NCBI GenBank assembly: GCA_900769665.1 | Contig: CAAGHL010000058.1 | Location: 6,651 to 70,650 of the forward strand | Source of the DNA: Clostridia bacterium | Lineage (GTDB): Bacteria > Bacillota > Clostridia > Christensenellales > CAG-314 | Direction of reading: 5' to 3' | Length of the DNA stretch: 64,000 bases | Shown here: positions 1 through 64,000 of the stretch, piece by piece | Numbering within the stretch: the first letter of the stretch is position 1 | How the letters are laid out: each line of letters begins with the position of its first letter | The notes under the pieces: generated by a model | What the model saw: the letters and a program-made list of their open reading frames with translations, nothing else | What the model was told of the DNA's origin: nothing | The model's database searches: none | Made by a program: the position numbers and the translations under genes

Positions 1-603
1 ACTGTCACGGTCAGCCCTCTTGCAACGGAAAACGGAGTGATGGTGGAGTACGGCGAAAACGGATATGCAATCAAAACGTCGGCAGGAATCTACGTCAACG
101 CTCTCAATCTCGGCGCAAATGCCGCAAGCAAGGTTTACTACGCAGAATACACTCTTAACGGAATGAATCTGTTTGACGGTCAAACCAAATCTTTCGGCTT
201 GGTACACTTTGCGACAAACGAAAACTTGATGCTTGACGTGTTCCACATGTTCGTTATCGGAAACGATCCCGCAACGGCAGGTTACTGGCACCGTATGAAC
301 AACAAAATGGACTTGGAAAACGACCTATTTGTAAACGTTGCCAACCAAGATCTCGGTGCCGTACACACTTGGCTTATCGATATGTTGAAAAACGGCAAGT
401 CCGTCACCGTGGGTATTGCACGTAACGGCAACGATGTCTACACATTGCTTAACGGCGTAATCGTGTGGAAAATGCAAATCGCCGACGGTATCAAGGATGT
501 AGATACCGTACCTGCGATCATGATGAGCTCTACGGACGGCGACACTCGCTCGGTAACCGACATCGTTTATCTCACCGGAGAGGCCGCTACGAAAAAAATC
601 AAC
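1..603 (+). repeat. Intragenic duplicated module, copy 1 (201 codons)
   Basis: Aligns along its length with 1066-1668 at protein level: SKVYYAEYTLNG / SKVYYVEYKLNG, GYWHRMN in both, VGIARNGNDVYTLLNGV / FGIARNGNYVYTLINGV, VDTVPA in both. Confidence 0.8.
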
Positions 604-2277
604 AACAGTCAAATGCTTGTAACGTCGATAACTCTCGACGAAGAAACATTGACTCTCACTAAGGACGAGCAAAAAACACTCACAGTCACCGTCAATCCGT
701 CATACGCAGCGGAAAGAATCGTGTGGGAAAGCGCCGACGCCAACGTTGTCACGGTAAACAACGGTGTAGTTACTGCGGTCAAAGCAGGTTCCGCAACGAT
801 TACGGCAAAAATCGGCGATGTAAAAGCCGAAGTCGTAGTTACTGTTGTAGACTTCAAGTTTGAACAACAAAACTACTCGTTGACACCGAGCGGCACGGAA
901 AAACTCAACCTTGTGTTTGGTGAAGGTTCTGTTGAAGGACAAACCGTCGCTTATACAAGTTCCAATGATAACATAGTAAGTATCGACGCCGACGGAGTTG
1001 TCACGGCGAAGGCTTACGGAAGAGTGACAATTACTGCCACTATAAAAGGTGTAAACATAGAATGTACGGTCACTGTAAGTCCGCTTGCCACAAACAACGG
1101 GGTAAACGTAACGTACAAGGACGATGGCGCTTACAATATGATCCAATTGCTTGCGGGTATCAATGTAAACGCCCTCAACACGGGTGCGGCAAGCAAGGTT
1201 TACTACGTCGAGTACAAACTTAACGGCTTGGAAATGCACAATGCTCAAGTAAAATCCTTCGGTATGGCTCACTTCGCAACAAGCGAAAGCTATATGTATG
1301 ACGCTTTCCATATGTTCTTGCTCGGCGAGGACGTTACCACAGGCGGATACTGGCATCGTATGAACGTCGGCGCCGATTTGGACAACAATTTGTTACTCAA
1401 CCAAGCCAACGATGAACTCGGTATGGCGCGCGACTATATCGTCTCCGCACTACAAAACGGAAAGTCTTTCACATTTGGTATTGCACGTAACGGCAACTAC
1501 GTTTACACGCTTATTAACGGTGTAGTCGTGTTGCAAACCAACATTGCGGACGGACTCAAAAATGTCGACACAGTGCCTGCACTTTTCATGAATGTGATGG
1601 ACGGAGAAAACAGAACGATCAGCGACATTACTTTCTTCGAAGGAAAGGAAGCTACGGACAAAATCAACGGCGCAACGAGAATGCTTCGTTACTCGCGTGT
1701 TGCCGACGGTAACTACAAACCCGTTACAATTGCGGCAGATAGTTCGTCGTTGCGTTTCAGCGGTGTGGACAGCGCAGACACCGCTTGGAGAGCTTCCGTT
1801 ACGCAAGAAATGCTATTTGGTGCAAACGCTACAATCGATATGGACATTGTGGTCCACAATACCGCAAACGGACACATCGCTATCAACATTGCCAAAAACG
1901 ACGGCAACGGTTGGACAAGCAAAAACAATTTTACCGACGGCTTGACATTGGTAGGTTATTGGATGTGGACAAATGAAGGAAAGCAACAAGGCGTTGACTA
2001 TATACACGACATGCCCACGGCTTGGAGTCCCGAGTGGTGCGGCGGTCCTGCCGACGAAAACAAGTCGGGTAGCTTCCACATTAACATTACGTTGCAACGA
2101 AGCGAGGACGGAACTGTGAAGTCGGTATTGACGTTGACTAACGGCGCCACCGTGATGCAAACGGTGGAAAGAACATTGACTAATCAGTACAGTGCGGACG
2201 AACAATATCGTATTCACTTCCTGTCGCACGCAATCGATTACGAAGTGACCAACCTTACAATTGCGGAAAATAACTAA
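1..2277 (+). CDS. Surface protein, 5' end outside window: jelly-roll-like module / 2x Big_2 Ig-like / second module copy / C-terminal beta-rich domain
   Basis: Frame 1 is open from nt 1. The peptide before the first ATG (TVTVSPLATENG) repeats the internal TVTVSPLATNNG at 1066, so the gene runs off the 5' edge. Big_2-like motifs (LTLTKDEQKTLTVTVNP...VTAVKAGSATITAKIG) lie at ~625-1080. Stop TAA at 2275-2277. Confidence 0.85.
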   Translation, partial: TVTVSPLATENGVMVEYGENGYAIKTSAGIYVNALNLGANAASKVYYAEYTLNGMNLFDGQTKSFGLVHFATNENLMLDVFHMFVIGNDPATAGYWHRMNNKMDLENDLFVNVANQDLGAVHTWLIDMLKNGKSVTVGIARNGNDVYTLLNGVIVWKMQIADGIKDVDTVPAIMMSSTDGDTRSVTDIVYLTGEAATKKINNSQMLVTSITLDEETLTLTKDEQKTLTVTVNPSYAAERIVWESADANVVTVNNGVVTAVKAGSATITAKIGDVKAEVVVTVVDFKFEQQNYSLTPSGTEKLNLVFGEGSVEGQTVAYTSSNDNIVSIDADGVVTAKAYGRVTITATIKGVNIECTVTVSPLATNNGVNVTYKDDGAYNMIQLLAGINVNALNTGAASKVYYVEYKLNGLEMHNAQVKSFGMAHFATSESYMYDAFHMFLLGEDVTTGGYWHRMNVGADLDNNLLLNQANDELGMARDYIVSALQNGKSFTFGIARNGNYVYTLINGVVVLQTNIADGLKNVDTVPALFMNVMDGENRTISDITFFEGKEATDKINGATRMLRYSRVADGNYKPVTIAADSSSLRFSGVDSADTAWRASVTQEMLFGANATIDMDIVVHNTANGHIAINIAKNDGNGWTSKNNFTDGLTLVGYWMWTNEGKQQGVDYIHDMPTAWSPEWCGGPADENKSGSFHINITLQRSEDGTVKSVLTLTNGATVMQTVERTLTNQYSADEQYRIHFLSHAIDYEVTNLTIAENN
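1066..1668 (+). repeat. Intragenic duplicated module, copy 2 (201 codons)
   Basis: Same length and order of conserved blocks as 1-603. Both copies start with TVTVSPLAT and end with A(A/T)xKIN. Confidence 0.8.
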
Positions 2278-2288
2278 TAATTTAACGG

Positions 2289-2325
2289 CTTGTCCGAAGT
2301 CGGTTGTATGCCGACTTCGGACAAG
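2289..2325 (+). terminator. Perfect 15-bp hairpin after the surface-protein gene (no T-tract)
   Basis: CTTGTCCGAAGTCGG (2289-2303), 7-nt loop, CCGACTTCGGACAAG (2311-2325). Confidence 0.4.
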
Positions 2326-2335
2326 AACGCCCTGC

Positions 2336-2375
2336 GAAAACCTCTTTGCGTTTCGAGAGGCTTTTCGTGTTTTTT
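2336..2375 (+). terminator. Intrinsic terminator candidate
   Basis: GAAAACCTCT / AGAGGCTTTTC stem with one bulge, followed by GTGTTTTTT. Confidence 0.5.
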
Positions 2376-2438
2376 AGACAATCGGCAATATGTGACGAAA
2401 ATGCCTGTATTGTCGCCGAAACGCAAGGAGAATGTACT

Positions 2439-3713
2439 ATGGAACAAGCAAACAAGGTCCTTACGGTAAGTATTTTGGGTTGCGGTGGCAGAGGATTTCG
2501 CACATACGGCAGATTGATGCGCAAGTTGCCCGACAAGTTTAGGATTGTTGCTTTGTGCGACACCAACGCCGAAGCGCTTGCCATTGCCGCAAAGGAATTC
2601 GGCATTACCGAGCAAAACTGCTACACGTCGGATAGCGAGTTTTTTGCTAAACGTCGTAGCGACGTATTGGTGATTGCAACGCTGGACAAACAGCACTACG
2701 ACAACGCAATGCAAGCAATGGCTCTTGGATACGATATATTGTTGGAAAAACCCATCACCGACAACAAGCAGGAGTGCGAAGATTTGCTTGCAGCACAGCA
2801 AAAGTACGGTAACAAAGTGGTGGTTTGCCACGTGTTGCGGTACGCAAAGGGGTTTGTCAAGGCAAAGGAACTGTTGGACAGTGGCGCAATAGGCAACCTT
2901 GTCAGTATACAGGCGCTAGAGCAAGTTGCCTATTGGCATATGGCGCACTCGTATGTTCGCGGTAATTGGCGCCGAGCCGAAGACACTACGCCAATGATAC
3001 TTGCCAAGTGCTGTCACGACCTCGACTTGTTGCAATACTACGCCGCAAGCAAAGCGACGAGCGTTTCCTCAATCGGGGAGTTGACCTATTTCAAAAAGGA
3101 GTGCGCGCCAGAAGGCAGTGCGGAACGTTGTATGGATTGCAAATATGTTGACACTTGCCCGTACAGTGCAAAACGTATCTACGTCGACAGTTACGTGGCT
3201 CAGGGTTGCCCTGCCGAAACTTGGCCGCAAAACATAGTGGTCATCGACACTCCGTTGTCGGTGGACAAATTGAAACATGCGCTGTCCACATACAGCCCCT
3301 ACGGCAGATGCGTGTTCCGTTGCGACAACGACGTGGTATCCCACCAAACGACCAATATTTTGTTTGACAACGGCGTTACGGCAAACCTTACAATGATGGG
3401 GTTTACCAAGTGTGGCGGACGTATCTACAAGTTTTTCGGTACAACGGGCGAGCTTGTTTTGGACGAAGAAAAGGAACATATTTTGCTGACACCATTTGGC
3501 GAAAAAACGCAAGTGATAAACCTCGGTGACCTTACCGAAGCAGGTATGTCGCACGGTGGCGGCGACGGTATGTTGGTTGCCGACTTGTACGATATGATCA
3601 CGGGTAAGCGCTCGCAAACTACAAGTTTGGCGGCTTCGCTGGAAAGTCACCTAATGGGCATTGCGGCGGAAACTTCTCGCCTTGCGTGCGGAAAAAACGT
3701 ATACGTACATTGA
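2439..3713 (+). CDS. Gfo/Idh/MocA-family NAD(P)-dependent oxidoreductase (424 aa, no signal peptide)
   Basis: N-terminal Rossmann motif VSILGCGGRGFRTYG and the family block VLVIATLDKQHYDNAMQAMALGYDILLEKPIT. AAGGAG (2425-2430) lies 8 nt before ATG 2439. The longer ORF from 2304 would overlap the upstream hairpins. Confidence 0.9.
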   Translation: MEQANKVLTVSILGCGGRGFRTYGRLMRKLPDKFRIVALCDTNAEALAIAAKEFGITEQNCYTSDSEFFAKRRSDVLVIATLDKQHYDNAMQAMALGYDILLEKPITDNKQECEDLLAAQQKYGNKVVVCHVLRYAKGFVKAKELLDSGAIGNLVSIQALEQVAYWHMAHSYVRGNWRRAEDTTPMILAKCCHDLDLLQYYAASKATSVSSIGELTYFKKECAPEGSAERCMDCKYVDTCPYSAKRIYVDSYVAQGCPAETWPQNIVVIDTPLSVDKLKHALSTYSPYGRCVFRCDNDVVSHQTTNILFDNGVTANLTMMGFTKCGGRIYKFFGTTGELVLDEEKEHILLTPFGEKTQVINLGDLTEAGMSHGGGDGMLVADLYDMITGKRSQTTSLAASLESHLMGIAAETSRLACGKNVYVH

Positions 3714-3753
3714 TTTTTACGCACGTTGACAAGATAGATAAAGGAGAATTATT

Positions 3754-5574
3754 TTGAAAAAGACTAAGTTTGTTTCGTTGATATTGGCGGCGGTATTTGC
3801 ACTGACTACGCTGTTTGCGCTTGTCGCTTGCCAAACTACTCCCGAAGAAAAGGACGAGTACACGTTTACTTTCGACGTCAACTACGAGGGCGGCAACAAT
3901 CGCGTGGACACCGTCAAGGCAGGTTTCCGTGCCAACTACTACGCCGCAAGACGTAGCGGATACACGTTGATAAACTGGTACACGACCAAGGATTGCAAGG
4001 AAAAGTTTGACTTTTCCACCAAGATAAATCAGGACTACACAGTGTACGCCTTGTGGGAAAAGAAAGGTAACGCCGTGGACGTTACCTTCCACTACAACTA
4101 CGACAAAAGTTTTGCTCCCGTCACCGTTGGCGGTGAGGAAGGCAAGACGATCGATCCTCAAACGGTACCCGATCCCAAACGCCTCGGCTACGAAGTGGAA
4201 GGTTGGTACACCGACGAACAATGCACCAAAAAATGGGATTTGACCGCAGACACACTTAGCGGCGACCTCGACTTGTACGCAAAGTACAACTACACGGCAA
4301 ACTTGCAGTTTGACAGCGACGGCAAAGTCATCCTCGACAACGTTGACGTCAACATCTCCATACAGTATCTGTCTTGGACGGGCAAACGCAGTCTTGCGGA
4401 AATAGTGGACGAGTTCAACGACGAGTACGCAGGCAAAATCCACCTCAACTGGACAGCCGCCTACACCAACGAAGTGGCTCGTTTCGAGGATCCGGCCATG
4501 ACCAACGCGTATTTGCAAAACAACTATCGTTTCGGCGAGTTGCTGGACCTTATCGGTATCGACTTCGACGCCGACGACTACTACGCCGACGCCATTGCGG
4601 AAAACTACGTGTACGACGCACTGATGACCTATCCCGTAGGACATATGGTGCCAACCGTGATGTACAACAAGGCGTTGCTTGCCCAATTGGGCGAGTCCGA
4701 GCCGAAAACACACGCCGACTTTGTACGTTTGCTGACCAAGGCTACAGCTACTTTCGGCGACAGAGACGGTTACAAAGCGTCGCTTGTTTACGAGGGTAAC
4801 GAGTGGCAGTGGTTCGAAATGGGTTCCAACAATATTTGGGCAAACAATGATTTGCTGTTCTACTCCTACGACAAGCAAAGCAAATCTTACATCAACAACT
4901 ACGCGCAGGAAAGTAACTACGCCAAGGCGGCAAACGCCGTCAAGGGTTACGCCGAGTTGTTCAACAACAGCGCAATCAGCCTCAACAACGAAGTATTGTG
5001 GGAGTCGCGCCAAGGCTTCAACGACGTGGTGGACGGCAACGCATTTATGGGTATTGTAAGTTACCCCAAGATGTACACCTACTATCTCAACAGCTACGAC
5101 CAACAATTGTTTAAGAAAATCGGCATCGTGCCCATTACAAACTTGTTTAACTACGGCAATATCGAAACGGCAAAGACCTTTGTCAAGGGCATTTCCTTGT
5201 GTTTGCCTAGCGACACCGACGCAACGTTCGACATCGAGCAACTTGCCGCAATAGGCGTATTTGCCGACTACCTGTCCAAGCACAGCGGAAAGCTTGCCTA
5301 CAACGATTGCTACCCCGCAAGCAAAACGGGACAAAATTCCGAAGAATTTAAGCAAGGAACGACAAGGTACTTTAAAGTGCTTAAGGCTGTCGGAGATCCG
5401 TCGACGTTTGTCACTTTGGCGGGCGGACAAAACGAGTACTACTGTTTCAACCACCAAAACCAAGCTTGCGTGCAGTCGTTGGCGTTCGTAAAAGTCGATT
5501 TGATAGACAACGATCAGCTTGTGCGTCAAGCAATCAAGGGTGTTGCCGACGCTACTTCAAAGGTGATTAAGTAA
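3754..5574 (+). CDS. Lipoprotein: two Listeria-Bacteroides (Flg_new) repeats fused to an ABC family-1 solute-binding domain
   Basis: TTG start 7 nt after AAGGAG. Lipobox LFALVAC. Flg_new-type repeats (GYTLINWYTTKDCKEKFDFSTKINQDYTVYALW; GYEVEGWYTDEQCTKKWDL...LDLYAKY). SBP-like block VPTVMYNKALLAQLGESEPKTHADFVRLL. Confidence 0.8.
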   Translation: MKKTKFVSLILAAVFALTTLFALVACQTTPEEKDEYTFTFDVNYEGGNNRVDTVKAGFRANYYAARRSGYTLINWYTTKDCKEKFDFSTKINQDYTVYALWEKKGNAVDVTFHYNYDKSFAPVTVGGEEGKTIDPQTVPDPKRLGYEVEGWYTDEQCTKKWDLTADTLSGDLDLYAKYNYTANLQFDSDGKVILDNVDVNISIQYLSWTGKRSLAEIVDEFNDEYAGKIHLNWTAAYTNEVARFEDPAMTNAYLQNNYRFGELLDLIGIDFDADDYYADAIAENYVYDALMTYPVGHMVPTVMYNKALLAQLGESEPKTHADFVRLLTKATATFGDRDGYKASLVYEGNEWQWFEMGSNNIWANNDLLFYSYDKQSKSYINNYAQESNYAKAANAVKGYAELFNNSAISLNNEVLWESRQGFNDVVDGNAFMGIVSYPKMYTYYLNSYDQQLFKKIGIVPITNLFNYGNIETAKTFVKGISLCLPSDTDATFDIEQLAAIGVFADYLSKHSGKLAYNDCYPASKTGQNSEEFKQGTTRYFKVLKAVGDPSTFVTLAGGQNEYYCFNHQNQACVQSLAFVKVDLIDNDQLVRQAIKGVADATSKVIK

Positions 5575-5587
5575 CAACGGAGGACGT

Positions 5588-7606
5588 ATGAAAACTACAA
5601 AAAGATTTTGGACAATATGCGTACTTGCGGTCGTGTTTGTGTTGAGTTTTGCGCTTGCCGCATGCGATACCGACACGCCTACGCCAACGCCGCCCGACAA
5701 CAAAGACCAACCGAATTGGACGTTGACTTCGCCCGACGGAAAAATTAAGGCGGATGTTTACTTTGCCAACGGACAAATTGCCTACGCCGTAACCAAGGAC
5801 GGCATTGCCGTGGTGGAAAAGTCCAACCTTGGTATGGCAACCGATCAATGTGAATTTGTCGATTTGACATTTGTTTCCGAACAAACTTCGGAAGACACGA
5901 TTTCCTACACAAATATCACGGGTAAAACCAGACAGGTTACGACTTCTTACAAGCAAAACGTGCTTACCTTTGCCGAGGGTGACTACCTACTTGACGTGGT
6001 GTTCCGCACCTACAACGACGGTTACGCATTCCGCTACAACATCCGAAAGGCGAACGAAAGCAACGACGAATTTACAGTTACCGATGAATTTACACACTTT
6101 GCTTTGCCCGAAAACGCCAAAACGTATGCAATGGCAGTGGTTACAAGCGTTGGAGTACTCGGTGGCGGAGCGTATTACTCATACGAAGACAAGTATCAAT
6201 ACCGCAGTTACAAAAACCTCGGCGACGAGCAACTCGGATTTCCTGTAATGTACAGCGTGAAAAGCGGTAACGAAGAAGTTTACAGCCTTATTTCCGAGTC
6301 TGACATCTACGGACGCGACTACCACGGCTCGGCATTGCAAAAGGACGGTAACGACGGACTTAAAACAATTCACATGCCGGCTTGCGGTACCGACGCTTCT
6401 ATGACGGCAAGTTATCCGTTTACTTCGCCTTGGCGCGTGGCCGTAGTCGGCGGGTTGGATACGATTGTGGAATCCACCCTTGTAGAGGACGTTTACGACG
6501 AGATCGAACCTTGGAAACCGGATGACTATGACAGTCTTTCGGATGAGGAAAAGCAAATTTACACATACGACTGGGTACGTCCCGGCGCGGGGGCGTGGAG
6601 TTATCTCAACTTTGATGGTGATCCCGCCAAGCAGGCAGCGCAAAGCAACTTGGAACTACAACGACAATACGTTGACGCAATATCGGATCTCGGCTGGACG
6701 TGGCTCGTCTTGGACGCGGGTTGGGACACGGGCGCCTTTGTCGAAGCCGAGTTTGTGGAATTTGTTAAGTATGCCAACTCCAAAAACGTTCACATTATGG
6801 TATGGGCGGACTCGTACTCCTCTTTTTACACACGCACACAAACAAGTGCAAAGCTTGCGCAGTGGCAAAAGTGGGGTATAGAAGGTGTGAAAATCGACTT
6901 CTTCGACGGTCAGGGCGCGCCTTATTTGTCCGACCAATGGAAGTTGGAATCTCAACAAAGCTTGGACGAACATTACGAAATGTTCTACCAAGAGGCGGCA
7001 AAGTACAAAATGCTGGTTGATTGCCATGGTTGTAACAAACCCACGGGTGAACGCAGGCAATATCCCAACGTAATTAATCGCGAAGCTATCCGCGGATATG
7101 AATTTAAGAACGTTGACTCTCGGCAAACGGCTTACTTGCCGTTCACTCGCGGGACAATCGGTCCGAGCGACTTTACCCCCGCGATAATTCCGTATCTGTC
7201 GGGAACCGTTACTGTTGCGCATAACATGGGGCTTGCCGTGACGTTGGAGTCCGGTATGCCTACTTTCTCCGACATGCCCGACCACTTCACAAGCGGAGAG
7301 TATCTTGATTTTTACCGCAATCTTCCCGTTGTGTGGGACGAAACAAAACTTGTAACTGCCTCTCTCGGTGATTTTGTCGTCATTGCACGTCGTAGCGGAA
7401 ACAAGTGGTACGTCGGTTGCACGGCAAGCTACGCAGGCGCAATCGAATTCGATTTGTCCTTCCTCGGTGAAGGAAACTTTACGGCACGCATTTGGCAGGA
7501 CAGCGACTACAACAAAGTAGCGCAAAGCAGTCAAAGCGTAAGTAGCGCAACCAAGCTTAATCTTACCGTACAAAACGGCGGCGGCTTTACGATGATCATC
7601 GAGTAA
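5588..7606 (+). CDS. GH97 glycoside hydrolase (alpha-glucosidase/alpha-galactosidase family), lipoprotein
   Basis: Lipobox SFALAAC. GH97 N-domain-like LTSPDGKIKADVYFANGQIAYAVTKDG. Catalytic-region blocks GWTWLVLDAGWD, GVKIDFFD and HGCNKPTGERRQYPNVINREAIRGYEF. GGAGGA RBS. Confidence 0.85.
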   Translation: MKTTKRFWTICVLAVVFVLSFALAACDTDTPTPTPPDNKDQPNWTLTSPDGKIKADVYFANGQIAYAVTKDGIAVVEKSNLGMATDQCEFVDLTFVSEQTSEDTISYTNITGKTRQVTTSYKQNVLTFAEGDYLLDVVFRTYNDGYAFRYNIRKANESNDEFTVTDEFTHFALPENAKTYAMAVVTSVGVLGGGAYYSYEDKYQYRSYKNLGDEQLGFPVMYSVKSGNEEVYSLISESDIYGRDYHGSALQKDGNDGLKTIHMPACGTDASMTASYPFTSPWRVAVVGGLDTIVESTLVEDVYDEIEPWKPDDYDSLSDEEKQIYTYDWVRPGAGAWSYLNFDGDPAKQAAQSNLELQRQYVDAISDLGWTWLVLDAGWDTGAFVEAEFVEFVKYANSKNVHIMVWADSYSSFYTRTQTSAKLAQWQKWGIEGVKIDFFDGQGAPYLSDQWKLESQQSLDEHYEMFYQEAAKYKMLVDCHGCNKPTGERRQYPNVINREAIRGYEFKNVDSRQTAYLPFTRGTIGPSDFTPAIIPYLSGTVTVAHNMGLAVTLESGMPTFSDMPDHFTSGEYLDFYRNLPVVWDETKLVTASLGDFVVIARRSGNKWYVGCTASYAGAIEFDLSFLGEGNFTARIWQDSDYNKVAQSSQSVSSATKLNLTVQNGGGFTMIIE

Positions 7607-7665
7607 ACCTACATTTTTGTTAAAATACGACTGCTTAGAAAGTGAAATAAACAAGGAGTAAAGCA

Positions 7666-9132
7666 ATGAAAAAGACTATGAGAATATTTGCCGCTTTGGC
7701 GGTAGCAATGTTGTTGCTTGTGTTTGTCGGATGTGTGACAAAACGTCCCGACGATGACAATAAAGGTTTGCCTTCGATAGACAATCCGTGGTGGACGGAC
7801 AGCGGAGAGATAACCAAGGACAGCGACGGTAATATTGTATTCGACGATGTAAACATCAAACTGACTTCGGTAATTTGCGGTTACGACCAAAACGGTTTCG
7901 AGGCGCTCCTCGACCAATTCAACAGAAAGTATAACGGGCAAATAAACATTACGCACCAAATATATTCGCAAGACGTAATCGACGAGCGCATAATGCAACA
8001 AATTCAAAACGAAACCAATGCGCCCGATCTCATTTTGACTCACCAAAAAACACACGCTTACCTTGCTTCCAACAAGATTATTCAACCTATGGACGCGGCG
8101 TATGAGCTTGCTGGTATTACGGTGGACAAGAGCGATTTTTTGCCCAACTTTGCCGATTACTGTGACTTGGGCTATGAGGGACGCATGTTTACCATTCCCG
8201 TGGACGCGCAGAGCATGGTAATGTATTACAACAAAAATCTGCTTGCCAAGTACAACGCCGAGTTGCCGCAAAACCGCGCCGAGTTTCTCGAGCTGTGCCA
8301 AACCGTGCAAAACGGCGAGCGCGCAAGCAATTCGCAGTTTAACGCAGTAACTTGCGGGGCAGACTACGACTTTTTCAAGATGTATCTTTTGCCGACGGCA
8401 GTATTGCAAAACGGCGGTGAATTGTATGGTAGCGACGGACTTGTTCACTGGACGGAAGGAGACAACTTTACTGCATTCAGTAACGGCGTAAAGGCAGTCA
8501 AACAACTTGCCGACGAGGGGTTGTGGGACAGCACCGACAGCAACGAGAGCGCGCGTGCAAAGTTTTGCAAAGACAACGCTTTGTTTTACATCTCGTTGCC
8601 GTTTGACGCAAACACTATTTTCAGCGCATATGCATCCAATTCCGGTCACTCCGTGGACGTTGTTAAAACTCAGGACATAGGCGGATTCTCCACGGCAGGA
8701 CTTTTTGCACTCGAAGGCGCACCTGAGGACAGTAAAAACAAAATATTCGGCGATTCTCACGCCTTTACTATGAGTAAAACCGTCACCGATGTTACCAAAA
8801 AAGCGGCAATTGCCGTATTTGTCAACTGGTTTACCACTAATGTGGATGTAGGTATCGAGTGGGCGAAACTCGGTCATACGACGGCTTCCTACACAATCCG
8901 CGGCAACGCCGCCTACAACGCCGACAGCTACGTAAGTGAATTCAGTAACATGTTTTACGGAGATATTAACAACTTTGTTACTGCCGGTAAAACAACTAAT
9001 TACACGTTGATTTTCTCCGATATGCAAACGGCATTGCTCAACTGCCTACGCAACGCAAGCAACGATTACGATATCAAGACGGAATTGTCAAACGCGCAAA
9101 AGAAAATAAACGCCTCAATCGGTCTGGCGTAG
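7666..9132 (+). CDS. ABC transporter extracellular solute-binding lipoprotein (family 1, sugar type)
   Basis: Lipobox LVFVGC. Typical size and SBP blocks (APDLILTHQ, FTIPVDAQSMVMYYNKNLLAKY). AAGGAG RBS. Directly precedes two permease genes. Confidence 0.85.
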   Translation: MKKTMRIFAALAVAMLLLVFVGCVTKRPDDDNKGLPSIDNPWWTDSGEITKDSDGNIVFDDVNIKLTSVICGYDQNGFEALLDQFNRKYNGQINITHQIYSQDVIDERIMQQIQNETNAPDLILTHQKTHAYLASNKIIQPMDAAYELAGITVDKSDFLPNFADYCDLGYEGRMFTIPVDAQSMVMYYNKNLLAKYNAELPQNRAEFLELCQTVQNGERASNSQFNAVTCGADYDFFKMYLLPTAVLQNGGELYGSDGLVHWTEGDNFTAFSNGVKAVKQLADEGLWDSTDSNESARAKFCKDNALFYISLPFDANTIFSAYASNSGHSVDVVKTQDIGGFSTAGLFALEGAPEDSKNKIFGDSHAFTMSKTVTDVTKKAAIAVFVNWFTTNVDVGIEWAKLGHTTASYTIRGNAAYNADSYVSEFSNMFYGDINNFVTAGKTTNYTLIFSDMQTALLNCLRNASNDYDIKTELSNAQKKINASIGLA

Positions 9133-9144
9133 AAGGAGCAGACA

Positions 9145-10128
9145 ATGAATCTGTCCGACGACAAAAAGAAAGCGTACAAGCGCAGTATGTGGCGAAATCA
9201 AGGGCTTGGCATGTTGTTTGTCGTGCCGTTTGTTCTGTTTTTTGTATTGTACACGCTTGTACCCCTTCTTATGGGCATAGGGTTGTCGTTTTTCGACTAC
9301 AACCCCAATAAACCCGATAAAATGACTTTTGTGGGACTGCTTAACTACATCGATTTGTTTGGCACCACAAACGAAAGTCTTGAAATAACTTTTGTCAAAC
9401 CGTTTTGGGAAAGCTTGCTTAACACAATCCTGTTTGACCTTATCGCCGTGCCGCTGCTTATGATAATTCCGCTGATGTTGGCGCAACTTATCAACTATCA
9501 GCCGCCAGGTTACAAGTTTTTCCGAGCCGTGTTGTATATGCCGGTCATTGTGTCTATTACAGTTGCGGGTATGATGTTTACTTCTATCTTCGGCGAAAGC
9601 TCAACGGGGCTTATCAACGGATGGTTGGGTACTAACATCAAGTTTCTTACCGACACGGGCTGGCGTTGGTTTGTAATGATTGTACTGTCGGTGTGGTGGC
9701 AGACGGGTACAAATTTCGTAATCTTTTCCGCAGGTTTAAGGGACATTCCTCAAAGTTTGTATGAGGCTTGCGAGGCCGACGGCGGAGGAAAAGCAAGCAA
9801 GTTTTTCCACGTTACGTTGCCGGGATTGCGCGGACAAATCGATCTATGTTTGTTCTCCACGCTTATCAACTACCTAAACCTGTACGGACAACCATCCGTG
9901 ATACGCGGGTCGTCAATTTACGACACAATGTTCGATTCGCCCATGATGTTGATACAATACAGTCTGAAAGCATTACCTCGTTGGACGGGGTTTATCTGCG
10001 CAATGGCGGTGGTGTTCGGTATTATCGTGCTTGCCGTCAGCATAGCGGAGAAACGCCTTATGGGCAAGCAAAAAGGAGGTCACGGCTATGAAAAAAACTT
10101 TGCCGCATTCAAGTCTGTCCAAAAGTGA
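9145..10128 (+). CDS. Carbohydrate ABC transporter permease (MalF/CUT1-like)
   Basis: Six predicted TM stretches. EAA-loop block YEACEADGGGKASKFFHVTLPGLRG. GAAGGAG RBS. Confidence 0.9.
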   Translation: MNLSDDKKKAYKRSMWRNQGLGMLFVVPFVLFFVLYTLVPLLMGIGLSFFDYNPNKPDKMTFVGLLNYIDLFGTTNESLEITFVKPFWESLLNTILFDLIAVPLLMIIPLMLAQLINYQPPGYKFFRAVLYMPVIVSITVAGMMFTSIFGESSTGLINGWLGTNIKFLTDTGWRWFVMIVLSVWWQTGTNFVIFSAGLRDIPQSLYEACEADGGGKASKFFHVTLPGLRGQIDLCLFSTLINYLNLYGQPSVIRGSSIYDTMFDSPMMLIQYSLKALPRWTGFICAMAVVFGIIVLAVSIAEKRLMGKQKGGHGYEKNFAAFKSVQK

Positions 10129-11014
10129 GCGCGAAAGTCGTCGCAACAAAATAAAGTCGTTTGTAATTTTGCTTGTGATATGCGTAGTGTGGCTGTTTCC
10201 TTTTGTTTATGTGTTCGGCATGTCCTTGCGTACAACCGAGGACTTGGTGTTGTACCCTAACTCGATTTTTCCGCACCCCGGCGGTTGGACGTTCGATCAC
10301 TACGTAGACTTCTTTCGTTTGCACGACGGCGGAAACATGGACACGTTGATGAGCGCGCTTGTCAACTCGACGATTACAACGGTTATTCACGTAATAGTCA
10401 GTATGCTGATTACCGTATTTGCGGCGTATTCCTTTGTATTTATGCGTTATAAGGGACGTGCGTTTATCTACGCGTTGATTATTTTCGTCATGCCGATACC
10501 TAGCGTAATCGGGTTAGCACCGATGTATTCCATGTATGTCAGTATAGGTAAGCAAAGCGGTATATTGGACAATCTGTGGTACTTCTACTCGTGGATTATT
10601 TTCCCCGGCGTGGCGGGTGCGTTTAATCTGATGATTATGTACAATTGTTTCCGTTCGATACCTAAATCCATTGTTGAAAGCGCGCGTAGCGACGGTGCAG
10701 GCGAAATGGAAATTTTCCGCAGAGTGGTGTTGCCTCTTGCCAAGTCAAGTATTCTTGTATGCGCGTTGTTTTCCTTCAACGGCTGTTGGAACAACCTTGT
10801 GTTTCCTCAACTTGTAGTAGCGGCGCAGTCGGATGTGCAAATGCACAACACGATTACCGTTGCGCTGATGGGTTGGATAAAGAACGAAAGCGTCGAGTTT
10901 CACGGCAAAGCAATGGCCTCGTGCGTTATGAGTATACTTCCGCTTATGTTAATGTACTTCTTTACGCAAAGCAAGATGATAGACGGATTGTCGTCTACGG
11001 GCGTTAAAGGATAG
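10088..11014 (+). CDS. Carbohydrate ABC transporter permease (MalG/CUT1-like)
   Basis: EAA-loop block ESARSDGAGEMEIFRRVVLPLAKS. AGGAGG lies before ATG 10088. Overlaps the preceding permease gene by 41 nt. Confidence 0.9.
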   Translation: MKKTLPHSSLSKSERESRRNKIKSFVILLVICVVWLFPFVYVFGMSLRTTEDLVLYPNSIFPHPGGWTFDHYVDFFRLHDGGNMDTLMSALVNSTITTVIHVIVSMLITVFAAYSFVFMRYKGRAFIYALIIFVMPIPSVIGLAPMYSMYVSIGKQSGILDNLWYFYSWIIFPGVAGAFNLMIMYNCFRSIPKSIVESARSDGAGEMEIFRRVVLPLAKSSILVCALFSFNGCWNNLVFPQLVVAAQSDVQMHNTITVALMGWIKNESVEFHGKAMASCVMSILPLMLMYFFTQSKMIDGLSSTGVKG

Positions 11015-11023
11015 GAGTGACAA

Positions 11024-12733
11024 ATGAACAGTTTTGTAAAAATAGAGAATCTCGAAAAGGTGTACCCCAACGGCGTCAAGGCAGTGTACAATTTCAATCT
11101 TGACATACAAAAAAACGAGTTTATCGTACTTGTCGGACCGTCCGGCTGCGGTAAATCTACAATGTTACGTATGATTGCCGGCTTGGAAGATATTACTTCG
11201 GGAGAGTTGACTATCGACGGCGAGTTTGCCAATTACAAACCCAGCAAGGACAGAGGGCTGGCAATAGTGTTTCAAAACTACGCGTTGTATCCGCAAATGA
11301 ATGTGTTTGAAAACATTGCTTTTCCTCTTACTGTCAGCAAGTATCCGTTTCCCGTTGTAGACGAGGAATTGCTTGCCGCGCGCGGAGTGGCACAAGCCTT
11401 GGAAACTTTTTCCGCCGAGGAACTTGTTGCCGCCGTTACGGAAGCGAGCAAGCTCAAAAGCGAACACATTGACGAGGCTTCATGGCTGAGTAAAAAGTTG
11501 GGCGTAGCACGCTGTGCGGCGGAACGTATTTTGTCCTACAAATTGACGGACAAAACCGACGTTGAGGAGTTCCTGACGTCGTTAAAAAAGGACAACGTAT
11601 CGCAAATTTCGTTACGCGAACAAGCTTTGCAAGCCGAAGGAAAGCACTTTGACGAGCATGCGCAACTACTGGACGAAACAGGCAAAGTAGTTACGGAAAT
11701 GCGCAAAATGAACAAGTGGGAAATACAAGACAAAGTGTTTGCCGCCGCCGACGTACTCGACCTAGGACAGTACCTCAATCGGTTGCCTAAGGAGTTGTCG
11801 GGCGGACAAATGCAACGTGTCGCACTGGGTCGTGCCATTGTCAAAAACGTACCGTTGTTTTTGATGGACGAGCCGCTTAGCAACCTAGACGCGCGTTTGC
11901 GCCTGACCATGCGTAGTGAAATCGTCAAACTGCACAAGCGTATCAACGCAACCACGATATACGTCACCCACGACCAAACGGAAGCGATGACCATGGCGGA
12001 CAGAATCGTCGTCATGAGCAAAGGCTTCGTGCAACAAATCGACACACCCGAGCAAATCTACAACAACCCTTGCAACTTGTTTGTGGCAAAGTTTGTCGGT
12101 ACGCCGCCGATAAACTTGCTTACGGCAAACTTCGACGGAACAAAACTGATGGTAGGTGACTACGAATTGCCGTTGCCTACTGCCGAAGCGGCGGCAATAA
12201 ACGAGTTTTACAACCGCACGTACGATACTTTTGCCAAGCAACTTGCCGACTACGACGGAAGCGACAAGTCCAAGGAATTTATGTTGAAGGTATTGTCCGC
12301 CACCGCAGACAAGGCAGGAGTGGAAATCAAACCTAAAATAACTTTTTGGAAAAAGCTTGTAGGGCTGTTTAAGAAAAAGCAGACGGAGCAAGTAGTGGAC
12401 GACGTCTTTGTCAAACTGACGGAAAAGACGGAATTGTTGCAAAAGTATTGCCAAGGCGACAAAACGCTGACGTTGGGGTTGCGTCCCGAGTCGTTGCATG
12501 TAGAAGTGTACGACCAAAAAACGCACGGAAACGATTGCATTGTGGTCGAGCCTACGCTCATGGAGTTGATGGGTAGTGAAATTTACGTGCATTTCGATTT
12601 TTATGGTGAGGAAATGATTGCAAAAATGTCGGCAAAAACAAAAATCGGCGAGCAAACCAAGTTGGCGATAAAGTTTTCCACCGAAGATTTGTTTTTGTTT
12701 GACCCGATTTCGGGTGAGAGAATTTGTCTATGA
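11024..12733 (+). CDS. MalK/MsmK-type ABC ATPase with large insertions (569 aa)
   Basis: Walker A GPSGCGKST, Q-loop VFQNYALYP, signature LSGGQMQRVALGRA, Walker B LFLMDEPLSNLD and H-loop TTIYVTHDQ. About 155 residues separate the Q-loop region from LSGGQ, versus roughly 40 in typical MalK. Confidence 0.9.
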   Translation: MNSFVKIENLEKVYPNGVKAVYNFNLDIQKNEFIVLVGPSGCGKSTMLRMIAGLEDITSGELTIDGEFANYKPSKDRGLAIVFQNYALYPQMNVFENIAFPLTVSKYPFPVVDEELLAARGVAQALETFSAEELVAAVTEASKLKSEHIDEASWLSKKLGVARCAAERILSYKLTDKTDVEEFLTSLKKDNVSQISLREQALQAEGKHFDEHAQLLDETGKVVTEMRKMNKWEIQDKVFAAADVLDLGQYLNRLPKELSGGQMQRVALGRAIVKNVPLFLMDEPLSNLDARLRLTMRSEIVKLHKRINATTIYVTHDQTEAMTMADRIVVMSKGFVQQIDTPEQIYNNPCNLFVAKFVGTPPINLLTANFDGTKLMVGDYELPLPTAEAAAINEFYNRTYDTFAKQLADYDGSDKSKEFMLKVLSATADKAGVEIKPKITFWKKLVGLFKKKQTEQVVDDVFVKLTEKTELLQKYCQGDKTLTLGLRPESLHVEVYDQKTHGNDCIVVEPTLMELMGSEIYVHFDFYGEEMIAKMSAKTKIGEQTKLAIKFSTEDLFLFDPISGERICL

Positions 12734-12748
12734 CAAAGGAGTAAAACC

Positions 12749-14491
12749 GTGAAAAAACTAAGATTTTTTGTATTGGTAATTACTGTAGTGATGTGTTTGT
12801 CCGCGTTTGCGGCTTGCAACGGCAACGACAAAACGGACATCGTACCCGTCAAGCCAGATCAACCTACGGTTGCCGCTTTGCCGACGTTGACGTTTGACGG
12901 AGAAACGCTTAAAAACAATACATTGGTTATTGCCGTCACAAACAAGGCGCAGATTGTTTTGCCGCAGTACGTTGCTAAAAATCGTTTCGGCAAGGAAATG
13001 GACAACAGTGCCGTTGCCGTTACTCATATGTATGATGGCGCGGTAGACAACAGTGTGACATACAAGGCGGGAGCAAGTAGTCGCAAATACTATGCGGTAG
13101 GGCAACACACCTTTATTTTTGTAGTTACCGACAATGACAACGCGACATTGGTCAACTACTATTACGTGTATCTTACCGTGTATCAAAGTTTGTTTAAGGT
13201 GCTTGGTAACAGAGATGTCTTGCAAGGCGAATTAAGCGACGCTCCGACTTTACGTACCAATGATCCGGGGTTTGCGCTCAGTTGGTTCAACCTCGATCGT
13301 AGTGACGTGTACTATGCCGAGGCAACATTCGACAGCGTGGATAAAGACGAAAACGACGGTCGCGATTGGGGTATCGGATTGTTACATGCTACCGATGAGG
13401 ACGGCAGTTATTCGCTTAAAGATTACTATCGCATTTACGATTGGGGCAACACGTGGGCGCATCGATATTCCCGCGGGTGGAATCCAGATTCAAGCTTTGT
13501 GCGCGAGTTTTACACTTCGCAAGGTCTTGTCGATCCCGGATTTAACGTGGGCGGCAACAAGATCACAATAGGTATAGCACGTGTCGGCGATGTATTTTAT
13601 TCTTTCCTAAACGGACAACTTACCGACAAGTACGTGTATGCGGCGTTGAAAGATCGCAAGACTTCTCCCGGTATTTGTCTTATCGGTAACGACGTTGTGG
13701 CATACCCCGGTACGGCGTCAAATATGAAGTTTGTCAGTGGCGACGAAGCGGAAATGCTGATTGCCAAATTGTGCGGAGAAGATACCTACTACAACGATTT
13801 CGGTTACTGTAGAGTGCTCGAAGGGTACAATGCGGCAACATTTACCGACGGCGGTTTTGCCTTTGACAAAATCGGCGATTTCGGCGCTTCGCAACGCAAT
13901 TGGTGGAACTGCGCCGTCAAGACAAACACCTACATCGGCGGCAATTCCAAGGTGGAGTTCGACCTCGAAACGGTGGGGCAACAAACGAGCTTCGGCACAC
14001 TGCGTATCTACATCAAAAAGGCAATGAACAGCGCCGATCCGACCAACGGCGAAGGCTTTTACAACGGTATACGTTTGTATTACTTTGGAAATAGCAACCG
14101 ACCGGGCGGGGTAAATGTGGAAACGTTGCAGGAAATACCCGACGGCGACGGTACGCGATGGGAGCACATGGACGAAAAAGACGCCGACGGCAACTCTCGC
14201 TACGAAAACTTCGACGGAGCGGACGTGTTTAGCACAAACGCCAAACTGCACGTGGAAATACGCATGCAACCGCTTGCAGGCGAAAACGGCGAAACCAAGT
14301 TTACTTACACTTTTACCGAAATCGGTAAGGAAAATCCCAATACGTACACGTTTTTCTCGTACGCAACGCAGGCTCCTTCCTCGGCGGAATCGGAAGACGA
14401 GTACAACGAATTGTTCTTCCTGTCCTTTATGACGGACAACGTACAATGTAAGATAAGTAATCTTTTAGTTACTGCCAACAAAGTGTATTAG
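12749..14491 (+). CDS. Lipoprotein of unknown function: Ig-like domain, a jelly-roll module related to those at 1-603/1066-1668, and a C-terminal beta-rich domain
   Basis: GTG start 7 nt after AAGGAG. Lipobox LSAFAAC. Shares DVYYAEATF, GIGLLHAT and ITIGIARVGDVFYSFLNGQ with the modules of the first gene. Confidence 0.8.
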   Translation: MKKLRFFVLVITVVMCLSAFAACNGNDKTDIVPVKPDQPTVAALPTLTFDGETLKNNTLVIAVTNKAQIVLPQYVAKNRFGKEMDNSAVAVTHMYDGAVDNSVTYKAGASSRKYYAVGQHTFIFVVTDNDNATLVNYYYVYLTVYQSLFKVLGNRDVLQGELSDAPTLRTNDPGFALSWFNLDRSDVYYAEATFDSVDKDENDGRDWGIGLLHATDEDGSYSLKDYYRIYDWGNTWAHRYSRGWNPDSSFVREFYTSQGLVDPGFNVGGNKITIGIARVGDVFYSFLNGQLTDKYVYAALKDRKTSPGICLIGNDVVAYPGTASNMKFVSGDEAEMLIAKLCGEDTYYNDFGYCRVLEGYNAATFTDGGFAFDKIGDFGASQRNWWNCAVKTNTYIGGNSKVEFDLETVGQQTSFGTLRIYIKKAMNSADPTNGEGFYNGIRLYYFGNSNRPGGVNVETLQEIPDGDGTRWEHMDEKDADGNSRYENFDGADVFSTNAKLHVEIRMQPLAGENGETKFTYTFTEIGKENPNTYTFFSYATQAPSSAESEDEYNELFFLSFMTDNVQCKISNLLVTANKVY

Positions 14492-14503
14492 GACAAATTT
14501 TTC

Positions 14504-14551
14504 GGACGTCGAACTTCTGCCGACGCACTTGTTCGACGTCCATGCTTTTTT
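14504..14551 (+). terminator. Hairpin plus T-tract between the lipoprotein gene and GH31 (terminator/attenuator candidate)
   Basis: Perfect 11-bp stem GGACGTCGAAC / GTTCGACGTCC (14504-14514 / 14531-14541), then ATGC and T6. Confidence 0.5.
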
Positions 14552-14563
14552 ATGGAGAGTTTT

Positions 14564-17083
14564 ATGGAACAATTTATTTTCGGGCAAATTCGCGTGCAAG
14601 TGCTCAATGCTCGTGTTGTCCGAGTGGAGCAAAGCGGCAACGGCAAGTTTTTTGACAAAGACACTTTTTTGATACCAAACCGCAAGGAAGTGTGCGACGA
14701 CGATGTTTGCGCTATGGCGTGCGACGGTGGCGTGGCGGTAGGCAATTATACGATTTGTCTGCCGCAAAACACAAGCGACATTGCCGACGTAAAGGTGGTA
14801 AGGGACGGAAAAGTCGTATATGTATGCGGCAATACGGACAACAGCGGCGAGTTGCCTACTTTGGACAAAACTCCCGACGTGTATGCCGTGGCGGACAACC
14901 CTCGTATCGTCGTGCCGCAAGGCGGCTACTCGACTGAAAGAAACGGCGAGTATGAAATTGACGAAAAATCGCAAGACGTTTACTTGCTTTTGTGCGACGG
15001 TGACTTCAAGCTGTTGCGCAGTCTGTATATAGAGTTGACGGGGCGTTGCGAGATGCCTCGCCTGTCCACCCTCGGCGCATGGAACAGCAAATACTACCCC
15101 TACACCGACAAGGAAGCGTTGCAAGTGCTTGCTGACTACGACAGTCACGACTACCCCTTGGACAACTTGGTTATCGACACCGACTGGCGCACCGACGCAA
15201 ACGGTTGGGGATACGACGTCAACACCAAGCTGTTTCCCGATATGCAAGGTTTCATTGCTAAGGTGCATGCGCACAACGTGGACGTTATGTTCAACGACCA
15301 CCCGGAACCCGTCGATGGCGCAAACGTGTTTGCCGACAAGGAAATCGCCTACCGTGAACGCAATTTGCAAAATTTGCTCGGTATGGGCTTGGATACTTGG
15401 TGGTACGATCGCAACTGGATGACGGCGCTTGTGTCGCCCACAAGCAAGATTAAGTGCGAAACGTTGGGTATGTATTTGTTTTACGACATTACCAAACACT
15501 TTTACCAAAGGAAGGCAAACAACAACACGATTTACCGCCGTCCCGACATTATGGCAAACGTGGACAACATTGCCAATGGTACATATGTTGCAATCAATTC
15601 CTCGGCGTCGCATCGTTACCCGATACAATGGACGGGCGACATTTTGTCCGACGAGGGCGACCTTGCGCAAGAGGTGCACAACCTTGTCAAGGGCGGCAAC
15701 AACTGCATTGCTTACGTCAACGCCGACTGCGGCGGACACGGAGGCAACCCTGACAAGGAAATGTTTATCCGTTGGATGCAATTCGGCACGCTGTCGCCCG
15801 TTTTCCGCCCTCACTGCATGAACGGCGGACTTGTACGCACTCGCGAGGCTTGGAACTACGACGACGAAACGGTGGACATTGTGCGCAATTACAACAATTT
15901 GCGTTACCGCTTGTTGCCTGTTATTTACACGCAGGCGCACAATTGCTACGTCAGCGGCGAACCCGTGTTTAAGGCGCTCGGTTGGAACTACCCGTCGGAC
16001 AAAACTGCACTTGCTTGTAACGACGAGTACATGCTGGGTGACGACCTGCTTATTTCGCCCATTGCGGGTATTCCGCCCAAAGTGGTGGCGGAGCAAAACT
16101 ACGTCACACCCGTCAAGACGACATATTTTGACGGAACAAAGTTTGAAGGCAAGCCGATATTTGCGACGGAATATAAAAAAATAGAAATGAACCTCAACAA
16201 CGTTGCGCCCGAAGAGCAAGTGCCGATGTACAACTTCTCGGCGCGGTTTGAAACTTCCGTGCGCTTTGACAAGGCTGTGGAGCTTGTGTTGCGTGTGGAT
16301 GACGGCGCAAAGGTGTGGCTTGACGACGAGTTGGTGTTGGAAGACAACAGTTTCCACTCGGCGCTAAACCACAAACTAGGAGTGTTGCAACCCGACCGCA
16401 CGTACAAGGTGCGTATCGACTATTTCCAAGGCGGCGCGCAAGCCGTGGCAATGCTGTGCTACAACGAGGTCGCGCCGCAACAAATCCCGTCTACCTATTT
16501 GCCCGAGGGCAAGTGGTTGGACGTGTTTAGCGGCAAGGTGTACGGCGGCAACGCAACGGTAAGCCGCAACTATGCGCTTGGCGAGATGCCGCTGTTTGTG
16601 CGTATGGGCGCAGTTGTGCCGCTGGCGTATGAAGCACCGAACACTAAAAAGCAAACATGGGACAAACTTGTATACGACTTCTATCCATATAAGGACAGTT
16701 TCGACAGCGGTGCACTGTACGAGGACGACACCGAAACGACGGCGTACAAAACGGGCGAATATCGCACAAGCACATATGCCGCAAGTTACGACAATACAGC
16801 CGACGCTTACGTACTTACGCTGGAAGCAAGTGGGGGAGGTTTTGCAGGTAAAAAGGCGTTTAACAGTCGAAAGTGTACCGTTAAAATGCACTTAACGCAA
16901 CAAATAAACAAAGTAGTGTGTGTTACCGTCAACGGAACGCAAGTGCCGTTTACGTTGCACAAATGCGACAAGCAAGCGTTTCCGCTGTCCGTTTGCGACG
17001 GTGCACCGGACGGCGACGTTGTCACTGCGGAGTTTGATACGGACGTGAGCAAACGCTACGAAATAAAGTTCTTTGTAGAGTAG
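14564..17083 (+). CDS. GH31 alpha-glycosidase (alpha-glucosidase/alpha-xylosidase family) with an inserted PA14 domain, no signal peptide
   Basis: GH31-like blocks LVIDTDWR, GLDTWWYDRNW, IQWTGDILSDEGDL and SPVFRPH. PA14-like stretch at ~16236-16460 (LVLRVDDGAKVWLDDELV...YKVRIDYFQGG). The start could be ATG 14552 or 14564; GGAGAG precedes 14564. Confidence 0.85.
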   Translation: MEQFIFGQIRVQVLNARVVRVEQSGNGKFFDKDTFLIPNRKEVCDDDVCAMACDGGVAVGNYTICLPQNTSDIADVKVVRDGKVVYVCGNTDNSGELPTLDKTPDVYAVADNPRIVVPQGGYSTERNGEYEIDEKSQDVYLLLCDGDFKLLRSLYIELTGRCEMPRLSTLGAWNSKYYPYTDKEALQVLADYDSHDYPLDNLVIDTDWRTDANGWGYDVNTKLFPDMQGFIAKVHAHNVDVMFNDHPEPVDGANVFADKEIAYRERNLQNLLGMGLDTWWYDRNWMTALVSPTSKIKCETLGMYLFYDITKHFYQRKANNNTIYRRPDIMANVDNIANGTYVAINSSASHRYPIQWTGDILSDEGDLAQEVHNLVKGGNNCIAYVNADCGGHGGNPDKEMFIRWMQFGTLSPVFRPHCMNGGLVRTREAWNYDDETVDIVRNYNNLRYRLLPVIYTQAHNCYVSGEPVFKALGWNYPSDKTALACNDEYMLGDDLLISPIAGIPPKVVAEQNYVTPVKTTYFDGTKFEGKPIFATEYKKIEMNLNNVAPEEQVPMYNFSARFETSVRFDKAVELVLRVDDGAKVWLDDELVLEDNSFHSALNHKLGVLQPDRTYKVRIDYFQGGAQAVAMLCYNEVAPQQIPSTYLPEGKWLDVFSGKVYGGNATVSRNYALGEMPLFVRMGAVVPLAYEAPNTKKQTWDKLVYDFYPYKDSFDSGALYEDDTETTAYKTGEYRTSTYAASYDNTADAYVLTLEASGGGFAGKKAFNSRKCTVKMHLTQQINKVVCVTVNGTQVPFTLHKCDKQAFPLSVCDGAPDGDVVTAEFDTDVSKRYEIKFFVE

Positions 17084-17092
17084 AGGTGAAAT

Positions 17093-19108
17093 ATGACGGA
17101 AAGAAAATTGCCGTGCTATCCGCTGTTTGTAAAAGACCCCAACTTTTCGCTGTGGAGTAACGACGAGTATCTCAACAAAAACTATCCGCAAACTTGGTTT
17201 GGCGAAAGAAAAAACATTTGCGGTTTTGTCGACGTTAACGGGCAAAAGTATTGTTTTATGGGCAGGACGGACGACTTCACTCCGTACGGTGTAAAGCCTG
17301 CCGAACAAGTGAATTTGCAAGTGACGGCATTTACCACCGAGTACAAGTTTGTTGCGGGCAAAGCTACGCTAGCGATCAAGTTTGTTTCGCCGTTGCCGCC
17401 CGACGACATGGAGCTGATGTCGTTGCCCGTGTGCTACATGGAGTACGAGCTATCGGGCGCCGAGGGCGAAGTGTCGGTGTTTGTGGGCGGAAACGTTGCC
17501 TACAACGACATTCCGCAAACGCAGGACAAACGAGTTGTCGGCGACAGTTTTGCGTTGGACGGCTACGAGGCGGCGGTCATCGGACTTCGTCGCCAACTGC
17601 CGCTAAGCAACAACAACGACGCTTACGGCGCCGATTGGGGCTACTTCTATTTGAGCGGACAACACGCCTACGTAGCCGACGGCGCAAGCCTTGCCGACTA
17701 CTTGAAGTGTAATAACCGCAACATTACTTGCCAAACGGAAGAAAAGTACATTGCAAGCTTCAATACGGCGGCTAGCGGCGTTGTTATGCTGGGCTACGAC
17801 GAAACGGTTGCAATCAACTACTTTGGCAAGTATTTGCAAGGATACTACTTGCAGGAGCACTCGATTTTTGACGCGCTAAAATACGTGCAAGCAAACTACA
17901 GTGCAATTGACAAAAAGTTGGCGGCGTTTGACGAACGCTTGCGTGCCGACGTTGCCGCCAAGTGCGACGGATTTGCCGACGAGTACTACAACGTGCTTGT
18001 GGCTTCGTTGCGTCAAAGCGTTGCGGCACACAAATTAGTGCGTGACGGCGACGACGTGCTGTTTTTGTCCAAGGAGTGCTGGTCTAACGGCAGTATTGCC
18101 ACGGTGGACGTCAGCTACCCGTCCGTGCCGCTGTACTTGCTGTACAACACGGAGCTTGTAAAAGGTATGATGCGCCCGATATTCAAGTTTGCTCGCATGC
18201 CCGTGTGGAGTTTCGACTTTGCGCCGCACGACGTTGGCACATACCCCGTGTGCAACGGGCAAGGATACGGCTTGAAGAAGTCCGTCGAGGCAAAGCTTGG
18301 CACTACGTACAAGCCGCACGACGTTACGACGCGCTTCCCGACGTACATTTTGCCGCAAACCGCCGACGTGTACGACTTTAACATGCAAATGCCGGTGGAA
18401 GAGTGCGCAAACATGTTGGTTATGCTGTATGCGTGCTACCGTTACGACCATGACGACGCATTGTTTGCGGCGAACGCCGATTTGGCGGCAAAATGGGTCA
18501 AGTATTTGGTGGACAACGGCTTGCATCCTGCCAATCAACTTTGCACAGACGATTTTGCAGGGCATTTGGCAAACAATCTAAACCTTGCTGTAAAAGCAAC
18601 CGTAGGTATTGCTTGCTATGCGGAGTTGTTGCGTGTAATGGGCGACAAAAGCGGTGCGGAAAAGTATCGCAAGATTGCCGATGGGTTTGCAAAGGAAATT
18701 ACGGCGTTTGGCTGCAAATTTAGTCATTTGCCCATCACGTGGGACAGTGACGACAGTACGTATTCCTTGAAGTACAACATGGCGTTTGACAAGGTTTTGG
18801 GGCTTGGATTGTTTGCCGATAGCCTTGCCGAGAGGGAGGTAGATTGCTATCTCGACAAGCTCAACGAGTATGGCACGCCGCTGGACAACCGCAAGGAATA
18901 CACCAAGAGCGATTGGCTGGTGTGGGCGGCAAGCCTGACAAACGACAAAGAAAAGCAAGGCAAGCTGATTGCTAGCCTCGACAAGTACCTTCGCACAAGT
19001 CAGGAGCACATCCCATTTGCCGATTGGTACGAAACGAAAACCACCCTGCATCACGAGTTTTTGGCTCGCTCCGTCCAAGGCGGCTGCTTCATGTTGCTAC
19101 TGAAGTAA
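17093..19108 (+). CDS. DUF4965/DUF1793 (glutaminase-A-like, six-hairpin glycosidase-like) protein, cytoplasmic
   Basis: N-terminal YPLFVKDPNFSLWS, central FLSKECWSNGSIATVDVSYPSVPLYLLYNTELVKGMMRPI and C-terminal SDWLVWAASL resemble this family. AGAGGTGA RBS. Confidence 0.7.
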   Translation: MTERKLPCYPLFVKDPNFSLWSNDEYLNKNYPQTWFGERKNICGFVDVNGQKYCFMGRTDDFTPYGVKPAEQVNLQVTAFTTEYKFVAGKATLAIKFVSPLPPDDMELMSLPVCYMEYELSGAEGEVSVFVGGNVAYNDIPQTQDKRVVGDSFALDGYEAAVIGLRRQLPLSNNNDAYGADWGYFYLSGQHAYVADGASLADYLKCNNRNITCQTEEKYIASFNTAASGVVMLGYDETVAINYFGKYLQGYYLQEHSIFDALKYVQANYSAIDKKLAAFDERLRADVAAKCDGFADEYYNVLVASLRQSVAAHKLVRDGDDVLFLSKECWSNGSIATVDVSYPSVPLYLLYNTELVKGMMRPIFKFARMPVWSFDFAPHDVGTYPVCNGQGYGLKKSVEAKLGTTYKPHDVTTRFPTYILPQTADVYDFNMQMPVEECANMLVMLYACYRYDHDDALFAANADLAAKWVKYLVDNGLHPANQLCTDDFAGHLANNLNLAVKATVGIACYAELLRVMGDKSGAEKYRKIADGFAKEITAFGCKFSHLPITWDSDDSTYSLKYNMAFDKVLGLGLFADSLAEREVDCYLDKLNEYGTPLDNRKEYTKSDWLVWAASLTNDKEKQGKLIASLDKYLRTSQEHIPFADWYETKTTLHHEFLARSVQGGCFMLLLK

Positions 19109-19141
19109 TGGCACAATGTAACAAAAACTTAATACGTACAC

Positions 19142-19181
19142 AAAAATCGCTTACATTTCATGCAAGATGTAGGCGATTTTT
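19142..19181 (+). terminator. Intrinsic terminator closing the 2439-19108 gene string
   Basis: Stem TCGCTTACA / TGTAGGCGA (one G-U pair) followed by TTTTT. An upstream A-run can extend the stem. Confidence 0.7.
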
Positions 19182-19342
19182 GCATTGTATCCGATTGCGT
19201 GCTTGATTTGTCGGGCGTCCGCTTTTCTTTGTATGTTTTTTTAATGTAATGTAAGTGAGCCATGGGACGATTTGTTGCCGTTTGTCGGTAGGTTTTCATA
19301 AAAAACGCGGCATATTGCCCCTGATAAGAACCGAATGTACGT

Positions 19343-19388
19343 AAAAAATACCGTTTGCAATTTTCAAAACGAAAGGCAAACGGTTTTT
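19343..19388. terminator. Second, orphan terminator-like hairpin
   Basis: Perfect 9-bp stem ACCGTTTGC / GCAAACGGT flanked by A6 upstream and T5 downstream. No credible ORF lies between it and the previous terminator. Confidence 0.45.
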
Positions 19389-19486
19389 GTCTGCTTGTTG
19401 TGTGAGTCGTGTGTTTGCAAGGGTGAAAAACAACTGTCGACAACAACAAAATACAAGTAAGTATTGTAGACAGTGTTTTTTTTACC

Positions 19487-20130
19487 TTGGCAAATCCGAC
19501 AGCTACTGTCGAGTGCGGTGCCGACTACACGGCAAAACTGACATTCCGCTACGGCTACGAATTTGACGGTTGCGATTACGCCGACTACGCCGTCATCGCC
19601 GACGCGAGCGGCAAAAACTCTGCTTACGTTACGCAACGTCACCCGTCCGTCGCGAGTTACGGTCACGGCAAAAAAAGTGGAACGTGCGGCGGTAAGCTTC
19701 GACATCAAGTGCAGTATCGTCTACGATTACAACGGCGGTGCGGACAAGGACGGAGAAACAATCAAAACAATCAGTTACCATCTTACGCAATACCAACGCC
19801 CAAATACCGATCCCGCACAAACGCTACATCGCGACGGTCACGTATTGACGGGGCGGAACACACTGCCCGACGGTAGTGGCGACCACGTCGGACCGGGCAG
19901 TAGAGTGACGGTTGCAAACGGTGGGCAAATCACGTTGTATGCCGAGTGGGCAAAAAGTCTTGACCGAGATGACCTGCTGTACATCGTACGCGGTGACGAA
20001 ATTGTGCTTACGGGTTAACGTGGCAAAGGCGACGTGCAACCATTTGTCATTCCTGCCGAAATCGATGGTAAACCCGTTGTGAAAATCGGCGGCTCGTTGT
20101 TGCAAGTAATTGCATCGATTGGTAAATAAA
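19487..20130 (+). pseudogene. Decayed internal fragment of a large surface-protein gene (InlB-B-like module + Flg_new repeat + start of a BspA-type LRR region)
   Basis: No start codon or signal peptide. The reading frame switches around 19610-19640. The Flg_new repeat GHVLTGRNTLPDGSGDHVGPGSRVTV...ITLYAEW has R where the family Trp is expected. An in-frame TAA (20016-20018) interrupts LTG*RGKGDVQPFVIPAEIDGKPVVKIGG. It ends after ~35 more codons. Confidence 0.65.
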
Positions 20131-20136
20131 CTTCTA

Positions 20137-20165
20137 TTGACAGTCGATGTTTGACAACCTAAAAT
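20137..20165 (+). promoter_or_regulatory. Sigma-70/SigA-type promoter candidate P1
   Basis: TTGACA (20137-20142), 17-nt spacer, TAAAAT (20160-20165). Confidence 0.5.
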
Positions 20166-20202
20166 ATATCTTGCATAAAAAGACAACTGACGGTTGTCAA
20201 GC
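20149..20202. promoter_or_regulatory. Inverted repeat / GACAAC half-site cluster (candidate operator)
   Basis: TTGACAACC (20151-20159) and GGTTGTCAA (20192-20200) are perfect inverted copies 32 nt apart. A third GACAAC at 20182-20187 forms a short hairpin with 20193-20198. Confidence 0.4.
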
Positions 20203-20218
20203 TAATAACGGCAAGATG

Positions 20219-20247
20219 TTGAAACGCTTGTTGTCGTTGTGTAAAAT
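20219..20247 (+). promoter_or_regulatory. Sigma-70/SigA-type promoter candidate P2
   Basis: TTGAAA (20219-20224), 17-nt spacer, TAAAAT (20242-20247), 20 nt upstream of ATG 20267. Confidence 0.45.
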
Positions 20248-20266
20248 GTGATACAAGGAGTGTCAA

Positions 20267-21853
20267 ATGAAAGAAGTCATATTTGGAAACGTAATAAGAG
20301 ATTTGCGTAAATCTCAACAAATGTCGCAGGAGGAATTTGCCGAAAGCTTAAACGTGAGCAAACAAGCGGTGCAAAAATGGGAAAACGGTGCAAGTATTCC
20401 CGATATTTCTCATTTACTGCTTATTCATGAAAAATTCGGTATTAGCCTCGATAGATTGTTTTTCGGTGCAAGCGAAAACAATGTGCAAGCAATACGTTTT
20501 TTGCCTGTCAATCCAGACTATGCTACCCGTTCGTTTTGGGACGAGTACAGCCAAAATTTGCTTATCGACTACCGACAATCGACGGAGGAAGGCAAAGATA
20601 TTGCCGCATACAAAAGTCTTATCGAATGTGTAGACGGATTGCCGAACGGCAATGCAAAGCACGACATGTCTGACATCATATACCGCTTGATTGCCGATGC
20701 GCCCGAGCGTGACGGGTACTTATTTGTCGAACCCTCCGACTACGACGGCATAGTTGCTTTAAGCAATGCAAAAACCGACTCAAAGCCGTTAAACGTAGAC
20801 AAAAACAAGCTTGAAGGTGCATTTACGGGACGTATCGTCGGTTGCCTTCTCGGCAAACCGGTGGAGGGCGTTACTCGCGAGGGCATACGCGCAATATTGC
20901 GTGCAAGCGACAATTACCCGATAAAGCGATATATCACTACCAATGATATTATCCCCGAAGTGCCTTTTTCCGATTGCTACTGCGTCGATCGGGTTGAAGA
21001 ATACCCGTTTTCCGACGACGACATCGATTACACTGTGCTTGCACAACGTGTTGTGGACAAATACGGTGCCGACTTTACCGCCGAAAATGTAATCGCCACT
21101 TGGTGCGATCTTGTGCCTCGCAATGTATTTTGCACTGCGGAGCGTGTTGCGTTCAAAAACTACACAGACGGTTACATGCCGCCGTACACTGCAATGCACC
21201 AAAACGCTTTTCGCGAGTGGATCGGCGCACAGATACGTGCCGATTACTACGGCTACATTTGCCCCGGCGATCCTTTCACTGCGGCGGCTATGGCATTTCG
21301 CGATGCGTCGGTATCACACACTAAAAACGGCATTTACGGCAGTATGTATGTGGCTGCGTTGATTGCCGTTGCCGCACGTACGTCAAATATGGAGGAAGCT
21401 ATCGGCGAAGCATTGCAATACATTCCTACGACGTCGCGTATGTACAAGGCGATTAACGGCGTGTTGAAGGATTACTCCGGCGGAGTGACGGAACAAAAAT
21501 GTTTCGACAAAATTTTTGCCGAGTACGACGATTCCGACGTGCATTGCTGGCTGCATGTAATATGCAACGCAATGATTGTAACTGCTGCGTTGTTGTACGG
21601 CAATAAGGATTTTACTCGCACATTGTCGCTTGCCGTATCGGCAGGATACGACACCGACTGCAACGGTGCTACTTGCGGTTCGGTATTGGGCATGATGTGC
21701 GGCATGGAGTGTATTGCGCCCTCTTGGACAGCTGTATTGCGCGGCGGTACACGTACCGACGTACGAGCAAGTGAAAACGTAAAAATTACGGAGTTTGTTC
21801 AAACTGCCGTAAAACATGCAAACATTATAAACAAGGAGGCGAAGAACAAATGA
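20267..21853 (+). CDS. XRE-family HTH fused to an ADP-ribosylglycohydrolase (ARH/DraG-fold) domain (528 aa)
   Basis: HTH MSQEEFAESLNVSKQAVQKWENGASIPD. ARH-family hallmarks GCLLGKPVEG, SDDDIDYT and GYDTDCNGATCGSVLG. AAGGAG lies 6 nt before the ATG. Confidence 0.85.
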   Translation: MKEVIFGNVIRDLRKSQQMSQEEFAESLNVSKQAVQKWENGASIPDISHLLLIHEKFGISLDRLFFGASENNVQAIRFLPVNPDYATRSFWDEYSQNLLIDYRQSTEEGKDIAAYKSLIECVDGLPNGNAKHDMSDIIYRLIADAPERDGYLFVEPSDYDGIVALSNAKTDSKPLNVDKNKLEGAFTGRIVGCLLGKPVEGVTREGIRAILRASDNYPIKRYITTNDIIPEVPFSDCYCVDRVEEYPFSDDDIDYTVLAQRVVDKYGADFTAENVIATWCDLVPRNVFCTAERVAFKNYTDGYMPPYTAMHQNAFREWIGAQIRADYYGYICPGDPFTAAAMAFRDASVSHTKNGIYGSMYVAALIAVAARTSNMEEAIGEALQYIPTTSRMYKAINGVLKDYSGGVTEQKCFDKIFAEYDDSDVHCWLHVICNAMIVTAALLYGNKDFTRTLSLAVSAGYDTDCNGATCGSVLGMMCGMECIAPSWTAVLRGGTRTDVRASENVKITEFVQTAVKHANIINKEAKNK

Positions 21854-23034
21854 ACAAAAAGCAAAAAGTTGCGGCCATTGTAGTCGCATGCGTTTTGTTG
21901 ACATGTTCGGTTGTCGCATTAGTCGTTACGGCTGTTGCGTCTACGGCGGATACTTTTGTGGTGCTGACCCCGTATTGGAAGGAAAACTTCGAGCGTTTTG
22001 CGACAAATCAATCGTATGTCAAACAAGCGTTGTATCTCAATGGTGCAAACGGCATAATCACTGCGGAAAAAAGCAAGGTGATAACGGGCGAGCGTAGTTT
22101 GCTTGTTAGCGGTGACGAAGCGGAAAACGTTGTCGACATCAAGTACGGTACTCTCAATTTGATTGACGGCTCGTACACGCTTAGCATGAACGTGCGTCCG
22201 ATCAAGGCTACGTCATTGACGATTGCCGTACGTAAAAACTATTTGACGGAAAACGCCGATAGTTTTCTCGCTCGGAAACAACTTGCCCTAACGACAAATG
22301 AGGCAGGCGCGGTTACTGCTGTTGCTGACAACGGTATACAAGTGGGTAAAGCGGAAGTCAAGTCGGAGGACGGCGTAGTGTCGCTGACGATAGAGTTTAC
22401 AAAAAACAATACCGACGCATTTGTGTACGTTGCTTTTGGCGGCGAAGGCGAAACGAGTATGGTGATCGACGACATAGTCGTCTACAATCATGCCACATCT
22501 CAAAAGGTGGCAATCAAAGATATCGACGAAAATTACAACAATGCAGACGTCAATCAATCTGTTTTTCAGATGACACATTTTTGGTGTAACTTCGGCGATA
22601 TGATCTGGGACACCAACAACTTCAACAATACAAACAGTGTATTGTACAAGGGTACGTATTACAATTCCAACGGTGACAATATTTTCCTTGGCGGATTGAC
22701 TGCCGACGAATGGACAACCAAGGGTAACACGACCTATCGTTACCAAGTAGATATCGGATTGGAAGATATTTCCACATTGGTATTTACCACTCTCGACAAT
22801 CGCGGTACGGGACAAACATACAGCGAGATTACGTATAGTCGCGGCAGCTGGATAGTGACTGCGAAGGGTGGTATAACGAACTTTACCGCCGAAAAAATGA
22901 ATGGTTTTTGGCGTTTGTCTTGGAATAGACTTACTTCGGACATAGGTAAAGACGAACACTACATGTTTGCTACAAGCGGCGAAGGCGTCGAAGGCAAAAT
23001 TTGGATAGACAATTTTGTCGTTGCGCATTTTTAG
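21850..23034 (+). CDS. N-terminally membrane-anchored protein with two CBM-like beta-sandwich modules (394 aa)
   Basis: ATGA overlap with the regulator stop. AAGGAGG RBS. TM segment VAAIVVACVLLTCSVVALVVTAV. Two modules each end in a CBM4/9-style strand (MVIDDIVVY, IWIDNFVVA). Confidence 0.75.
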   Translation: MNKKQKVAAIVVACVLLTCSVVALVVTAVASTADTFVVLTPYWKENFERFATNQSYVKQALYLNGANGIITAEKSKVITGERSLLVSGDEAENVVDIKYGTLNLIDGSYTLSMNVRPIKATSLTIAVRKNYLTENADSFLARKQLALTTNEAGAVTAVADNGIQVGKAEVKSEDGVVSLTIEFTKNNTDAFVYVAFGGEGETSMVIDDIVVYNHATSQKVAIKDIDENYNNADVNQSVFQMTHFWCNFGDMIWDTNNFNNTNSVLYKGTYYNSNGDNIFLGGLTADEWTTKGNTTYRYQVDIGLEDISTLVFTTLDNRGTGQTYSEITYSRGSWIVTAKGGITNFTAEKMNGFWRLSWNRLTSDIGKDEHYMFATSGEGVEGKIWIDNFVVAHF

Positions 23035-23044
23035 GAGAATGACT

Positions 23045-26000
23045 ATGAAAAAAATAACTTCAATAATATTGGTTTGTGCGTTGCTGATGGCAGTTATCGC
23101 CGTCCCGACCGCGTTGTTGTTTGACGATTGGACAAACGTGGCTTATGCGGCAATCAATGTCAAGTCTACGCTTTCTGCCGAAACTTTTACTTCTGAAGAC
23201 GGGACAAAATTACCGTACAGATTTTACAAGCCCGACGATTACAGCGAAACGAACAGTTACAAGCTATTGCTGTTGCTGCATGGCAAGGACGAACGCGGCA
23301 TGGACAACGAAGCACAAGTGACTCGGCGTGACGCTATGCCTTTTGTCCAAAAAATACTTGCGGACAAACAGTTGAAAAAACAATATTTCATTGTAGTGCC
23401 GCAATGTTCTACGACGGACGTATGGGCAAACGTGGCGGCAGACGGCAGTTACGTTTACAATGCCGACGAACAAACCGCCGCGCAAAAAGCCGTCTTCGAG
23501 TTGTTGATGGACATTGTTAAAAAATATTCCGTGGATATGGCACGTTTGTACGTGACAGGCTACGACAACGGCGCATACGGTGTGTATGATATGCTTGCTC
23601 GATATCCGGGATTGTTTGCGGCGGCACTGCCTATGTCGGGCGGCGCAGACGTCAACCAATACAAGGCAGCGGAAGAAACCGCATTGTGGGCATTCCACAG
23701 CGCAGACGATGTCAGCGGCGGTTACGGACAAAACTTGGCAATGGTGCGCAAGTTGGAATCCATCGGCGCAGGCGTATTGTATACTGAATTCAAGACCGTA
23801 GGTCACAATGCATGGAAGCAAGGTTACACTAACGAAAACGCATTCGAGTGGATGGACGCTCAATGTCGTCGAAATGTGTACTACCAACGCCGTTTAATTA
23901 CTCCCGACAACACGACGAATGGTAAAAATTACACGTTTTTACGTAACGTAGCTAAATTCGGCGCACACAAATCCAACGTAATGGCTCCTACGGGTGGCGG
24001 CGACAAGGACTTGTTTAAGGCAATGACCGATGGTTTGATTACCGCTTCTTACGACACATACACAGGCGATTACACCGACCACGATGATTACTTCGGCTAC
24101 GAATTTGCGTCGAATTACACCTTCAAAAAGGTGGTATTTACAAGCGGCGCAGTGGCTAACGGCGGAGGTTTGTTCGGCGGCGGTGCAAAGGTGCAAGCAC
24201 TTGTAAACGGACAATGGACGGACGTAGTGTTGACGGGTGAAAATCCCTATCCTGTGTTGGGTAACGGCGAAGCAATCGACGTTGAAACCTACAAGGGCTT
24301 TACCGCATATACATTCGAGTTTGAGCCCATTCAAGCTAATGGTATTCGCATTGTCGGAAAAGCCGGCGGTAACGAGCGTTGGACGTCCGTTTCGGAAATG
24401 GAAGTTTATGCCGAATCGACGGTTTTAGACGGCAACATGGCGGCAATCGGAGCACCTAATGTGGACGAAGTGTGGCAATGGAGTACCGACTACTCCAAGG
24501 GACGTGACATTACGCTGATTATCAACGGCGTACTCAATGACAGTTTCGACAACTACGGTTGGAATTTCCAACACGATACAGGTATTTACTATACCTACAA
24601 CGATCTTCACTATTTCAACAAATTGGTGTACACCGAAGGACAGCACTGGGACGAGGGAGGCGGTTGGTTTGCCGAAGGCGTAACGATAAAGGTGCGCAAA
24701 AACGGTGTTTGGACGGCAGTGGAGCTTGAAGAGAGTAGCTCCGATTATCCCGTTGTCGCACAAGAAGAAAAGGCGCCCTTCGACGGTTTTGTTACTTATA
24801 CCTTCAACTTTAACGCAACCGAGGGCGATGCGGTAGGTATCTTCGGCAAGGCAGGCGGCAATCAACACTTTGTGTCTTGTGCGGAACTTGCCGTGTATTC
24901 TGCGGACGTGTCCCCATACGAGGAACCGACAGTCTCCGTCAAGCCTTTCGAGTACTGGCAAATGGCAACAAACGTTACTTACAAGGGTACAGCAATCGTG
25001 TCGGAAACCAATCCTCAAGGCATCGGTTCTCGCGATTACGCAACGGTAATGAACAATGGTTTCTACAATGCCGCAGGTGACAGTTACGACACTTACAACG
25101 GCGATTTCAGTAGACACGACGCATGGTTCGGGTACACTTTTGCCGAGGAACAAATTTTTAACAGTCTTATCTACCAAGTCGGAACATGCTTCGACGGCGG
25201 CGGTATGTTTGCAGGTGGCGCGCGTATTCAAGTGCGTGTAAACGGTGTGTGGACGGACGTTCCCCTGACCACCTCAAATCCCTATCCCGTACTTGCCGAG
25301 GGCGCAAAAATCGACATTAATCAACACCCCGGTTACGAAATTTACCAATTCTTCTTTGCTCCTACCAAGGGCGACGGCGTGCGCGTAATAGGTAGTGCGG
25401 GCGGTGATCAACACTGGTCTTCCGTTGCGGAATTGGTTGTATTTGCAGTAGAAAACGTTACCGATGGTAATGTGAGCGGTACGGCATTGCCCATGGCAAG
25501 CACCGCGCCTAACGGAAGTTCCTGCAACCCTGATCTCGGCGTCATTGTGGACGGCGAAACAAGCGGCGGAAATAAGAATCAATACGACACTTATCAACCC
25601 AATAAGACGGCATGTCAAGAGTGGTATGCGCTAAGCTTCGGACAAACGCACACGTTTACTCAACTTCGCTTTACGGAAGGTATGCACTTTGCTACCCAAG
25701 GCGGTTGGTTCAGCGGCGGAGTAAAGGTTCAGGCTTGCGTTGACGGCGTTTGGAAGGATGTCGAATTGACTACTGCTAACCCCTATCCCGTAATTGAAGG
25801 AACGGCGGATATCGCCGAAAGTCTTTACTCCGCATTTACCACATATGTATTCGATTTCAAGCCGATTACGGCGACGGCGGTACGTATCGTCGGCAATGCG
25901 GGCGGTCTGTCGTACTTTACTTCCTGTGCGGAATTAAGCGTTACTTGTACCGATGTGGACAACTACGAAGGCAAACTGTCCAATTACAAATTTGTTTACG

Positions 26001-29000
26001 ACAAGTCTGTTACCTACACTGACGAAAAAATCCGCGACCTTATCGAAGCGGGTTGGCTTGGTCAAATGTACGGTGTAGTGTGGGGCGCACCCATCGAATT
26101 CAGTTACAAGGGACGTATGGTTCCCGATGAGGAAATACCCGACAGATTGTCTTTAAATCTCAACGACGCATTTGCGCAAGATGACCTATACGTGGAATTG
26201 CCATTTATCAACGCTCTTAATACGGAGGGCATCGACGTATCGGTGGAAACACTCGGAGATTACTTCCGTGATACGGCATTCCCCTTGTGGCACGGAAACG
26301 ACGTGGCGCGTACCAACTTAAATGCGGGTATTCCTGCGCCGTTGTCCGGTAGTTATTTGTACAACTCTTGTTGTGACGACATTGACTGGCAAATCGAAGC
26401 TGACTTTGTCGGTATGATGAATCCCGGTGCGGTTAATCGCGCAGTGGACTTGGGTTTCCGTTACGGACATGTTATCGGTTACGGTGATGGCGCATACGGA
26501 GGGTCGCACGTTTCGGCAATGCATGCCAAAGCGTATGTGGCTAAAAACGTAACTTCCGTTGTTGTTACGGGTATTCAATCGGTCCCCAAGGGAACAAAGT
26601 ATCGTGCGATACTCGACGATGTGTACGATATGTACGTCAATGACGTCAGCTTTGTAGATGCATGGCAACGCATCGAAGACAAGTGGGTAGGCGACGACAG
26701 ATGTCCTCGTGAAGGCTTCGGTCCTACGGCGGCATTCAACATCGACGCCAAACTTGCAGGCGGTTACATCGTAATGGGTATGTTGTACGGTTTGGGCGAC
26801 TTGGAGGAATCCATGCGTCTTGCCATCAAGTGCGGACAAGACAACGACTGTACGCCAAGCACAATCGGTAGTATACTCGGCAACTACTACGGAACTTCCG
26901 TATTCCGCAAGAGTCTTGTGAACAAAATAGACTACAACAACAAATTTTTGTACACTGACGATACGTTACATACGGCTATCGACAAAGTGTTCGAGCTTGC
27001 TAAACTACAAATCGTACAGGCAGGCGGCAAGGTGGAAAACGGAGTGTGGACATTGCCCGAAGAACAAGAAATAGTCACTCCTGAAGTGGAACAGTGGCCG
27101 GATATGCCGAGTATGGACGTTTCCCTCGGTCAAGCCGACAAAAACGTTACGGGCAAAGTCGTGTCTTATCACAAAGACGGTATCGAATCGGTTACTTGGG
27201 ATTTTGGCGACGGTACGATTATGTCTACCAAAGACAGTGTTCAAGGAAATAAGCGCGTTACCGCGGGCGAACAAACCAAGGAAATCAAACCTATCGACAA
27301 AAACAAAACCTACAACATATTGTTTATAGGCAACAGTTACACCTACTACAACCATATGACGGGCATGTTTAAGCGTATTGCCGAAAGTATGGGATACAGT
27401 GTGGATATAGACCAAATAGTACACGGCGGTCACCGTTTGGGCGAGTACGCCGATCCTAACGACAACGCAAATACGGGCGACTACGACGGTAGTGGCAAGG
27501 ACGTTTACGCCGCACTTACCGGAAACAAAAAGTACGACTACGTGTTTATACAAGAGTATGACGCAGGCGCAATGACATCGACGTCCAACTTCGATGTGGC
27601 GGCAACCACGTTAGTTCAACTTATTCGTCAACATGGCGCAACGCCCGTCTTGTATGAAACATGCGGCAAGCATCCTGACGACTACTGGGTGAGTAAGTTG
27701 GGTACTACCAACTTCAAGATGACGTGGGATATTGCTCGTGCAAACCAACAAGTTGCGGACAAACTCAATGTGGCGGTGTCCTACGCAGGACGTGCGACGT
27801 ATTTGGTATTCCAGGACAACAAAGTCAACAATATCGATTTGTACCACACCGACCTCAATCACCCGTCGTTTGCAGGCAGCTACCTGATCGCACTTACTCA
27901 TTTTGCAACAGTGTTCGGTTGCGATCCTACGGAAGTAAAATACGTGCCTACGCCGTCGGATGACATCATCACAAGTTACGACAAGACATGTTCGACCGTC
28001 GGTCAAAACATTACTTCGGAAGTAGCGTCAACGTTAAAGCAGGCTGCAAAAGACGCAGTGTTCTTTACTCCGCAAATACCGTCCTCTTACGAAGGCATAG
28101 AAAGCGGAACGGAACTCGGCGGAACGTATGTAAACGTAAATCACACCTACAAACTGTTGGGTAATTACACTGTAACGCTTACGATAGTCGGCAAAAACGG
28201 CACCGTTGCTACGCGAAAGTTTGACGTAAACGTCACTCTTAGCAACAATCTCGCTTCCGTCGGTACGCCGATCGTGTCGGTAGAAAAGCCCGAAGGCGTC
28301 GGCAGTAAGGACATCGGAGTAATTTGCGACGGAGTGTACGGCAACGGTAATTCCACACAATACGACACTTACAAGGGTGTTAAGACCAACGACTACGATT
28401 ATTTTGGGTATTTGTTCGCCGCGCCTCAGGTAGTCAATACCGTGGAATACACGGCAGGCACTTACTTCGCTAACGGCGGAGGCTGGTTTGCCAACGGCGA
28501 TGTGAAGATTCAAGCATTGCTAAACGGCACTTGGACGGACGTTGCATTGACAAACGACCCGGGCTATCCCGTAGGCGACGATCACACTATGGGCAAACAG
28601 TATGCTACTTACACCTTCAAGTTTGCCGATACTACTTGCGACGGAATACGTATTTACGGACGCGCAGGCGGACCGCAAAAGTTTGCATCGTGTTCGGAAT
28701 TGAAGGTATTCGGAGTGGTTACACCGAGCTTCGCGGCGGACAATGTAGACGTTAAAGTCAATGATGGTGCAAAACTTACGTTTGACAGCAAGAATCTGTA
28801 CGTGACGGAAGTTAAACTGAACGACGCTGTGATAGACATTGCAGACTACACGCTTACGGCCAATACGTTGACGTTTGACTCGGCGTTTTTGGACAAGCAT
28901 ATCGGATTAAACACAGTAACGTTGGTGTTGGAAAACGGTCAAACTATCCAAACGACATTGAATGTCGCTACCGACGGCACAAAACTTGCAAATAAGATTA

Positions 29001-29488
29001 CCCAAGCAAAAGCCATAAACGGCGACAAGTACACCGATTACAGCTTTGACATGCTTCAACAAGCAATTGTCGCAGCGGAAACGATTGCCGCAAAACAAGG
29101 CGCAACGCAAGCTGAAATCGACAACGCAGTAGAGGAATTGCAGGCGGCAATAAACAGTCTCGTAAGCAGGGAAACGGCGGCACGTGCTGCTTTCACTAAG
29201 GCTGTAAACGACATTGCCCAGGCCAAGAGCAAGGCGGAAATGTTTGACAAGATCAACGTCGCAATCAACGCATACAAGCAAGTGACAGACAAAGCGGCAG
29301 TGGCGGAAGATTACGCCAAGTTGCAAGCGGCAGTCGGTCTTTACAACGAGTATGTAACAACCGTCAACACCGAAGTGACGACGGCAAACGACGTGGCAAC
29401 AAAAGTATTCGTAACGGCAGGCGGCGTGACCGCTGTGTTGGCTTGCGTGTACGTAGCAATCAAAAAACTGTTGGGAGGTGCGCTGTAA
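23045..29488 (+). CDS. 2147-aa multidomain surface protein: signal peptide, alpha/beta-hydrolase-like domain, 4 CBM-like modules, ARH-fold domain, PKD, SGNH/DUF4886-like esterase, PKD, 5th CBM-like module, Ig-like domain, FIVAR, C-terminal TM anchor
   Basis: AGGAGA lies 6 nt before ATG 23045. Signal MKKITSIILVCALLMAVIAVP...AYA. Motifs are listed in the domain features below. FIVAR-like YTDYSFDMLQQAIVAAETIAAKQGATQAEIDNAVEELQAAINSL. Terminal TM VTAGGVTAVLACVYVAIKK. Confidence 0.9.
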   Translation: MKKITSIILVCALLMAVIAVPTALLFDDWTNVAYAAINVKSTLSAETFTSEDGTKLPYRFYKPDDYSETNSYKLLLLLHGKDERGMDNEAQVTRRDAMPFVQKILADKQLKKQYFIVVPQCSTTDVWANVAADGSYVYNADEQTAAQKAVFELLMDIVKKYSVDMARLYVTGYDNGAYGVYDMLARYPGLFAAALPMSGGADVNQYKAAEETALWAFHSADDVSGGYGQNLAMVRKLESIGAGVLYTEFKTVGHNAWKQGYTNENAFEWMDAQCRRNVYYQRRLITPDNTTNGKNYTFLRNVAKFGAHKSNVMAPTGGGDKDLFKAMTDGLITASYDTYTGDYTDHDDYFGYEFASNYTFKKVVFTSGAVANGGGLFGGGAKVQALVNGQWTDVVLTGENPYPVLGNGEAIDVETYKGFTAYTFEFEPIQANGIRIVGKAGGNERWTSVSEMEVYAESTVLDGNMAAIGAPNVDEVWQWSTDYSKGRDITLIINGVLNDSFDNYGWNFQHDTGIYYTYNDLHYFNKLVYTEGQHWDEGGGWFAEGVTIKVRKNGVWTAVELEESSSDYPVVAQEEKAPFDGFVTYTFNFNATEGDAVGIFGKAGGNQHFVSCAELAVYSADVSPYEEPTVSVKPFEYWQMATNVTYKGTAIVSETNPQGIGSRDYATVMNNGFYNAAGDSYDTYNGDFSRHDAWFGYTFAEEQIFNSLIYQVGTCFDGGGMFAGGARIQVRVNGVWTDVPLTTSNPYPVLAEGAKIDINQHPGYEIYQFFFAPTKGDGVRVIGSAGGDQHWSSVAELVVFAVENVTDGNVSGTALPMASTAPNGSSCNPDLGVIVDGETSGGNKNQYDTYQPNKTACQEWYALSFGQTHTFTQLRFTEGMHFATQGGWFSGGVKVQACVDGVWKDVELTTANPYPVIEGTADIAESLYSAFTTYVFDFKPITATAVRIVGNAGGLSYFTSCAELSVTCTDVDNYEGKLSNYKFVYDKSVTYTDEKIRDLIEAGWLGQMYGVVWGAPIEFSYKGRMVPDEEIPDRLSLNLNDAFAQDDLYVELPFINALNTEGIDVSVETLGDYFRDTAFPLWHGNDVARTNLNAGIPAPLSGSYLYNSCCDDIDWQIEADFVGMMNPGAVNRAVDLGFRYGHVIGYGDGAYGGSHVSAMHAKAYVAKNVTSVVVTGIQSVPKGTKYRAILDDVYDMYVNDVSFVDAWQRIEDKWVGDDRCPREGFGPTAAFNIDAKLAGGYIVMGMLYGLGDLEESMRLAIKCGQDNDCTPSTIGSILGNYYGTSVFRKSLVNKIDYNNKFLYTDDTLHTAIDKVFELAKLQIVQAGGKVENGVWTLPEEQEIVTPEVEQWPDMPSMDVSLGQADKNVTGKVVSYHKDGIESVTWDFGDGTIMSTKDSVQGNKRVTAGEQTKEIKPIDKNKTYNILFIGNSYTYYNHMTGMFKRIAESMGYSVDIDQIVHGGHRLGEYADPNDNANTGDYDGSGKDVYAALTGNKKYDYVFIQEYDAGAMTSTSNFDVAATTLVQLIRQHGATPVLYETCGKHPDDYWVSKLGTTNFKMTWDIARANQQVADKLNVAVSYAGRATYLVFQDNKVNNIDLYHTDLNHPSFAGSYLIALTHFATVFGCDPTEVKYVPTPSDDIITSYDKTCSTVGQNITSEVASTLKQAAKDAVFFTPQIPSSYEGIESGTELGGTYVNVNHTYKLLGNYTVTLTIVGKNGTVATRKFDVNVTLSNNLASVGTPIVSVEKPEGVGSKDIGVICDGVYGNGNSTQYDTYKGVKTNDYDYFGYLFAAPQVVNTVEYTAGTYFANGGGWFANGDVKIQALLNGTWTDVALTNDPGYPVGDDHTMGKQYATYTFKFADTTCDGIRIYGRAGGPQKFASCSELKVFGVVTPSFAADNVDVKVNDGAKLTFDSKNLYVTEVKLNDAVIDIADYTLTANTLTFDSAFLDKHIGLNTVTLVLENGQTIQTTLNVATDGTKLANKITQAKAINGDKYTDYSFDMLQQAIVAAETIAAKQGATQAEIDNAVEELQAAINSLVSRETAARAAFTKAVNDIAQAKSKAEMFDKINVAINAYKQVTDKAAVAEDYAKLQAAVGLYNEYVTTVNTEVTTANDVATKVFVTAGGVTAVLACVYVAIKKLLGGAL
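23177..23885 (+). other. Alpha/beta-hydrolase (esterase/PHB-depolymerase-like) domain with an altered nucleophile elbow
   Basis: LPYRFYKPDDY...LLLLLHGKDERGMDN; elbow YVTGYDNGAYG where G-x-S-x-G is expected; downstream FHSADD and GHNAW. Confidence 0.6.
23935..25955 (+). repeat. Four tandem ~160-aa galactose-binding/discoidin-like (putative CBM) modules
   Basis: Recurrent pattern YDTYxGD...D(A/Y/W)(F/Y)GYxF...GGG(W/L/M)FxGG(A/V)K(V/I)Q...G(V/Q)WTDV...NPYPV...TYxFxF...G(I/V)R(I/V)(V/I)GxAGG...(S/C)(V/A)(S/A)E(M/L). Approximate boundaries 23935-24412, 24425-24903, 24955-25450 and 25465-25955. Confidence 0.75.
26040..27020 (+). other. ADP-ribosylglycohydrolase (ARH/DraG-fold) domain inside the surface protein
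   Basis: EAGWLGQMYGVVWGAPIEF, AQDDLYVELPF and AIKCGQDNDCTPSTIGSILGNYYG. The central block WQIEADFVGMMNPG parallels GAQIRADYYGYICPG in the regulator at 20267-21853. Confidence 0.75.
27300..27960 (+). other. SGNH/GDSL-type (DUF4886-like) esterase domain
   Basis: Block I YNILFIGNSYTYYN, YDYVFIQEY, and block V DLYHTDLNHPSFAGSYL. Flanked by PKD-like segments (VTWDFGDGT at ~27190; YTVTLTIVGKNG at ~28160). Confidence 0.65.
28238..28718 (+). repeat. Fifth copy of the CBM-like module
   Basis: QYDTYKGVKTNDYDYFGYLF...GGGWFANGDVKIQALLNGTWTDV...YATYTFKF...DGIRIYGRAGGPQKFASCSELKVF. Confidence 0.75.
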
Positions 29489-30123
29489 TGAACAAAAGAC
29501 TACTTGCGGCACTGCTGTGCGTGGTGCTTGCGTTGAGCGTATTTGCTCTTGTCGCTTGTGTGAAAGACCCTGACAACCCCGATAAACCTAATCCCGACAA
29601 CCCTCCGCAACCTACCAAGACGGTGTATGACACCCTTAACGAACTTGCGGCAAAACCGCACGACAACGGCAAGCTGACGGTTGTTACAACGGTTGGCGAA
29701 GACGTACTTACAAGTACTTACACGTTGACGACTAACGCCGACGGAGTAAAGGTGGAGTATGCAATACAAACTCTTGCTAATTTGTCCTTTGAAGAAACCA
29801 CAACGGAACGCATAGTGACTACAAGCGGCAGTTACGTTGTTAAAGACGGCAAAGTGGTACAACAGAACGGTCAAAACTGTGACATAGCGTTGGAAACGGT
29901 GTCTGCACAAGGTATCAAGTTTGACAAAGCTTACTTTGCCGAAGTTAAGGAGTCTGACGGCAAGTTTGCCGCAAAGGTGACGGATGTAAAAGGCTTCCTC
30001 GGCGAAGTTTCCGCAACGGATATGGCGGTGGAAGTGACCTACACCGCACAAGCAATAACTAATCTTGTAATAAACTACAAGACGACAAACGCAACGGTTA
30101 CTATGACCTACGCTTTTGCGTAA
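29488..30123 (+). CDS. Small lipoprotein of unknown function (211 aa), last gene of the ARH operon
   Basis: TAATG stop/start overlap with the giant gene. GGGAGG lies 9 nt upstream. Lipobox FALVAC followed by a Pro/Asp/Asn-rich linker, then a beta-rich body. Confidence 0.8.
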   Translation: MNKRLLAALLCVVLALSVFALVACVKDPDNPDKPNPDNPPQPTKTVYDTLNELAAKPHDNGKLTVVTTVGEDVLTSTYTLTTNADGVKVEYAIQTLANLSFEETTTERIVTTSGSYVVKDGKVVQQNGQNCDIALETVSAQGIKFDKAYFAEVKESDGKFAAKVTDVKGFLGEVSATDMAVEVTYTAQAITNLVINYKTTNATVTMTYAFA

Positions 30124-30320
30124 AACATGTTGTCACAACGGCGTGCAATGCTTGACGTAAAGCTGTTTTGCGGCGCAACAATATGCAATCTACGGTGCGA
30201 CGGACAGCCTCCCACGCTCCGCGGATAAACAATCTTCTTCTCGATTGCGGTTTGACTGCAATCCTCGACAAACGCTCGCCGAGCAAACCACATCGGCACT
30301 GCGGCGTTTGTACCGAAAAC

Positions 30321-30360
30321 GAAACACGCAAAGCGACTACTTGTTGCCTTGCGTGTTTTT
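30321..30360 (+). terminator. Intrinsic terminator candidate
   Basis: AAACACGCAAAG / CTTGCGTGTTT stem (one bulge) followed by TTTT. Confidence 0.45.
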
Positions 30361-30369
30361 GGTTTTACG

Positions 30370-30546
30370 AAAGTAAATCTTTGCCGGTTCGGCATATGGT
30401 TTGTACATGTCCGTAACGAATATTTTGACGTTTTCTCGTTCTTTTAAGTCACGAAAGTAGTCCATTAGGTCGTTTTGCTTTCTGCTTGGTAAAATATCTA
30501 ACACTTTTCCTTTTTGAGGATTACACAAAGACAAGGTAAAGTACAA
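30370..30546 (-). mobile_element. ISL3-family transposase remnant (~60-aa internal fragment)
   Basis: Minus-strand peptide LCNPQKGKVLDILPSRKQNDLMDYFRDLKERENVKIFVTDMYKPYAEPAKIYF matches the conserved central block of ISL3 transposases (..DILP.R....L..YF......V..V..DM...Y). No N- or C-terminal parts and no inverted repeats were recognised. Confidence 0.6.
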
Positions 30547-30595
30547 TATACTTTTCTTGATGGCAATATTTGCTATACTTTGAGCAATATATGTA

Positions 30596-30624
30596 TTTTT
30601 CGTTTTGATGAAAAATGGTAAAAT
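30596..30624 (+). promoter_or_regulatory. Extended -10 promoter candidate for the GH38 operon
   Basis: TGgTAAAAT at 30616-30624. The -35 is weak (TTTTTC, 17-nt spacer). Confidence 0.35.
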
Positions 30625-30678
30625 CAATGGTGAAAATGGGCAAGTGTTTTATCCTGCATTTCAATCTACGGAGACGGT

Positions 30679-33672
30679 ATGACAAATAAGTACGAACGCA
30701 TAAAAAAATTGGTTTCGGTGTTGCAAAACAATCTTTGTCGCAAGCAAATGCAAGTGACGGACATTTTGTATGCGCACACCGACTACAAAACAAACAATGA
30801 CTTGCCTGACAAGTCTGCGCTTGTGCCCTTTAACGACGGCGTTTGGGGCGGTACACCTGACGATCACTATTGGTTTCGTGCCGAGGTGGACGTAGAAAAC
30901 TTACCCGAGTGCATTGCGGAATTGCTTGTGACTACCGGCTACGACGGTTGGAACGAGTGCAATCCGCAAGTTGTGTGCTACGTTGACGGAATAATGACGC
31001 AGGCGCTTGATCGCTTTCATACGACGATGAGTATCGGCGCAGGGCATCACGTGCTGTATTTTTATGCCTACACCGGTATGCGGCTTACGCTGAAGTTGGA
31101 TTTCAAACTTACTTTGCGTTACGTAGACATAGATGCCGAACGCCTGTATTACGATTTGGTTGTGCCGACCGAAGCGTTGGATTTTATGCAGGAAAACGAG
31201 AAGCCATATTTTGACACAATCGACTATCTCAATAAAGCGTTGTGTCTGGTAGACTTTATGAACGTCGGTAAGCCTACGTTTTTTGATACTTGCAAAGTTG
31301 CCGCGAACTACTTTGAACACGAATTTTACGATACGTATTGCAAAATCGGCGACACAAAAGTGGCTTGTGTGGGACATACTCACATTGACATTGCTTGGCT
31401 TTGGACGATACGCCAAACGCGTGAAAAGGCGCAACGCAGTTTTGCCACGGTGCTGTACCTTATGGACAAGTATCCCGATTACAAATTTATGTCGTCGCAG
31501 TGCTACTTGTACAAGGCTGTCAAAGAGGAAAATCCCGAGCTGTACGAGCGTATTAAACAACGTATTGCCGAAGGTCGTTGGGAAGTGGAAGGCGCAATGT
31601 GGGTGGAAGCCGATTGTAATCTCCTTAGCGGCGAAAGTTTTGTTCGTCAAATACTGTACGGCAAGCGTTTTATGCGTGACGAATTCGGCGTTGACAGCAA
31701 AGTGTTGTGGTTGCCTGACGTATTCGGTTACAGTGCCGCATTGCCGCAAATACTCAAGTTGAGCGGCGTTGATACATTTGTTACAAGCAAAATCGGTTGG
31801 AACGATACCAACATGATCCCGTACGACTTGTTCGATTGGCAAGGTGTCGACGGAAGTAAGGTGTTTACCTATTTCCTTACAGCGCAAAACGCTCACCGCG
31901 ACGGACACATTGACCGTTACAGCACCTATAATGCCGAGGCTAATCCGTCGCAGGTTATCGGCTCGTACAATCGCATGCAACAAAAGGACATTACCGACGA
32001 AACGGTTGTTACATACGGTTACGGCGACGGAGGCGGTGGTCCGACCAGTTGGCACATCGAGTACATAAGGCGTATGGCAAAGGGTATACCTTGTGTGCCT
32101 GCAACCAAGTTTAGCACTGTTGCGGAGTTTGTGTCCGACGTCAAACAAAACGTCAAAAGGGCGGGGCGCTTGCCCAAGTGGACGGGGGAATTGTACCTCG
32201 AATTCCACCGCGGAACATATACATCCATTGCCAAAAACAAACGCAACAATCGCAAGGCTGAGTACCTTATGCAAAACTTGGAGTTATTGAGTGTGCTTGC
32301 CGACAAACTGCGCAACGTGGCGGTGCCACAATCGTGGCTTACCGAGCATTGGCAAACAATGCTGACAAATCAGTTCCACGACATTATCCCCGGTTCTTCC
32401 ATTACCGAGGTTTACGACCTTACAGACAAGGAATACGCCGAGTTGTTTGAAAGCGGCAGTAAGTTGCTGACGGAACGCATAAACGCAGTGGTACGTGACA
32501 CTAATGACTGTTTAAGTGGCGAAAACGTGACGGTATTTAACCCTAACGGTTTTGCTGTCGACGGCTATGTGCGTATTTGCGACAAGTATGTATATGTGCA
32601 AAACGTGCCGAGCAAAGGCTTCGGTGCACGGCAAATCATTGCTCCTAAAAGCGGTGTAAAGACGACGGAATACACGTTGGAAAACAAGTACTTCCGTATT
32701 AAGTTTGACCGAAAGTACAACATCGCGCAGGTTTACGACAAACGCAGTAAGCGCAACGTGTTGAAAGGCAAGGCGGAGTACGTCGCATACGAGGACTACC
32801 CGATTTGTTTCGACGCATGGGAATTACGCGATTACTATACAGAAAAGACATATCCCGTGCAGTTTGTGTCGGTTGTTGATGTGGACTTTGGTGGCAAAAA
32901 AGGCAAGCGCATTGTCAAACGTGTCGGCGACAGTACGATAACCACCGACGTGTGCTTGTACGAAATGTCCGACAGAATCGACTTCGACACAACGTTGGAT
33001 TGGCAAAACAACAACGTGCTACTCAAGGCAGTGTTCCCCGTGGACGTAAATGCGACTGCAGCGACGTGCGATATACAATTCGGCAACGTTCAACGCCCGA
33101 CGGTGTGTAATACAAGTTGGGACAAGGCGAAGTTTGAGTTTTGTGCGCACAAGTACGTCGACGTGTCGGAGGGTGACTACGGCGTTGCGTTGATGTCCGA
33201 TTGTAAGTACGGCTACTCGGCTCGCGACAACGTGCTTACCGTGTCGCTTGTTAAGTGTACGACCTACCCCAACGACTCGGTGGACAAGGGCGAGCATAAG
33301 TTTACGTATGCGCTGTGTCCGCACATCGGCGACGTGGCGCACAGCAAGGTTATGCAACAAGCAATGTTGCTAAACAATCCGCTTGTGGCTGTCGACGGAC
33401 AAACGGAAGATATATCGTTTGTGGCGGTTGACTGCGACAACATCGTCATCGATGCCGTCAAGCCTGCCGAGAACGGAAACGGCGTTGTGGTGAGGCTGTT
33501 TGAAAACAACAACTGTACAACCAATTGCACGCTGGCTTTCGGCTTGGACGTGGCAAGCGCAACTATATGCGACTTGTTGGAAAACGATTTGCAATCCGTT
33601 GCTGTGGCAAACAATAAAATTAAGCTTACACTAAAACCGTTTGAGATTGTCAGTATAAAGGTACAATTGTAA
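30679..33672 (+). CDS. GH38 alpha-mannosidase (997 aa, cytoplasmic)
   Basis: GHTHIDIAWLW metal motif, EGRWEVEGAMWVEADCNLLSGES, LWLPDVFGYSAALPQIL and LYLEFHRGTYTS. GGAGA RBS. Confidence 0.92.
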   Translation: MTNKYERIKKLVSVLQNNLCRKQMQVTDILYAHTDYKTNNDLPDKSALVPFNDGVWGGTPDDHYWFRAEVDVENLPECIAELLVTTGYDGWNECNPQVVCYVDGIMTQALDRFHTTMSIGAGHHVLYFYAYTGMRLTLKLDFKLTLRYVDIDAERLYYDLVVPTEALDFMQENEKPYFDTIDYLNKALCLVDFMNVGKPTFFDTCKVAANYFEHEFYDTYCKIGDTKVACVGHTHIDIAWLWTIRQTREKAQRSFATVLYLMDKYPDYKFMSSQCYLYKAVKEENPELYERIKQRIAEGRWEVEGAMWVEADCNLLSGESFVRQILYGKRFMRDEFGVDSKVLWLPDVFGYSAALPQILKLSGVDTFVTSKIGWNDTNMIPYDLFDWQGVDGSKVFTYFLTAQNAHRDGHIDRYSTYNAEANPSQVIGSYNRMQQKDITDETVVTYGYGDGGGGPTSWHIEYIRRMAKGIPCVPATKFSTVAEFVSDVKQNVKRAGRLPKWTGELYLEFHRGTYTSIAKNKRNNRKAEYLMQNLELLSVLADKLRNVAVPQSWLTEHWQTMLTNQFHDIIPGSSITEVYDLTDKEYAELFESGSKLLTERINAVVRDTNDCLSGENVTVFNPNGFAVDGYVRICDKYVYVQNVPSKGFGARQIIAPKSGVKTTEYTLENKYFRIKFDRKYNIAQVYDKRSKRNVLKGKAEYVAYEDYPICFDAWELRDYYTEKTYPVQFVSVVDVDFGGKKGKRIVKRVGDSTITTDVCLYEMSDRIDFDTTLDWQNNNVLLKAVFPVDVNATAATCDIQFGNVQRPTVCNTSWDKAKFEFCAHKYVDVSEGDYGVALMSDCKYGYSARDNVLTVSLVKCTTYPNDSVDKGEHKFTYALCPHIGDVAHSKVMQQAMLLNNPLVAVDGQTEDISFVAVDCDNIVIDAVKPAENGNGVVVRLFENNNCTTNCTLAFGLDVASATICDLLENDLQSVAVANNKIKLTLKPFEIVSIKVQL

Positions 33673-33673
33673 A

Positions 33674-36600
33674 ATGAACAATTTGCTCGAGCGCGCACAA
33701 AAGTTGTTGCGCGAACTTAACAACAGAACAGTAGTTGCGCAAACAGCAATTACCGACATCAAATACTTGCCGTGTGATTACAAAACGGACAACATTTTGC
33801 CCGAGTTGTCTGCTATGCAAAATTTTGGCGGAAAGTGGGGCGGTGCAAACGATACTCACGCTTGGTTTGCCTTCGACATTGACGTGCCGAGCGGCGACAA
33901 TATACGGCATGAAGTGTTTGTTGACAGCGGCGTAAATGGTTGGGACTTGTCCAATCCACAATTTTTGGTGTATGTTGACGGCAAAATCGCCCAATGTTTG
34001 GACACTAATCACCGCAGTTTTGTGGTTGGCGAGGGCAATCATACGGTATATTTGTACGCTTACGCCGGATACCAAATTTCGCCGTTGTTTGCGGCGGACT
34101 TTCCGCTGGAAATCTTCGACTACAACAATCCGCTGACACTGTCGGCAACGCTACAGGCGGTGGACATTTGCGTGAAAACGCTGGCAAACGATGTGTTTGT
34201 AATGCTAAATACTTTGTCGGCAATAAACGTTAATACCAAACAGTATGCCGACATATTGAGGTACGTCAACACTGCGCTTAACATGGTAGACTTTGTCGAT
34301 GTTAGATTAGACGACTTTGGCGAATGTTGCAAAAAAGCACATACGTATCTAAAAAACGAGTACTTTGTTAAGTATTGTAAACGCGGAAACACAAGCGTTT
34401 CCTGCATCGGGCATACGCACATCGACGTGGCGTGGCTGTGGCCCGTGCGCCAAACTCGTGAAAAGGCGCAACGTAGTTTTGCAACGGTGCTTGCGCTGAT
34501 GGATAGATACCCGAGCTACAAGTTTATGTCGTCGCAGTGCTACTTGTACCAAGCGGTCAAGGAAGAAGCTCCCGAACTGTACGAGCGCATTAAGCAACGT
34601 GTTGCCGAAGGACGTTGGGACGTGGAAGGCGCAATGTGGTTGGAAGCCGACTGTAACTTAATAAGCGGCGAAAGCCTTGTACGGCAAATATTGTACGGCA
34701 AACGATTTATGAAACGGGAGTTTGGCGTAGACAGCAAAGTGCTGTGGTTGCCTGATGTGTTCGGATACAGCGCCGCATTGCCGCAAATACTCAAACAAAG
34801 CGGCGTGGAAACGTTTGTTACAAGCAAAATCAGTTGGAATGATACTAACGTGTTGCCATATGATATGTTCCGTTGGAAAGGGCTTGACGGTAGCGAGGTG
34901 TTTACATACTTCCTTACCGCACCTGCCGATGCCAACAACCCCAAGGATATACACACCAACTACAATGCTATTGCCAATCCCGTAGACTTTTTGCGTACGT
35001 ACAACCGTATGCAACAAAAGTCGTTGACAAATGAAGTATTGATGGACTACGGCTACGGTGACGGCGGTGGCGGACCTACAGCGCAATTTATCGAGAATAT
35101 CGAGCGCATGCAGTGCGGCGCACCGAATTTCCCTTATACTAAGTTCGAGCGTGCGTCGGATTTCTTTGCACGTATACGAAAAAAAGTGTACGATAACCCC
35201 GAATTGCCGTGTTGGACGGGCGAGTTGTATTTGGAGTATCACCGTGGAACGTACACATCCGTTGCTAAAAACAAGCGCAACAATCGCCGCGCAGAATACA
35301 CATTGCAAAATCTTGAAAAATTGTTTGTGCTTGCAAATAAACTTGGCGGTGTGGAGTACCCATGCAAGTGGTTTGAAGAAATGTGGCAAATGGTGCTTAC
35401 AAACCAATTTCACGACATTATCCCCGGTTCGTCCGTTACCGAAGTGTACAACGTCACCGACCGCGAATACGCCAAACTGTTTGACGAAGCAAAAGCGCAT
35501 TACGACAGATGTATGTCGGCAATTTTGCCATACGTATCCAAAAATTGCGTACTAAACCTGTGCAGTATGCCGCTTGACGGATATGTAAACGACGGCGAAA
35601 AGTTTGTTTATGTCGAGGGCGCAAAGGGCAATGCAGTCAGTCCTGTTGCGGCAAAGCCTAGCAACGATTCTGTCAAAACTTCCGCATACATATTGGAAAA
35701 CAAGTTTTTCCGTATTAGGTTCGATCGCAACTACGACATTGAGGAAATTTTCGACAAACGTGCCAAACGTAACGTACTTAAAGCAAAGGCGCAACTGCGT
35801 TCGTACGAGGACTACCCGAACATGTACGACGCATGGGAATTGCGCAACTACTATGCGGAAAAGCAGTACGACCTCGAGTTTGTATCGGCAACGGATGTCG
35901 ACTTCGGTGGCAAAAAAGGGAAACGCATTGTCAAAAGAATTGGCGAATCCACTGTGACTACCGACATTTGTTTGTACGATTACGTCGACCGCATTGACTT
36001 CGATACAACGCTCGATTGGCAAACACCGCATTTAGTACTCAAAACGCTGTTTCCGCTTGACGTCAATGCTCACACTGCAACTTGCGACGTGCAGTTTGGT
36101 AACGTTGCTCGCCCGACAACTTGCAATAACAGTTGGGACGAAGCCAAATTCGAGTTTTGCGCGCACAAGTATGTGGATATTTCCGAAGGTAACTTCGGCG
36201 TTGCGCTACTAAACGACTGCAAGTACGGCTACTCGGCACGTGACAACGTGTTGTCATTGACATTGGTTAAGTGCAGTACAAGCCCGTCGGACTGCGTGGA
36301 CAAAGGCGTACACAAGTTTACTTACTCGTTGTATCCGCACGTCGGCGACGTACGTCACTGTGACGTGTACAAACATGCGGCAATGCTAAACAATCCGCTT
36401 GTGTTGGTTGACGGAACGGCGGAAGGCGGCAACGGCGTAAGCCTTGTTTCGTGCGACAAAGACAACGTTATTGTGGATACCGTCAAGTTTGCCGAAGACG
36501 ATGATGGCGTGATAGTGCGGTTGTTTGAAAACAACAACTGTACCACTAATTGCACTTTAACATTCGGTCTGGATGTGTTGAACGCAGTAAAGTGTGACTT

Positions 36601-36700
36601 ACTTGAAAACGGCGGTGAAACGGTTGCTGTGCGAGATAACAAAATCTCGCTTACCATCAAGCCGTTTGAGATAGTATCTTTGAAACTCACATTGAAATAA
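33674..36700 (+). CDS. GH38 alpha-mannosidase paralogue (1008 aa, cytoplasmic)
   Basis: Same motif set (GHTHIDVAWLW, EGRWDVEGAMWLEADCNLISGES, LWLPDVFGYSAALPQIL). The ATG lies 1 nt after the upstream TAA. Confidence 0.92.
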   Translation: MNNLLERAQKLLRELNNRTVVAQTAITDIKYLPCDYKTDNILPELSAMQNFGGKWGGANDTHAWFAFDIDVPSGDNIRHEVFVDSGVNGWDLSNPQFLVYVDGKIAQCLDTNHRSFVVGEGNHTVYLYAYAGYQISPLFAADFPLEIFDYNNPLTLSATLQAVDICVKTLANDVFVMLNTLSAINVNTKQYADILRYVNTALNMVDFVDVRLDDFGECCKKAHTYLKNEYFVKYCKRGNTSVSCIGHTHIDVAWLWPVRQTREKAQRSFATVLALMDRYPSYKFMSSQCYLYQAVKEEAPELYERIKQRVAEGRWDVEGAMWLEADCNLISGESLVRQILYGKRFMKREFGVDSKVLWLPDVFGYSAALPQILKQSGVETFVTSKISWNDTNVLPYDMFRWKGLDGSEVFTYFLTAPADANNPKDIHTNYNAIANPVDFLRTYNRMQQKSLTNEVLMDYGYGDGGGGPTAQFIENIERMQCGAPNFPYTKFERASDFFARIRKKVYDNPELPCWTGELYLEYHRGTYTSVAKNKRNNRRAEYTLQNLEKLFVLANKLGGVEYPCKWFEEMWQMVLTNQFHDIIPGSSVTEVYNVTDREYAKLFDEAKAHYDRCMSAILPYVSKNCVLNLCSMPLDGYVNDGEKFVYVEGAKGNAVSPVAAKPSNDSVKTSAYILENKFFRIRFDRNYDIEEIFDKRAKRNVLKAKAQLRSYEDYPNMYDAWELRNYYAEKQYDLEFVSATDVDFGGKKGKRIVKRIGESTVTTDICLYDYVDRIDFDTTLDWQTPHLVLKTLFPLDVNAHTATCDVQFGNVARPTTCNNSWDEAKFEFCAHKYVDISEGNFGVALLNDCKYGYSARDNVLSLTLVKCSTSPSDCVDKGVHKFTYSLYPHVGDVRHCDVYKHAAMLNNPLVLVDGTAEGGNGVSLVSCDKDNVIVDTVKFAEDDDGVIVRLFENNNCTTNCTLTFGLDVLNAVKCDLLENGGETVAVRDNKISLTIKPFEIVSLKLTLK

Positions 36701-36713
36701 TACGGAGTACATT

Positions 36714-38855
36714 ATGAAAAACAAATCCATATTTATCCTATTGCTTGCATTGGTTTCCGTATCTTGTTTGGTAATCGGTTGTGCCGCCGCCGTGACGGAA
36801 ACGTGCAACGTAAAAATACCAAAGGGCGCAGGCTACGTTGTCAACGGTGCAAAGACTGTAGAAAAAGGCAAAGATTACGTCTTTACCGTGACGGCAAACG
36901 AAGGGTACGACATTGCCTCCGTAACGGTCGGCACCGAACGATTGACTGAAACCGACGGCAAATATACCATTGCAAACGTTACCGCCGACATCGAAATTTC
37001 GGTAAGTGCGCAGCGCAAAACTTTTTCGGTGTTTTTCGTCGGCGAGGGTTACGAGGCTAGCGGCGAACCGACGGTTACATACGGAAGCAACTATGTGTTT
37101 ACTCTTACTATTGCCGACGGCTACGACAAAACCGTCATGCCCGTGGTAAAAGCCGACAACGACACGCTTGTTGGCGAAAAGGACGGAAACGTTTATGTTT
37201 ACACAATACAAAACGTTACGTCCGACGTGACTGTTACCGTATCCAATTTGGTCAAACTTCCGGGGCAACTTGTCGTGCCGAACGAAGTGTTCAATCTCGA
37301 AATTGCCAAGCTTACCGCCGAACAACGCAATCAAGGCTACTACTTGCAAGGCGTTTCGGGCAGTTACAACGGAGTAGAGTGCGACGTCAACGTGGATTTG
37401 TCCTCGGTGGTGTGGAATACGGCAGGTTCGTATACAATCACCTATTCGCTGGAAGGTCACTCCGATGTGACAAAGGTTGCAACGCTCAAATTGTTCGGAA
37501 CGTTTGTCGTGTCGGATATTGCCATCGATTTGTCGGACGTTACAACTGCCGTATCTTGTTTGGACGGGTACCAGTATGTTGACCGTGACTTGTATATAGT
37601 GAACGGTGAAACGCAAACTTTGCTTACGCCAAAGCAATTTGTTGCCGAACAAATCGTTGTCGACGGCAAAAAGGTTTATCGCAGTCACTTTTCGACGGAC
37701 TATCTGCTTTCGCTCAAGTCGGGCAGTTACAACTTCCGTTTGGTTGATTACGTTACGTGCAACATCGGCGAGTTTACCGTTACGCTTACCGATGACGCTG
37801 AACCTGCGTATGACTTCGACGCCGACGATATGTATGCCTACGTGGTTGGCGACAGTTTTGATTTTGTCAAAGCAACGCGGCACGCCAACAGTGCGCAACC
37901 CATTGTCGTCAAGTACTTTTTGATCGACGAAAACGGCGTGGAAACCGATTGTACCGATGGTTACGATTTGCCGAACAAGGCGGGAGGGTACACTTGGACA
38001 GTCAAGTACTTCCGTAGCGAAAACGAACTTACGGAATACACAAAGTCGGTCAAATACCTACTTGTAGACAACTACGGTTGGTCGGGAGCTACCGTGTCGG
38101 CGTCAAAAGACGGCAATATCGTGCTTAGCACCGTGGACGGCGACCCGAACCAATACACCGACAAAAACGCCGCTATTTCGGCGGAATACATCCGCAAAAA
38201 CAACACCGTAAACGGCAACTACATGGTGGTCACGTTCAAGGTGACGGATTACACTTCGTCGGGTAAATTCGACGCAGGCATTTGGAGTTTGAAGGGTGCC
38301 AACAACGACTACATGGGCATTACGCTCAACAAGGTAGGCGACACTCATAAGGTTTTGCGTATGCTTTCGGGCGGTTCGGTCGACTTTATCATCCGCGACT
38401 TTACGGGCTCGCTGGAGATTGTCGGCATTGAATTTGTCACAATTGCCGACGGCTTCGGCAATCAAAAGACTAATGCAGGCTACGTCAACACGACGACAGG
38501 CGACAACGGACTGGTTACTTCCGCAAATGTGCAATGGACGTCTAACAGCGACAACAACAAGTTTAGCATTACGCAAGCCTACTTAGACAAACTTGTTGCG
38601 GCGGGTTACACGCAATTTTCGATGGATTTGTCCGCAACGCAAACCAATATATACGTCATTTGCACATATAAAAACGGCAATGCGACAAAGGATGTTGCTA
38701 AAAACTATACCGGCGGCAATGTAAACTTTGCGTTGACCACTGTGGACGGAACCTTGTCGGAGATAGGCATTGTGATTGTCAATACGCACGACAATACCGT
38801 ATTTCAGGATTTCAGCGGAACGCTGGAGTTGACAAATATTACCTACACAAAGTGA
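36714..38855 (+). CDS. Lipoprotein with two InlB-B-repeat-like (Flg_new_2-type) modules, Ig-like regions and C-terminal CBM-like domains (713 aa)
   Basis: Lipobox CLVIGC. Modules KIPKGAGYVVNGAKTVEKGKDYVFTVTANEGYDI...GKYTIANVTADIEISV and GEGYEASGEPTVTYGSNYVFTLTIADGYDK...VTSDVTVTV. Confidence 0.8.
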   Translation: MKNKSIFILLLALVSVSCLVIGCAAAVTETCNVKIPKGAGYVVNGAKTVEKGKDYVFTVTANEGYDIASVTVGTERLTETDGKYTIANVTADIEISVSAQRKTFSVFFVGEGYEASGEPTVTYGSNYVFTLTIADGYDKTVMPVVKADNDTLVGEKDGNVYVYTIQNVTSDVTVTVSNLVKLPGQLVVPNEVFNLEIAKLTAEQRNQGYYLQGVSGSYNGVECDVNVDLSSVVWNTAGSYTITYSLEGHSDVTKVATLKLFGTFVVSDIAIDLSDVTTAVSCLDGYQYVDRDLYIVNGETQTLLTPKQFVAEQIVVDGKKVYRSHFSTDYLLSLKSGSYNFRLVDYVTCNIGEFTVTLTDDAEPAYDFDADDMYAYVVGDSFDFVKATRHANSAQPIVVKYFLIDENGVETDCTDGYDLPNKAGGYTWTVKYFRSENELTEYTKSVKYLLVDNYGWSGATVSASKDGNIVLSTVDGDPNQYTDKNAAISAEYIRKNNTVNGNYMVVTFKVTDYTSSGKFDAGIWSLKGANNDYMGITLNKVGDTHKVLRMLSGGSVDFIIRDFTGSLEIVGIEFVTIADGFGNQKTNAGYVNTTTGDNGLVTSANVQWTSNSDNNKFSITQAYLDKLVAAGYTQFSMDLSATQTNIYVICTYKNGNATKDVAKNYTGGNVNFALTTVDGTLSEIGIVIVNTHDNTVFQDFSGTLELTNITYTK

Positions 38856-38860
38856 CAAAA

Positions 38861-38888
38861 AAACAGGCGGTCTTGCGACTGCCTGTTT
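38861..38888. terminator. Bidirectional intrinsic terminator between convergent genes
   Basis: 12-bp stem AAACAGGCGGTC / GACTGCCTGTTT (one G-U pair), 4-nt loop, A-run upstream and T-rich sequence downstream. Confidence 0.7.
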
Positions 38889-39063
38889 GTGATATTTTTA
38901 TCATGTGTAAACCATGTGTTTGTCGTCAAATTTTGCGTACGTATTGCGATTTTTGCGATAAAAACAATTGATTTCGACAACATTTAATATGCAAAAGCAA
39001 TGCCGAATAACGCTTTGAAAATGCAATTTGCAGCGAAAAAGATATGTTTCTGACAACGCTTTC

Positions 39064-39795
39064 TCAGTCGATTTGCGACATAAAATCCCACACAAATTCC
39101 GTTTGCGGATTGCGGAGTAGCTCGTGCGGAGTGCCGATTTGTTCCACCTTGCGATCGTGCATTATGGCAATACGGTCGGCAATGCGTACCGCTTCGCGCA
39201 AGTTATGCGTTGCGTATATAAAGGTTACATTGGTTTGAGCATGCAGTCGTTGCAGTAGAGACAATATGCCTTCGTGGTACATCGGGTCCAGCGCCGACAA
39301 CGGCTCGTCAAACAAGCAAATCGACGGGTGTTTTGCAAGGGCGCGCGCAATGGCAACACGCTGTTGTTGTCCGCCCGACAGGTCGGCGGGTAAACGGGTA
39401 AGCAACATCTGTAAACCGAATTGTTCGGCAAGCTCGCTGACTCTCTTGCGAATTTCGTTGCGTGGATACTTGTTTGCAAAAAGCGGCATGGCAATGTTTT
39501 CGTACACCGTTTTGTGCGGAAACAGCGCATAATTTTGGCTGACGTAGGAAATATCCTTGTCGCGTTGATCAAGCTCCGCTCCGTCGATGCCGTCAAAAAG
39601 TACGCTCCCGAAGTCGTAACTTTCTACTCCGGCAATTACTCGTAGCAACGATGTTTTGCCGCAGCCGGATTCGCCTAGCAGTACCAAAAACTCGCCGTCG
39701 TTTACCGTCAGCGAACAATCGTACAATGCGACCGTGGTGTTCTTTTTGCGGTCGGTGTAACTCTTTTGCAGTTTTACGATTTCAATTTTGCTCAT
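39064..39795 (-). CDS. Short ABC transporter ATP-binding protein (243 aa; MalK-like NBD without the C-terminal regulatory/TOBE domain)
   Basis: Walker A GESGCGKTS, Q-loop VSQNYALFP, LSGGQQQRVAIARAL, Walker B ICLFDEPLSALD and H-loop ATHN. It ends at PQTEFVWDFMSQID, where MalK-type proteins normally continue. The start is taken at MSKIEIV (39795). Confidence 0.85.
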   Translation of the reverse strand: MSKIEIVKLQKSYTDRKKNTTVALYDCSLTVNDGEFLVLLGESGCGKTSLLRVIAGVESYDFGSVLFDGIDGAELDQRDKDISYVSQNYALFPHKTVYENIAMPLFANKYPRNEIRKRVSELAEQFGLQMLLTRLPADLSGGQQQRVAIARALAKHPSICLFDEPLSALDPMYHEGILSLLQRLHAQTNVTFIYATHNLREAVRIADRIAIMHDRKVEQIGTPHELLRNPQTEFVWDFMSQID

Positions 39796-39830
39796 GCGCA
39801 CAGTGTAGCAAAAAAATACAAAAAGGTCAA

Positions 39831-40304
39831 ATGGAAAAATTGAAACAAAAAAAGGAATATGTAGCAAAGACACAAAAAACGGCTAAGACGGTAGCGTTGC
39901 TTGCCGCCGTCATCGGTGTTGCGGTGTGCGTGGCGTTGTTTGTTGCGCATGCGCGTTTTGCCGTGTGGGACAAAATTGTTGTGTGCGTGTTTTCTTTGCT
40001 TTCGGTGGCGGTTTGCGTTACGGGGTGGGGTGTAAGCGTGTATTACGGAAATTACGCAAAGTATCTTGACAAGCTTTCGACTAACATTGTTACGGAAAAA
40101 CTCACCTTTGCGCAAACAGGGGACAGCGTGGTCAAGTATGGTATGCGATTCAGTACATTCAAGTTTGTCGCAGACAAGGGAAATACGCTGTTACTGTATG
40201 CGTTGGATACCGACAACTTTGTTCCGAAAGTGGACAAATCATACATGGTAATGCACTCCGGTGACTTTATTGCGGATATTTGTGAGGTGACGGACGATGA
40301 GTAA
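39831..40304 (+). CDS. Small membrane protein (157 aa; two TM helices + ~85-aa soluble domain), unknown function
   Basis: ATG 39831 is 35 nt from the divergent ATPase start. TM stretches TVALLAAVIGVAVCVALFV and IVVCVFSLLSVAVCVTGWGV. The longer ORF from 39651 would overlap the divergent gene. Confidence 0.65.
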   Translation: MEKLKQKKEYVAKTQKTAKTVALLAAVIGVAVCVALFVAHARFAVWDKIVVCVFSLLSVAVCVTGWGVSVYYGNYAKYLDKLSTNIVTEKLTFAQTGDSVVKYGMRFSTFKFVADKGNTLLLYALDTDNFVPKVDKSYMVMHSGDFIADICEVTDDE

Positions 40305-40914
40305 CGTTACCAAACAAGCAATCAAGCAAAGTTTTGCCGATTATTGGTGGATATACCTCGTGGTGGCAGTGTTGTTGTGTTCGGCATGGCTGTATGCCTT
40401 TTATTTGAAAGATAAAATCCGCGACAACGAGCGTTTGCAGATTTTTGTGGCAGGCGAAATCTCCGATCGAGATTTGGAACGCCGCGCCGAGGAATATTTT
40501 GCAAAGGACGGCATATTAGATGTAAATTTGTATGTGTTGTCGCCCGATTTTAAGGGATTCGATGCGGGGTTTTCGGCACAAGGTTTCCTCAACAGCGACT
40601 TGTTGATACTGCCGCAAAGCCTTGTGGAAAAGTATGCCGCATATGCTCTTGCTTTAGATGGTATCGTAACATTACCCGATGATGTCGAAACTTATTCTAT
40701 CGACGGCAAAATTTATGCCGTAAAAGTTGGCAGGGTAAATCCCGAGGGATACACGCCGCTGTATGGGTTCGGTTGGATTGACGAAAGAGACGAAGATATG
40801 TACGTGCTTTTGTCGCCCAAGTCGCAAAACATCGGCAAACTTAACCCCGACGGCAACGCTAACGACAAGCACGCATTGCAATTGTTGCAAATGTTGCTAA
40901 ATAACGCAATATAG
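40297..40914 (+). CDS. Single-pass membrane protein (205 aa), unknown function
   Basis: 8-nt overlap with the upstream gene. GAGGTGA RBS. TM YWWIYLVVAVLLCSAWLYAFYL. Confidence 0.7.
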   Translation: MSNVTKQAIKQSFADYWWIYLVVAVLLCSAWLYAFYLKDKIRDNERLQIFVAGEISDRDLERRAEEYFAKDGILDVNLYVLSPDFKGFDAGFSAQGFLNSDLLILPQSLVEKYAAYALALDGIVTLPDDVETYSIDGKIYAVKVGRVNPEGYTPLYGFGWIDERDEDMYVLLSPKSQNIGKLNPDGNANDKHALQLLQMLLNNAI

Positions 40915-41025
40915 AACATTTTTGTCATACTTTCTGCTGTTGAAATATACAATAATGCTTGTTAAAGCGTGCTTTCGGTACGATAGATGTTGTGCGTTGA
41001 CATTGAAATATCGTTAATTTGAAAA

Positions 41026-41883
41026 ATGGGAAAACTACTTTACAAACTGAAAAAACAACAATCGGAATGCACCGAACAAAATTTGCCGCACAATCGTTGG
41101 CAAGTGTTTTGTGATGTATTGAAGCGTCGTTGGCGTTTTTTGCTTGCGACAAGTCTGCTGACGTCGATATTCTGTTTGCCCTACTTTGCGTGGAATTGGA
41201 TTGTCAACCAAGCTATACGCCAACTTACGCTAAATGCCGAGGTTGTTGACTTTGTCAGACTGCTTGCCTACGTCAATACAAAGGGCGTTGTAAATATTGC
41301 GCTGTTTGCTTTGTGCGGAGTCGGTATTAGCGGCGGCGTGTACGTTGTGCAACGTTTGGTATGGGGCGAAGTGGTGTTTGTCGGCGACTTTTGGCAAGGC
41401 GTCAAGGATAAACCATGGAAAAACGCCGTTATATTTGCTTTACTTGGCGTTGCAGTGTGGTGCGTCGAGTTTGTTTTTGTATACGTGCCGTCGGTGGAGA
41501 TGTCCGCATTTCAGCGCATGCTTATGTATGGTTTCAGTGTGTTGCTTGTTGCGTATGTTGCGGCGGTGTGCGTGTTTTTTGCCGTGCAAAACGCCGTGTA
41601 CAATGTCGGTTTTTTCGCTTGTTTCAAAAACAGTTTTGTTCTTGCGCTAAAAGGACTTTTGCCCGTCGTCGGCTTTGTCGCAGTGGCGGTTTTGCCGCAA
41701 ACAGTGCCGTTTTTCTTCTACAACACGGTGGTAGACGTTGTCGGTTATGCGGTTGTTGCGTTGTTTGGCGTAGGTTACGCAACGCTTGTGTTGACGCTTG
41801 TCGCCGACTACGTTTTGGACAAGGAAATAAACAGTGTAAACTACCCTCAAATTGTGGACAAAGGCATAGTGCGCAACAAGTAG
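41026..41883 (+). CDS. Polytopic membrane protein, possibly YesL/DUF624-like (285 aa)
   Basis: Several hydrophobic helices after a basic N-terminus (RWQVFCDVLKRRWRFLLATSLL). Its position upstream of a sugar ABC importer is typical of DUF624 genes. The RBS is weak, so the start is uncertain. Confidence 0.6.
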   Translation: MGKLLYKLKKQQSECTEQNLPHNRWQVFCDVLKRRWRFLLATSLLTSIFCLPYFAWNWIVNQAIRQLTLNAEVVDFVRLLAYVNTKGVVNIALFALCGVGISGGVYVVQRLVWGEVVFVGDFWQGVKDKPWKNAVIFALLGVAVWCVEFVFVYVPSVEMSAFQRMLMYGFSVLLVAYVAAVCVFFAVQNAVYNVGFFACFKNSFVLALKGLLPVVGFVAVAVLPQTVPFFFYNTVVDVVGYAVVALFGVGYATLVLTLVADYVLDKEINSVNYPQIVDKGIVRNK

Positions 41884-41935
41884 TTTGGGCAAGGTGCTTA
41901 TGCAACATTTACACTGTTTTTTGCCACATTTATGT

Positions 41936-41964
41936 TTAAGCATACTTTTGTCGTATGCTACAAT
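41936..41964 (+). promoter_or_regulatory. Extended -10 promoter candidate for the second ABC importer operon
   Basis: TGcTACAAT at 41956-41964. -35 TTAAGC with a 17-nt spacer. Confidence 0.4.
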
Positions 41965-42091
41965 GGTAAACGTCGAAGGATAGTGGTTTTTGACAAAATT
42001 CGACAAACGTCCCGTAGGGACGAGGTTACAAAAGTAAGCAATTACTTGACTACGCAACAGTGGCGTAGGCTACAAAAAAGGAGCAAACGGT

Positions 42092-43843
42092 ATGAAAAAG
42101 ATATTGAGTATAGTATTGTCGGTTTGCCTGTGCTTGACATTTGTCGTTGTCTTGACGGGTTGCGCTACAAAATACGACACAAAAACAACAATCGTAATCG
42201 AGCCTTACGGCGCGGCAGGCTACGGACTTGCTTGGCTTGACAAACTTGCCACCGAGTGGACGGAGGCCAACAAGGATTTGGGCTTCAACATCATTGTCAA
42301 GAAGTCCTCCAACAACCTTGCAGGTACGCATCTCAGCCAAATTGCCGCAGGTAGCACCGATACGGATATTTACATTGCGTCCACAACCGACTACCAACAA
42401 GGTTTCTATCGCGATTACTTCGAGGATTTGAGCGACCTACTAGACGTCAAACCCGACGGTGACGGCGGACTGACCATCAAGGAAAAAATAAACGATTACG
42501 ACAGTTGGAAGCAATTGTCCTCCAAGTGGGTGTATGACGCTTCCTCAAACAGCTATTCTCTCGAAGGTTGCTACATGTTGCCGCACTCCAAGACGCTTAC
42601 GGGCATGGTGTACGACCACGACGATTTTGTGGAAAAAGGCTTACTTAGCTATGCCGAAAATACGGACGAAGTAAAGGCGGCTTTGACTGAGCAAGGTATT
42701 ACCTATTCGGTAAACGGTGGCAAATTGGTGTTTGTCGGTAGTACTGACTACACCAATTACACCAAGGGCGATTACATTTTGTCCGCCGGTAAGGATGGTG
42801 AGTATGGCACGTATGACGACGGGCAACCGCAAACTCTTGCCGAATTTGACACGATGATCAACAAAATCAAGGGTATCGGCGTGCCGTTTATTGCGCAAAA
42901 CCAAGATGCAAGCTACATCACCTACATCACCGACGCTTACTTTACGCAATATGCGGGTATGGATGCCTACTCCGCAGTGGTTAGTTACGACAGCAATGGA
43001 AAAGCAATTGCGCTTGCCGACGGAACGACCGCAACGATAGATATGTCCAATGGTTACTTAGCAAACAACGCCAAAGGAATTGCCGAAGCAATAAACTTTA
43101 CGGCAAAATACTTCAACAAGGGCAATTCGACAGTGTGCAGCTACCAAGCTACCGTCGACGCAATGCAACGTGAGTTTGTCACGGGTGGTACGGGGGACGC
43201 TAAGGCGACCTTCTACGGCATGGCAATCGACGGCAACTGGTTCGAGATGGAAGCAGCAAGCACAATGAACACCGCCAACAAGTACTCCGACAAACCGCGT
43301 GGGTACGGCGAAGTCGACTACCGCTTTATGTTGTTGCCGACCATCGAAGGTCAGCTTGGTATCGACGGCGAAGGCAACGGCAGTGTAATGGCGGGTATCG
43401 AAAACGGCGGTTTGCTTGTTCGCAAACAAACGGACAGCAACAAGCTTGCCGCAATCAAGTCCTTTATCGCATACACCCTTACAAACGACGCATTGTCCGA
43501 CACGACGGCTTCTTGCGGATTGGTACGTAATTACAAATACACAATGACGGACAGTCAACTTGCATCCATGACGCCGTTCCAACGTACATGTTACAGTATC
43601 TTTACCGATACGGACAACGTCAAGGTGCTAACGGCACGTGCCGACCGCGGCAGAAACCCGATTTGTTGGTCGGGCGCAACAAAGGTCGAAACGTTGTTTA
43701 GCGTTGGCGGACAAACGCCTATCGAAGCAATACTTAGCGGCTCCACGGTGGAAAGCTGTACTTCCGGCATCAAGGACATGTTTAGTGCCAACAGCTGGGC
43801 AAGTGCCGTCACTACAATGAACAATACCCTGCCCAAGAAATAA
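42092..43843 (+). CDS. Large ABC solute-binding lipoprotein (583 aa, LplA/YtcQ-size class)
   Basis: Lipobox VVLTGC. AAAGGAG RBS. Directly upstream of two CUT1-type permease genes. Confidence 0.8.
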   Translation: MKKILSIVLSVCLCLTFVVVLTGCATKYDTKTTIVIEPYGAAGYGLAWLDKLATEWTEANKDLGFNIIVKKSSNNLAGTHLSQIAAGSTDTDIYIASTTDYQQGFYRDYFEDLSDLLDVKPDGDGGLTIKEKINDYDSWKQLSSKWVYDASSNSYSLEGCYMLPHSKTLTGMVYDHDDFVEKGLLSYAENTDEVKAALTEQGITYSVNGGKLVFVGSTDYTNYTKGDYILSAGKDGEYGTYDDGQPQTLAEFDTMINKIKGIGVPFIAQNQDASYITYITDAYFTQYAGMDAYSAVVSYDSNGKAIALADGTTATIDMSNGYLANNAKGIAEAINFTAKYFNKGNSTVCSYQATVDAMQREFVTGGTGDAKATFYGMAIDGNWFEMEAASTMNTANKYSDKPRGYGEVDYRFMLLPTIEGQLGIDGEGNGSVMAGIENGGLLVRKQTDSNKLAAIKSFIAYTLTNDALSDTTASCGLVRNYKYTMTDSQLASMTPFQRTCYSIFTDTDNVKVLTARADRGRNPICWSGATKVETLFSVGGQTPIEAILSGSTVESCTSGIKDMFSANSWASAVTTMNNTLPKK

Positions 43844-43858
43844 AACAAGTTTACTCTC

Positions 43859-43883
43859 GCGGCGCAGCCGAAAACTGCGCCGT
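43859..43883 (+). terminator. GC-rich hairpin between the SBP and permease genes (partial terminator / mRNA stabiliser candidate)
   Basis: GGCGCAG / CTGCGCC stem, extendable by two pairs. No T-tract. Confidence 0.3.
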
Positions 43884-43947
43884 GTGTAATATGTAAGTGA
43901 ATTTGCAATACGTATTGTAATTTTGTTTACGTAAATCGGAGATAAAA

Positions 43948-44907
43948 ATGGAAAACATTACCATCCCGAAAAAGAAAAAATTTTCACGGAAGACTAAATC
44001 TAACTTATTCGTGCTGTCATTTTTGATTGTGCCGATAGTATTGTTTTTGATTTTTTATGTAGCAATCAACCTCAACTCGATATTGTTGGCATTCAGCAAT
44101 GTCGCATTGGACGGCACTCGTACTTTTGCATGGTTTGCCAACTTTGCAAGCTTCCTCAAAGGCATATTCAGCGACGGCGCATTGCTTAGCATAAGTATTG
44201 TCAACTCGCTAAAAATGTACTTCATCAGCCTTGTTATTTGCATGCCGTTGTACATCATTTTTTCCTACTTGGTGTACAAAAAGTGTTTTATGCACGGAGC
44301 TATACGCGCAATATCCATGTTGCCGCAAATTATTTCCGGCTTTGTGGTGGGTTTGTTGTTCCTCAACTTTGTGGCAGGCGACAGCGCTCCGATACTTAAA
44401 GTTTTTGAGTCGTTGCATATTTTTGTCGACGAAAACGGCAACGGCATCGACTTATTGCACAGCTCGCAGTATGCCTTTGGTACGACGATTTTCTTTTCTA
44501 TTTGGATTTCGTTCGGTACAAACCTGATCGTTTATCCCAACGCTATGAAGGAAATCAGCAACGAAGTAATCGAAAGCAGTCGTTTGGACGGCGTCAGTAC
44601 GATGTTCCAAGACTTGCGCTACATTGTGTTGCCGCTAATATTTCCGACAATATCTACATTCCTTATCACGGGACTTGCAGGAATATTCAGCAATGGCGGT
44701 TCGATACTTACCTTTTACAATGTCAGTGCGCCGGAGTACGTGTACAACATGGGTTACTACTACACCAAGTCGGTACTTGCCGCAGGTAGCGAAACCGCCT
44801 ATCCCGAGCTTGCCGCAGGCGGTCTTATATTAACGGCGATTGTCGCTCCGTTGACATTGCTGTTGCGTCACCTGTTAGAAAAATACGGACCTACAACGGA
44901 GGCGTAA
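43948..44907 (+). CDS. Carbohydrate ABC transporter permease (LplB/YteP-like)
   Basis: EAA-loop ESSRLDGVSTMFQDLRYIVLPLIFP. Six hydrophobic segments. GGAGA RBS. Confidence 0.9.
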   Translation: MENITIPKKKKFSRKTKSNLFVLSFLIVPIVLFLIFYVAINLNSILLAFSNVALDGTRTFAWFANFASFLKGIFSDGALLSISIVNSLKMYFISLVICMPLYIIFSYLVYKKCFMHGAIRAISMLPQIISGFVVGLLFLNFVAGDSAPILKVFESLHIFVDENGNGIDLLHSSQYAFGTTIFFSIWISFGTNLIVYPNAMKEISNEVIESSRLDGVSTMFQDLRYIVLPLIFPTISTFLITGLAGIFSNGGSILTFYNVSAPEYVYNMGYYYTKSVLAAGSETAYPELAAGGLILTAIVAPLTLLLRHLLEKYGPTTEA

Positions 44908-44909
44908 TT

Positions 44910-45983
44910 ATGGAAAACTTACAAATTGCATTTTCGTTGTATGCAGATGTACCGAAGAAACAGGTGGAGCAAGAAATCGCTCGACAACAAAAACTACTTA
45001 GCGACCTTACTACCGCCGAGCAAACGGACGAAGTGATTGCCGCGACGGCGCAGGTGCAAGATAACATCAAATTGTTGCAAGCAAAGCGAAAAAACATTAT
45101 CGGCAAGAATGTCGGCAGTGTTGTCAGCTCGATATTCAAGTGGATTATGTGGGCGATATTGATCGTGTATTGCATTTCGCTACTTTTTTTGCCCGTTTGG
45201 ATGTTGCTGACGGCATTCAAGGATCCTATCGAATACACACTAAACCCGTTTGCGTTCCCGACGTCGTTCAAGTTTGACAACTTTGTCAATGTGTTCAGTC
45301 ACTTGCAGATAGAAATCGATTATCAGACATCCTACAATATGTTGCAAATGGCAGGTTTCAGCTTTTTGTATGCGGCAGGATTTACCATCGTCGACCTTTT
45401 TTTGACTGCAATTTCAGCATACGTAATAGCAAAATACCGTTTCCCGGGCAGAAACCTGTTGTACACAATAGGTATCGTCGTAATGATCGTGCCGATTGTC
45501 GGCAGTTTGCCTTCGGCAATGCAAATCAGCAAGGCACTCGGCGTGTACGACAACATGCTGTTGCGCATCTTGCTTTGCCACGGATGTGTGTTTAGCGGAT
45601 TCAACTTCCTACTGTTACACGGCAACTTCAAGGAGATGCCTTGGGACTACGCCGAGGCGGTGTTTATCGACGGCGGCAACCATTACACGGCGTTTTTCAA
45701 GATGTATTTGCCGATGATTTTTCCGACGTTGATGGTGTTGTTCGTGCTTGGTTTCTTGGGCGGTTGGAACGACTACGAAACCTTCATGGTGTGGTTGCCT
45801 AGTACGCCAAACCTGGCATACGGCATGTATTTGTTCCAGGGCAAGGCAAAGGCGTTGTACAAGAGTAACATTACCGAGGTAATGGCTGGTTTCACAATGG
45901 TAGTAATACCAACTGTCGCATTGTACTTTGCAAGTCAAAAGACAATCATGAGTAAGTATACCGTCGGCGGTTTGAAAGGCTGA
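44910..45983 (+). CDS. Carbohydrate ABC transporter permease (LplC-like) with a ~70-aa N-terminal extension
   Basis: EAA-loop AEAVFIDGGNHYTAFFKMYLPMIFP. GGAGG RBS. A charged helical N-terminus (KKQVEQEIARQQKLLSDLTTAEQ...) precedes TM1. Confidence 0.9.
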   Translation: MENLQIAFSLYADVPKKQVEQEIARQQKLLSDLTTAEQTDEVIAATAQVQDNIKLLQAKRKNIIGKNVGSVVSSIFKWIMWAILIVYCISLLFLPVWMLLTAFKDPIEYTLNPFAFPTSFKFDNFVNVFSHLQIEIDYQTSYNMLQMAGFSFLYAAGFTIVDLFLTAISAYVIAKYRFPGRNLLYTIGIVVMIVPIVGSLPSAMQISKALGVYDNMLLRILLCHGCVFSGFNFLLLHGNFKEMPWDYAEAVFIDGGNHYTAFFKMYLPMIFPTLMVLFVLGFLGGWNDYETFMVWLPSTPNLAYGMYLFQGKAKALYKSNITEVMAGFTMVVIPTVALYFASQKTIMSKYTVGGLKG

Positions 45984-46067
45984 TTGGCATATTTAGCTGC
46001 CGAGTATTGCCGTTAGGCATGACAATTACGACATTTTATGCGGCATTACGTCGCACATAAGGAAAAC

Positions 46068-49000
46068 ATGAATAAAAAAATACCAATAGTAATATTGATG
46101 TGCTTGATTGTGGCGGTTGCTCTTGTTTCCTGTACTCCGACTACGCCCGACAATCCATCGCAACCCGAGCAGCCAATAGGTGAAAAATCGCTCGATGACA
46201 GTGCTATTTCCGAAACTGCCAAAGTGTATTCCTCCCTTGCGATAACTTCCTGTAAAGGCAAGTGGGGCAATGCGACTTACGCCGTCGAGGCGGAAATAAC
46301 AACTCCGTCGGGCAAGACGGAAACGACCAAAAGCAACTATGTTGTGACGGAAGAGGGCGTGTACAACGTCAAGTTGACGGCTAACGTCGGTGGCGAAACG
46401 CTTACCAAGACAAAATCCGTTACCGTCGGCGGATACTCGGCGCAAGCTTTGTTTTCTGCGAGCAACGCAACGATCATTGCTGAAAATATCTCCGTTGCCG
46501 ACAAACTTCGCACGGGGACTGCCAATACGAGCGGCATGCAGGTGTCGATCAATCAAAGCAGCGTATTCAACTACAAGCCCGTTGTCGACCTCAACGAGGT
46601 CAGGGGCAATTTGATAGAGTTCGTCCCCAACTACTTAGCCAAGTCGCGTGACCTTCGTGCGGTCAAACTTGTTCTTACCGACGCATACGACAGCGCAAAC
46701 AAGTTGGAAGTTTTGTTTCAACTTAACACGGGTGTAGGCGGCGTGCCCGACAGCAAACTCGGCCAAGGCGAGTCGCAAGCATTTATTTCGGTTACGTTCA
46801 ACGGCGTTACCACCGCAAACGGAAACTACCCCGGCTTGTACGACGTTGTGGTGTGCTTTAACCAAAACTTTTTGCCATATTTCCCGTTCCACGACGGATT
46901 CCGTCCGCAAAGCAACGACCCTGTGCAAATTCGTTTCGACAACGCAACAAACAAGTTCTATACAAAGTTGTCGGACGGCGACTACATGGTCATGGACGTA
47001 TCCGACCCGACGGACGAATACGCTGACTTCAAGGGCTTTACCACGGGCGAAGTGTACTTGTCCGTGCAAGGTGTTATCGGTAGCGGTGACATTGTGCTTA
47101 CCAAGCTCGGCAACACCGTGCTGTCCGATGTTGGCAAAGACGACTACAAAAACGCCAACAACGGCTTTTTGACTGGCGGTTACGATGTAAACAACATGCT
47201 AGTCGGCTTTGTCGGCTACCCGTATTACATCCCGACGGATATGGATGGCGTTACGGCAAAACTGTTTTGCAAGGGCGAGGGCGAAACTAAGTTTTCCGAC
47301 GTAAGCGACAAGCTTGCCGACGGATTTGTGCCCGACAAAGCAGGCGAGTACTACGTGCGATACCAAGTTACCAACAATTACGGCTACAAAACAAATGTGG
47401 ACACGTCGCACTTCCAAGTGTATGCCACGCCAAAGGACGCCGGATTGGAAATTAAAGCTACTTTCGACGGCAAATTGTCGGCAAAGTTATTTGATCTGTT
47501 TGCAGTTCCCGAAATCGACGTTGTGGGAGGTAGCGGCAAGCTGTCGCTAGAGTACTTTGCCGTTGTGGACGGCGTGGAAACTGCGGCGCATCCCAACCAA
47601 CGTTTGGCTATTTTGCAAAAGGGACAGAATGTTGCCGTCAAGGTGGTTGCCACCGACCAAATGAGTTACAGCGAAGAGTTTGTCTTCCCCGTGGCAATCG
47701 ACAACAACGTTACTCGTTTCGAGCTTGTCGGGTGCTACGACGAAATTACAGTGATGTACGGCGACGAAATTACCGTTCCTGCTTATACGGCAATCGACTT
47801 CTCGCAAGACGATGTTTTCGCAAACAACCTTACGCTGGACATTTTGCAAGGCAAGAGTAAGCAACTCAATGTGGGCGACAAAATCACCGTTTACGGTGAA
47901 ACGACCATTGTTTATTTGCTCGACGGCGAACAAAAACTTGCGCTCAACGTCCATTGCGTGCCCGAAACAATCGATACGGTGGAGGGCGGCAACACAATCG
48001 ACAAGCAATTTGGCAATGTTGCGGGACTTGGCTCGGCTACGGCGTACGACGAAGGCACTTTCTTTGCATTTGACGGCAGTACGGACAACGTCAAGTTGCC
48101 TATGCCGTACACGCTGTCGGCAAGCAACCTCAAGTTTAGTTTCGGCGTGTTTGACGGCACTGCAATAAACAGCGTTAGCGTTACTCTGGCAGACAAACGT
48201 CAAGGATACGAACTTAACTTCCGACTGACTGACCTTGCGGCAAAACCTGTGTTGTGGCTAAACGGCAACGAAACAACGTGGCAAATCACCACAACCAAAC
48301 AAACGGCGACAAACGGCAAGTACGCAGGTAAAAGTTACTACTTGTACACATTTATCTTCGACGGCGGACTGAAAGTCGTGCAAAACGCATACGAAATGAC
48401 CGTCGGTAATGTCGACGCTTGGACAAACGGAGTTGACTTTGACGGTTTCGATATGTGCGGTGCCAAGGTGACGTTTGTCGTAGACGGAACAAACGGCGGC
48501 GATGCGTTTTTGCTCAATACCGTATCCAACCAAACCTTTACCAAGTCGGCATTCGAGTTTGGCGACAGAGTTGTCCCTGCGTTGGCATTCGACGGCGCAA
48601 TCAGTAGCGGAATCGTGGATCTCGGCACAAGCGTTTTTGTACCCAAAGCATACGTGTACGACGTACTCAGTTATTCGTCGACAATCAAGATGTCGGTAAT
48701 TACGCCCGACGGCTCATATATCTACCAAAACGTTGCTCCGCGTGCGTGTACGATCGACTTTACCGAGTACGGTCGTTACCGCGTTTCCTACACGATAGCC
48801 GACAATGGCGGCAAGGGACAAAGCCGCACTTACACGTACATCTTCGATTGCCTTGACAAAGAGCCGCCGCAAATAATGCTTGACGGCAACTACGACAAGG
48901 AGTACAAGGCAGGAAAGAAAATCACAGTGATCGGTGCGCAAGCTACGGACAACACTTCCGACGTTACATTGACTGTGCTTTTGTACAATCAATCGACGAT

Positions 49001-49127
49001 GGTGTACACGCCGACAAAAATCGGTGACAAATTGAAACTTGCGGCAGGCAAATACACAATTGTGTACTATGCCACCGACGAAAACGGCAACTTTGCAACT
49101 CAAAAATTCGATATTACGGTAAAGTAG
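46068..49127 (+). CDS. 1019-aa lipoprotein of unknown function (Ig-like end domains, two LamG/jelly-roll-like central domains)
   Basis: AAGGAAAA lies before ATG 46068. Lipobox VALVSC. No catalytic motif recognised. The N- and C-terminal ~90-aa segments resemble each other in pattern (EEGVYNVKLTA... / AAGKYTIVYYATDENG...). Confidence 0.8.
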   Translation: MNKKIPIVILMCLIVAVALVSCTPTTPDNPSQPEQPIGEKSLDDSAISETAKVYSSLAITSCKGKWGNATYAVEAEITTPSGKTETTKSNYVVTEEGVYNVKLTANVGGETLTKTKSVTVGGYSAQALFSASNATIIAENISVADKLRTGTANTSGMQVSINQSSVFNYKPVVDLNEVRGNLIEFVPNYLAKSRDLRAVKLVLTDAYDSANKLEVLFQLNTGVGGVPDSKLGQGESQAFISVTFNGVTTANGNYPGLYDVVVCFNQNFLPYFPFHDGFRPQSNDPVQIRFDNATNKFYTKLSDGDYMVMDVSDPTDEYADFKGFTTGEVYLSVQGVIGSGDIVLTKLGNTVLSDVGKDDYKNANNGFLTGGYDVNNMLVGFVGYPYYIPTDMDGVTAKLFCKGEGETKFSDVSDKLADGFVPDKAGEYYVRYQVTNNYGYKTNVDTSHFQVYATPKDAGLEIKATFDGKLSAKLFDLFAVPEIDVVGGSGKLSLEYFAVVDGVETAAHPNQRLAILQKGQNVAVKVVATDQMSYSEEFVFPVAIDNNVTRFELVGCYDEITVMYGDEITVPAYTAIDFSQDDVFANNLTLDILQGKSKQLNVGDKITVYGETTIVYLLDGEQKLALNVHCVPETIDTVEGGNTIDKQFGNVAGLGSATAYDEGTFFAFDGSTDNVKLPMPYTLSASNLKFSFGVFDGTAINSVSVTLADKRQGYELNFRLTDLAAKPVLWLNGNETTWQITTTKQTATNGKYAGKSYYLYTFIFDGGLKVVQNAYEMTVGNVDAWTNGVDFDGFDMCGAKVTFVVDGTNGGDAFLLNTVSNQTFTKSAFEFGDRVVPALAFDGAISSGIVDLGTSVFVPKAYVYDVLSYSSTIKMSVITPDGSYIYQNVAPRACTIDFTEYGRYRVSYTIADNGGKGQSRTYTYIFDCLDKEPPQIMLDGNYDKEYKAGKKITVIGAQATDNTSDVTLTVLLYNQSTMVYTPTKIGDKLKLAAGKYTIVYYATDENGNFATQKFDITVK

Positions 49128-49136
49128 GTGACGACA

Positions 49137-51182
49137 ATGACAAAGAAAAGATTTATATTCGGTTTGACCGCTTTACTTATGCTTGTTACCGCTTGTTTTG
49201 CCTTTGTCGGTTGCAACGACAACAGCGGCGACAGAACGTTGCCCGACGTTGGCGAAATGATTGCCGACGGGCAAACAACCTACAAGGTGATTGTACCGTC
49301 CAACGCAAGCGCCACGCAGGAATACGCCGCACAACAAATTTGCAACTACTTTGCGCAAGTTACGGGCGTTGCTATGAGTTACGTTGCCGACAGCGGGGAG
49401 TCTTACGACAGCAACAGTACGATTATTTCTCTCGGCAAGACTTCGGCGTACAACACCGCAGTCAAAAACCACAAAAACGTTGACGTATCGCGCAAAACGC
49501 TCAACGACGACGGTTTTGTGATGTTTACCGACGGCAAGTCGTTGTTTATCGACAGCTACAACGACCGAGGTATCATGTACGGCGCATTCGAGTTTATCGA
49601 GCAAAACCTCGGAGTAAAGTTTTTGACCTACGACTACACCTACGTGCCTACGGCTACGCAAGTGGTGCTGAAAGGCTACGACAAAACTTGCGTTTCGCCT
49701 TTCCGACAAAGAGTGTACCTCAATACTCCGATTTGGTACCAAGATACCGATTATGTAGCGCATCTCAGGTACAACACCGACTTCTGCAATATGCCGGATA
49801 ACATGGGTGACTCTACCAAGTGGTGCTACTATGGTAGCGGCGGCGACGCAACGCATACGGGATTTCGTATTGTGGTGCCCGGCGATTACATGGAAACCGT
49901 AGACGGCGAAACACGCATAAAAAGCGAATACGTAGACTGTTTTTCGCACACGGGTAGCGGCGAAACCGAAACGACGTATTGGTTTGAAGGCGCGCTCGGC
50001 GAACCGCACGATTTGTGCTTTACAAGCGGCATAAACGAAGACGGTACGCCGGACATGACCAAGGAAAACACAACGGTGCGTTTGGTTGCCGAGTCGCTCA
50101 AACGCTGGATAGTGGAGGACGCCGACGCCGAGTTTTACATGGTTGGTCAAGCCGACCGCTCCTACGGTTGCCCGTGCGACAGATGCAAGGCGGCGCGTGA
50201 CAAGTATATGGACAGCGGCTTGATGGTGCGCTTTATCAACGCCGTATCACAAATTCTTGACGATTGGAAGCAAACGGAAAACATAACAAAGGAATACAGC
50301 CTTGTAATTTTCGCTTATTCCTACAGCGAAAAGGCTCCCGTGCGTGACGGAAAAGTTATTGACAGTACAGTGATTCCTGCCGATGACGTGTATGTGCGTT
50401 ACGCTCCTATCCGCGGCTCGTACTACTACTCTTTGCAAGACGAACGCCAAACCGACGACGTTAAAAACATCTACGAAGATTGGGGAAAAATTACCGATCG
50501 ACTGATGATTTGGACGTACCACGACATATACAGTAACTGGTTTTGGTACTATCCGACCTATCAGGCAATGAGCAGTGACCTACAAATGCTCGAGTCCGTC
50601 GGTACGGAATATGCCATGGCGCAAAGTACATTCCTTGAAAACGGAGTTTACACTCAACACCTTAACGCTTATATTCATAGTAAGTTGTGTTGGAATACTA
50701 AGGCGGATGTCGGGGCAATTCGCGACGAATTTTTGTACTACTACTTCGGTGAAGAGGCATACGAATATATGCGCGAGTTTCACGTTCGTATGGATGACCG
50801 CTATGCGCTTATGGCGGCAAACAGCGGTAGCCCCATGATATCCAACCTTTCCAAAAACGGCGTAAATCAGGACGGCTACTGGACGTACAACTTCCTTAAT
50901 GAGATTGTCGAATTGTTTGACAAAGCGATTGCCGCGGTAAACGCCAACGAAGGCTATACGATCGAGCAAAAGGCAATGTACGTAGAGCATATACAAAAAG
51001 CTTCGCTTCAACCGCTGTACATGCGTTGGTACAACGCCAAGGCAAACGGCTACACCGAAAACGAGCAAATCGCGCTTGTTTCCGAGTGGGTTACTTTGGC
51101 TGAAAAGTACGGCGTAACCAAATATGGCGAAAATATTGCGCTGACAATTGCCGCGATAAAGGCGCAGTTCGGCTTGCAATAA
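49137..51182 (+). CDS. DUF4838-family lipoprotein (putative uncharacterised glycoside hydrolase), 681 aa
   Basis: Lipobox FAFVGC. N-terminal block YKVIVPSNASATQEYAAQQICNYFAQVTG...DDGFVMFTDGKSLFIDSYNDRGIMYGAFEFIEQ and Cys motif CPCDRCKAA, as I recall for DUF4838. AGGTGA lies before ATG 49137 (alternative start GTG 49128). Confidence 0.75.
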   Translation: MTKKRFIFGLTALLMLVTACFAFVGCNDNSGDRTLPDVGEMIADGQTTYKVIVPSNASATQEYAAQQICNYFAQVTGVAMSYVADSGESYDSNSTIISLGKTSAYNTAVKNHKNVDVSRKTLNDDGFVMFTDGKSLFIDSYNDRGIMYGAFEFIEQNLGVKFLTYDYTYVPTATQVVLKGYDKTCVSPFRQRVYLNTPIWYQDTDYVAHLRYNTDFCNMPDNMGDSTKWCYYGSGGDATHTGFRIVVPGDYMETVDGETRIKSEYVDCFSHTGSGETETTYWFEGALGEPHDLCFTSGINEDGTPDMTKENTTVRLVAESLKRWIVEDADAEFYMVGQADRSYGCPCDRCKAARDKYMDSGLMVRFINAVSQILDDWKQTENITKEYSLVIFAYSYSEKAPVRDGKVIDSTVIPADDVYVRYAPIRGSYYYSLQDERQTDDVKNIYEDWGKITDRLMIWTYHDIYSNWFWYYPTYQAMSSDLQMLESVGTEYAMAQSTFLENGVYTQHLNAYIHSKLCWNTKADVGAIRDEFLYYYFGEEAYEYMREFHVRMDDRYALMAANSGSPMISNLSKNGVNQDGYWTYNFLNEIVELFDKAIAAVNANEGYTIEQKAMYVEHIQKASLQPLYMRWYNAKANGYTENEQIALVSEWVTLAEKYGVTKYGENIALTIAAIKAQFGLQ

Positions 51183-51200
51183 ACTTGTTGCCTGACTAAA

Positions 51201-51229
51201 CGAAAAGGGAAGCAAAACTTCCCTTTTCG
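51201..51229. terminator. Bidirectional intrinsic terminator
   Basis: Perfect 12-bp stem CGAAAAGGGAAG / CTTCCCTTTTCG with a 5-nt loop, between convergent genes. Confidence 0.75.
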
Positions 51230-51302
51230 AATGTGTTTACTTTGCGCGCATGAACGCAAGTGTAAGCAAAATTTATATATGTATCAGAAAATTTGCGACA
51301 AA

Positions 51303-52145
51303 TCAGTCGTTTTGCTCGGCGTTTTCCGTAAACTTTTTGCGGTAATCCGTCGGCGACATGCCTACATTTTTGCTGAAATATTTGTAAAAGTACGGCATGG
51401 ACGAAAACCCGCAGTTAAGGGCAATGTTACTTACCGACATGTCGCTTTTGCGCAACCACAGTTTGGCTTCTTTCAGTCGACACTGCATTGCGTATTCCAT
51501 TATCGATACTCCGCGCGCCTTTTTGAAAGAGTGTATCAGCGTACTCTTGGCGCAGTAAAAGATTTTGGTAAGTTCGTCTATAGAAATTTGTTGGTTGAAG
51601 TGCGTTTCGATGTAACTTGCCACTGAATCCGTCAGTTTGGACGATTCCTTTTTGTTGTAGGGCAATACGTCGGTGTCGAAATAGCGTTGCGTTTCCAACA
51701 ATACAAGGTCAAGCAATTTGCTCATCACTTGCGCCGTGTTTTTCTCGGGTTTCTTTGCCTCGCGGTAGATAAACTCGATGTAGGTGCGCAAGCGATTGTC
51801 CGTCGGGGTAAACCAACTTTTGCTCAGGTCGTCGGGTATGCCGAACTTTACGTTGCGTATACCGAGTATTAGGTACTCCGTTGTTTCGTTAGGGCGTGCG
51901 TATGCGCTATGCAATGTGTAGGGGTTCATCACCCAAAAGTCGCCCTCGCGCACTCTTCTGCGTACCGACTCTATGGTCATTTCGCCTGTGCCGCTTCTGC
52001 AAAGCCAAATTTCCGTCAAGCCGTGTATTACACTTTTGTTTTCGAAGTCGGTGATGATGTCGGAGTTGACGTATTCCAGTATCGGCGCAATGCTTTGCCC
52101 GCCGAAATACATATCGGTATCTATACGATTGTATATCTCTGCCAT
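51303..52145 (-). CDS. AraC-family transcriptional regulator (cupin-like sensor + HTH_18), 280 aa
   Basis: C-terminal ISIDELTKIFYCAKSTLIHSFKK...SNIALNCGFSSMPYFYKYFSKNVGMSPTDYRKKF. GGAGGA lies before the MAEIYN start (52145). Confidence 0.9.
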   Translation of the reverse strand: MAEIYNRIDTDMYFGGQSIAPILEYVNSDIITDFENKSVIHGLTEIWLCRSGTGEMTIESVRRRVREGDFWVMNPYTLHSAYARPNETTEYLILGIRNVKFGIPDDLSKSWFTPTDNRLRTYIEFIYREAKKPEKNTAQVMSKLLDLVLLETQRYFDTDVLPYNKKESSKLTDSVASYIETHFNQQISIDELTKIFYCAKSTLIHSFKKARGVSIMEYAMQCRLKEAKLWLRKSDMSVSNIALNCGFSSMPYFYKYFSKNVGMSPTDYRKKFTENAEQND

Positions 52146-52282
52146 GGTTTCCTCCTTGCAAAGCGACAATGTCAAATTGTAGCTGTTGTGGAAAAATAGT
52201 GCATTTGTTGCAAGTTTTCTCTTATTGTAGCACTATTTGCTACATTTGGCAACGGTTTGCTTAGCTTCGACTTTGGTTGGGT

Positions 52283-52332
52283 TTGACAGACGTAAAGCGA
52301 TTTTGTAATTATTTGTGCCAAACGTTGGCAAC
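52283..52332 (+). promoter_or_regulatory. Promoter candidate plus palindromic operator candidate upstream of the GH29 gene
   Basis: TTGACA at 52283-52288, with TGtAATTAT about 17-18 nt downstream. Palindrome TGCCAA-ACG-TTGGCA at 52316-52330. TTGGCAAC also occurs at 52246-52253. Confidence 0.35.
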
Positions 52333-52367
52333 CTTGTCATCGTTTGTAGCAGTGTAAAGGTGTAAAT

Positions 52368-53561
52368 ATGTGTAAAAAAACTTATGTGGAAGAATTTGAA
52401 CAGCGCGGTTTCGGTTTGTTTGTGCACTTCGGCTTGTACAGCGTGGTGGGCAAAGGAGAGTGGTACTACCGCTTGAACAAAAACTGCGACCCCGTCGCGT
52501 ATCATAATTTGATGAGTAAGTTTGTTGTCAAGCGTGATTGGGCAACCAAGCTTGTTGCCGTTGCCAAAAAGGCAGGGTGCAAGTACATTACGCTGACGGT
52601 GCGCCATCACGATGGTTTCAGTTTGTACGACACTTGCGGACTAAACGACTACGACGCACCGCATTCCGCATGCGGGCGTGACCTGATTGCCGAGTTTGTG
52701 TATGCGTGCAACAAGGGTGGCGTAGCGCCGTTTTTCTACCATACGTGGTTGGACTGGTGCAATACCGACTACACGCAAAACTTTCCTAAGTACATGGATT
52801 ACCTCAACAAAAGTATCGAAATCTTGTGTACCAAGTACGGTAAGATAGGCGGTTTTTGGTTTGACGGCGCATGGGATCGGTCAATCGATTGGCACGAAGA
52901 CGAAATCTACGGCACTATACGCAAGTATCAGCCGCATGCAATCATTGTCAACAATACGGGACTTTCCGAGCTTGGCAAAACCGGACATCCCCAAATCGAT
53001 TGCGTAACTTTCGAGCGTGGCAATCCGTTTTTGGTGTCGGACAGTCGCAGTATTGCCGGGGAAATGTGCCAAGTGCTAAACGACCATTGGGGTTACGCCG
53101 CAACGGACATCGACTACAAACCCGTGTCCGAGCTTATCGGCAACCTTGTGGAGTGCCGTGCATGCAACTGCAATTTGTTGCTTAACACGGGGTTGAAGGG
53201 CGACGGCACGGTGCGTGACATCGACAAGTGCATTTTGACGGAAATAGGCAATTGGATACGCGCTAACAAAAACTTTATTTACGGCGCTAGGCACAGTGCG
53301 GTTGCGGCTGACAATGCTACCTTACTTACCGACGGAACGTATTTGTATGCAGTGGTGCACAACGTGCCCGTAAGCGGCGACGAAAACGTCAATCGTCATC
53401 TTGCTAAAACAGTGGTAACGTTGGATGGCAAAATCAAACGTGCCATATGGCTGGACAATGGTGAAGAAGTGGAGCTTGCCGCGCCGAACGCATTTGTAGT
53501 CAAACCATTCGACTACGGCACAAGCGGTGCATTGCGTGTGGCTAAGATAAAGTTGAAGTAG
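52368..53561 (+). CDS. GH29 alpha-L-fucosidase (397 aa, cytoplasmic)
   Basis: FGLFVHFGLYSVVGKGEWYY, KYITLTVRHHDGFSLYDT and GGFWFDGAWD are GH29-type blocks. Confidence 0.88.
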   Translation: MCKKTYVEEFEQRGFGLFVHFGLYSVVGKGEWYYRLNKNCDPVAYHNLMSKFVVKRDWATKLVAVAKKAGCKYITLTVRHHDGFSLYDTCGLNDYDAPHSACGRDLIAEFVYACNKGGVAPFFYHTWLDWCNTDYTQNFPKYMDYLNKSIEILCTKYGKIGGFWFDGAWDRSIDWHEDEIYGTIRKYQPHAIIVNNTGLSELGKTGHPQIDCVTFERGNPFLVSDSRSIAGEMCQVLNDHWGYAATDIDYKPVSELIGNLVECRACNCNLLLNTGLKGDGTVRDIDKCILTEIGNWIRANKNFIYGARHSAVAADNATLLTDGTYLYAVVHNVPVSGDENVNRHLAKTVVTLDGKIKRAIWLDNGEEVELAAPNAFVVKPFDYGTSGALRVAKIKLK

Positions 53562-53592
53562 AAATATAGATAAATCGAATTACCAATCAATC

Positions 53593-53630
53593 AAACCGAC
53601 GGACGACAAATCTGTCGGTTTTATTCTTTT
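53593..53630 (+). terminator. Intrinsic terminator
   Basis: 11-bp stem AAACCGACGGA / TCTGTCGGTTT (one G-U pair) followed by T-rich TATTCTTTT. Confidence 0.65.
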
Positions 53631-53840
53631 GCGACAATTGTTTTTGTCAGTGTCAACTCGGCAATATCTGTACTAATAGTTGCAATATTTGTAATGTATC
53701 GCCTGTTGTGTTTTGGTAAGATTACAGTGCAGGGTTTTATGACGTCAATTGTCTGTTTTATAGACGTGTTTGAGGCGTTTTACCTTGCGATGTTGTAGAA
53801 ATCAGTGCTTTGCGCACAATAATAAATAAGGAGAAACACT

Positions 53841-56800
53841 ATGAAAAAATTGTCGATTGTACTGTTGGCAATGGTTTTGGTGTTGGCGTGTGCCTTTGCG
53901 GCTTGTGAAGTTACGCCTACTACCTACACTGTGACATTGACCACGGGCGAAGGCTACACCATTTCGGGTGACAAATCGGTCGAAGAAGGAAAAGACTACA
54001 CATTTACTTTGGTCATTGCCGACGGCTACGAAAAGTCTGCCGATTTTGCAGTAAAGGCAAACGGCACTGCGCTTAGCGAAGCCAACGGCAAATACACCGT
54101 TACGGCAGTTGCGGCAAACATAACAGTCATTGTCAGTGGTGTTGTCAAAAAGGCTGCGCCGATTGTTAAGCATAGCGTTACTTTGCCTACAGGCGAAGGT
54201 TACACCGTTACGGGCGCGACGGAAGTCGTCGAAGGCGAAAATTACACGTTTACGCTTGCTGTCACGACGGGCTTCAACATTGACAATGCGGTTGTCAAGG
54301 TAAACGGCGAAGAACTGGACAACAACGGCAATGTCGGCGAATACACCGTAGAAAACGTTACCGCTGACCTTGTAATTACGGTAGAAGGAGTTGCTCGTAA
54401 CAGCTTGGAGGTTACGCTAACAAACGGTATCGGTTACAAGCTCGATGGCGAAGCAACCGCTACATATGGTTTGCCCTATACGTTTGAAGTAGTAATAGGT
54501 GCGGCGTTCAAAGCAACGGACGATTTTGCGATTAAAGTAAACGGTACGGCACTGACGGCTGAAGAGGACGGCAAGTACAAGGTTGCAAACCCCACTGAAG
54601 CGCTTACAATCACCGCAGAGGGCGTAACGATTGATGAAAGCAAGAAGGCAAGTTTCTTCTACGCACCCAAAAACGACGTCGACGAGTCCTACAACGCAAA
54701 CATCGTTTACGACGCAACAGCGGACATTTTCACGGCGAAGTCGGTAAAAAATACAAATGCTTACGACGTGGCAATCGATCCAGACGTTGTTGCTTGGTAC
54801 AAGGCGCAAGGATACAAATACTTGTCTATGTACTACAACAATACAAACGGCAACGTTTCCAGTCTCGTATTGTACAATGACGCAACAACGGCAAGGTACC
54901 TTGCAGACAAAGATGATCCCGAAAAGGCGATCAATGGTCTTGTATTTGCCGGTAGAAAGTATGTGTCTCCGGGCAAATCCTACTTGTTGCTTGATCTCGA
55001 CAACCTGTACGTTAGCAAAAACGGTTTGTATTTCTGCATGCGTGACGGCGGTGAGGGACAAACTGTGCAATTCTCCGATGTCAAGTTTAGTCAAACAAAG
55101 CCTGTCGAAGCGGAATATATTTCTTTGTTTACTTTTGAAGCAGCTTCCGTTAAGTCCAACATTGTCGGCGTAGATGGCGGCATTGCAATCAATATGTCGG
55201 GGGATCAACCCGTTGCAATCTCCAAGGCGCAAATCGACCAATGGATTGCAGAAGGCAAAAACACCCTTTCTTTCCGTGTTAAAATTGCCAATAAAGACGG
55301 CGAGTTTATCAACAACGCCAACCTGTGGTGTGACTACCCCAATGCTCTTATTGCGGCAGGCTCACAAGACTACGTAGCTACGGAAGGCAAGGTTGTTACC
55401 ATCGACCTTACCGACAGTCAATATGCTAACGGAATTATTTTCCGTGCGGACAACATCGAACTGACGTTCTACTTTACGGAAATTGCCCTTACGCATACCG
55501 ATTACGCAAGCGTTACTCTTGTCGAGGGTACGGGTTATACTCTTAGCGGTGAAACACGCATTGTCAAGGGACAAGAGTACACGTTCAAATTCGCTCTTAC
55601 CGAAGGCTACAAGCAAAACGCAAACTTTGCCGTCAAGGTAAACGGCGAAAAGGTCGACGTTGCCACCGACGGTATGGTTACCGTTGCTGCAGACAAAGTT
55701 ACGGGCGACTTGACCGTGACGGTGGAAGGCGTCGAACAAATCGTTGTAGGCAACATGCTTACTACGGGCAACGGCTTCGAGTACGAAGTGCTTGACGGCG
55801 CAAATGCGGCGGCTATTCCCTACGGCGGCACGCTCAAATTTAAGGTAAACCTTGCAACGGGCTACAATCAAAGCAAATTTGTCGTCAAGGACGGCGAAAA
55901 AGTGTTGGAAGCCGTTGACGGCGTGTATACAATTACCAACATCAGGGAAACGCACATAATCACGGTCGAGGGCGTCGCGCTCAACACATACGGAGTTGCA
56001 TTGCCCACAAGTACCAATTATGAAGTAAAAGGCGCAAACACAGTCACTTACGGCATGGATTACAGCTTTACAATTGCTTTTGCCGCAGGACAAGATACAA
56101 GTGCGGTCAAAGTGTATGCGCAAATCGGCAACGGCGAAAAGGTTGAACTTGCAAAGAGCAGCGACGGCTACACCGTAACCAACGTTACGGACGCACTTAC
56201 AATCACCGTCGAAGGTTTGAAGATTGCCAAGTACACCGTAACGCTCACCCCGACGGAAGGTATCACCTACTTGTCGGAAAACAACGGAACTCCCGCAACG
56301 GAAGCGGAACACGGCAGTACCTATCGCTTCAAGGCTACGTTCGACAGCGCAAAGTACAACGGAACGCTTGTTGTCAAAAACGGCGACATAGTGCTTGTTG
56401 CGGACGGCAACGGTGTGTACTCGGTGGAAAATGTCAGCGGCGACATCGTAATCACCGTTAGCGGCCTTACAATCAACACCTACACGGTTACGCTCACAGA
56501 AGGCGAAGGCTATACAATAGCTGCGGCAGAGGGTAGCGCAAGCCCTGTAAACTATGGCGGAAGTTTCTCCTTTACCGTTACAATCAACAGCGGATACATT
56601 GCCGATACTCTTATTGTCAAGGCAAACGGCACTGCAATTGAAGCAGCGGACGGCAAGTACACTGTATCAAACATCACTAAAAACATCACAATTACCGTTG
56701 ATGGTGTGGAAAAGGACGTATTTAACGAAAGATCGCTGTATAAAACAAGTTGGTACAGCGGCAACGTTGAAGTCGGCGACAAGCAAATGACTGTCCAATC

Positions 56801-57833
56801 GGGTACGAAGATTACCGCGGCATGGGTAAGGGAAGCACTCAACGCAGGCTACACTCACTTGAGATTTGACTTTATTGCAAGTGGTAGCGACGACGGCAAA
56901 GTACTTGTTCACAATGAAAGCGGTACTTGGAATAGATACTGGCGTTTACCTTCAGCAAAAACCATGGTTACAATTCGTATCGACCTTGGAAGTATTGTCG
57001 ATGACGAAGGAAACGTGACGGGCATTGTGTTTGAAGCAAATGCTGGAACAACAAGCGACTATGTGCTTTCCAACTTTGCATTGTTCAAGAGTGCGGAAAC
57101 GGCATCCTGGACAAAGAGTAGTACAAGTATGTATTGTGCAGTTGAAGAAAGCGGCAACTATGTCATTGATACAAATCAATGTGGAGATAATGCTAACGTC
57201 CTTACAACTGCCGAGTGGTGGGCAAAGTACGCTAACAATGCAAAGGCTAACGAAGTCAGTCAGCGTACGATCCTTGTTTATGGTAGATATCTGACAGCCG
57301 GGCAAAATACCGATGGTATGTTGTTTGGTAGACACAGCACTATTGAACACGTGGTCGGAGACACTGCAAATACGGAATTTGTTTACAAGACGTTTAACAA
57401 TACCACGTACAACGATGGCGACAAGTTCCTTATGGGACTTCGCAAAGAAGGCGTTTACGAGTTTGGTATCAGCGACTATCTCTCTACCAACAACGATTGG
57501 GGCGCATTCAAGTACGTGTCTGAAACAAGCGGATCCATTACCGTAACATTGGGCGAAGGCGGAAAACTTGTTTACTTGCCCGTGCAAGATTTGATTGCCG
57601 CAGGCTACACCAAGATTAAGGTAACAGCGAGTGGTTATACAGGCGGTCAATTGTGGGTAGGTAATGACAACTGGAACGATAGCAGCAATAAATACATCTT
57701 CGGTCTTGACAGCGGAAAAACTCAAGAACTTGACCTTACTGCCGCTAACTTTGACAGTGCAAATCCGTATTTGGTTATTATGGCTTCCGGTGGAACGATC
57801 GAAAACGTTACAATTACTGTTTCTTTTCAATAG
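53841..57833 (+). CDS. 1330-aa lipoprotein: 8 InlB-B-repeat-like modules (3+5) interleaved with CBM-like domains; no catalytic motif recognised
   Basis: AAGGAGA RBS. Lipobox CAFAAC. See the repeat features below. Ends VTITVSFQ-TAG. Confidence 0.85.
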   Translation: MKKLSIVLLAMVLVLACAFAACEVTPTTYTVTLTTGEGYTISGDKSVEEGKDYTFTLVIADGYEKSADFAVKANGTALSEANGKYTVTAVAANITVIVSGVVKKAAPIVKHSVTLPTGEGYTVTGATEVVEGENYTFTLAVTTGFNIDNAVVKVNGEELDNNGNVGEYTVENVTADLVITVEGVARNSLEVTLTNGIGYKLDGEATATYGLPYTFEVVIGAAFKATDDFAIKVNGTALTAEEDGKYKVANPTEALTITAEGVTIDESKKASFFYAPKNDVDESYNANIVYDATADIFTAKSVKNTNAYDVAIDPDVVAWYKAQGYKYLSMYYNNTNGNVSSLVLYNDATTARYLADKDDPEKAINGLVFAGRKYVSPGKSYLLLDLDNLYVSKNGLYFCMRDGGEGQTVQFSDVKFSQTKPVEAEYISLFTFEAASVKSNIVGVDGGIAINMSGDQPVAISKAQIDQWIAEGKNTLSFRVKIANKDGEFINNANLWCDYPNALIAAGSQDYVATEGKVVTIDLTDSQYANGIIFRADNIELTFYFTEIALTHTDYASVTLVEGTGYTLSGETRIVKGQEYTFKFALTEGYKQNANFAVKVNGEKVDVATDGMVTVAADKVTGDLTVTVEGVEQIVVGNMLTTGNGFEYEVLDGANAAAIPYGGTLKFKVNLATGYNQSKFVVKDGEKVLEAVDGVYTITNIRETHIITVEGVALNTYGVALPTSTNYEVKGANTVTYGMDYSFTIAFAAGQDTSAVKVYAQIGNGEKVELAKSSDGYTVTNVTDALTITVEGLKIAKYTVTLTPTEGITYLSENNGTPATEAEHGSTYRFKATFDSAKYNGTLVVKNGDIVLVADGNGVYSVENVSGDIVITVSGLTINTYTVTLTEGEGYTIAAAEGSASPVNYGGSFSFTVTINSGYIADTLIVKANGTAIEAADGKYTVSNITKNITITVDGVEKDVFNERSLYKTSWYSGNVEVGDKQMTVQSGTKITAAWVREALNAGYTHLRFDFIASGSDDGKVLVHNESGTWNRYWRLPSAKTMVTIRIDLGSIVDDEGNVTGIVFEANAGTTSDYVLSNFALFKSAETASWTKSSTSMYCAVEESGNYVIDTNQCGDNANVLTTAEWWAKYANNAKANEVSQRTILVYGRYLTAGQNTDGMLFGRHSTIEHVVGDTANTEFVYKTFNNTTYNDGDKFLMGLRKEGVYEFGISDYLSTNNDWGAFKYVSETSGSITVTLGEGGKLVYLPVQDLIAAGYTKIKVTASGYTGGQLWVGNDNWNDSSNKYIFGLDSGKTQELDLTAANFDSANPYLVIMASGGTIENVTITVSFQ
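53925..54650 (+). repeat. Three tandem ~75-83-aa InlB-B-like modules
   Basis: YTVTLTTGEGYTISGDKSVEEGKDYTFTLVIADGYE...GKYTVTAVAANITVIVSGV, and two further copies with the same pattern. Confidence 0.75.
55506..56730 (+). repeat. Five tandem ~80-aa InlB-B-like modules
   Basis: For example SVTLVEGTGYTLSGETRIVKGQEYTFKFALTEGYK...VTGDLTVTVEGV and YTVTLTEGEGYTIAAAEG...GKYTVSNITKNITITVDGV. Confidence 0.75.
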
Positions 57834-57889
57834 GATCACCCGAGCCGTCCGACCCGGACAAACCGAGTGATCGACAATACAATGTTACT

Positions 57890-59953
57890 TTGACAGAGGG
57901 TACAGGCTACACCCTCGACGGCGACAGTGCCGTCACAAAAGGACAAGACTACCGCTTCACGGTCAACCTCAATTACGGTTACCGCAAGGGTAGCAACTTC
58001 AAAGTGCTTGTAAACAATGTAGAACTCGCCCCGACAGGCGAGTTCTATGTAGTTTCGGCTGTTAGTGGTGACATTGTTGTAACGGTGGAGGGCATAGAGC
58101 CTATCCCCGAAAGTTATTGGATAGTACTTGACGGCGATACCGACAGTGCGGAATACACTGCGGCAACGTTGTTGCAAAAATATTTATTGCAAATGACAGG
58201 TATCGACTACCAAATGGTCAGTTTTTCCGATTTGCAAATCGACAGCGGTTGTAATGTGATCAGCGTAGGCAACAACGGATTGTTTGCGATAAGTAGATAT
58301 TCGTCGATTAACCTTGCAAACGAAGACTTTGCATTGTTGAAAGACGGTAAAACGTTGTATATTTGCGGTAGCGGACGCGGGATTTTGTACGGCTCATATC
58401 GGTTTTTGCGAGAAAACGGCTGTGAGTTTTACGCTAAGGGTGTAGAGACGATACCGTCCGATGTAACCCTGAACACGAATTTGAATTTGGTAGACGCACC
58501 CGACTTTGCAATACGTGCATACCTATCTTACAACACTTGTTACAGCGGTACAGACAGTGACCTTGTAACCAAGCTTGGACAAAACAGTAGTTACGCGTCA
58601 AACGTGTCAGCTAAGTACGGCGACACCGTACGGTTTGGCTACATCGGTGCGGATACGCACAATATGCGGTTTTACATAGACGACGACTACAACCCTGCTA
58701 ACGGTAGCAAGTATTGGGGCACAACGCTTTGTCCGTCGGCTGACGTAGTAGGCGCTTACACACCCTGTCTGACAAACGGCATAGATTACAACCTGACCGG
58801 CATAAACACGCTTGCTCTTGCAACGGCGCATATGAAGCAACTGATATTGGCAAATCCCGATATTACGTACTTTACATTTGAGCAGGAAGACGGCAACGAA
58901 GGCACTACTGACAATCCCAAACATCCCTATTGTATGTGCGAAAACTGCGTTAAAGCGGCTAAGTTGTACAACAGAAGCGGCGTTATGTTGCGGTTTATCC
59001 AGTCAATGCTAAACAACTTGCGCGCCGACAGCGACCTATTGGGACGACAATTTAAGATAATTACTTTTGCATACGGCTACTCGACAACCGCGCCTATGGG
59101 CGGCGTTACGGTGGACAAAGATTTGTGCATCTGGTATGCGGCATGGGGCGACATGCGGTATTCGCTGTCCGACAGCAAGCAAATGACAAGTATACGCACC
59201 GATTACAACGCTTGGATTGTGGCAACCACAGGCGACGACAACGGTAGCTTGATACTGTGGTTGTACGACGTGTGCTACAACAACTACATCAAGTACTTTG
59301 GCACAACTATGACGGCAATCGACCAAATCGTGGACGAAGCCAAGGCGGCAGGCGTGGAGATGATACTTGTGCTTGGTGCGTACGACGCCGACAATATTTG
59401 GCAAAGCGAAATGCGCAACTATGTGTGGAGTCGCAAGTTGACGGACAGTAGTTTGAGCGCGGTAACATTGCGTGACAATTTTGTGCGAGCGTACTTCGGA
59501 GCCACGGCGGCGGATTACGTAATAGGTTACATTAACGATTACGACGGCTATCTTGCCGACCAAGGACTCGGTTACGAAGTTGTGCACGGCACGGAGTACA
59601 TGCGCAAGGTTAAATTGAAGGAACACGTTGCTTCACTAAAACGTATCGATAACGCAATTGCTGTCGTTGCCAACGATGGTGCGCTTACCGCCGAACAAAA
59701 GGCTATTTACACGGCAAGACTGCAAGGTGTGCGTGCTTCGACATACTGCGCATTGATGTGCTACTGGGAAAGCGAGTATAGCAAAACTTTGCTTGCAAGT
59801 AGCGAAAAGTCCTACGTTGGCGGCAGTTTGGAGGAAATTCAAAACCGCTTTAAGACGGCGTGTGCGGCGGCAGGTATAACCCGTTGTCGCGAAGGCACGG
59901 ATTCGGACAACACGGTAGACAACTTTATCACTAACCCCAACAAGTGCTGGTAG
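57890..59953 (+). CDS. DUF4838-family protein with one N-terminal InlB-B-like module; lacks its own signal peptide and RBS, probably the frame-shifted continuation of 53841..57833
   Basis: The only start in the open frame is TTG 57890, with no RBS. The frame is open from 57755 and encodes linker GSPEPSDPDKPSDRQ plus the missing start of the module (YNVTL|TEGTGYTLDG). DUF4838-like blocks DGKTLYICGSGRGILYGSYRFLREN and CMCENCVKAA. Confidence 0.7.
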   Translation: MTEGTGYTLDGDSAVTKGQDYRFTVNLNYGYRKGSNFKVLVNNVELAPTGEFYVVSAVSGDIVVTVEGIEPIPESYWIVLDGDTDSAEYTAATLLQKYLLQMTGIDYQMVSFSDLQIDSGCNVISVGNNGLFAISRYSSINLANEDFALLKDGKTLYICGSGRGILYGSYRFLRENGCEFYAKGVETIPSDVTLNTNLNLVDAPDFAIRAYLSYNTCYSGTDSDLVTKLGQNSSYASNVSAKYGDTVRFGYIGADTHNMRFYIDDDYNPANGSKYWGTTLCPSADVVGAYTPCLTNGIDYNLTGINTLALATAHMKQLILANPDITYFTFEQEDGNEGTTDNPKHPYCMCENCVKAAKLYNRSGVMLRFIQSMLNNLRADSDLLGRQFKIITFAYGYSTTAPMGGVTVDKDLCIWYAAWGDMRYSLSDSKQMTSIRTDYNAWIVATTGDDNGSLILWLYDVCYNNYIKYFGTTMTAIDQIVDEAKAAGVEMILVLGAYDADNIWQSEMRNYVWSRKLTDSSLSAVTLRDNFVRAYFGATAADYVIGYINDYDGYLADQGLGYEVVHGTEYMRKVKLKEHVASLKRIDNAIAVVANDGALTAEQKAIYTARLQGVRASTYCALMCYWESEYSKTLLASSEKSYVGGSLEEIQNRFKTACAAAGITRCREGTDSDNTVDNFITNPNKCW

Positions 59954-60050
59954 TGCGTGGACGTGTAAAAGCATGCATCGGACTTTAACGTTTAATTGAC
60001 TTGATACGATTGACCGTTGCAAGTGAAAACAAGTAAATACTAAAACAAAA

Positions 60051-60082
60051 GGGATCGGCAACAACGTCGGTTCCTTTTTTTT
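60051..60082 (+). terminator. Intrinsic terminator
   Basis: GGGATCGGC / GTCGGTTCC stem (three G-U pairs) followed by T8. Confidence 0.55.
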
Positions 60083-60236
60083 GTGGCGTGCGGCGGTTTG
60101 TTTTGTGCTCGATTGATGGCGGTAATTGCTTTATGGTTCGTAGTTGCTTAGTTTGTCAAACGATAGTATGCAAGTACGTGCTTGTTGCTATTCTTGCTCA
60201 AGTTGTAATAAATATTGCCGTATATATCGTTGCATA

Positions 60237-60265
60237 TTTCAATTTTTGGCAATTTATGGTACAAT
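60237..60265 (+). promoter_or_regulatory. Extended -10 promoter candidate
   Basis: TGgTACAAT at 60257-60265. Weak -35 TTTCAA with a 17-nt spacer. Confidence 0.35.
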
Positions 60266-60330
60266 TAACATAGGAAGTTATCGATTAAAGCATTGGCTTG
60301 TTACCGATGCAATCGATTGGAGAAAAATGT

Positions 60331-61737
60331 ATGTTAAACGACAAATTTGTGTCTGCAATATTTTGCGCACCAACAGGTGAGTACGAAAATTACCCGTCGC
60401 GACTGACCGATAAGGTGTTTGCCGCATTGAAAAATATGGGTATAAACCGCATTTTCGGTTACGGTTTCGACAGTCGAGCGGAAACGGTTGAACGGACGTT
60501 CGAGTTGTGTGAAAAATACGGCATTTTGTATTATCCTACGCCGTCGGCATGCGGTCGTTATGTGCGCTTGACGGGAGACAAAGCCTATTGGAAACTGTCC
60601 GAAACAGAGCGCAAACAACTTGATGACGACTTTGTCGCCGAAGTGGCGGCACTTGCCAAACACAAGGCTTTTGGCGGTATTATGTTTGGTGACGAGGCAG
60701 GCTACCTTGCGTTTGATGGTGCAGCGCATGCGTGTAACGTGTTTAAGGCGCACTTTGCCGAGTACGAGTTTATGTACAATTTCTTTTCGTACAGCATTGA
60801 CGAAAAGATTTTTTGGACAGGCATTGAAAGCGCGCCGACCGAATGCGCGGAATTGCAACCAAAGCCGTTTGAATTGACTGGTGACTTGCAAGTAAGTTTT
60901 GCCAATCGTTTTAGAGTGTACGACAAGTTGTTGACGGGATTTTTGGATAAAGCCGTGCCGAGCTATGTGTCGCAGGACCGTTACCCGATGGAACCGCATT
61001 GGGCGGTAGTGCCGACGTCGGTGCACGTGGCGTTGTTTGAACTGTCGGCAGTTATGTCGCAAGCCAAGCGCAAGTATGGTATGGGTAGTTACAACTACGT
61101 GCAAGTGGGGCAATGGGGCAACGACATCCGACGTATGACAAACAAGGGCGAACTGCTGTTGCAAATAAACGTCATTTTGTCCTACGGCAATGATGGTGTA
61201 GCGTTTTTCCCGGGAGCGTTTCCGCTGGATTGGCGGAATATACCGAGTTACAATGCTGCAAAAAACGGCGAGTCGTCGCTTATAGACATCTACGGCAATG
61301 TCACTCGTTTCGGAAAATGGCTTGCCTACACGCAACCTTTTTACGACGCTATTGCCGCCGAAATGCGTGCAAGCAACTTTGTAGGGGTGTCGGCATACGG
61401 ACATTACGACAACGGTTTTATTTTAGACAAAGCGGCAAGTTTGCCTGATAGCGAGTGTATTTACCAAGGCAACTTCCCCGACATGTGCTATGCGCGTGAC
61501 GAAAATATTGTTGTGGACAGTACCAACCAAGTGGCGGTTTCGCTGTTTGAGCATGACGATAAACGTAGATATTTCGTGACCAATTTGTCGTCGGTGTACG
61601 GCAACAACGTGCAACTTACTTTGCCTAGTGGCAACTATACGGCTACATTGCAAAACGGATCTACAACGGATTTTGACAGCAAGATTTCCGTCGACCTTGC
61701 CGCAGGCGAAGCAATGTGGATTGTAAGTAAAAAATAG
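60331..61737 (+). CDS. Cytoplasmic protein of unknown function, possibly a TIM-barrel glycosidase-like enzyme (468 aa)
   Basis: GGAGA lies before ATG 60331. No signal peptide. Alternating beta/alpha pattern, with an acidic strand end GGIMFGDEAGY and a C-terminal beta-sandwich-like tail. I do not recognise the family. Confidence 0.7.
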   Translation: MLNDKFVSAIFCAPTGEYENYPSRLTDKVFAALKNMGINRIFGYGFDSRAETVERTFELCEKYGILYYPTPSACGRYVRLTGDKAYWKLSETERKQLDDDFVAEVAALAKHKAFGGIMFGDEAGYLAFDGAAHACNVFKAHFAEYEFMYNFFSYSIDEKIFWTGIESAPTECAELQPKPFELTGDLQVSFANRFRVYDKLLTGFLDKAVPSYVSQDRYPMEPHWAVVPTSVHVALFELSAVMSQAKRKYGMGSYNYVQVGQWGNDIRRMTNKGELLLQINVILSYGNDGVAFFPGAFPLDWRNIPSYNAAKNGESSLIDIYGNVTRFGKWLAYTQPFYDAIAAEMRASNFVGVSAYGHYDNGFILDKAASLPDSECIYQGNFPDMCYARDENIVVDSTNQVAVSLFEHDDKRRYFVTNLSSVYGNNVQLTLPSGNYTATLQNGSTTDFDSKISVDLAAGEAMWIVSKK

Positions 61738-61744
61738 ATACGTA

Positions 61745-61773
61745 TTGAATTTTTCGATACAAAACAGTAAAAA
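61745..61773 (+). promoter_or_regulatory. Promoter candidate upstream of the GH20 gene
   Basis: TTGAAT, 17-nt spacer, TAAAAA. Confidence 0.3.
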
Positions 61774-61798
61774 TCGGTAAAATCAAGGAGAAATCGGA

Positions 61799-63409
61799 AT
61801 GTCGTTGGGCGTAATGATAGATTGCTCGCGCGATGCGGTGATGACGGTCGACAAATTGAAGGATTTTATTACAATACTTGCTAAATTCGGCTACGACAGT
61901 GTGCAACTGTACACGGAAGATACCTACGAAATAGACGGCGAACCATATTTCGGCTATATGCGCGGAAGGTATACGCAAGAGGAAATTCGTTCTCTCGACA
62001 AGTTTTGCAACGAACTTGGCGTGGAACTTATCCCTTGCGTGCAAACTTTGGCACATCTCAACCAAATGCTCCGTTGGCATACATACGCCGACATCAATGA
62101 CGTCAACGACATTTTGCTTGTCGACGAGCCTAAAACATACGAGTTTATCGACCGTATATTTGCAAGTCTTGCAAATTCGTTCAGCTCTCGGCGCGTAAAC
62201 ATCGGCATGGACGAAGCGCACATGTTGGGGCTTGGCAAGTACCTGAATAAGCATGGATACAGTGACCGCTTTGACATTTTATCTCGACATCTATCCAAGG
62301 TCGTGGAGATTGCCTCAAAGTACGGTTTTAGTCCAATGATGTGGTCGGATATGTATTTCCGCCTTGCAAACAAGGGCAACTATGCCGACATCGGCAATGA
62401 CGCAAGTAAAATATGGTTTAGCAAGGAAATTGCCGACAAAATGCCCAAGGGCGTTACGCCCGTGTATTGGGACTACTACAGCAACGAAACTTACATTGCG
62501 CAAATGTTGGACAAACATGCGCTGTTCGACCGTCCGATAGGGTTTGCAGGCGGTGCGTGGACATGGAAAGGCTTTTGCCCCGACAATACGCTGTCGCTTG
62601 ACACAATGTTGTCTGCAATGCGTGTTTGCAAGCAAAAGAATGTCGGCACGGTTTTTATCACAATGTGGGGTGACAACGGCGGCGAGTGCTCTAGATATGC
62701 CGTGTTGCCTAGCTTGTACGCCATTGCACAAGTGTACCACGGCAACGAGGATATGGCGGCAATCAAGCGTGGCTTTAGGCAAATTGTTGGCGAGGACTTT
62801 GACGATATGATGTCGCTTGATTTGCCCGACAGACTGTTTTGTGAAGCGAAAGACATCCGCAACCCATCCAAATATATGTTGTACAACGACATTTTGTTGG
62901 GACAGTTTGACAGCACCGTGTCCGGCGGCGAAAACGAAAAATACGCCGAACTTGCGACGAAATACAAACAACTTGCAAGCCGTGGCGGTACGTATGCATG
63001 TTTGTACAATATGTATTACCGTCTTGCCGATGTGTTGTCTGTCAAGTACGAGCTCGGCGTAAAGTTGCGTGCGGCGTACAAGCGTGGTGACAGAGCTTGG
63101 CTTGTGGAATTGCAAAGCGACTTGAACGCAACGGTGGACAAATTGAAGAAGTTTACAACTGCGTTTTTGGCTGTTTGGAACGGCGAAAACAAACCGTTTG
63201 GGGTGGAAATACACCAACAGCGGTTAGGTGGTGCAATCTTGCGTGCCGAGTACTGTCGTGACAAGGTTGCGGCTTTTGTCGATGGTAAGATTGACAAAAT
63301 CGAGGAACTGGAAGTTGACGTGTTGGATGTGTCGTGCGGCACGGAACCTGTCGGCAAAACGGTGATGTTTAACGATTGGACGAAGAATGTGTCGACGTCG
63401 GCGATATAG
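61799..63409 (+). CDS. GH20-family beta-N-acetylhexosaminidase-like enzyme (536 aa, cytoplasmic)
   Basis: LGVMIDCSRDAV, ELIPCVQTLAHL and RVNIGMDEAHMLGLGKY (D-E catalytic pair context) are typical of single-domain GH20 enzymes. AAGGAGA RBS. Confidence 0.8.
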   Translation: MSLGVMIDCSRDAVMTVDKLKDFITILAKFGYDSVQLYTEDTYEIDGEPYFGYMRGRYTQEEIRSLDKFCNELGVELIPCVQTLAHLNQMLRWHTYADINDVNDILLVDEPKTYEFIDRIFASLANSFSSRRVNIGMDEAHMLGLGKYLNKHGYSDRFDILSRHLSKVVEIASKYGFSPMMWSDMYFRLANKGNYADIGNDASKIWFSKEIADKMPKGVTPVYWDYYSNETYIAQMLDKHALFDRPIGFAGGAWTWKGFCPDNTLSLDTMLSAMRVCKQKNVGTVFITMWGDNGGECSRYAVLPSLYAIAQVYHGNEDMAAIKRGFRQIVGEDFDDMMSLDLPDRLFCEAKDIRNPSKYMLYNDILLGQFDSTVSGGENEKYAELATKYKQLASRGGTYACLYNMYYRLADVLSVKYELGVKLRAAYKRGDRAWLVELQSDLNATVDKLKKFTTAFLAVWNGENKPFGVEIHQQRLGGAILRAEYCRDKVAAFVDGKIDKIEELEVDVLDVSCGTEPVGKTVMFNDWTKNVSTSAI

Positions 63410-63682
63410 CGGTGGATTATGAAATACATATCTCACGGAACGAAATTTAACACAATAGAAAACCACGTCAATGCGCCGCTGTTCAAGCGTGTGTTTGACT
63501 GCGACGGCGGCGCAGTACCGCTCGATCACGGCACCGCTACAATTTATCAAACCGTCCGTAGATAACGAAATTTTGTATACGTATGCAAAATTTAACGACA
63601 TTTTGCGGTATTTTGACCGCTGAAAACGAATTATATACACAATAAAGTCGATGAATTTCTAAATAAAAAGGAGCGTAGAAAA

Positions 63683-64000
63683 ATGGCAAAAAGCAGACTA
63701 ATAGGGGACTACCCCGTAATAGGTATTCGTCCCACAATCGACGGACGTCGCGGCAAGATTAAGGTGCGTGAAAGCTTGGAAGACCAAACCATGAACATGG
63801 CTCGTGCGGCGGCGGAACTTATCCGCAACAACGTGCGTTACAGTAACGGCGAACCCGTAAAAGTAATCATTGCCGACACGACAATCGGCCGTGTTGCCGA
63901 GGCGGCGGCATGTGCGGACAAATTCCGCAAAAACAACGTGGACATCACGCTTACCGTCACACCTTGTTGGTGCTACGGTGCGGAAACCATGGACATGGAC
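63683..64000 (+). CDS. fucI: L-fucose isomerase, 5' part (continues beyond the window)
   Basis: AAAGGAG RBS. The first 106 codons ([32 protein letters not shown]...[19 protein letters not shown]) closely parallel the E. coli FucI N-terminus ([27 protein letters not shown]...TPCWCYGSETIDMD). Confidence 0.9.

Follow-up and report, generated by a model that had tools for sequence, protein, structure and literature searches.

Organization and boundaries of the operon

In the window, the 64-kb stretch of DNA analyzed here, four tightly coupled ORFs that read in one direction occupy 20267-30123, behind both promoter candidates.

20137..20247, + strand: promoter region with two sigma-70-like sites, the best two scores in a 12-kb scan
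20151..20200, no strand assigned: candidate operator of the HTH-ARH regulator, with a palindrome kept upstream of homologous regulators
20267..21853, + strand: HTH-ARH regulator, 528 aa (Pfam HTH_3 + ADP_ribosyl_GH)
21850..23034, + strand: ORF2, 394 aa, N-terminally membrane-anchored (TM aa 4-40)
23045..29488, + strand: giant surface protein, 2147 aa (Pfam, phmmer, topology, self-alignment)
29488..30123, + strand: ORF4, a 211-aa predicted lipoprotein (signal ends L-V-A-C)
30314..30369, + strand: likely terminator at the operon end, a strong hairpin followed by a U-rich run (folding energy)
30340..30627, - strand: ISL3-family transposase remnant (PF01610, E 2.8e-9, profile positions 6-77 of 240)

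The ORFs and their junctions lie where a sequence-only reading of the locus had placed them. An ATGA overlap couples the regulator gene (ending at 21853) to ORF2 (starting at 21850); the ATG of the large protein, preceded by AGGAG, lies at 23045, 10 nt past the ORF2 stop; and a TAATG overlap joins the end of the large-protein gene to the start of ORF4, both at 29488. The two near-consensus promoters proposed in that reading ranked first and second in a scan of positions 19000-31000, where the site at 20137-20165 (TTGACA-17-TAAAAT) scored 11/12 and the second sigma-70-like site, at 20219-20247, scored 10/12. The terminator hairpin has a folding energy of -26 kcal/mol (z -4.97 compared to shuffled sequences). 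The IS scar noted downstream is the ISL3 transposase remnant, which forms the downstream boundary and lies outside the system. Upstream, ORF fragments in several frames occupy 19487-20130, and the decayed gene proposed there found no support in Pfam or BLAST searches. The four-gene cassette contains no transporter, and no ribokinase or rbs genes occur near it within the window, the rest of which is rich in glycan-catabolic genes and sugar ABC systems. The genomic context of the cassette is host-glycan-degrading.

An XRE-type regulator with an ARH domain and a candidate operator

Significant Pfam hits bore out both predicted domains of the regulator, namely an XRE-type HTH_3 domain (aa 10-64, E 3.7e-15) and an ADP-ribosylglycohydrolase (ARH) domain, ADP_ribosyl_GH (aa 184-484, E 1.3e-46), joined by a conserved linker (aa 65-183). 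No transmembrane segment is predicted in the regulator. HTH-ARH fusions are present in at least 80 species genomes, and a genome scan gave 593 related stretches; E200, D250-D252, and D462-T463-D464 are invariant across this regulator family. We know of no characterized ARH sensor joined to an XRE-type HTH, and a literature search for a characterized regulator of this composition found none.

A palindrome, TTTGACAACC-N3-GGTTGTCAAA, is common to the HTH-ARH family and lies upstream of homologous regulators. Related loci totaling 1.45 Mb gave 24 matches, of which 20 fell at most 400 nt upstream of the regulator gene and one precedes a PfkB-HTH-ARH operon. The window contains a single perfect palindrome match, GACAAC-N5-GTTGTC at 20182-20198, between the two promoters, and TTGACAAC at 20151-20158 overlaps the -35 box of the first promoter. 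The palindrome is a candidate family-conserved operator of HTH-ARH regulators. One-component regulators with enzyme-derived sensor domains include NrtR (Nudix fold, ADP-ribose), ROK repressors, and RpiR/SIS proteins. The logic predicted for the window is the same, in that a DNA-binding domain is combined with a ligand-binding fold and autoregulation would act through a palindromic operator. By contrast, the sensor fold in the window is an ARH domain on an XRE-type HTH, and the regulator keeps its catalytic residues fully, unlike most enzyme-derived sensors.

About 74 of 80 sampled HTH-ARH regulators had no ARH neighbor within the fetched flank (up to 10 kb), which implies that the family serves as a general class of regulators and is not dedicated to partnering surface ARH proteins. 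The solitary regulators sit in mixed contexts. These mixed contexts and the scarcity of ARH neighbors suggest that the regulator ligand may be a general metabolite instead of a product of the surface enzyme. Among the 80 loci, related regulators are adjoined by DUF2961/GH172 in 8 and have a ribokinase-like PfkB protein nearby in 6 (immediately downstream in 4), alpha/beta esterases in 4-6, and GDSL esterases in 3. BspA-type LRR surface proteins adjoin some related regulators.

In an alternative that we consider unlikely, the HTH-ARH protein would be mainly a cytoplasmic "trigger enzyme" that represses its own promoter, the surface genes would be merely co-transcribed, and the regulator ARH would not be a dedicated sensor of the surface-enzyme product. 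The invariance of all catalytic-type residues across the family is consistent with this alternative, as are the one operator match in the window and the many family members that stand alone with an operator only before their own gene. However, a second, secreted ARH protein accompanies the regulator in at least seven lineages, far more than chance would give, and the ribokinase-like kinases, esterases, and GH172 found as partners or neighbors suggest a pathway-specific regulator. The alternative departs from the explanation that we favor (see below) only in how the ARH domain deals with its ligand.

Recurrence of the cassette

The regulator, ORF2, and surface ARH genes recur together, with differing flanks, in at least four other lineages (loci L001, L004, L005, and L091), where regulator identity to the window is 83% in L001, 56% in L004, and 51% in L005. 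The regulator also occurs with a secreted ARH-PKD-repeat protein, without ORF2, in L034, L025, and L058. Neighborhood mining found HTH-ARH genes adjoining secreted ARH proteins in several independent lineages, and the layout is not a one-off; the regulator and surface ARH families are both large. The HMM hits, topology, and neighborhoods came out as the sequence-only reading had predicted, and the enzyme/sensor pair that it proposed is partly supported. In L005, the cassette is immediately preceded by a ribokinase whose score exceeds the equivalog cutoff, and a nucleoside-hydrolase-AraC fusion lies downstream; in L091, a sugar ABC transporter lies just downstream.

ORF2 had no match in Pfam or NCBIfam. 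Three homologues were found by protein-database search and two more distant ones by tblastn (L004, L005); they occur only in this cassette type, and in every locus examined the homologue has the regulator gene on one side and the surface ARH gene on the other. The AF2 model of ORF2 (pLDDT 63) had tandem CBM22 as its best fold match, at a low TM-score, and the prediction for ORF2 is a protein made up of two all-beta, CBM-like domains. ORF4, which matches DUF7096 weakly in Pfam, was seen by tblastn only in L001-L003, which represent the window lineage and the relative closest to it.

Architecture of the giant surface protein

The 2147-aa protein consists of a signal peptide, an alpha/beta-hydrolase-like domain, four CBM-like repeats, and the ARH domain, followed by a PKD domain that an SGNH domain interrupts, the fifth of the CBM-like repeats, an X2-like domain, FIVAR, and a TM anchor at the C-terminus.

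23183..23872, + strand: alpha/beta-hydrolase (3DOH-like) domain, aa 47-276 (phmmer 3doh, E 1.3e-35)
23897..25999, + strand: four tandem CBM-like repeats, R1-R4 (self-alignment)
26051..27034, + strand: extracytoplasmic ARH-fold domain, aa 1003-1330 (Pfam, AF2, Foldseek)
27137..28234, + strand: PKD domain split by an SGNH esterase domain (SGNH at ~27245-28120)
28232..29473, + strand: fifth repeat, X2-like beta domain, FIVAR, helical stalk, and TM anchor (topology, repeat searches)
28232-28759, + strand: fifth CBM-like repeat
28979-29161, + strand: FIVAR
29393-29473, + strand: C-terminal TM anchor

Only two segments of the protein are hydrophobic, the N-terminal signal (aa 1-29, AYA|A) and one at aa 2117-2143, which implies that its ARH domain is extracytoplasmic, as had been proposed from the signal peptide and C-terminal anchor. 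Of the two esterase-type domains claimed earlier, both folds were matched (3doh and 4s1p), but the N-terminal one has no serine nucleophile. Its elbow at 23555-23581 reads G-Y-D-N-G, with Asp for Ser, where G-x-S-x-G is expected; cassette homologues keep a G-L-S-M-G elbow in the alignment. By this comparison, the esterase-like domain has lost its nucleophile in the window lineage. The SGNH domain (4s1p, E 3.4e-9, phmmer) retains its GNS and DxxH (D-L-N-H) motifs. When it was spliced out, the PKD_4 match became complete (46.5 bits, E 4e-12) and the rejoined PKD domain aligned continuously with that of protein P0001. The alignments thus place the SGNH esterase within the PKD domain.

The five repeats of ~170 aa are real, with a mutual identity of 30-42%, whereas their assignment as CBMs rests on F5/8 type C matches under the Pfam cutoff (R4, E 4e-5; R3, E 1e-3). 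These matches weakly suggest CBM-like domains of the discoidin, or F5/F8 type C-like, kind. In every cassette homologue, the ARH domain is bordered by this same type of repeat. The overall architecture is that of Gram-positive surface CAZymes (GHs with CBM32, FIVAR, or PKD plus an anchor), which likewise have a signal peptide, catalytic modules among discoidin-like repeats, Ig-like spacers, FIVAR, and an anchor. The giant protein differs from them in having as its central module an ARH fold instead of a recognized GH family, and in carrying an SGNH domain inside PKD.

The surface ARH domain and its subfamily

The ADP_ribosyl_GH domain expected near residues 1000-1325 of the large protein was found by Pfam at aa 1003-1285 (E 8.5e-20). 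Its AF2 model (pLDDT 92.9, pTM 0.93) resembles DraG and ARH3, as anticipated; the best Foldseek matches were ARH3, DraG, and MJ1187 (TM 0.6-0.7), with Tri1 also among them. All ARH motifs quoted earlier for both proteins are present, those of the surface domain being GAPIEF, QDD, DDIDWQIEAD, and GQDNDC. The E, DD, and DxD motifs are invariant in both ARH subfamilies and align with MJ1187, DraG, and Tri1. The surface ARH retains the acids with which DraG and ARH3 coordinate their two metal ions.

The regulator and surface ARH domains belong to different subfamilies and are only 22% identical, so the paralogous copies of the sequence-only reading did not arise by a recent duplication; at this identity, similarity gives no reason to assume a shared ligand. 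Both domains have the motif QI[ER]AD[FY]xG; canonical ARHs carry a GNGxxMR-type motif at what is probably the corresponding place. The surface subfamily (membership at E<=1e-30) comprises ~1,281 clusters at 50% identity and is mostly secreted, with a hydrophobic signal at the N-terminus of 123 of 143 complete representatives. Members are fused to GH106, GH26+GDSL, GH43, GH32N, CBM6, CBM3, and CBM96, and to Laminin_G_3, F5/8C, T9SS tails, choline-binding repeats, and esterases. The genomic contexts of Gram-negative homologues are mostly uninformative. A literature search found no published characterization for any member of either ARH subfamily.

The extracellular ARH could instead be a non-catalytic, lectin-like module, leaving the esterase as the sole enzymatic activity of the giant protein. 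We consider this highly improbable. Catalytic decay is already seen in the N-terminal hydrolase domain, and activity has been reported for no surface-subfamily member, but besides the metal-ligand acids, H99, D128, D130, Q281, and C285 (domain numbering) are invariant in 25-52 members at 25-48% overall identity, which is an active-site-type pattern.

The relatives of known function, DraG, ARH1, ARH3, and Tri1 (PF03747), have in common with the surface domain the all-alpha ARH fold, a glycine-rich N-terminal motif with Glu, a central DD, and a C-terminal DxD, the motifs that bind two metal ions in the known enzymes. They are intracellular and act on ADP-ribosyl-protein or poly-ADP-ribose, whereas one window copy is extracellular among CBM-like and esterase modules and the second is part of an HTH fusion. 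Canonical chemistry of the ARH domains, with hydrolysis of ADP-ribose conjugates at the cell surface and a regulator that senses ADP-ribose like NrtR, is in our view quite unlikely. Candidate substrates would be ADP-ribose derived from extracellular NAD, poly- or O-acetyl-ADP-ribose released by cell lysis, or toxin-ADP-ribosylated surface molecules. This chemistry would agree with the retained metal-ligand motifs of both subfamilies, with the best fold matches (ARH3, DraG, and Tri1), and with the action of all characterized ARH-fold members on ADP-ribosyl linkages; ribokinase and nucleoside hydrolase neighbors also fit nucleotide or ribose salvage, and an esterase beside an ARH domain recalls O-acetyl-ADP-ribose turnover, which counts in its favor. 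However, both subfamilies are very remote from solved ARHs: phmmer gave no hit, identity in structural alignments is ~13%, only the metal motifs align, and a sequence-level PDB match needs a profile. Moreover, the surface subfamily has fusions to GH106, GH26, GH43, GH32, and several CBMs and makes use of polysaccharide-type anchoring modules, and five CBM-like repeats in a host-glycan-degrading context are awkward for a nucleotide substrate.

Proposed function and comparison with known systems

The explanation that we favor, to which we would give about an even chance, is a self-regulated cassette that processes an extracellular glycan by deacylation and by removal of furanosyl, probably ribosyl, groups. 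The regulator would autoregulate the cassette from its own promoter through the palindromic operator. Outside the cell, the surface ARH would be a metal-dependent glycosidase directed at an acylated polysaccharide or glycoconjugate, with the substrate held by the repeats and ORF2. Acyl groups would be removed first, by the SGNH domain or, in relatives, by the alpha/beta esterase, and the ARH domain would remove a furanosyl group, in all likelihood ribofuranosyl or a different furanose that has a cis-2,3-diol. A ribosyl-containing product would enter the cell, where the regulator ARH would bind and perhaps hydrolyze it; binding would alter occupancy of the TTGACAAC-type operator and thereby change expression of the whole cassette, regulator included.

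The large protein might instead be non-nutritional and remodel or attack envelope polymers of its own cell or of competitors (ribofuranose-containing capsules or O-antigens, acylated wall polysaccharides), or be mainly an adhesin. Such a role would suit its FIVAR, PKD, X2-like, and membrane-anchor modules, the choline-binding cell-wall repeats of homologues, the BspA-type proteins beside related regulators, and the lack of a transporter in the cassette. Yet the window is otherwise full of glycan-catabolic genes and sugar ABC systems, the L091 cassette has its sugar ABC transporter, GH families for plant and host glycans are among the fusion partners of the subfamily, and the kinase links indicate catabolism, and we regard this role as decidedly unlikely.

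Circumstantial support for a furanosyl, or ribosyl-plus-acyl, substrate of the proposed glycan-processing cassette comes from the ribokinase and nucleoside-hydrolase-AraC flanks in L005, from the GH172 proteins, ribokinase-like kinases, and esterases that recur beside related regulators, and from the fusion of the surface subfamily to glycoside hydrolases, CBMs, and esterases. GH172 enzymes have alpha-D-arabinofuranosides and alpha-D-fructofuranosides as substrates (PMC10115798, PMC8605356). The cassette suggests that extracellular glycan-cleaving enzymes of this kind form a family of their own, as yet unstudied, and that a family of regulators goes with it.

Bacteroidetes ribose-utilization (rus) loci serve nutrient scavenging and contain ADP-ribosylglycohydrolase genes, themselves uncharacterized, together with ribokinases, nucleoside hydrolases, esterases, and glycoside hydrolases (Glowacki et al., bioRxiv 10.1101/574913), and the L005 cassette resembles them in its ribokinase and nucleoside-hydrolase-fusion flanks. 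In contrast, rus loci are SusC/D-based PULs under RusR or LacI regulators, whereas the window host is Clostridia-type, its regulator carries an ARH domain, and its ARH enzyme is part of a membrane-anchored surface protein. The yegTUV operon of E. coli, under GgaR/YegW, is likewise a small, single-target, self-contained operon, and couples the ARH-family YegU with both a PfkB kinase and a transporter of the nucleoside type (PMC10819704). It differs in having a separate GntR regulator that senses ADP-glucose, a cytoplasmic YegU, and neither a surface enzyme nor an HTH-ARH fusion.

A predicted operon of four co-directional genes

The cassette was read as four co-directional ORFs at 20267-30123, preceded by two promoter-like sites and followed by a hairpin and an IS remnant:

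20137-20165 (11/12 consensus positions) and 20219-20247 (10/12), plus strand: promoter-like sites, the top two in a consensus scan of 19000-31000
20267-21853, plus strand: regulator gene; its TGA stop and the ORF2 ATG share bases (ATGA overlap)
21850-23034, plus strand: ORF2, between the regulator and the large gene
23045-29488, plus strand: large gene, encoding the giant surface protein of 2147 aa; ATG 10 nt past the ORF2 stop, with AGGAG in front
29488-30123, plus strand: ORF4, starting in a TAATG overlap with the end of the large gene
30314-30369: hairpin downstream of ORF4 (-26 kcal/mol, z -4.97)
30340-30627, minus strand: truncated ISL3 transposase remnant (PF01610, E 2.8e-9; first 77 of 240 profile positions)

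The gene layout described in the sequence-only reading, with its three coupled junctions, two near-consensus promoters and downstream IS scar, was confirmed as a whole. The very stable hairpin overlaps the ISL3 remnant and is probably the terminator of the operon. The decayed gene claimed upstream is no more than a candidate: ORF fragments lie in two or three frames at 19487-20130, between a GtaA-like gene and the promoters, but no family could be assigned, as this stretch gave no Pfam match, no family match and no similarity to the Flg_new protein of the window.

Two ARH domains with conserved metal-site motifs

In Pfam searches, the regulator matched HTH_3 (aa 10-64, E 3.7e-15) and the ADP-ribosylglycohydrolase (ARH) family ADP_ribosyl_GH (PF03747; 160 bits, E 1.3e-46), and the giant protein matched ADP_ribosyl_GH at aa 1003-1285 (72 bits, E 8.5e-20), against a family cutoff of 26.2 bits; both proteins thus have the domains predicted for them from the sequence. 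The HTH profile of the regulator aligns with the CylR2, P22 C2 and 434 repressor structures, and topology analysis found no membrane segment in this protein. The giant protein begins with a signal sequence and has a single further hydrophobic segment (aa 2117-2143), so that the stretch between the two, ARH domain included, is expected outside the membrane. The predicted location is therefore extracytoplasmic, as had been proposed, and not cytoplasmic.

The surface ARH domain is confidently predicted to have the all-alpha ARH fold. Its AF2 model (pLDDT 92.9, pTM 0.93) has ARH3, DraG, MJ1187, Tri1 and ARH1 as best Foldseek neighbours, at TM-scores of 0.6-0.7 and ≈13% identity, and nearly all of the top 50 PDB matches listed belong to the ARH family, two being large chloroplast motor complexes. 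When the two proteins were compared with PDB chains by plain sequence search, no ARH structure was matched, and profile searches aligned only three regions with MJ1187, DraG and Tri1: a Gly-rich motif near the N-terminus that includes a Glu, the DD motif, and a DxD motif towards the C-terminus. The E, DD and DxD residues of the predicted di-metal site are conserved in both subfamily alignments: E34, D62/D63 and D282/D284 are near-invariant in the surface subfamily, and E200, D250-252 and D462/D464 are invariant in the regulator subfamily. These alignments show that the metal-site motifs of the predicted extracytoplasmic domain are intact. The two ARH domains of the window are 22% identical (E 4e-14), and this level of similarity indicates related domains of different subfamilies rather than recent duplicates. 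The earlier description of one domain as a paralogous copy of the other does not hold if a recent duplication was meant.

A secreted ARH subfamily fused to carbohydrate-active modules

The nearest relatives of the surface ARH domain (40-48% identity) are ≈500-aa proteins composed of ARH and PKD or of ARH and a C-terminal beta domain, which carry signal peptides or lipoboxes and come from Deltaproteobacteria, Acidobacteria, Verrucomicrobia and others. A HMMER scan of 1.84 billion cluster representatives gave 1,281 clusters (50% identity) at E≤1e-30; looser cluster counts take in PKD-only matches. An N-terminal hydrophobic region is present in 123 of the 143 complete top representatives. The secreted subfamily is spread over Clostridia, Deltaproteobacteria, Acidobacteria and Verrucomicrobia, and its occurrence in Bacteroidota as well is suggested by the Por_Secre_tail (T9SS) sorting domains that 3 of 52 members carry.

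Longer members show fusion of the ARH domain to glycoside hydrolases (GH106; GH26 with GDSL; GH43, in two members; GH32N), to binding modules (CBM6, CBM3, CBM96, F5/8C and, in 8 of 52, Laminin_G_3), and to alpha/beta and GDSL esterases, T9SS sorting tails and choline-binding repeats. Such partners are typical of carbohydrate-active enzymes, which is the best reason to think that the subfamily works on glycans outside the cell. A less likely reading is that the domain carries canonical ADP-ribose chemistry outside the cell, in keeping with its fold neighbours ARH3, DraG and Tri1; these fusion partners count against it. A Tri1-like toxin-immunity role and a role in phage defence were rejected, since no ART toxin or defence gene lies nearby and the domain partners are carbohydrate-active. 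One 2390-aa homologue (P0244) combines two surface-type ARH domains with three Laminin_G_3 domains, PKD and FIVAR in a single polypeptide.

For three secreted ARH homologues from Gram-negative bacteria, the neighbouring genes were for the most part uninformative, and just one homologue (locus L094) lies among the glycan genes DUF4838, DUF4434, LacI and F5/8C. The giant protein itself matched no GH Pfam family, and a literature search found no ARH-fold GH family, consistent with a central ARH module that lies outside the recognised GH families.

Conservation of the cassette and the regulator family

The cassette is conserved and self-contained. Every related locus whose regulator is 51-83% identical encodes, after the regulator, an ORF2 homologue and an ARH-containing surface protein, in otherwise unrelated flanks:

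L001-3: same four genes, adjoining a trypsin-like protease
L004 and L091 surface proteins: Esterase - repeat - ARH - PKD - repeat - Big_3
L005 surface protein: Big_2 - esterase-like - repeat - ARH - PKD - repeat

Chance adjacency of the cassette genes was rejected on the strength of this repeated synteny in different flanks. Three ORF2 homologues were found by protein-database search and two more distant ones by tblastn (L004, L005), and every ORF2 homologue examined sits in a cassette. No transporter is encoded in the cassette, which would fit a surface protein that acts on bacterial envelope polymers instead of nutrients; the fusion of its relatives to plant- and host-glycan GH families speaks against this less likely reading.

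The HTH_3-ARH architecture is very common, with 6,748 matches among 8,000 candidates scored and the fusion present in all of the top 120. A collection with one genome per species contained at least 593 stretches encoding regulator relatives, the best 80 of which are covered over their full length at 41-47% identity; all of these are from Clostridia, mostly MAGs, and the named species among them are Faecalicatena fissicatena and Hydrogeniiclostridium mannosilyticum. HTH-ARH proteins occur in hundreds of Clostridia species and are abundant in uncultured gut Clostridia, where they are annotated merely as "ADP-ribosylglycohydrolase family protein".

Pairing of an HTH-ARH gene with a secreted ARH gene, which had been proposed as a pattern to look for, recurs in L001, L004, L005 and L091 and, at ≈45% identity, in 3 of the 80 loci (L034, L025 and L058), where a secreted ARH-PKD-repeat protein is encoded immediately downstream without ORF2. 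Three more of the 80 loci have another ARH gene nearby, and the rest have no ARH gene in the flanks of up to 10 kb that were analysed. Most HTH-ARH proteins among these loci therefore stand alone, as would be expected if the regulator were chiefly an autoregulated enzyme; the recurrent pairs are accommodated more readily by a sensor that serves the adjoining genes.

Other neighbours of the regulator in the 80 loci are DUF2961/GH172 (8 loci), ribokinase-like PfkB (6 loci, in four of them immediately downstream), alpha/beta esterases like the N-terminal domain of the giant protein (4-6 loci), GDSL esterases (3 loci) and BspA-type LRR surface proteins (7 loci). DUF2961/GH172 lies directly upstream (-1/-2) on the opposite strand in L045, L047, L061, L062, L067, L070 and L072, and four genes downstream (+4) in L064; these proteins are cytoplasmic and are often accompanied by an alpha/beta esterase, a GDSL esterase and BspA-type LRR proteins. 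The closest studied parallel, in that an ARH protein and a PfkB kinase share an operon, is yegTUV of E. coli, which is controlled by GgaR (PMC10819704). In L005, a ribokinase (5273-6190; TIGR02152, above the equivalog cutoff) is encoded directly upstream of the cassette, and a fusion of a nucleoside hydrolase of RihA/RihC type with an AraC-type HTH (14911-16665) two genes downstream. This fusion represents a second regulator with a ribosyl-hydrolase fold in the same locus.

A candidate operator upstream of the regulator gene

The palindrome GACAAC-N5-GTTGTC lies at 20182-20198, between the two promoters, and is the sole perfect match in the 64-kb window; a further TTGACAAC overlaps the -35 box of the first promoter. 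L001 has TTTGACAACCGACGGTTGTCAAA at the equivalent position, and L004 has both half-sites in divergent arrangement. Among 86 non-redundant upstream regions of the regulator family, GTTGTCAA is the commonest non-A-rich 8-mer (23 loci), and TTTGACAACC-N3-GGTTGTCAAA occurs ≈100 nt ahead of the start codon in many. A scan of 1.45 Mb of related loci, allowing ≤2 arm mismatches, gave 24 matches, 20 of which fall within 400 nt upstream of a regulator gene and one upstream of a PfkB-regulator operon. These positions are good evidence for a candidate autoregulatory operator of the HTH-ARH regulator, and the alignments and scans together show a large regulator family with a conserved putative operator.

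Accessory domains of the surface protein, ORF2 and ORF4

Besides ARH, the giant protein matches PKD and FIVAR in Pfam and contains two esterase-fold domains:

aa 47-276: alpha/beta-hydrolase domain, 3DOH-like (E 1e-35)
aa 1423-1620: SGNH domain, 4S1P-like (E 3e-9)

In the window and L001 proteins, the alpha/beta domain has G-Y-D-N-G at its nucleophile elbow (23555-23581, aa 171-179), with Asp in place of Ser, and the His and the acidic residue are retained. The domain of the window thus lacks the Ser-His-Asp triad with G-x-S-x-G that marks 3DOH-like serine carbohydrate esterases, and is unlikely to act as a serine esterase in this lineage. The elbow G-L/F-S-M-G is kept in the cassette homologues of L004, L091, P0292 and P0272, and the L005 copy has neither the Ser nor the His. 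The SGNH region, which matches Pfam DUF4886 weakly, has the block I Ser (FIGNSYT) and the block V DxxH (D-L-N-H-P-S), both aligned with 4s1p. This domain interrupts the PKD domain (27137-28234) in one of its loops: once aa 1401-1692 are taken out in silico, PKD_4 is again matched in full (46.5 bits), and the spliced domain aligns without a break to the PKD domain of a homologue. The window lineage and L001, a close relative, are the only ones with both the Ser-to-Asp change and the SGNH insert, which suggests that one esterase has taken the place of the other.

Self-comparison of the giant protein gave five CBM-like repeats (R1-R5) of ≈170 aa with 30-42% mutual identity. R4 (24.1 bits) and R3 (19.6 bits) match PF00754 (F5/8 type C) below its cutoff of 28.2 bits, and R1, R2 and R5 do not match it. 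A five-repeat profile gave no significant match in the PDB, the match to BurrH being a spurious low-complexity one; the repeats are classed as weakly discoidin-like. ORF2 has an N-terminal membrane anchor. Its predicted structure is poor (pLDDT 63, from four sequences), and low TM-score matches of this model to tandem CBM22 and SGBP-B hint at a likeness to these binding proteins. ORF4 begins with a signal of the lipoprotein type that ends in L-V-A-C.

A proposed function of the cassette

In the mechanism that we propose, the surface ARH domain would be a metal-dependent glycosidase that removes a furanosyl, probably ribosyl, residue from an acylated extracellular glycan; the esterases would deacylate the substrate, and the repeats and ORF2 would bind it. 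The ARH domain of the regulator would bind a ribosyl-containing product, perhaps with turnover, and thereby control the operon. The ribose or furanoside theme is drawn from the ribokinase, the nucleoside-hydrolase fusion, GH172, the GH43 and GH32 fusions and the ARHs of rus loci. GH172 acts on alpha-D-arabinofuranosides and alpha-D-fructofuranosides (PMC10115798, PMC8605356), and ADP-ribosylglycohydrolases are present in the ribose-utilisation loci of Bacteroidetes (10.1101/574913).

More broadly, we tentatively suggest, as a possibility with somewhat less than even chances, that the secreted ARH subfamily is an unrecognised family of metal-dependent glycoside hydrolases and that HTH-ARH proteins are new one-component carbohydrate sensors. 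The secreted enzymes would cleave ribofuranosyl or other cis-2,3-diol furanose residues off acylated extracellular glycans, and the HTH-ARH proteins would read the released product by the same fold, acting through the TTTGACAACC-N3-GGTTGTCAAA operator. The interpretation put forward from the sequence was partly supported and made more specific by these analyses. The layout is no singular oddity: the cassette is an elaborate representative of two uncharacterised subfamilies, both sizeable, of a known fold. Literature searches on an ARH-fold glycosidase, a ribofuranosidase and an HTH-ARH regulator returned nothing relevant, and no publication was found that characterises either subfamily.

Should the surface ARH domain prove to be a glycosidase, extracellular carbohydrate breakdown would be added to the roles of a fold whose only known one is to reverse ADP-ribosylation inside cells, and gut and environmental bacteria would have a new di-metal, non-GH catalytic scaffold among their CAZymes. 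The HTH-ARH family, made experimentally tractable by a candidate operator and candidate regulons, could explain how nutrients that contain ribose or furanose are sensed by uncultured gut Clostridia. Specialists in CAZymes or ADP-ribosylation would be surprised by an ARH clade that is extracellular and GH-fused and by regulators with ARH sensors. The cassette makes both testable, as it is compact, with a single promoter region and a single operator for its four genes, and has directly clonable domains.

The wider window is a host-glycan toolkit, with two GH38 genes, GH29, GH20, two DUF4838 genes, GH97, GH31 and ABC sugar systems. Six ORFs of 480-1330 aa have no Pfam match (7666-9132, 12749-14491, 36714-38855, 42092-43843, 46038-49127 and 53841-57833); embedded as they are among GH38, GH29, GH20, DUF4838 and ABC sugar-transport genes, they may encode further glycan-active or glycan-binding proteins. 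Only two sizeable genes with Pfam support were found on the minus strand of the window, an AraC-type regulator (51303-52175) and an ABC ATPase (39064-39873), the latter overlapping the start of a plus-strand ORF (39651-40304) by ≈220 nt.

What the first reader, a model, noticed from the sequence alone, without database searches (positions are those of the whole stretch)
23045..29488. Unusual domain combination in a 2147-aa anchored protein: two esterase folds + ARH fold + 5 related beta-sandwich modules, with no recognisable classical GH domain
Seen: the domain order is signal peptide; alpha/beta-hydrolase-like (~23177-23885); four tandem ~160-aa modules (23935-25955); ARH-like (~26040-27020); PKD-like; SGNH/DUF4886-like with intact GNS and DxxH blocks (~27300-27960); PKD-like; a fifth module (28238-28718); Ig-like; FIVAR; TM anchor. 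I recognise no classical glycoside hydrolase or lyase motif. Inference: this is a cell-surface deacylating and processing machine in which the ARH fold would be the only candidate glycosidic-bond-cleaving unit. The five modules share a distinctive signature (YDTY..GD, GGGWF, NPYPV, AGG...SE) and may form an undescribed CBM family.
Basis: partly seen in the sequence, partly recalled or inferred. Interest (0 to 1): 0.7.

Follow-up and report, generated by a model that had tools for sequence, protein, structure and literature searches.

The report
Surface enzyme built around ARH fold
A gut-type bacterium displays a 2147-residue surface protein whose only conserved catalytic core is a secreted relative of the ADP-ribosyl-hydrolases, surrounded by sugar-binding-like modules and two esterase folds, which points to an undescribed kind of carbohydrate-processing enzyme.

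Summary
ORF 23045-29488 encodes 2147 aa in the stated order, and no glycoside hydrolase or lyase domain, and no unassigned stretch long enough to hide one, was found.

Three corrections:
- The N-terminal EstA-like esterase fold has Asp in place of the nucleophilic Ser (GYDNG), yet is under purifying selection.
- The two "PKD-like" pieces are one PKD domain, split by a ~305-aa insertion that carries the SGNH esterase.
- The five modules are a distinct, widespread family (839 representative proteins). They sit at the edge of the discoidin/F5-8-type-C (CBM32-like) fold and mostly score below Pfam threshold. They are not a new fold, and they do not map cleanly to CBM32.

Main result: the conserved core is an ARH-PKD unit from a large, mostly signal-peptide-bearing clade of the ADP-ribosylglycohydrolase superfamily. 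All di-metal motifs are intact.
- It recurs with these modules in about 30 of 149 module proteins.
- It also recurs with LamG lectin domains, and once with a dockerin.
- In one relative (four modules, ARH, PKD, one module) it is the only catalytic domain.
- A cytoplasmic HTH-ARH regulator gene lies upstream in five loci, counting this window.

Substrate and activity are unknown. I found no paper describing this. My reading is a candidate new metal-dependent glycan- or glycoconjugate-cleaving enzyme class.

The parts
20137..20247 (+). Two best sigma-70-like promoter matches upstream of the four-gene unit
   Evidence: 11/12 and 10/12 consensus matches at 20137-20165 and 20219-20247. This is a consensus match only.
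20267..21853 (+). Cytoplasmic XRE-type HTH_3 + ARH fusion protein (528 aa), the putative regulator or sensor of the unit
   Evidence: Pfam HTH_3 E 4e-15 and ADP_ribosyl_GH E 1e-46. It is 22% identical to the surface ARH and shares the DxDC motif. Full-length homologues (43-84% id) lie just upstream of surface ARH genes in L003, L004, L008 and L024.
21850..23034 (+). 394-aa N-terminally anchored beta-rich protein of unknown family
   Evidence: ATGA overlap with the upstream gene. No Pfam hit. Conserved at 64% in the ortholog locus L024.
23045..29488 (+). 2147-aa surface protein (whole ORF)
   Evidence: Orthologs at 99% and 79% identity. Rough overall dN/dS is about 0.1.
23045..23152 (+). Signal peptide / N-terminal hydrophobic segment
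   Evidence: Sequence MKKITSIILVCALLMAVIAVPTALL. Assigned by inspection only.
23183..23872 (+). EstA-like alpha/beta-hydrolase fold with Asp at the nucleophile elbow (GYDNG, nt 23558-23572); acid (HSADD) and His (VGHNAW) retained
   Evidence: 3DOH E 5e-37 with residue-level alignment. Comparison with relatives. GYDNG in all 12 full-length cluster members. dN 0.121.
23939..25957 (+). Four tandem discoidin-like modules M1-M4 (23939-24421, 24425-24910, 24962-25456, 25460-25957)
   Evidence: AF2 model plus Foldseek give CBM32/discoidin hits. PF00754 is sub-threshold for M3 and M4.
26009..27049 (+). ARH-fold catalytic domain with metal motifs PIEF (E1018), QDD (D1046, D1047) and QDNDC (D1266, D1268, C1269)
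   Evidence: PF03747 at 78 bits. AF2 pLDDT 87; Foldseek hits ARH3, DraG and MJ1187 at TM 0.6-0.73. A clade profile aligns the three motifs to MJ1187 at E 6e-13. These residues are invariant in the clade. Lowest dN of all domains.
27077..27220 (+). N-terminal half of the PKD domain (up to WDFGDGT)
   Evidence: PKD_4 profile positions 27-50. Alignment to the uninterrupted PKD of P0003. The clade profile hits collagenase PKD structures at E 3e-11.
27221..28132 (+). ~305-aa insertion nested in the PKD domain; SGNH-like esterase core at 27311-27952 (GNS at 27329-27337, DLNH at 27851-27862)
   Evidence: Present only in this protein and its 79% ortholog among the relatives examined.
28133..28237 (+). 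C-terminal half of the PKD domain (HTYKLLGNYTVTLTIVG...)
   Evidence: PKD_4 profile positions 48-84. Alignment to P0003.
28238..28723 (+). Fifth discoidin-like module M5, the positional counterpart of the post-PKD module in relatives
   Evidence: Best match is P0003_M2 at 46%.
28733..29389 (+). Ig-like domain (28733-28954), FIVAR (28979-29161) and helical stalk (29162-29389)
   Evidence: Weak Pfam hits: Shr-like_HID E 1e-3, CBM_X2 E 7e-3, FIVAR 28.4 bits against a cutoff of 29.2. This is the fastest-evolving part.
29399..29467 (+). C-terminal transmembrane anchor followed by a KK tail; no LPXTG motif
   Evidence: Sequence VFVTAGGVTAVLACVYVAIKKLLGGAL. Assigned by inspection.
29488..30123 (+). 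211-aa putative lipoprotein (LVAC lipobox), start overlapping the big ORF's stop (TAATG)
   Evidence: Weak DUF7096 hit. 62% identical copy in L024.

Best explanation
The gene encodes a membrane-anchored, cell-surface, multi-modular hydrolase of a gut-type Clostridia bacterium.

Catalytic core. The core is an ARH-PKD unit from a large, previously uncharacterised, predominantly secreted clade of the ADP-ribosylglycohydrolase superfamily.

Shown here:
- The ARH fold and intact Glu / Asp-Asp / Asp-x-Asp-Cys metal motifs.
- Strongest purifying selection of all domains.
- Recurrent fusion of this clade to lectin-type modules (the discoidin-like module, LamG) and once to a dockerin.
- Conserved pairing with an upstream HTH-ARH regulator gene.
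- A sugar-utilisation neighbourhood.

Inferred mechanism:
- The five discoidin-like modules hold the enzyme on a complex glycan or glycoconjugate.
- The nested SGNH esterase strips O-acyl groups.
- The di-metal ARH site then hydrolyses a glycosidic-type linkage. By analogy with ARH chemistry, this would be a linkage at the anomeric carbon of a sugar whose neighbouring hydroxyls chelate the metals, such as a ribofuranosyl or other furanosyl residue, or a cis-diol sugar.
- The product is imported by an ABC transporter.
- The product is sensed or further processed by the cytoplasmic HTH-ARH protein, which controls the four-gene operon.

The N-terminal EstA-like fold has Asp in place of the Ser nucleophile. 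It most likely acts as a binding domain or a non-canonical hydrolase rather than a classical esterase.
For: Architecture.

ARH fold and motifs:
- PF03747 at 78 bits.
- AF2 pLDDT 87 with Foldseek hits to ARH3, DraG and MJ1187.
- Clade profile against MJ1187 at E 6e-13, aligning ptE, DD and DsDC with the canonical GDALGxPtE, TDDT and GGDTDS motifs.
- These residues are invariant across 35 and 11 sequences.

Core status:
- About 30 of the 149 best module-bearing representatives carry this same ARH clade.
- P0020 is M-M-M-M-ARH-PKD-M with no other catalytic domain.
- The Ligaoa 2395-aa protein is LamG-ARH-PKD-LamG-ARH-PKD-LamG plus stalk and TM.
- L008 encodes LamG-ARH-PKD-LamG-dockerin between a sugar SBP gene and a GH123 gene.
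- 97 of 110 ARH-PKD relatives have an N-terminal signal-like segment.

Other support:
- Selection: dN is 0.054 for ARH, 0.077 for SGNH, 0.12 for Est, 0.13-0.20 for M1-M4 and 0.25-0.48 for the stalk.
- Regulator pairing.
- Operon packing.
- Neighbourhood: GH97, GH31, GtaA-like, two GH38, GH29, GH20, DUF4838 and ABC sugar transporters.
Against: - No activity data exist for any member of this clade, and I found no paper on it.
- Every characterised ARH-fold enzyme acts on ADP-ribose conjugates, not glycans (established knowledge of ARH1, ARH3 and DraG).
- Stand-alone ARH-PKD genes in three environmental genomes sit in uninformative, non-CAZyme contexts.
- Binding of glycans by the modules is inferred from fold only. 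That model is moderate (pLDDT 68, TM 0.4-0.5).
- dS between the two orthologs is saturated, so the dN/dS values are rough.
- The signal-peptide and TM calls are heuristic.
Confidence: 0.55

Rival explanations
1. The surface ARH domain acts on genuine ADP-ribose chemistry outside the cell. It would strip ADP-ribosyl groups from host or bacterial surface proteins, or release ribose/ADP-ribose from NAD-derived compounds and poly(ADP-ribose) of lysed cells, as a ribose-scavenging device. The modules would merely tether it to glycoprotein surfaces.
For: - All characterised ARH-fold enzymes cleave ADP-ribosyl linkages (established knowledge).
- The metal motifs are intact.
- ADP-ribosylglycohydrolase genes occur in Bacteroidetes ribose-utilisation loci (bioRxiv 10.1101/574913).
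- Stand-alone ARH-PKD lipoproteins lie outside CAZyme clusters.
Against: - Only 10-15% identity to ARH1, ARH3 and DraG, with sequence similarity confined to the metal motifs. Conservation of the adenosine-diphosphate pocket is therefore not shown.
- Repeated fusion to lectin-type modules and a dockerin, next to a sugar SBP gene and GH123.
- No ribokinase, nucleosidase or phosphodiesterase among the window's ORFs of 250 aa or more.
Confidence: 0.2
2. The protein is mainly a deacylating machine in which the SGNH and alpha/beta-hydrolase domains do the chemistry, and ARH is an accessory or binding domain.
For: - The SGNH core keeps GNS and DxxH and is well conserved (dN 0.077).
- The Est fold is under purifying selection.
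Against: - SGNH is a lineage-specific insertion inside the PKD domain and is absent from all other relatives.
- The Est nucleophile is Asp here, and the domain is degenerate or absent in relatives.
- ARH is the only domain shared by all architectures and the most constrained one.
Confidence: 0.13
3. The ARH domain is a catalytically dead scaffold or ligand-binding domain (as in jellyfish crystallin J1), and the whole protein is an adhesin.
For: - FIVAR, Ig-like and lectin-like modules with a TM anchor resemble adhesins.
- ARH-fold proteins without activity exist (established knowledge).
Against: - All metal-ligand residues are invariant across phyla.
- Lowest dN of all domains.
- A dockerin-bearing relative sits in an enzyme/transport operon.
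Confidence: 0.08
4. A classical GH or PL domain is present but too divergent to detect, for example within the modules or linkers. The protein would then be an ordinary CBM32-rich glycosidase like those of Clostridium perfringens.
For: The architecture style (CBM32-like repeats, FIVAR, anchor) is typical of such enzymes (established knowledge; Foldseek hits).
Against: - Every stretch longer than about 40 aa is assigned to a recognised fold.
- No GH or PL model hits at E <= 1.
Confidence: 0.02

Closest known systems
ADP-ribosylglycohydrolase superfamily (Pfam PF03747: ARH1, ARH3, DraG, Tri1, MJ1187)
   Same: - All-alpha ARH fold (Foldseek TM 0.6-0.73).
- Pfam score well above threshold.
- The three di-metal motifs align with MJ1187.
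   Different: - Only 10-15% identity.
- Secreted or surface-displayed rather than cytoplasmic.
- Always followed by a PKD domain.
- Cys replaces the Thr/Ser that follows DxD.
- A second invariant Cys (DRCP) and clade-specific invariant motifs (LWHxN, DDIDWQIE, NIDAK).
- Fused to lectin-like modules or a dockerin.
- Substrate unknown.
Large modular surface glycosidases of Clostridia (e.g. Clostridium perfringens NagH, NagJ, NanJ with CBM32 and FIVAR modules)
   Same: Signal peptide, one catalytic domain, several discoidin/CBM32-type modules, Ig-like and FIVAR modules, and surface retention. The gene sits among glycan-degrading genes.
   Different: The catalytic slot holds an ARH fold instead of GH84, GH33, GH89 or similar. 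The modules fall mostly below the PF00754 threshold. Anchoring is by a C-terminal TM helix.
CBM32 / F5-8 type C (discoidin) domains, PF00754 and PF22633
   Same: - Beta-sandwich fold; Foldseek top 50 are almost all CBM32 or discoidin domains.
- 7 of 30 family members hit PF00754 (best 2e-9), and no other Pfam family is hit apart from the related PF22633.
   Different: - Window modules score at most 24.2 bits against a cutoff of 28.2, and three of the five give no hit.
- A family profile finds no significant PDB sequence match.
- The family has its own signature: QYDTY, GGWF, YP, GxxGG..F.S..E.
Thermotoga maritima esterase EstA (PDB 3DOH) and CE1-like esterases
   Same: Clear homology (E 5e-37). 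The acid Asp and the His of the triad align.
   Different: The nucleophile motif GLSMG is GYDNG here (Ser->Asp). This is fixed in all close orthologs.
SGNH hydrolases of the DUF4886 / 4S1P type
   Same: GNS block I and DxxH block V. E 2e-10 to 4S1P.
   Different: Nested inside a PKD domain. Sub-threshold to Pfam DUF4886 (16.6 bits against a cutoff of 26.7). The substrate of 4S1P itself is unknown.

Membership tests
ADP-ribosylglycohydrolase superfamily (PF03747) | Pfam model score above the gathering threshold | tested here: met
   72-78 bits against a cutoff of 26.2.
ADP-ribosylglycohydrolase superfamily (PF03747) | All-alpha ARH fold | tested here: met
   AF2 pLDDT 87, pTM 0.86. Foldseek top hits are ARH3, DraG, MJ1187 and ARH1 at E ~1e-6 and target-normalised TM 0.6-0.73.
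ADP-ribosylglycohydrolase superfamily (PF03747) | Di-metal ligand motifs: N-terminal Glu, Asp-Asp, and C-terminal Asp-x-Asp-(Thr/Ser) | tested here: met
   E1018, D1046/D1047 and D1266/D1268 align with the MJ1187 motifs and are invariant in the clade. The final Thr/Ser position is Cys1269.
ADP-ribosylglycohydrolase superfamily (PF03747) | Hydrolysis of an ADP-ribosyl linkage | not testable with these tools
   Needs enzyme assays.
CBM32 / F5-8 type C | PF00754 (or PF22633) score above the gathering threshold | tested here: not met
   M4 scores 24.2 bits and M3 19.4 bits against a cutoff of 28.2. M1, M2 and M5 give no hit. Some family members elsewhere do hit, the best at 2e-9.
CBM32 / F5-8 type C | Discoidin beta-sandwich fold | tested here: inconclusive
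   Foldseek top hits are consistently CBM32 or discoidin, but E is ~3e-4 to 4e-3 and TM 0.4-0.5, from a moderate model (pLDDT 68).
CBM32 / F5-8 type C | CAZy/dbCAN family assignment and demonstrated carbohydrate binding | not testable with these tools
   No dbCAN library here. Binding needs experiments.
Serine esterase of the alpha/beta-hydrolase fold (EstA / CE1-like) | Homology to characterised esterases | tested here: met
   3DOH E 5e-37, 3WYD E 6e-15. Pfam Esterase 25.6 bits against a cutoff of 22.
Serine esterase of the alpha/beta-hydrolase fold (EstA / CE1-like) | G-x-S-x-G nucleophile Ser | tested here: not met
   GYDNG aligns with GLSMG of EstA and of relatives P0003 and P0032.
Serine esterase of the alpha/beta-hydrolase fold (EstA / CE1-like) | Acid and His of the triad | tested here: met
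   HSADD and GHNAW align with the EstA fhaeDD and pHGSW segments. The residue roles in EstA are from memory.
SGNH hydrolase | Block I G-x-S and block V D-x-x-H | tested here: met
   FIGNS (1427-1431) and DLNH (1603-1606) align with the 4S1P LGNS and DGVH segments.
SGNH hydrolase | Pfam family score above threshold (DUF4886) | tested here: not met
   16.6 bits against a cutoff of 26.7.
Classical glycoside hydrolase or polysaccharide lyase | Any GH or PL catalytic domain | tested here: not met
   No hit at E <= 1 for the whole protein or E <= 5 for segments.
PKD domain | Contiguous ~85-residue PKD fold | tested here: inconclusive
   The two halves match profile positions 27-50 and 48-84 at 17.8 and 22 bits, both below the cutoff of 27. 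They align colinearly with the uninterrupted PKD of P0003, so this is a split PKD.

The most novel reading that the evidence does not exclude
The ARH-PKD clade is a new, metal-dependent family of extracellular glycoside (or glycoconjugate) hydrolases built on the ADP-ribosylhydrolase fold. It has its own cognate discoidin-like binding-module family and a dedicated HTH-ARH transcription factor that senses the product. That would make it, in effect, a new CAZy GH family plus a new CBM (sub)family, first seen here in a gut Clostridia glycan-utilisation locus.
Probability: 0.4. Interest if true: 0.85.

Novelty: new variant of a known kind. Interest (0 to 1): 0.63.

Why it matters
- If the ARH fold is used outside the cell to cut glycans or glycoconjugates, it adds a catalytic fold and a metal-dependent mechanism to the carbohydrate-active enzyme repertoire.
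- It would give a function to hundreds of unannotated 'ADP-ribosylglycohydrolase/PKD' lipoproteins found across many phyla.
- It would point to a substrate class that current CAZyme annotation of gut microbiomes overlooks.
- The associated module family (839 or more representative proteins) would be a useful marker for such enzymes.
- The HTH-ARH partner suggests a new type of sugar-responsive regulator.
- The Ser->Asp alpha/beta-hydrolase under selection and the SGNH domain nested in a PKD domain are tidy examples of domain repurposing and domain insertion.

Tried and rejected
- Word-indexed homologue search with the five-module alignment returned nothing. The exhaustive HMM search was used instead.
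- The five-module profile against PDB gave only spurious BurrH repeat matches. The 30-sequence profile also gave no significant hit.
- Single-sequence PDB searches with the surface ARH and with the HTH-ARH found nothing. Only clade profiles reached MJ1187, DraG and ARH3.
- Gene neighbourhoods of three stand-alone ARH-PKD genes (P0177, P0210, P0171) were uninformative. P0051's contig was too short.
- Six literature searches for ARH-fold secreted enzymes or CAZymes found nothing relevant. The exception is the mention of ADP-ribosylglycohydrolases in Bacteroidetes ribose-utilisation loci.
- The source species was not recovered from the genome collection. The best ARH matches were only 44-45% identical, in Ligaoa and Eubacteriales MAGs, so the taxonomy is inferred.
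- A hidden GH domain was considered and rejected, because the domain coverage leaves no room for one.
- A recent internal-duplication artefact was rejected. The modules are only 32-45% identical to each other, and M5 is closest to the post-PKD module of relatives.
Full report
**1. The observation**

The ORF runs from ATG 23045, which is preceded by AGGAGA, to the stop at 29486-29488. It encodes 2147 aa.

- Hydrophobic N-terminus.
- EstA-like alpha/beta-hydrolase, aa 47-276. PDB 3DOH E 5e-37; Pfam Esterase E 1e-5.
- Four tandem modules and a fifth, located with an HMM at aa 299-459, 461-622, 640-804, 806-971 and 1732-1893.
- ARH domain. PF03747 at 78 bits against a cutoff of 26.2.
- SGNH-like domain with GNS and DxxH. 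PDB 4S1P E 2e-10; DUF4886 only sub-threshold.
- Weak Ig-like domain, near-threshold FIVAR, helical stalk, and a C-terminal TM helix with a KK tail.

The five modules are 32-45% identical to each other, with 27-28 invariant columns. No GH or PL model hits at E <= 1, and no unassigned stretch is long enough to hide one. The protein is real and constrained:
- It has orthologs at 99% identity (a cluster of 52 sequences) and at 79% identity.
- Non-synonymous divergence against the 79% ortholog is low throughout. dS is saturated, so the ratios are rough.

**2. Three corrections to the anatomy**

(a) The first esterase fold has no serine nucleophile.
- In the alignment to T. maritima EstA, GLSMG corresponds to GYDNG. 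The acid and His positions are kept.
- GYDNG is present in the 79% ortholog and in all 12 full-length members of the 99% cluster.
- Relatives P0003, P0032 and P0040 keep G[LF]SMG. P0036 has lost both Ser and His.
- The domain is nevertheless under purifying selection (dN 0.121, similar to the modules).

(b) The two "PKD-like" pieces are one PKD domain.
- They match Pfam PKD_4 profile positions 27-50 and 48-84.
- They align colinearly with the uninterrupted PKD of P0003, leaving a ~305-aa insertion (aa 1393-1696) that carries the SGNH domain.

(c) The modules belong to a known fold.
- An AF2 model (pLDDT 68) retrieves almost exclusively CBM32 or discoidin structures.
- M4 and M3 give sub-threshold PF00754 hits.
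- Of 30 family members, 7 hit PF00754 (best 2e-9). Two hit the related PF22633, and nothing else is hit.
- A 30-sequence family profile finds no significant PDB sequence match.
- An exhaustive search finds 839 representative proteins at E <= 1e-3 and 525 at E <= 1e-10, often with tandem copies.
- The modules are therefore a distinct, widespread sequence family at the periphery of the F5-8-type-C/CBM32 superfamily.
- Their partners elsewhere include PQQ-type dehydrogenase (GSDH), galactose-oxidase-like, RG-I lyase and LamG domains. That range fits an accessory binding role.

**3. What the core is**

Among the 149 best module-bearing representatives, about 30 also carry the same ARH clade (phmmer E down to 1e-150). 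The usual order is ARH, then a ~100-aa PKD, then module(s).
- Four representatives share the Est-M-ARH-PKD-M core.
- P0020 is M-M-M-M-ARH-PKD-M with no esterase at all, and lies next to an AraC regulator.

A search with the ARH domain alone finds more than 200 proteins at E <= 1e-20.
- Most are 480-570-aa ARH+PKD proteins from many phyla.
- 97 of the 110 complete ones have an N-terminal signal-like segment, and many have a lipobox.

In Clostridia the same unit appears with LamG lectin domains.
- In Ligaoa zhengdingensis, a 2395-aa TM-anchored protein carries two ARH-PKD units.
- In a Hadza-gut Eubacteriales MAG, a LamG-ARH-PKD-LamG-dockerin protein is encoded between a sugar-binding SBP gene and a GH123 gene.

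The window protein is thus the Est-M-ARH-PKD-M core, expanded by three modules, an SGNH insertion and a FIVAR/TM stalk. ARH is its most conserved domain: 93% identity and dN 0.054 against the 79% ortholog.

**4. Is the ARH domain competent?**

- The ARH+PKD model is confident (pLDDT 87). It superposes on ARH3, DraG, MJ1187 and ARH1 at TM 0.6-0.73 and only 10-15% identity.
- A clade-only profile reaches MJ1187 at E 6e-13. It aligns ptE, DD and DsDC of the clade with the canonical GDALGxPtE, TDDT and GGDTDS motifs.
- E1018, D1046, D1047, D1266 and D1268 are invariant.
- Clade-specific features are Cys at the position of the Thr/Ser after DxD, a second invariant Cys (DRCP), and the invariant motifs LWHxN, DDIDWQIE and NIDAK.
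- The Cys at a ligand-adjacent position may mean a different metal preference, or a disulfide. This is inference.

**5. Context**

- HTH-ARH (20267-21853), a 394-aa anchored protein (21850-23034), the big gene, and a 211-aa lipoprotein (29488-30123) are packed with ATGA and TAATG overlaps. They lie behind the best promoter-like sites of the region.
- All four genes recur in the ortholog locus L024.
- Full-length HTH-ARH homologues (43-46% identity) lie immediately upstream of the surface ARH gene in three further Eubacteriales loci.
- HTH-ARH keeps its own metal motifs, including DxDC.
- The window otherwise encodes GH97, GH31+PA14, a GtaA-like protein, two GH38 alpha-mannosidases, GH29, GH20, two DUF4838 proteins, AraC, and ABC sugar transporters. 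That is a glycoprotein/glycan-foraging repertoire.
- No ribokinase or nucleosidase was seen among ORFs of 250 aa or more.

**6. Interpretation**

The best-supported reading is a surface-anchored hydrolase whose catalytic heart is a secreted ARH-fold, di-metal enzyme, targeted by discoidin-like modules. It has an accessory SGNH deacylase and a repurposed alpha/beta-hydrolase fold, and it is controlled by an HTH-ARH regulator.
- Shown: that ARH is the core.
- Inferred: that it cleaves a glycan or glycoconjugate linkage rather than an ADP-ribosyl linkage. This rests on its fusion partners and gene context.
- Live alternative: the ADP-ribose/ribose-scavenging reading. ADP-ribosylglycohydrolase genes occur in Bacteroidetes ribose-utilisation loci (10.1101/574913).

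**7. Novelty**

Six searches of the paper library found no description of a secreted or lectin-fused ARH-fold enzyme. The absence of such a paper holds only within that library. I rate this a new variant of a known kind: a modular surface CAZyme-type protein with an unprecedented catalytic fold. I give a 0.4 chance that it founds a new glycoside-hydrolase family.

Noticed in passing
window 20267-21853: An XRE-type HTH fused to an ARH domain with intact metal motifs (DxDC variant). The same fusion lies upstream of surface ARH genes in L003, L004, L008 and L024, which suggests a regulator class that senses or cleaves the product.
   Followed up: partly
window 23558-23572: The nucleophile elbow of the EstA-like alpha/beta-hydrolase reads GYDNG (Asp for Ser), with the acid and His retained. 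It is fixed in all close orthologs and under purifying selection, so it may be an Asp-nucleophile hydrolase or a binding domain.
   Followed up: partly
window 27221-28132: The SGNH domain is nested inside a loop of a PKD domain. This is a domain insertion relative to P0003, P0020 and the ARH-PKD family.
   Followed up: yes
window 21850-23034 and 29488-30123: Two small genes of unknown family: a 394-aa N-terminally anchored beta-rich protein and a 211-aa lipoprotein with a weak DUF7096 hit. Both are translationally coupled to their neighbours and conserved in the ortholog locus.
   Followed up: partly
window 12749-14491, 36714-38855, 42092-43843, 46038-49127, 53841-57833, 60298-61737: Six large ORFs (479-1330 aa) inside this CAZyme-rich region have no Pfam hit at E <= 1e-3 or 1e-4. 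They are possible undescribed glycan-active or binding proteins.
   Followed up: no
window 30679-36700: Two tandem GH38 alpha-mannosidase genes lie directly downstream. A 35%-identical GH38 also lies within 6 kb of the ARH-PKD gene in two distant MAG loci (L012, L018).
   Followed up: partly
L008 8804-12169: A dockerin-bearing LamG-CarboxypepD_reg-ARH-PKD-LamG protein in a Hadza-gut Eubacteriales MAG, flanked by SBP and GH123 genes. The ARH fold here appears to be a cellulosome-type (possibly 'mucinolysome'-type) component.
   Followed up: partly
P0169-P0190 (relatives of window 25997-27049): Many stand-alone ARH-PKD lipoproteins carry long poly-Asp linkers between the lipobox and the ARH domain.
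   Followed up: no
window 17093-19108: A DUF4964-DUF5127-GtaA six-hairpin ('glutaminase A'-type) protein sits next to a GH31+PA14 gene, just upstream of the unit. It is likely a glycosidase rather than a glutaminase. This judgement is from memory and was not tested.
   Followed up: no
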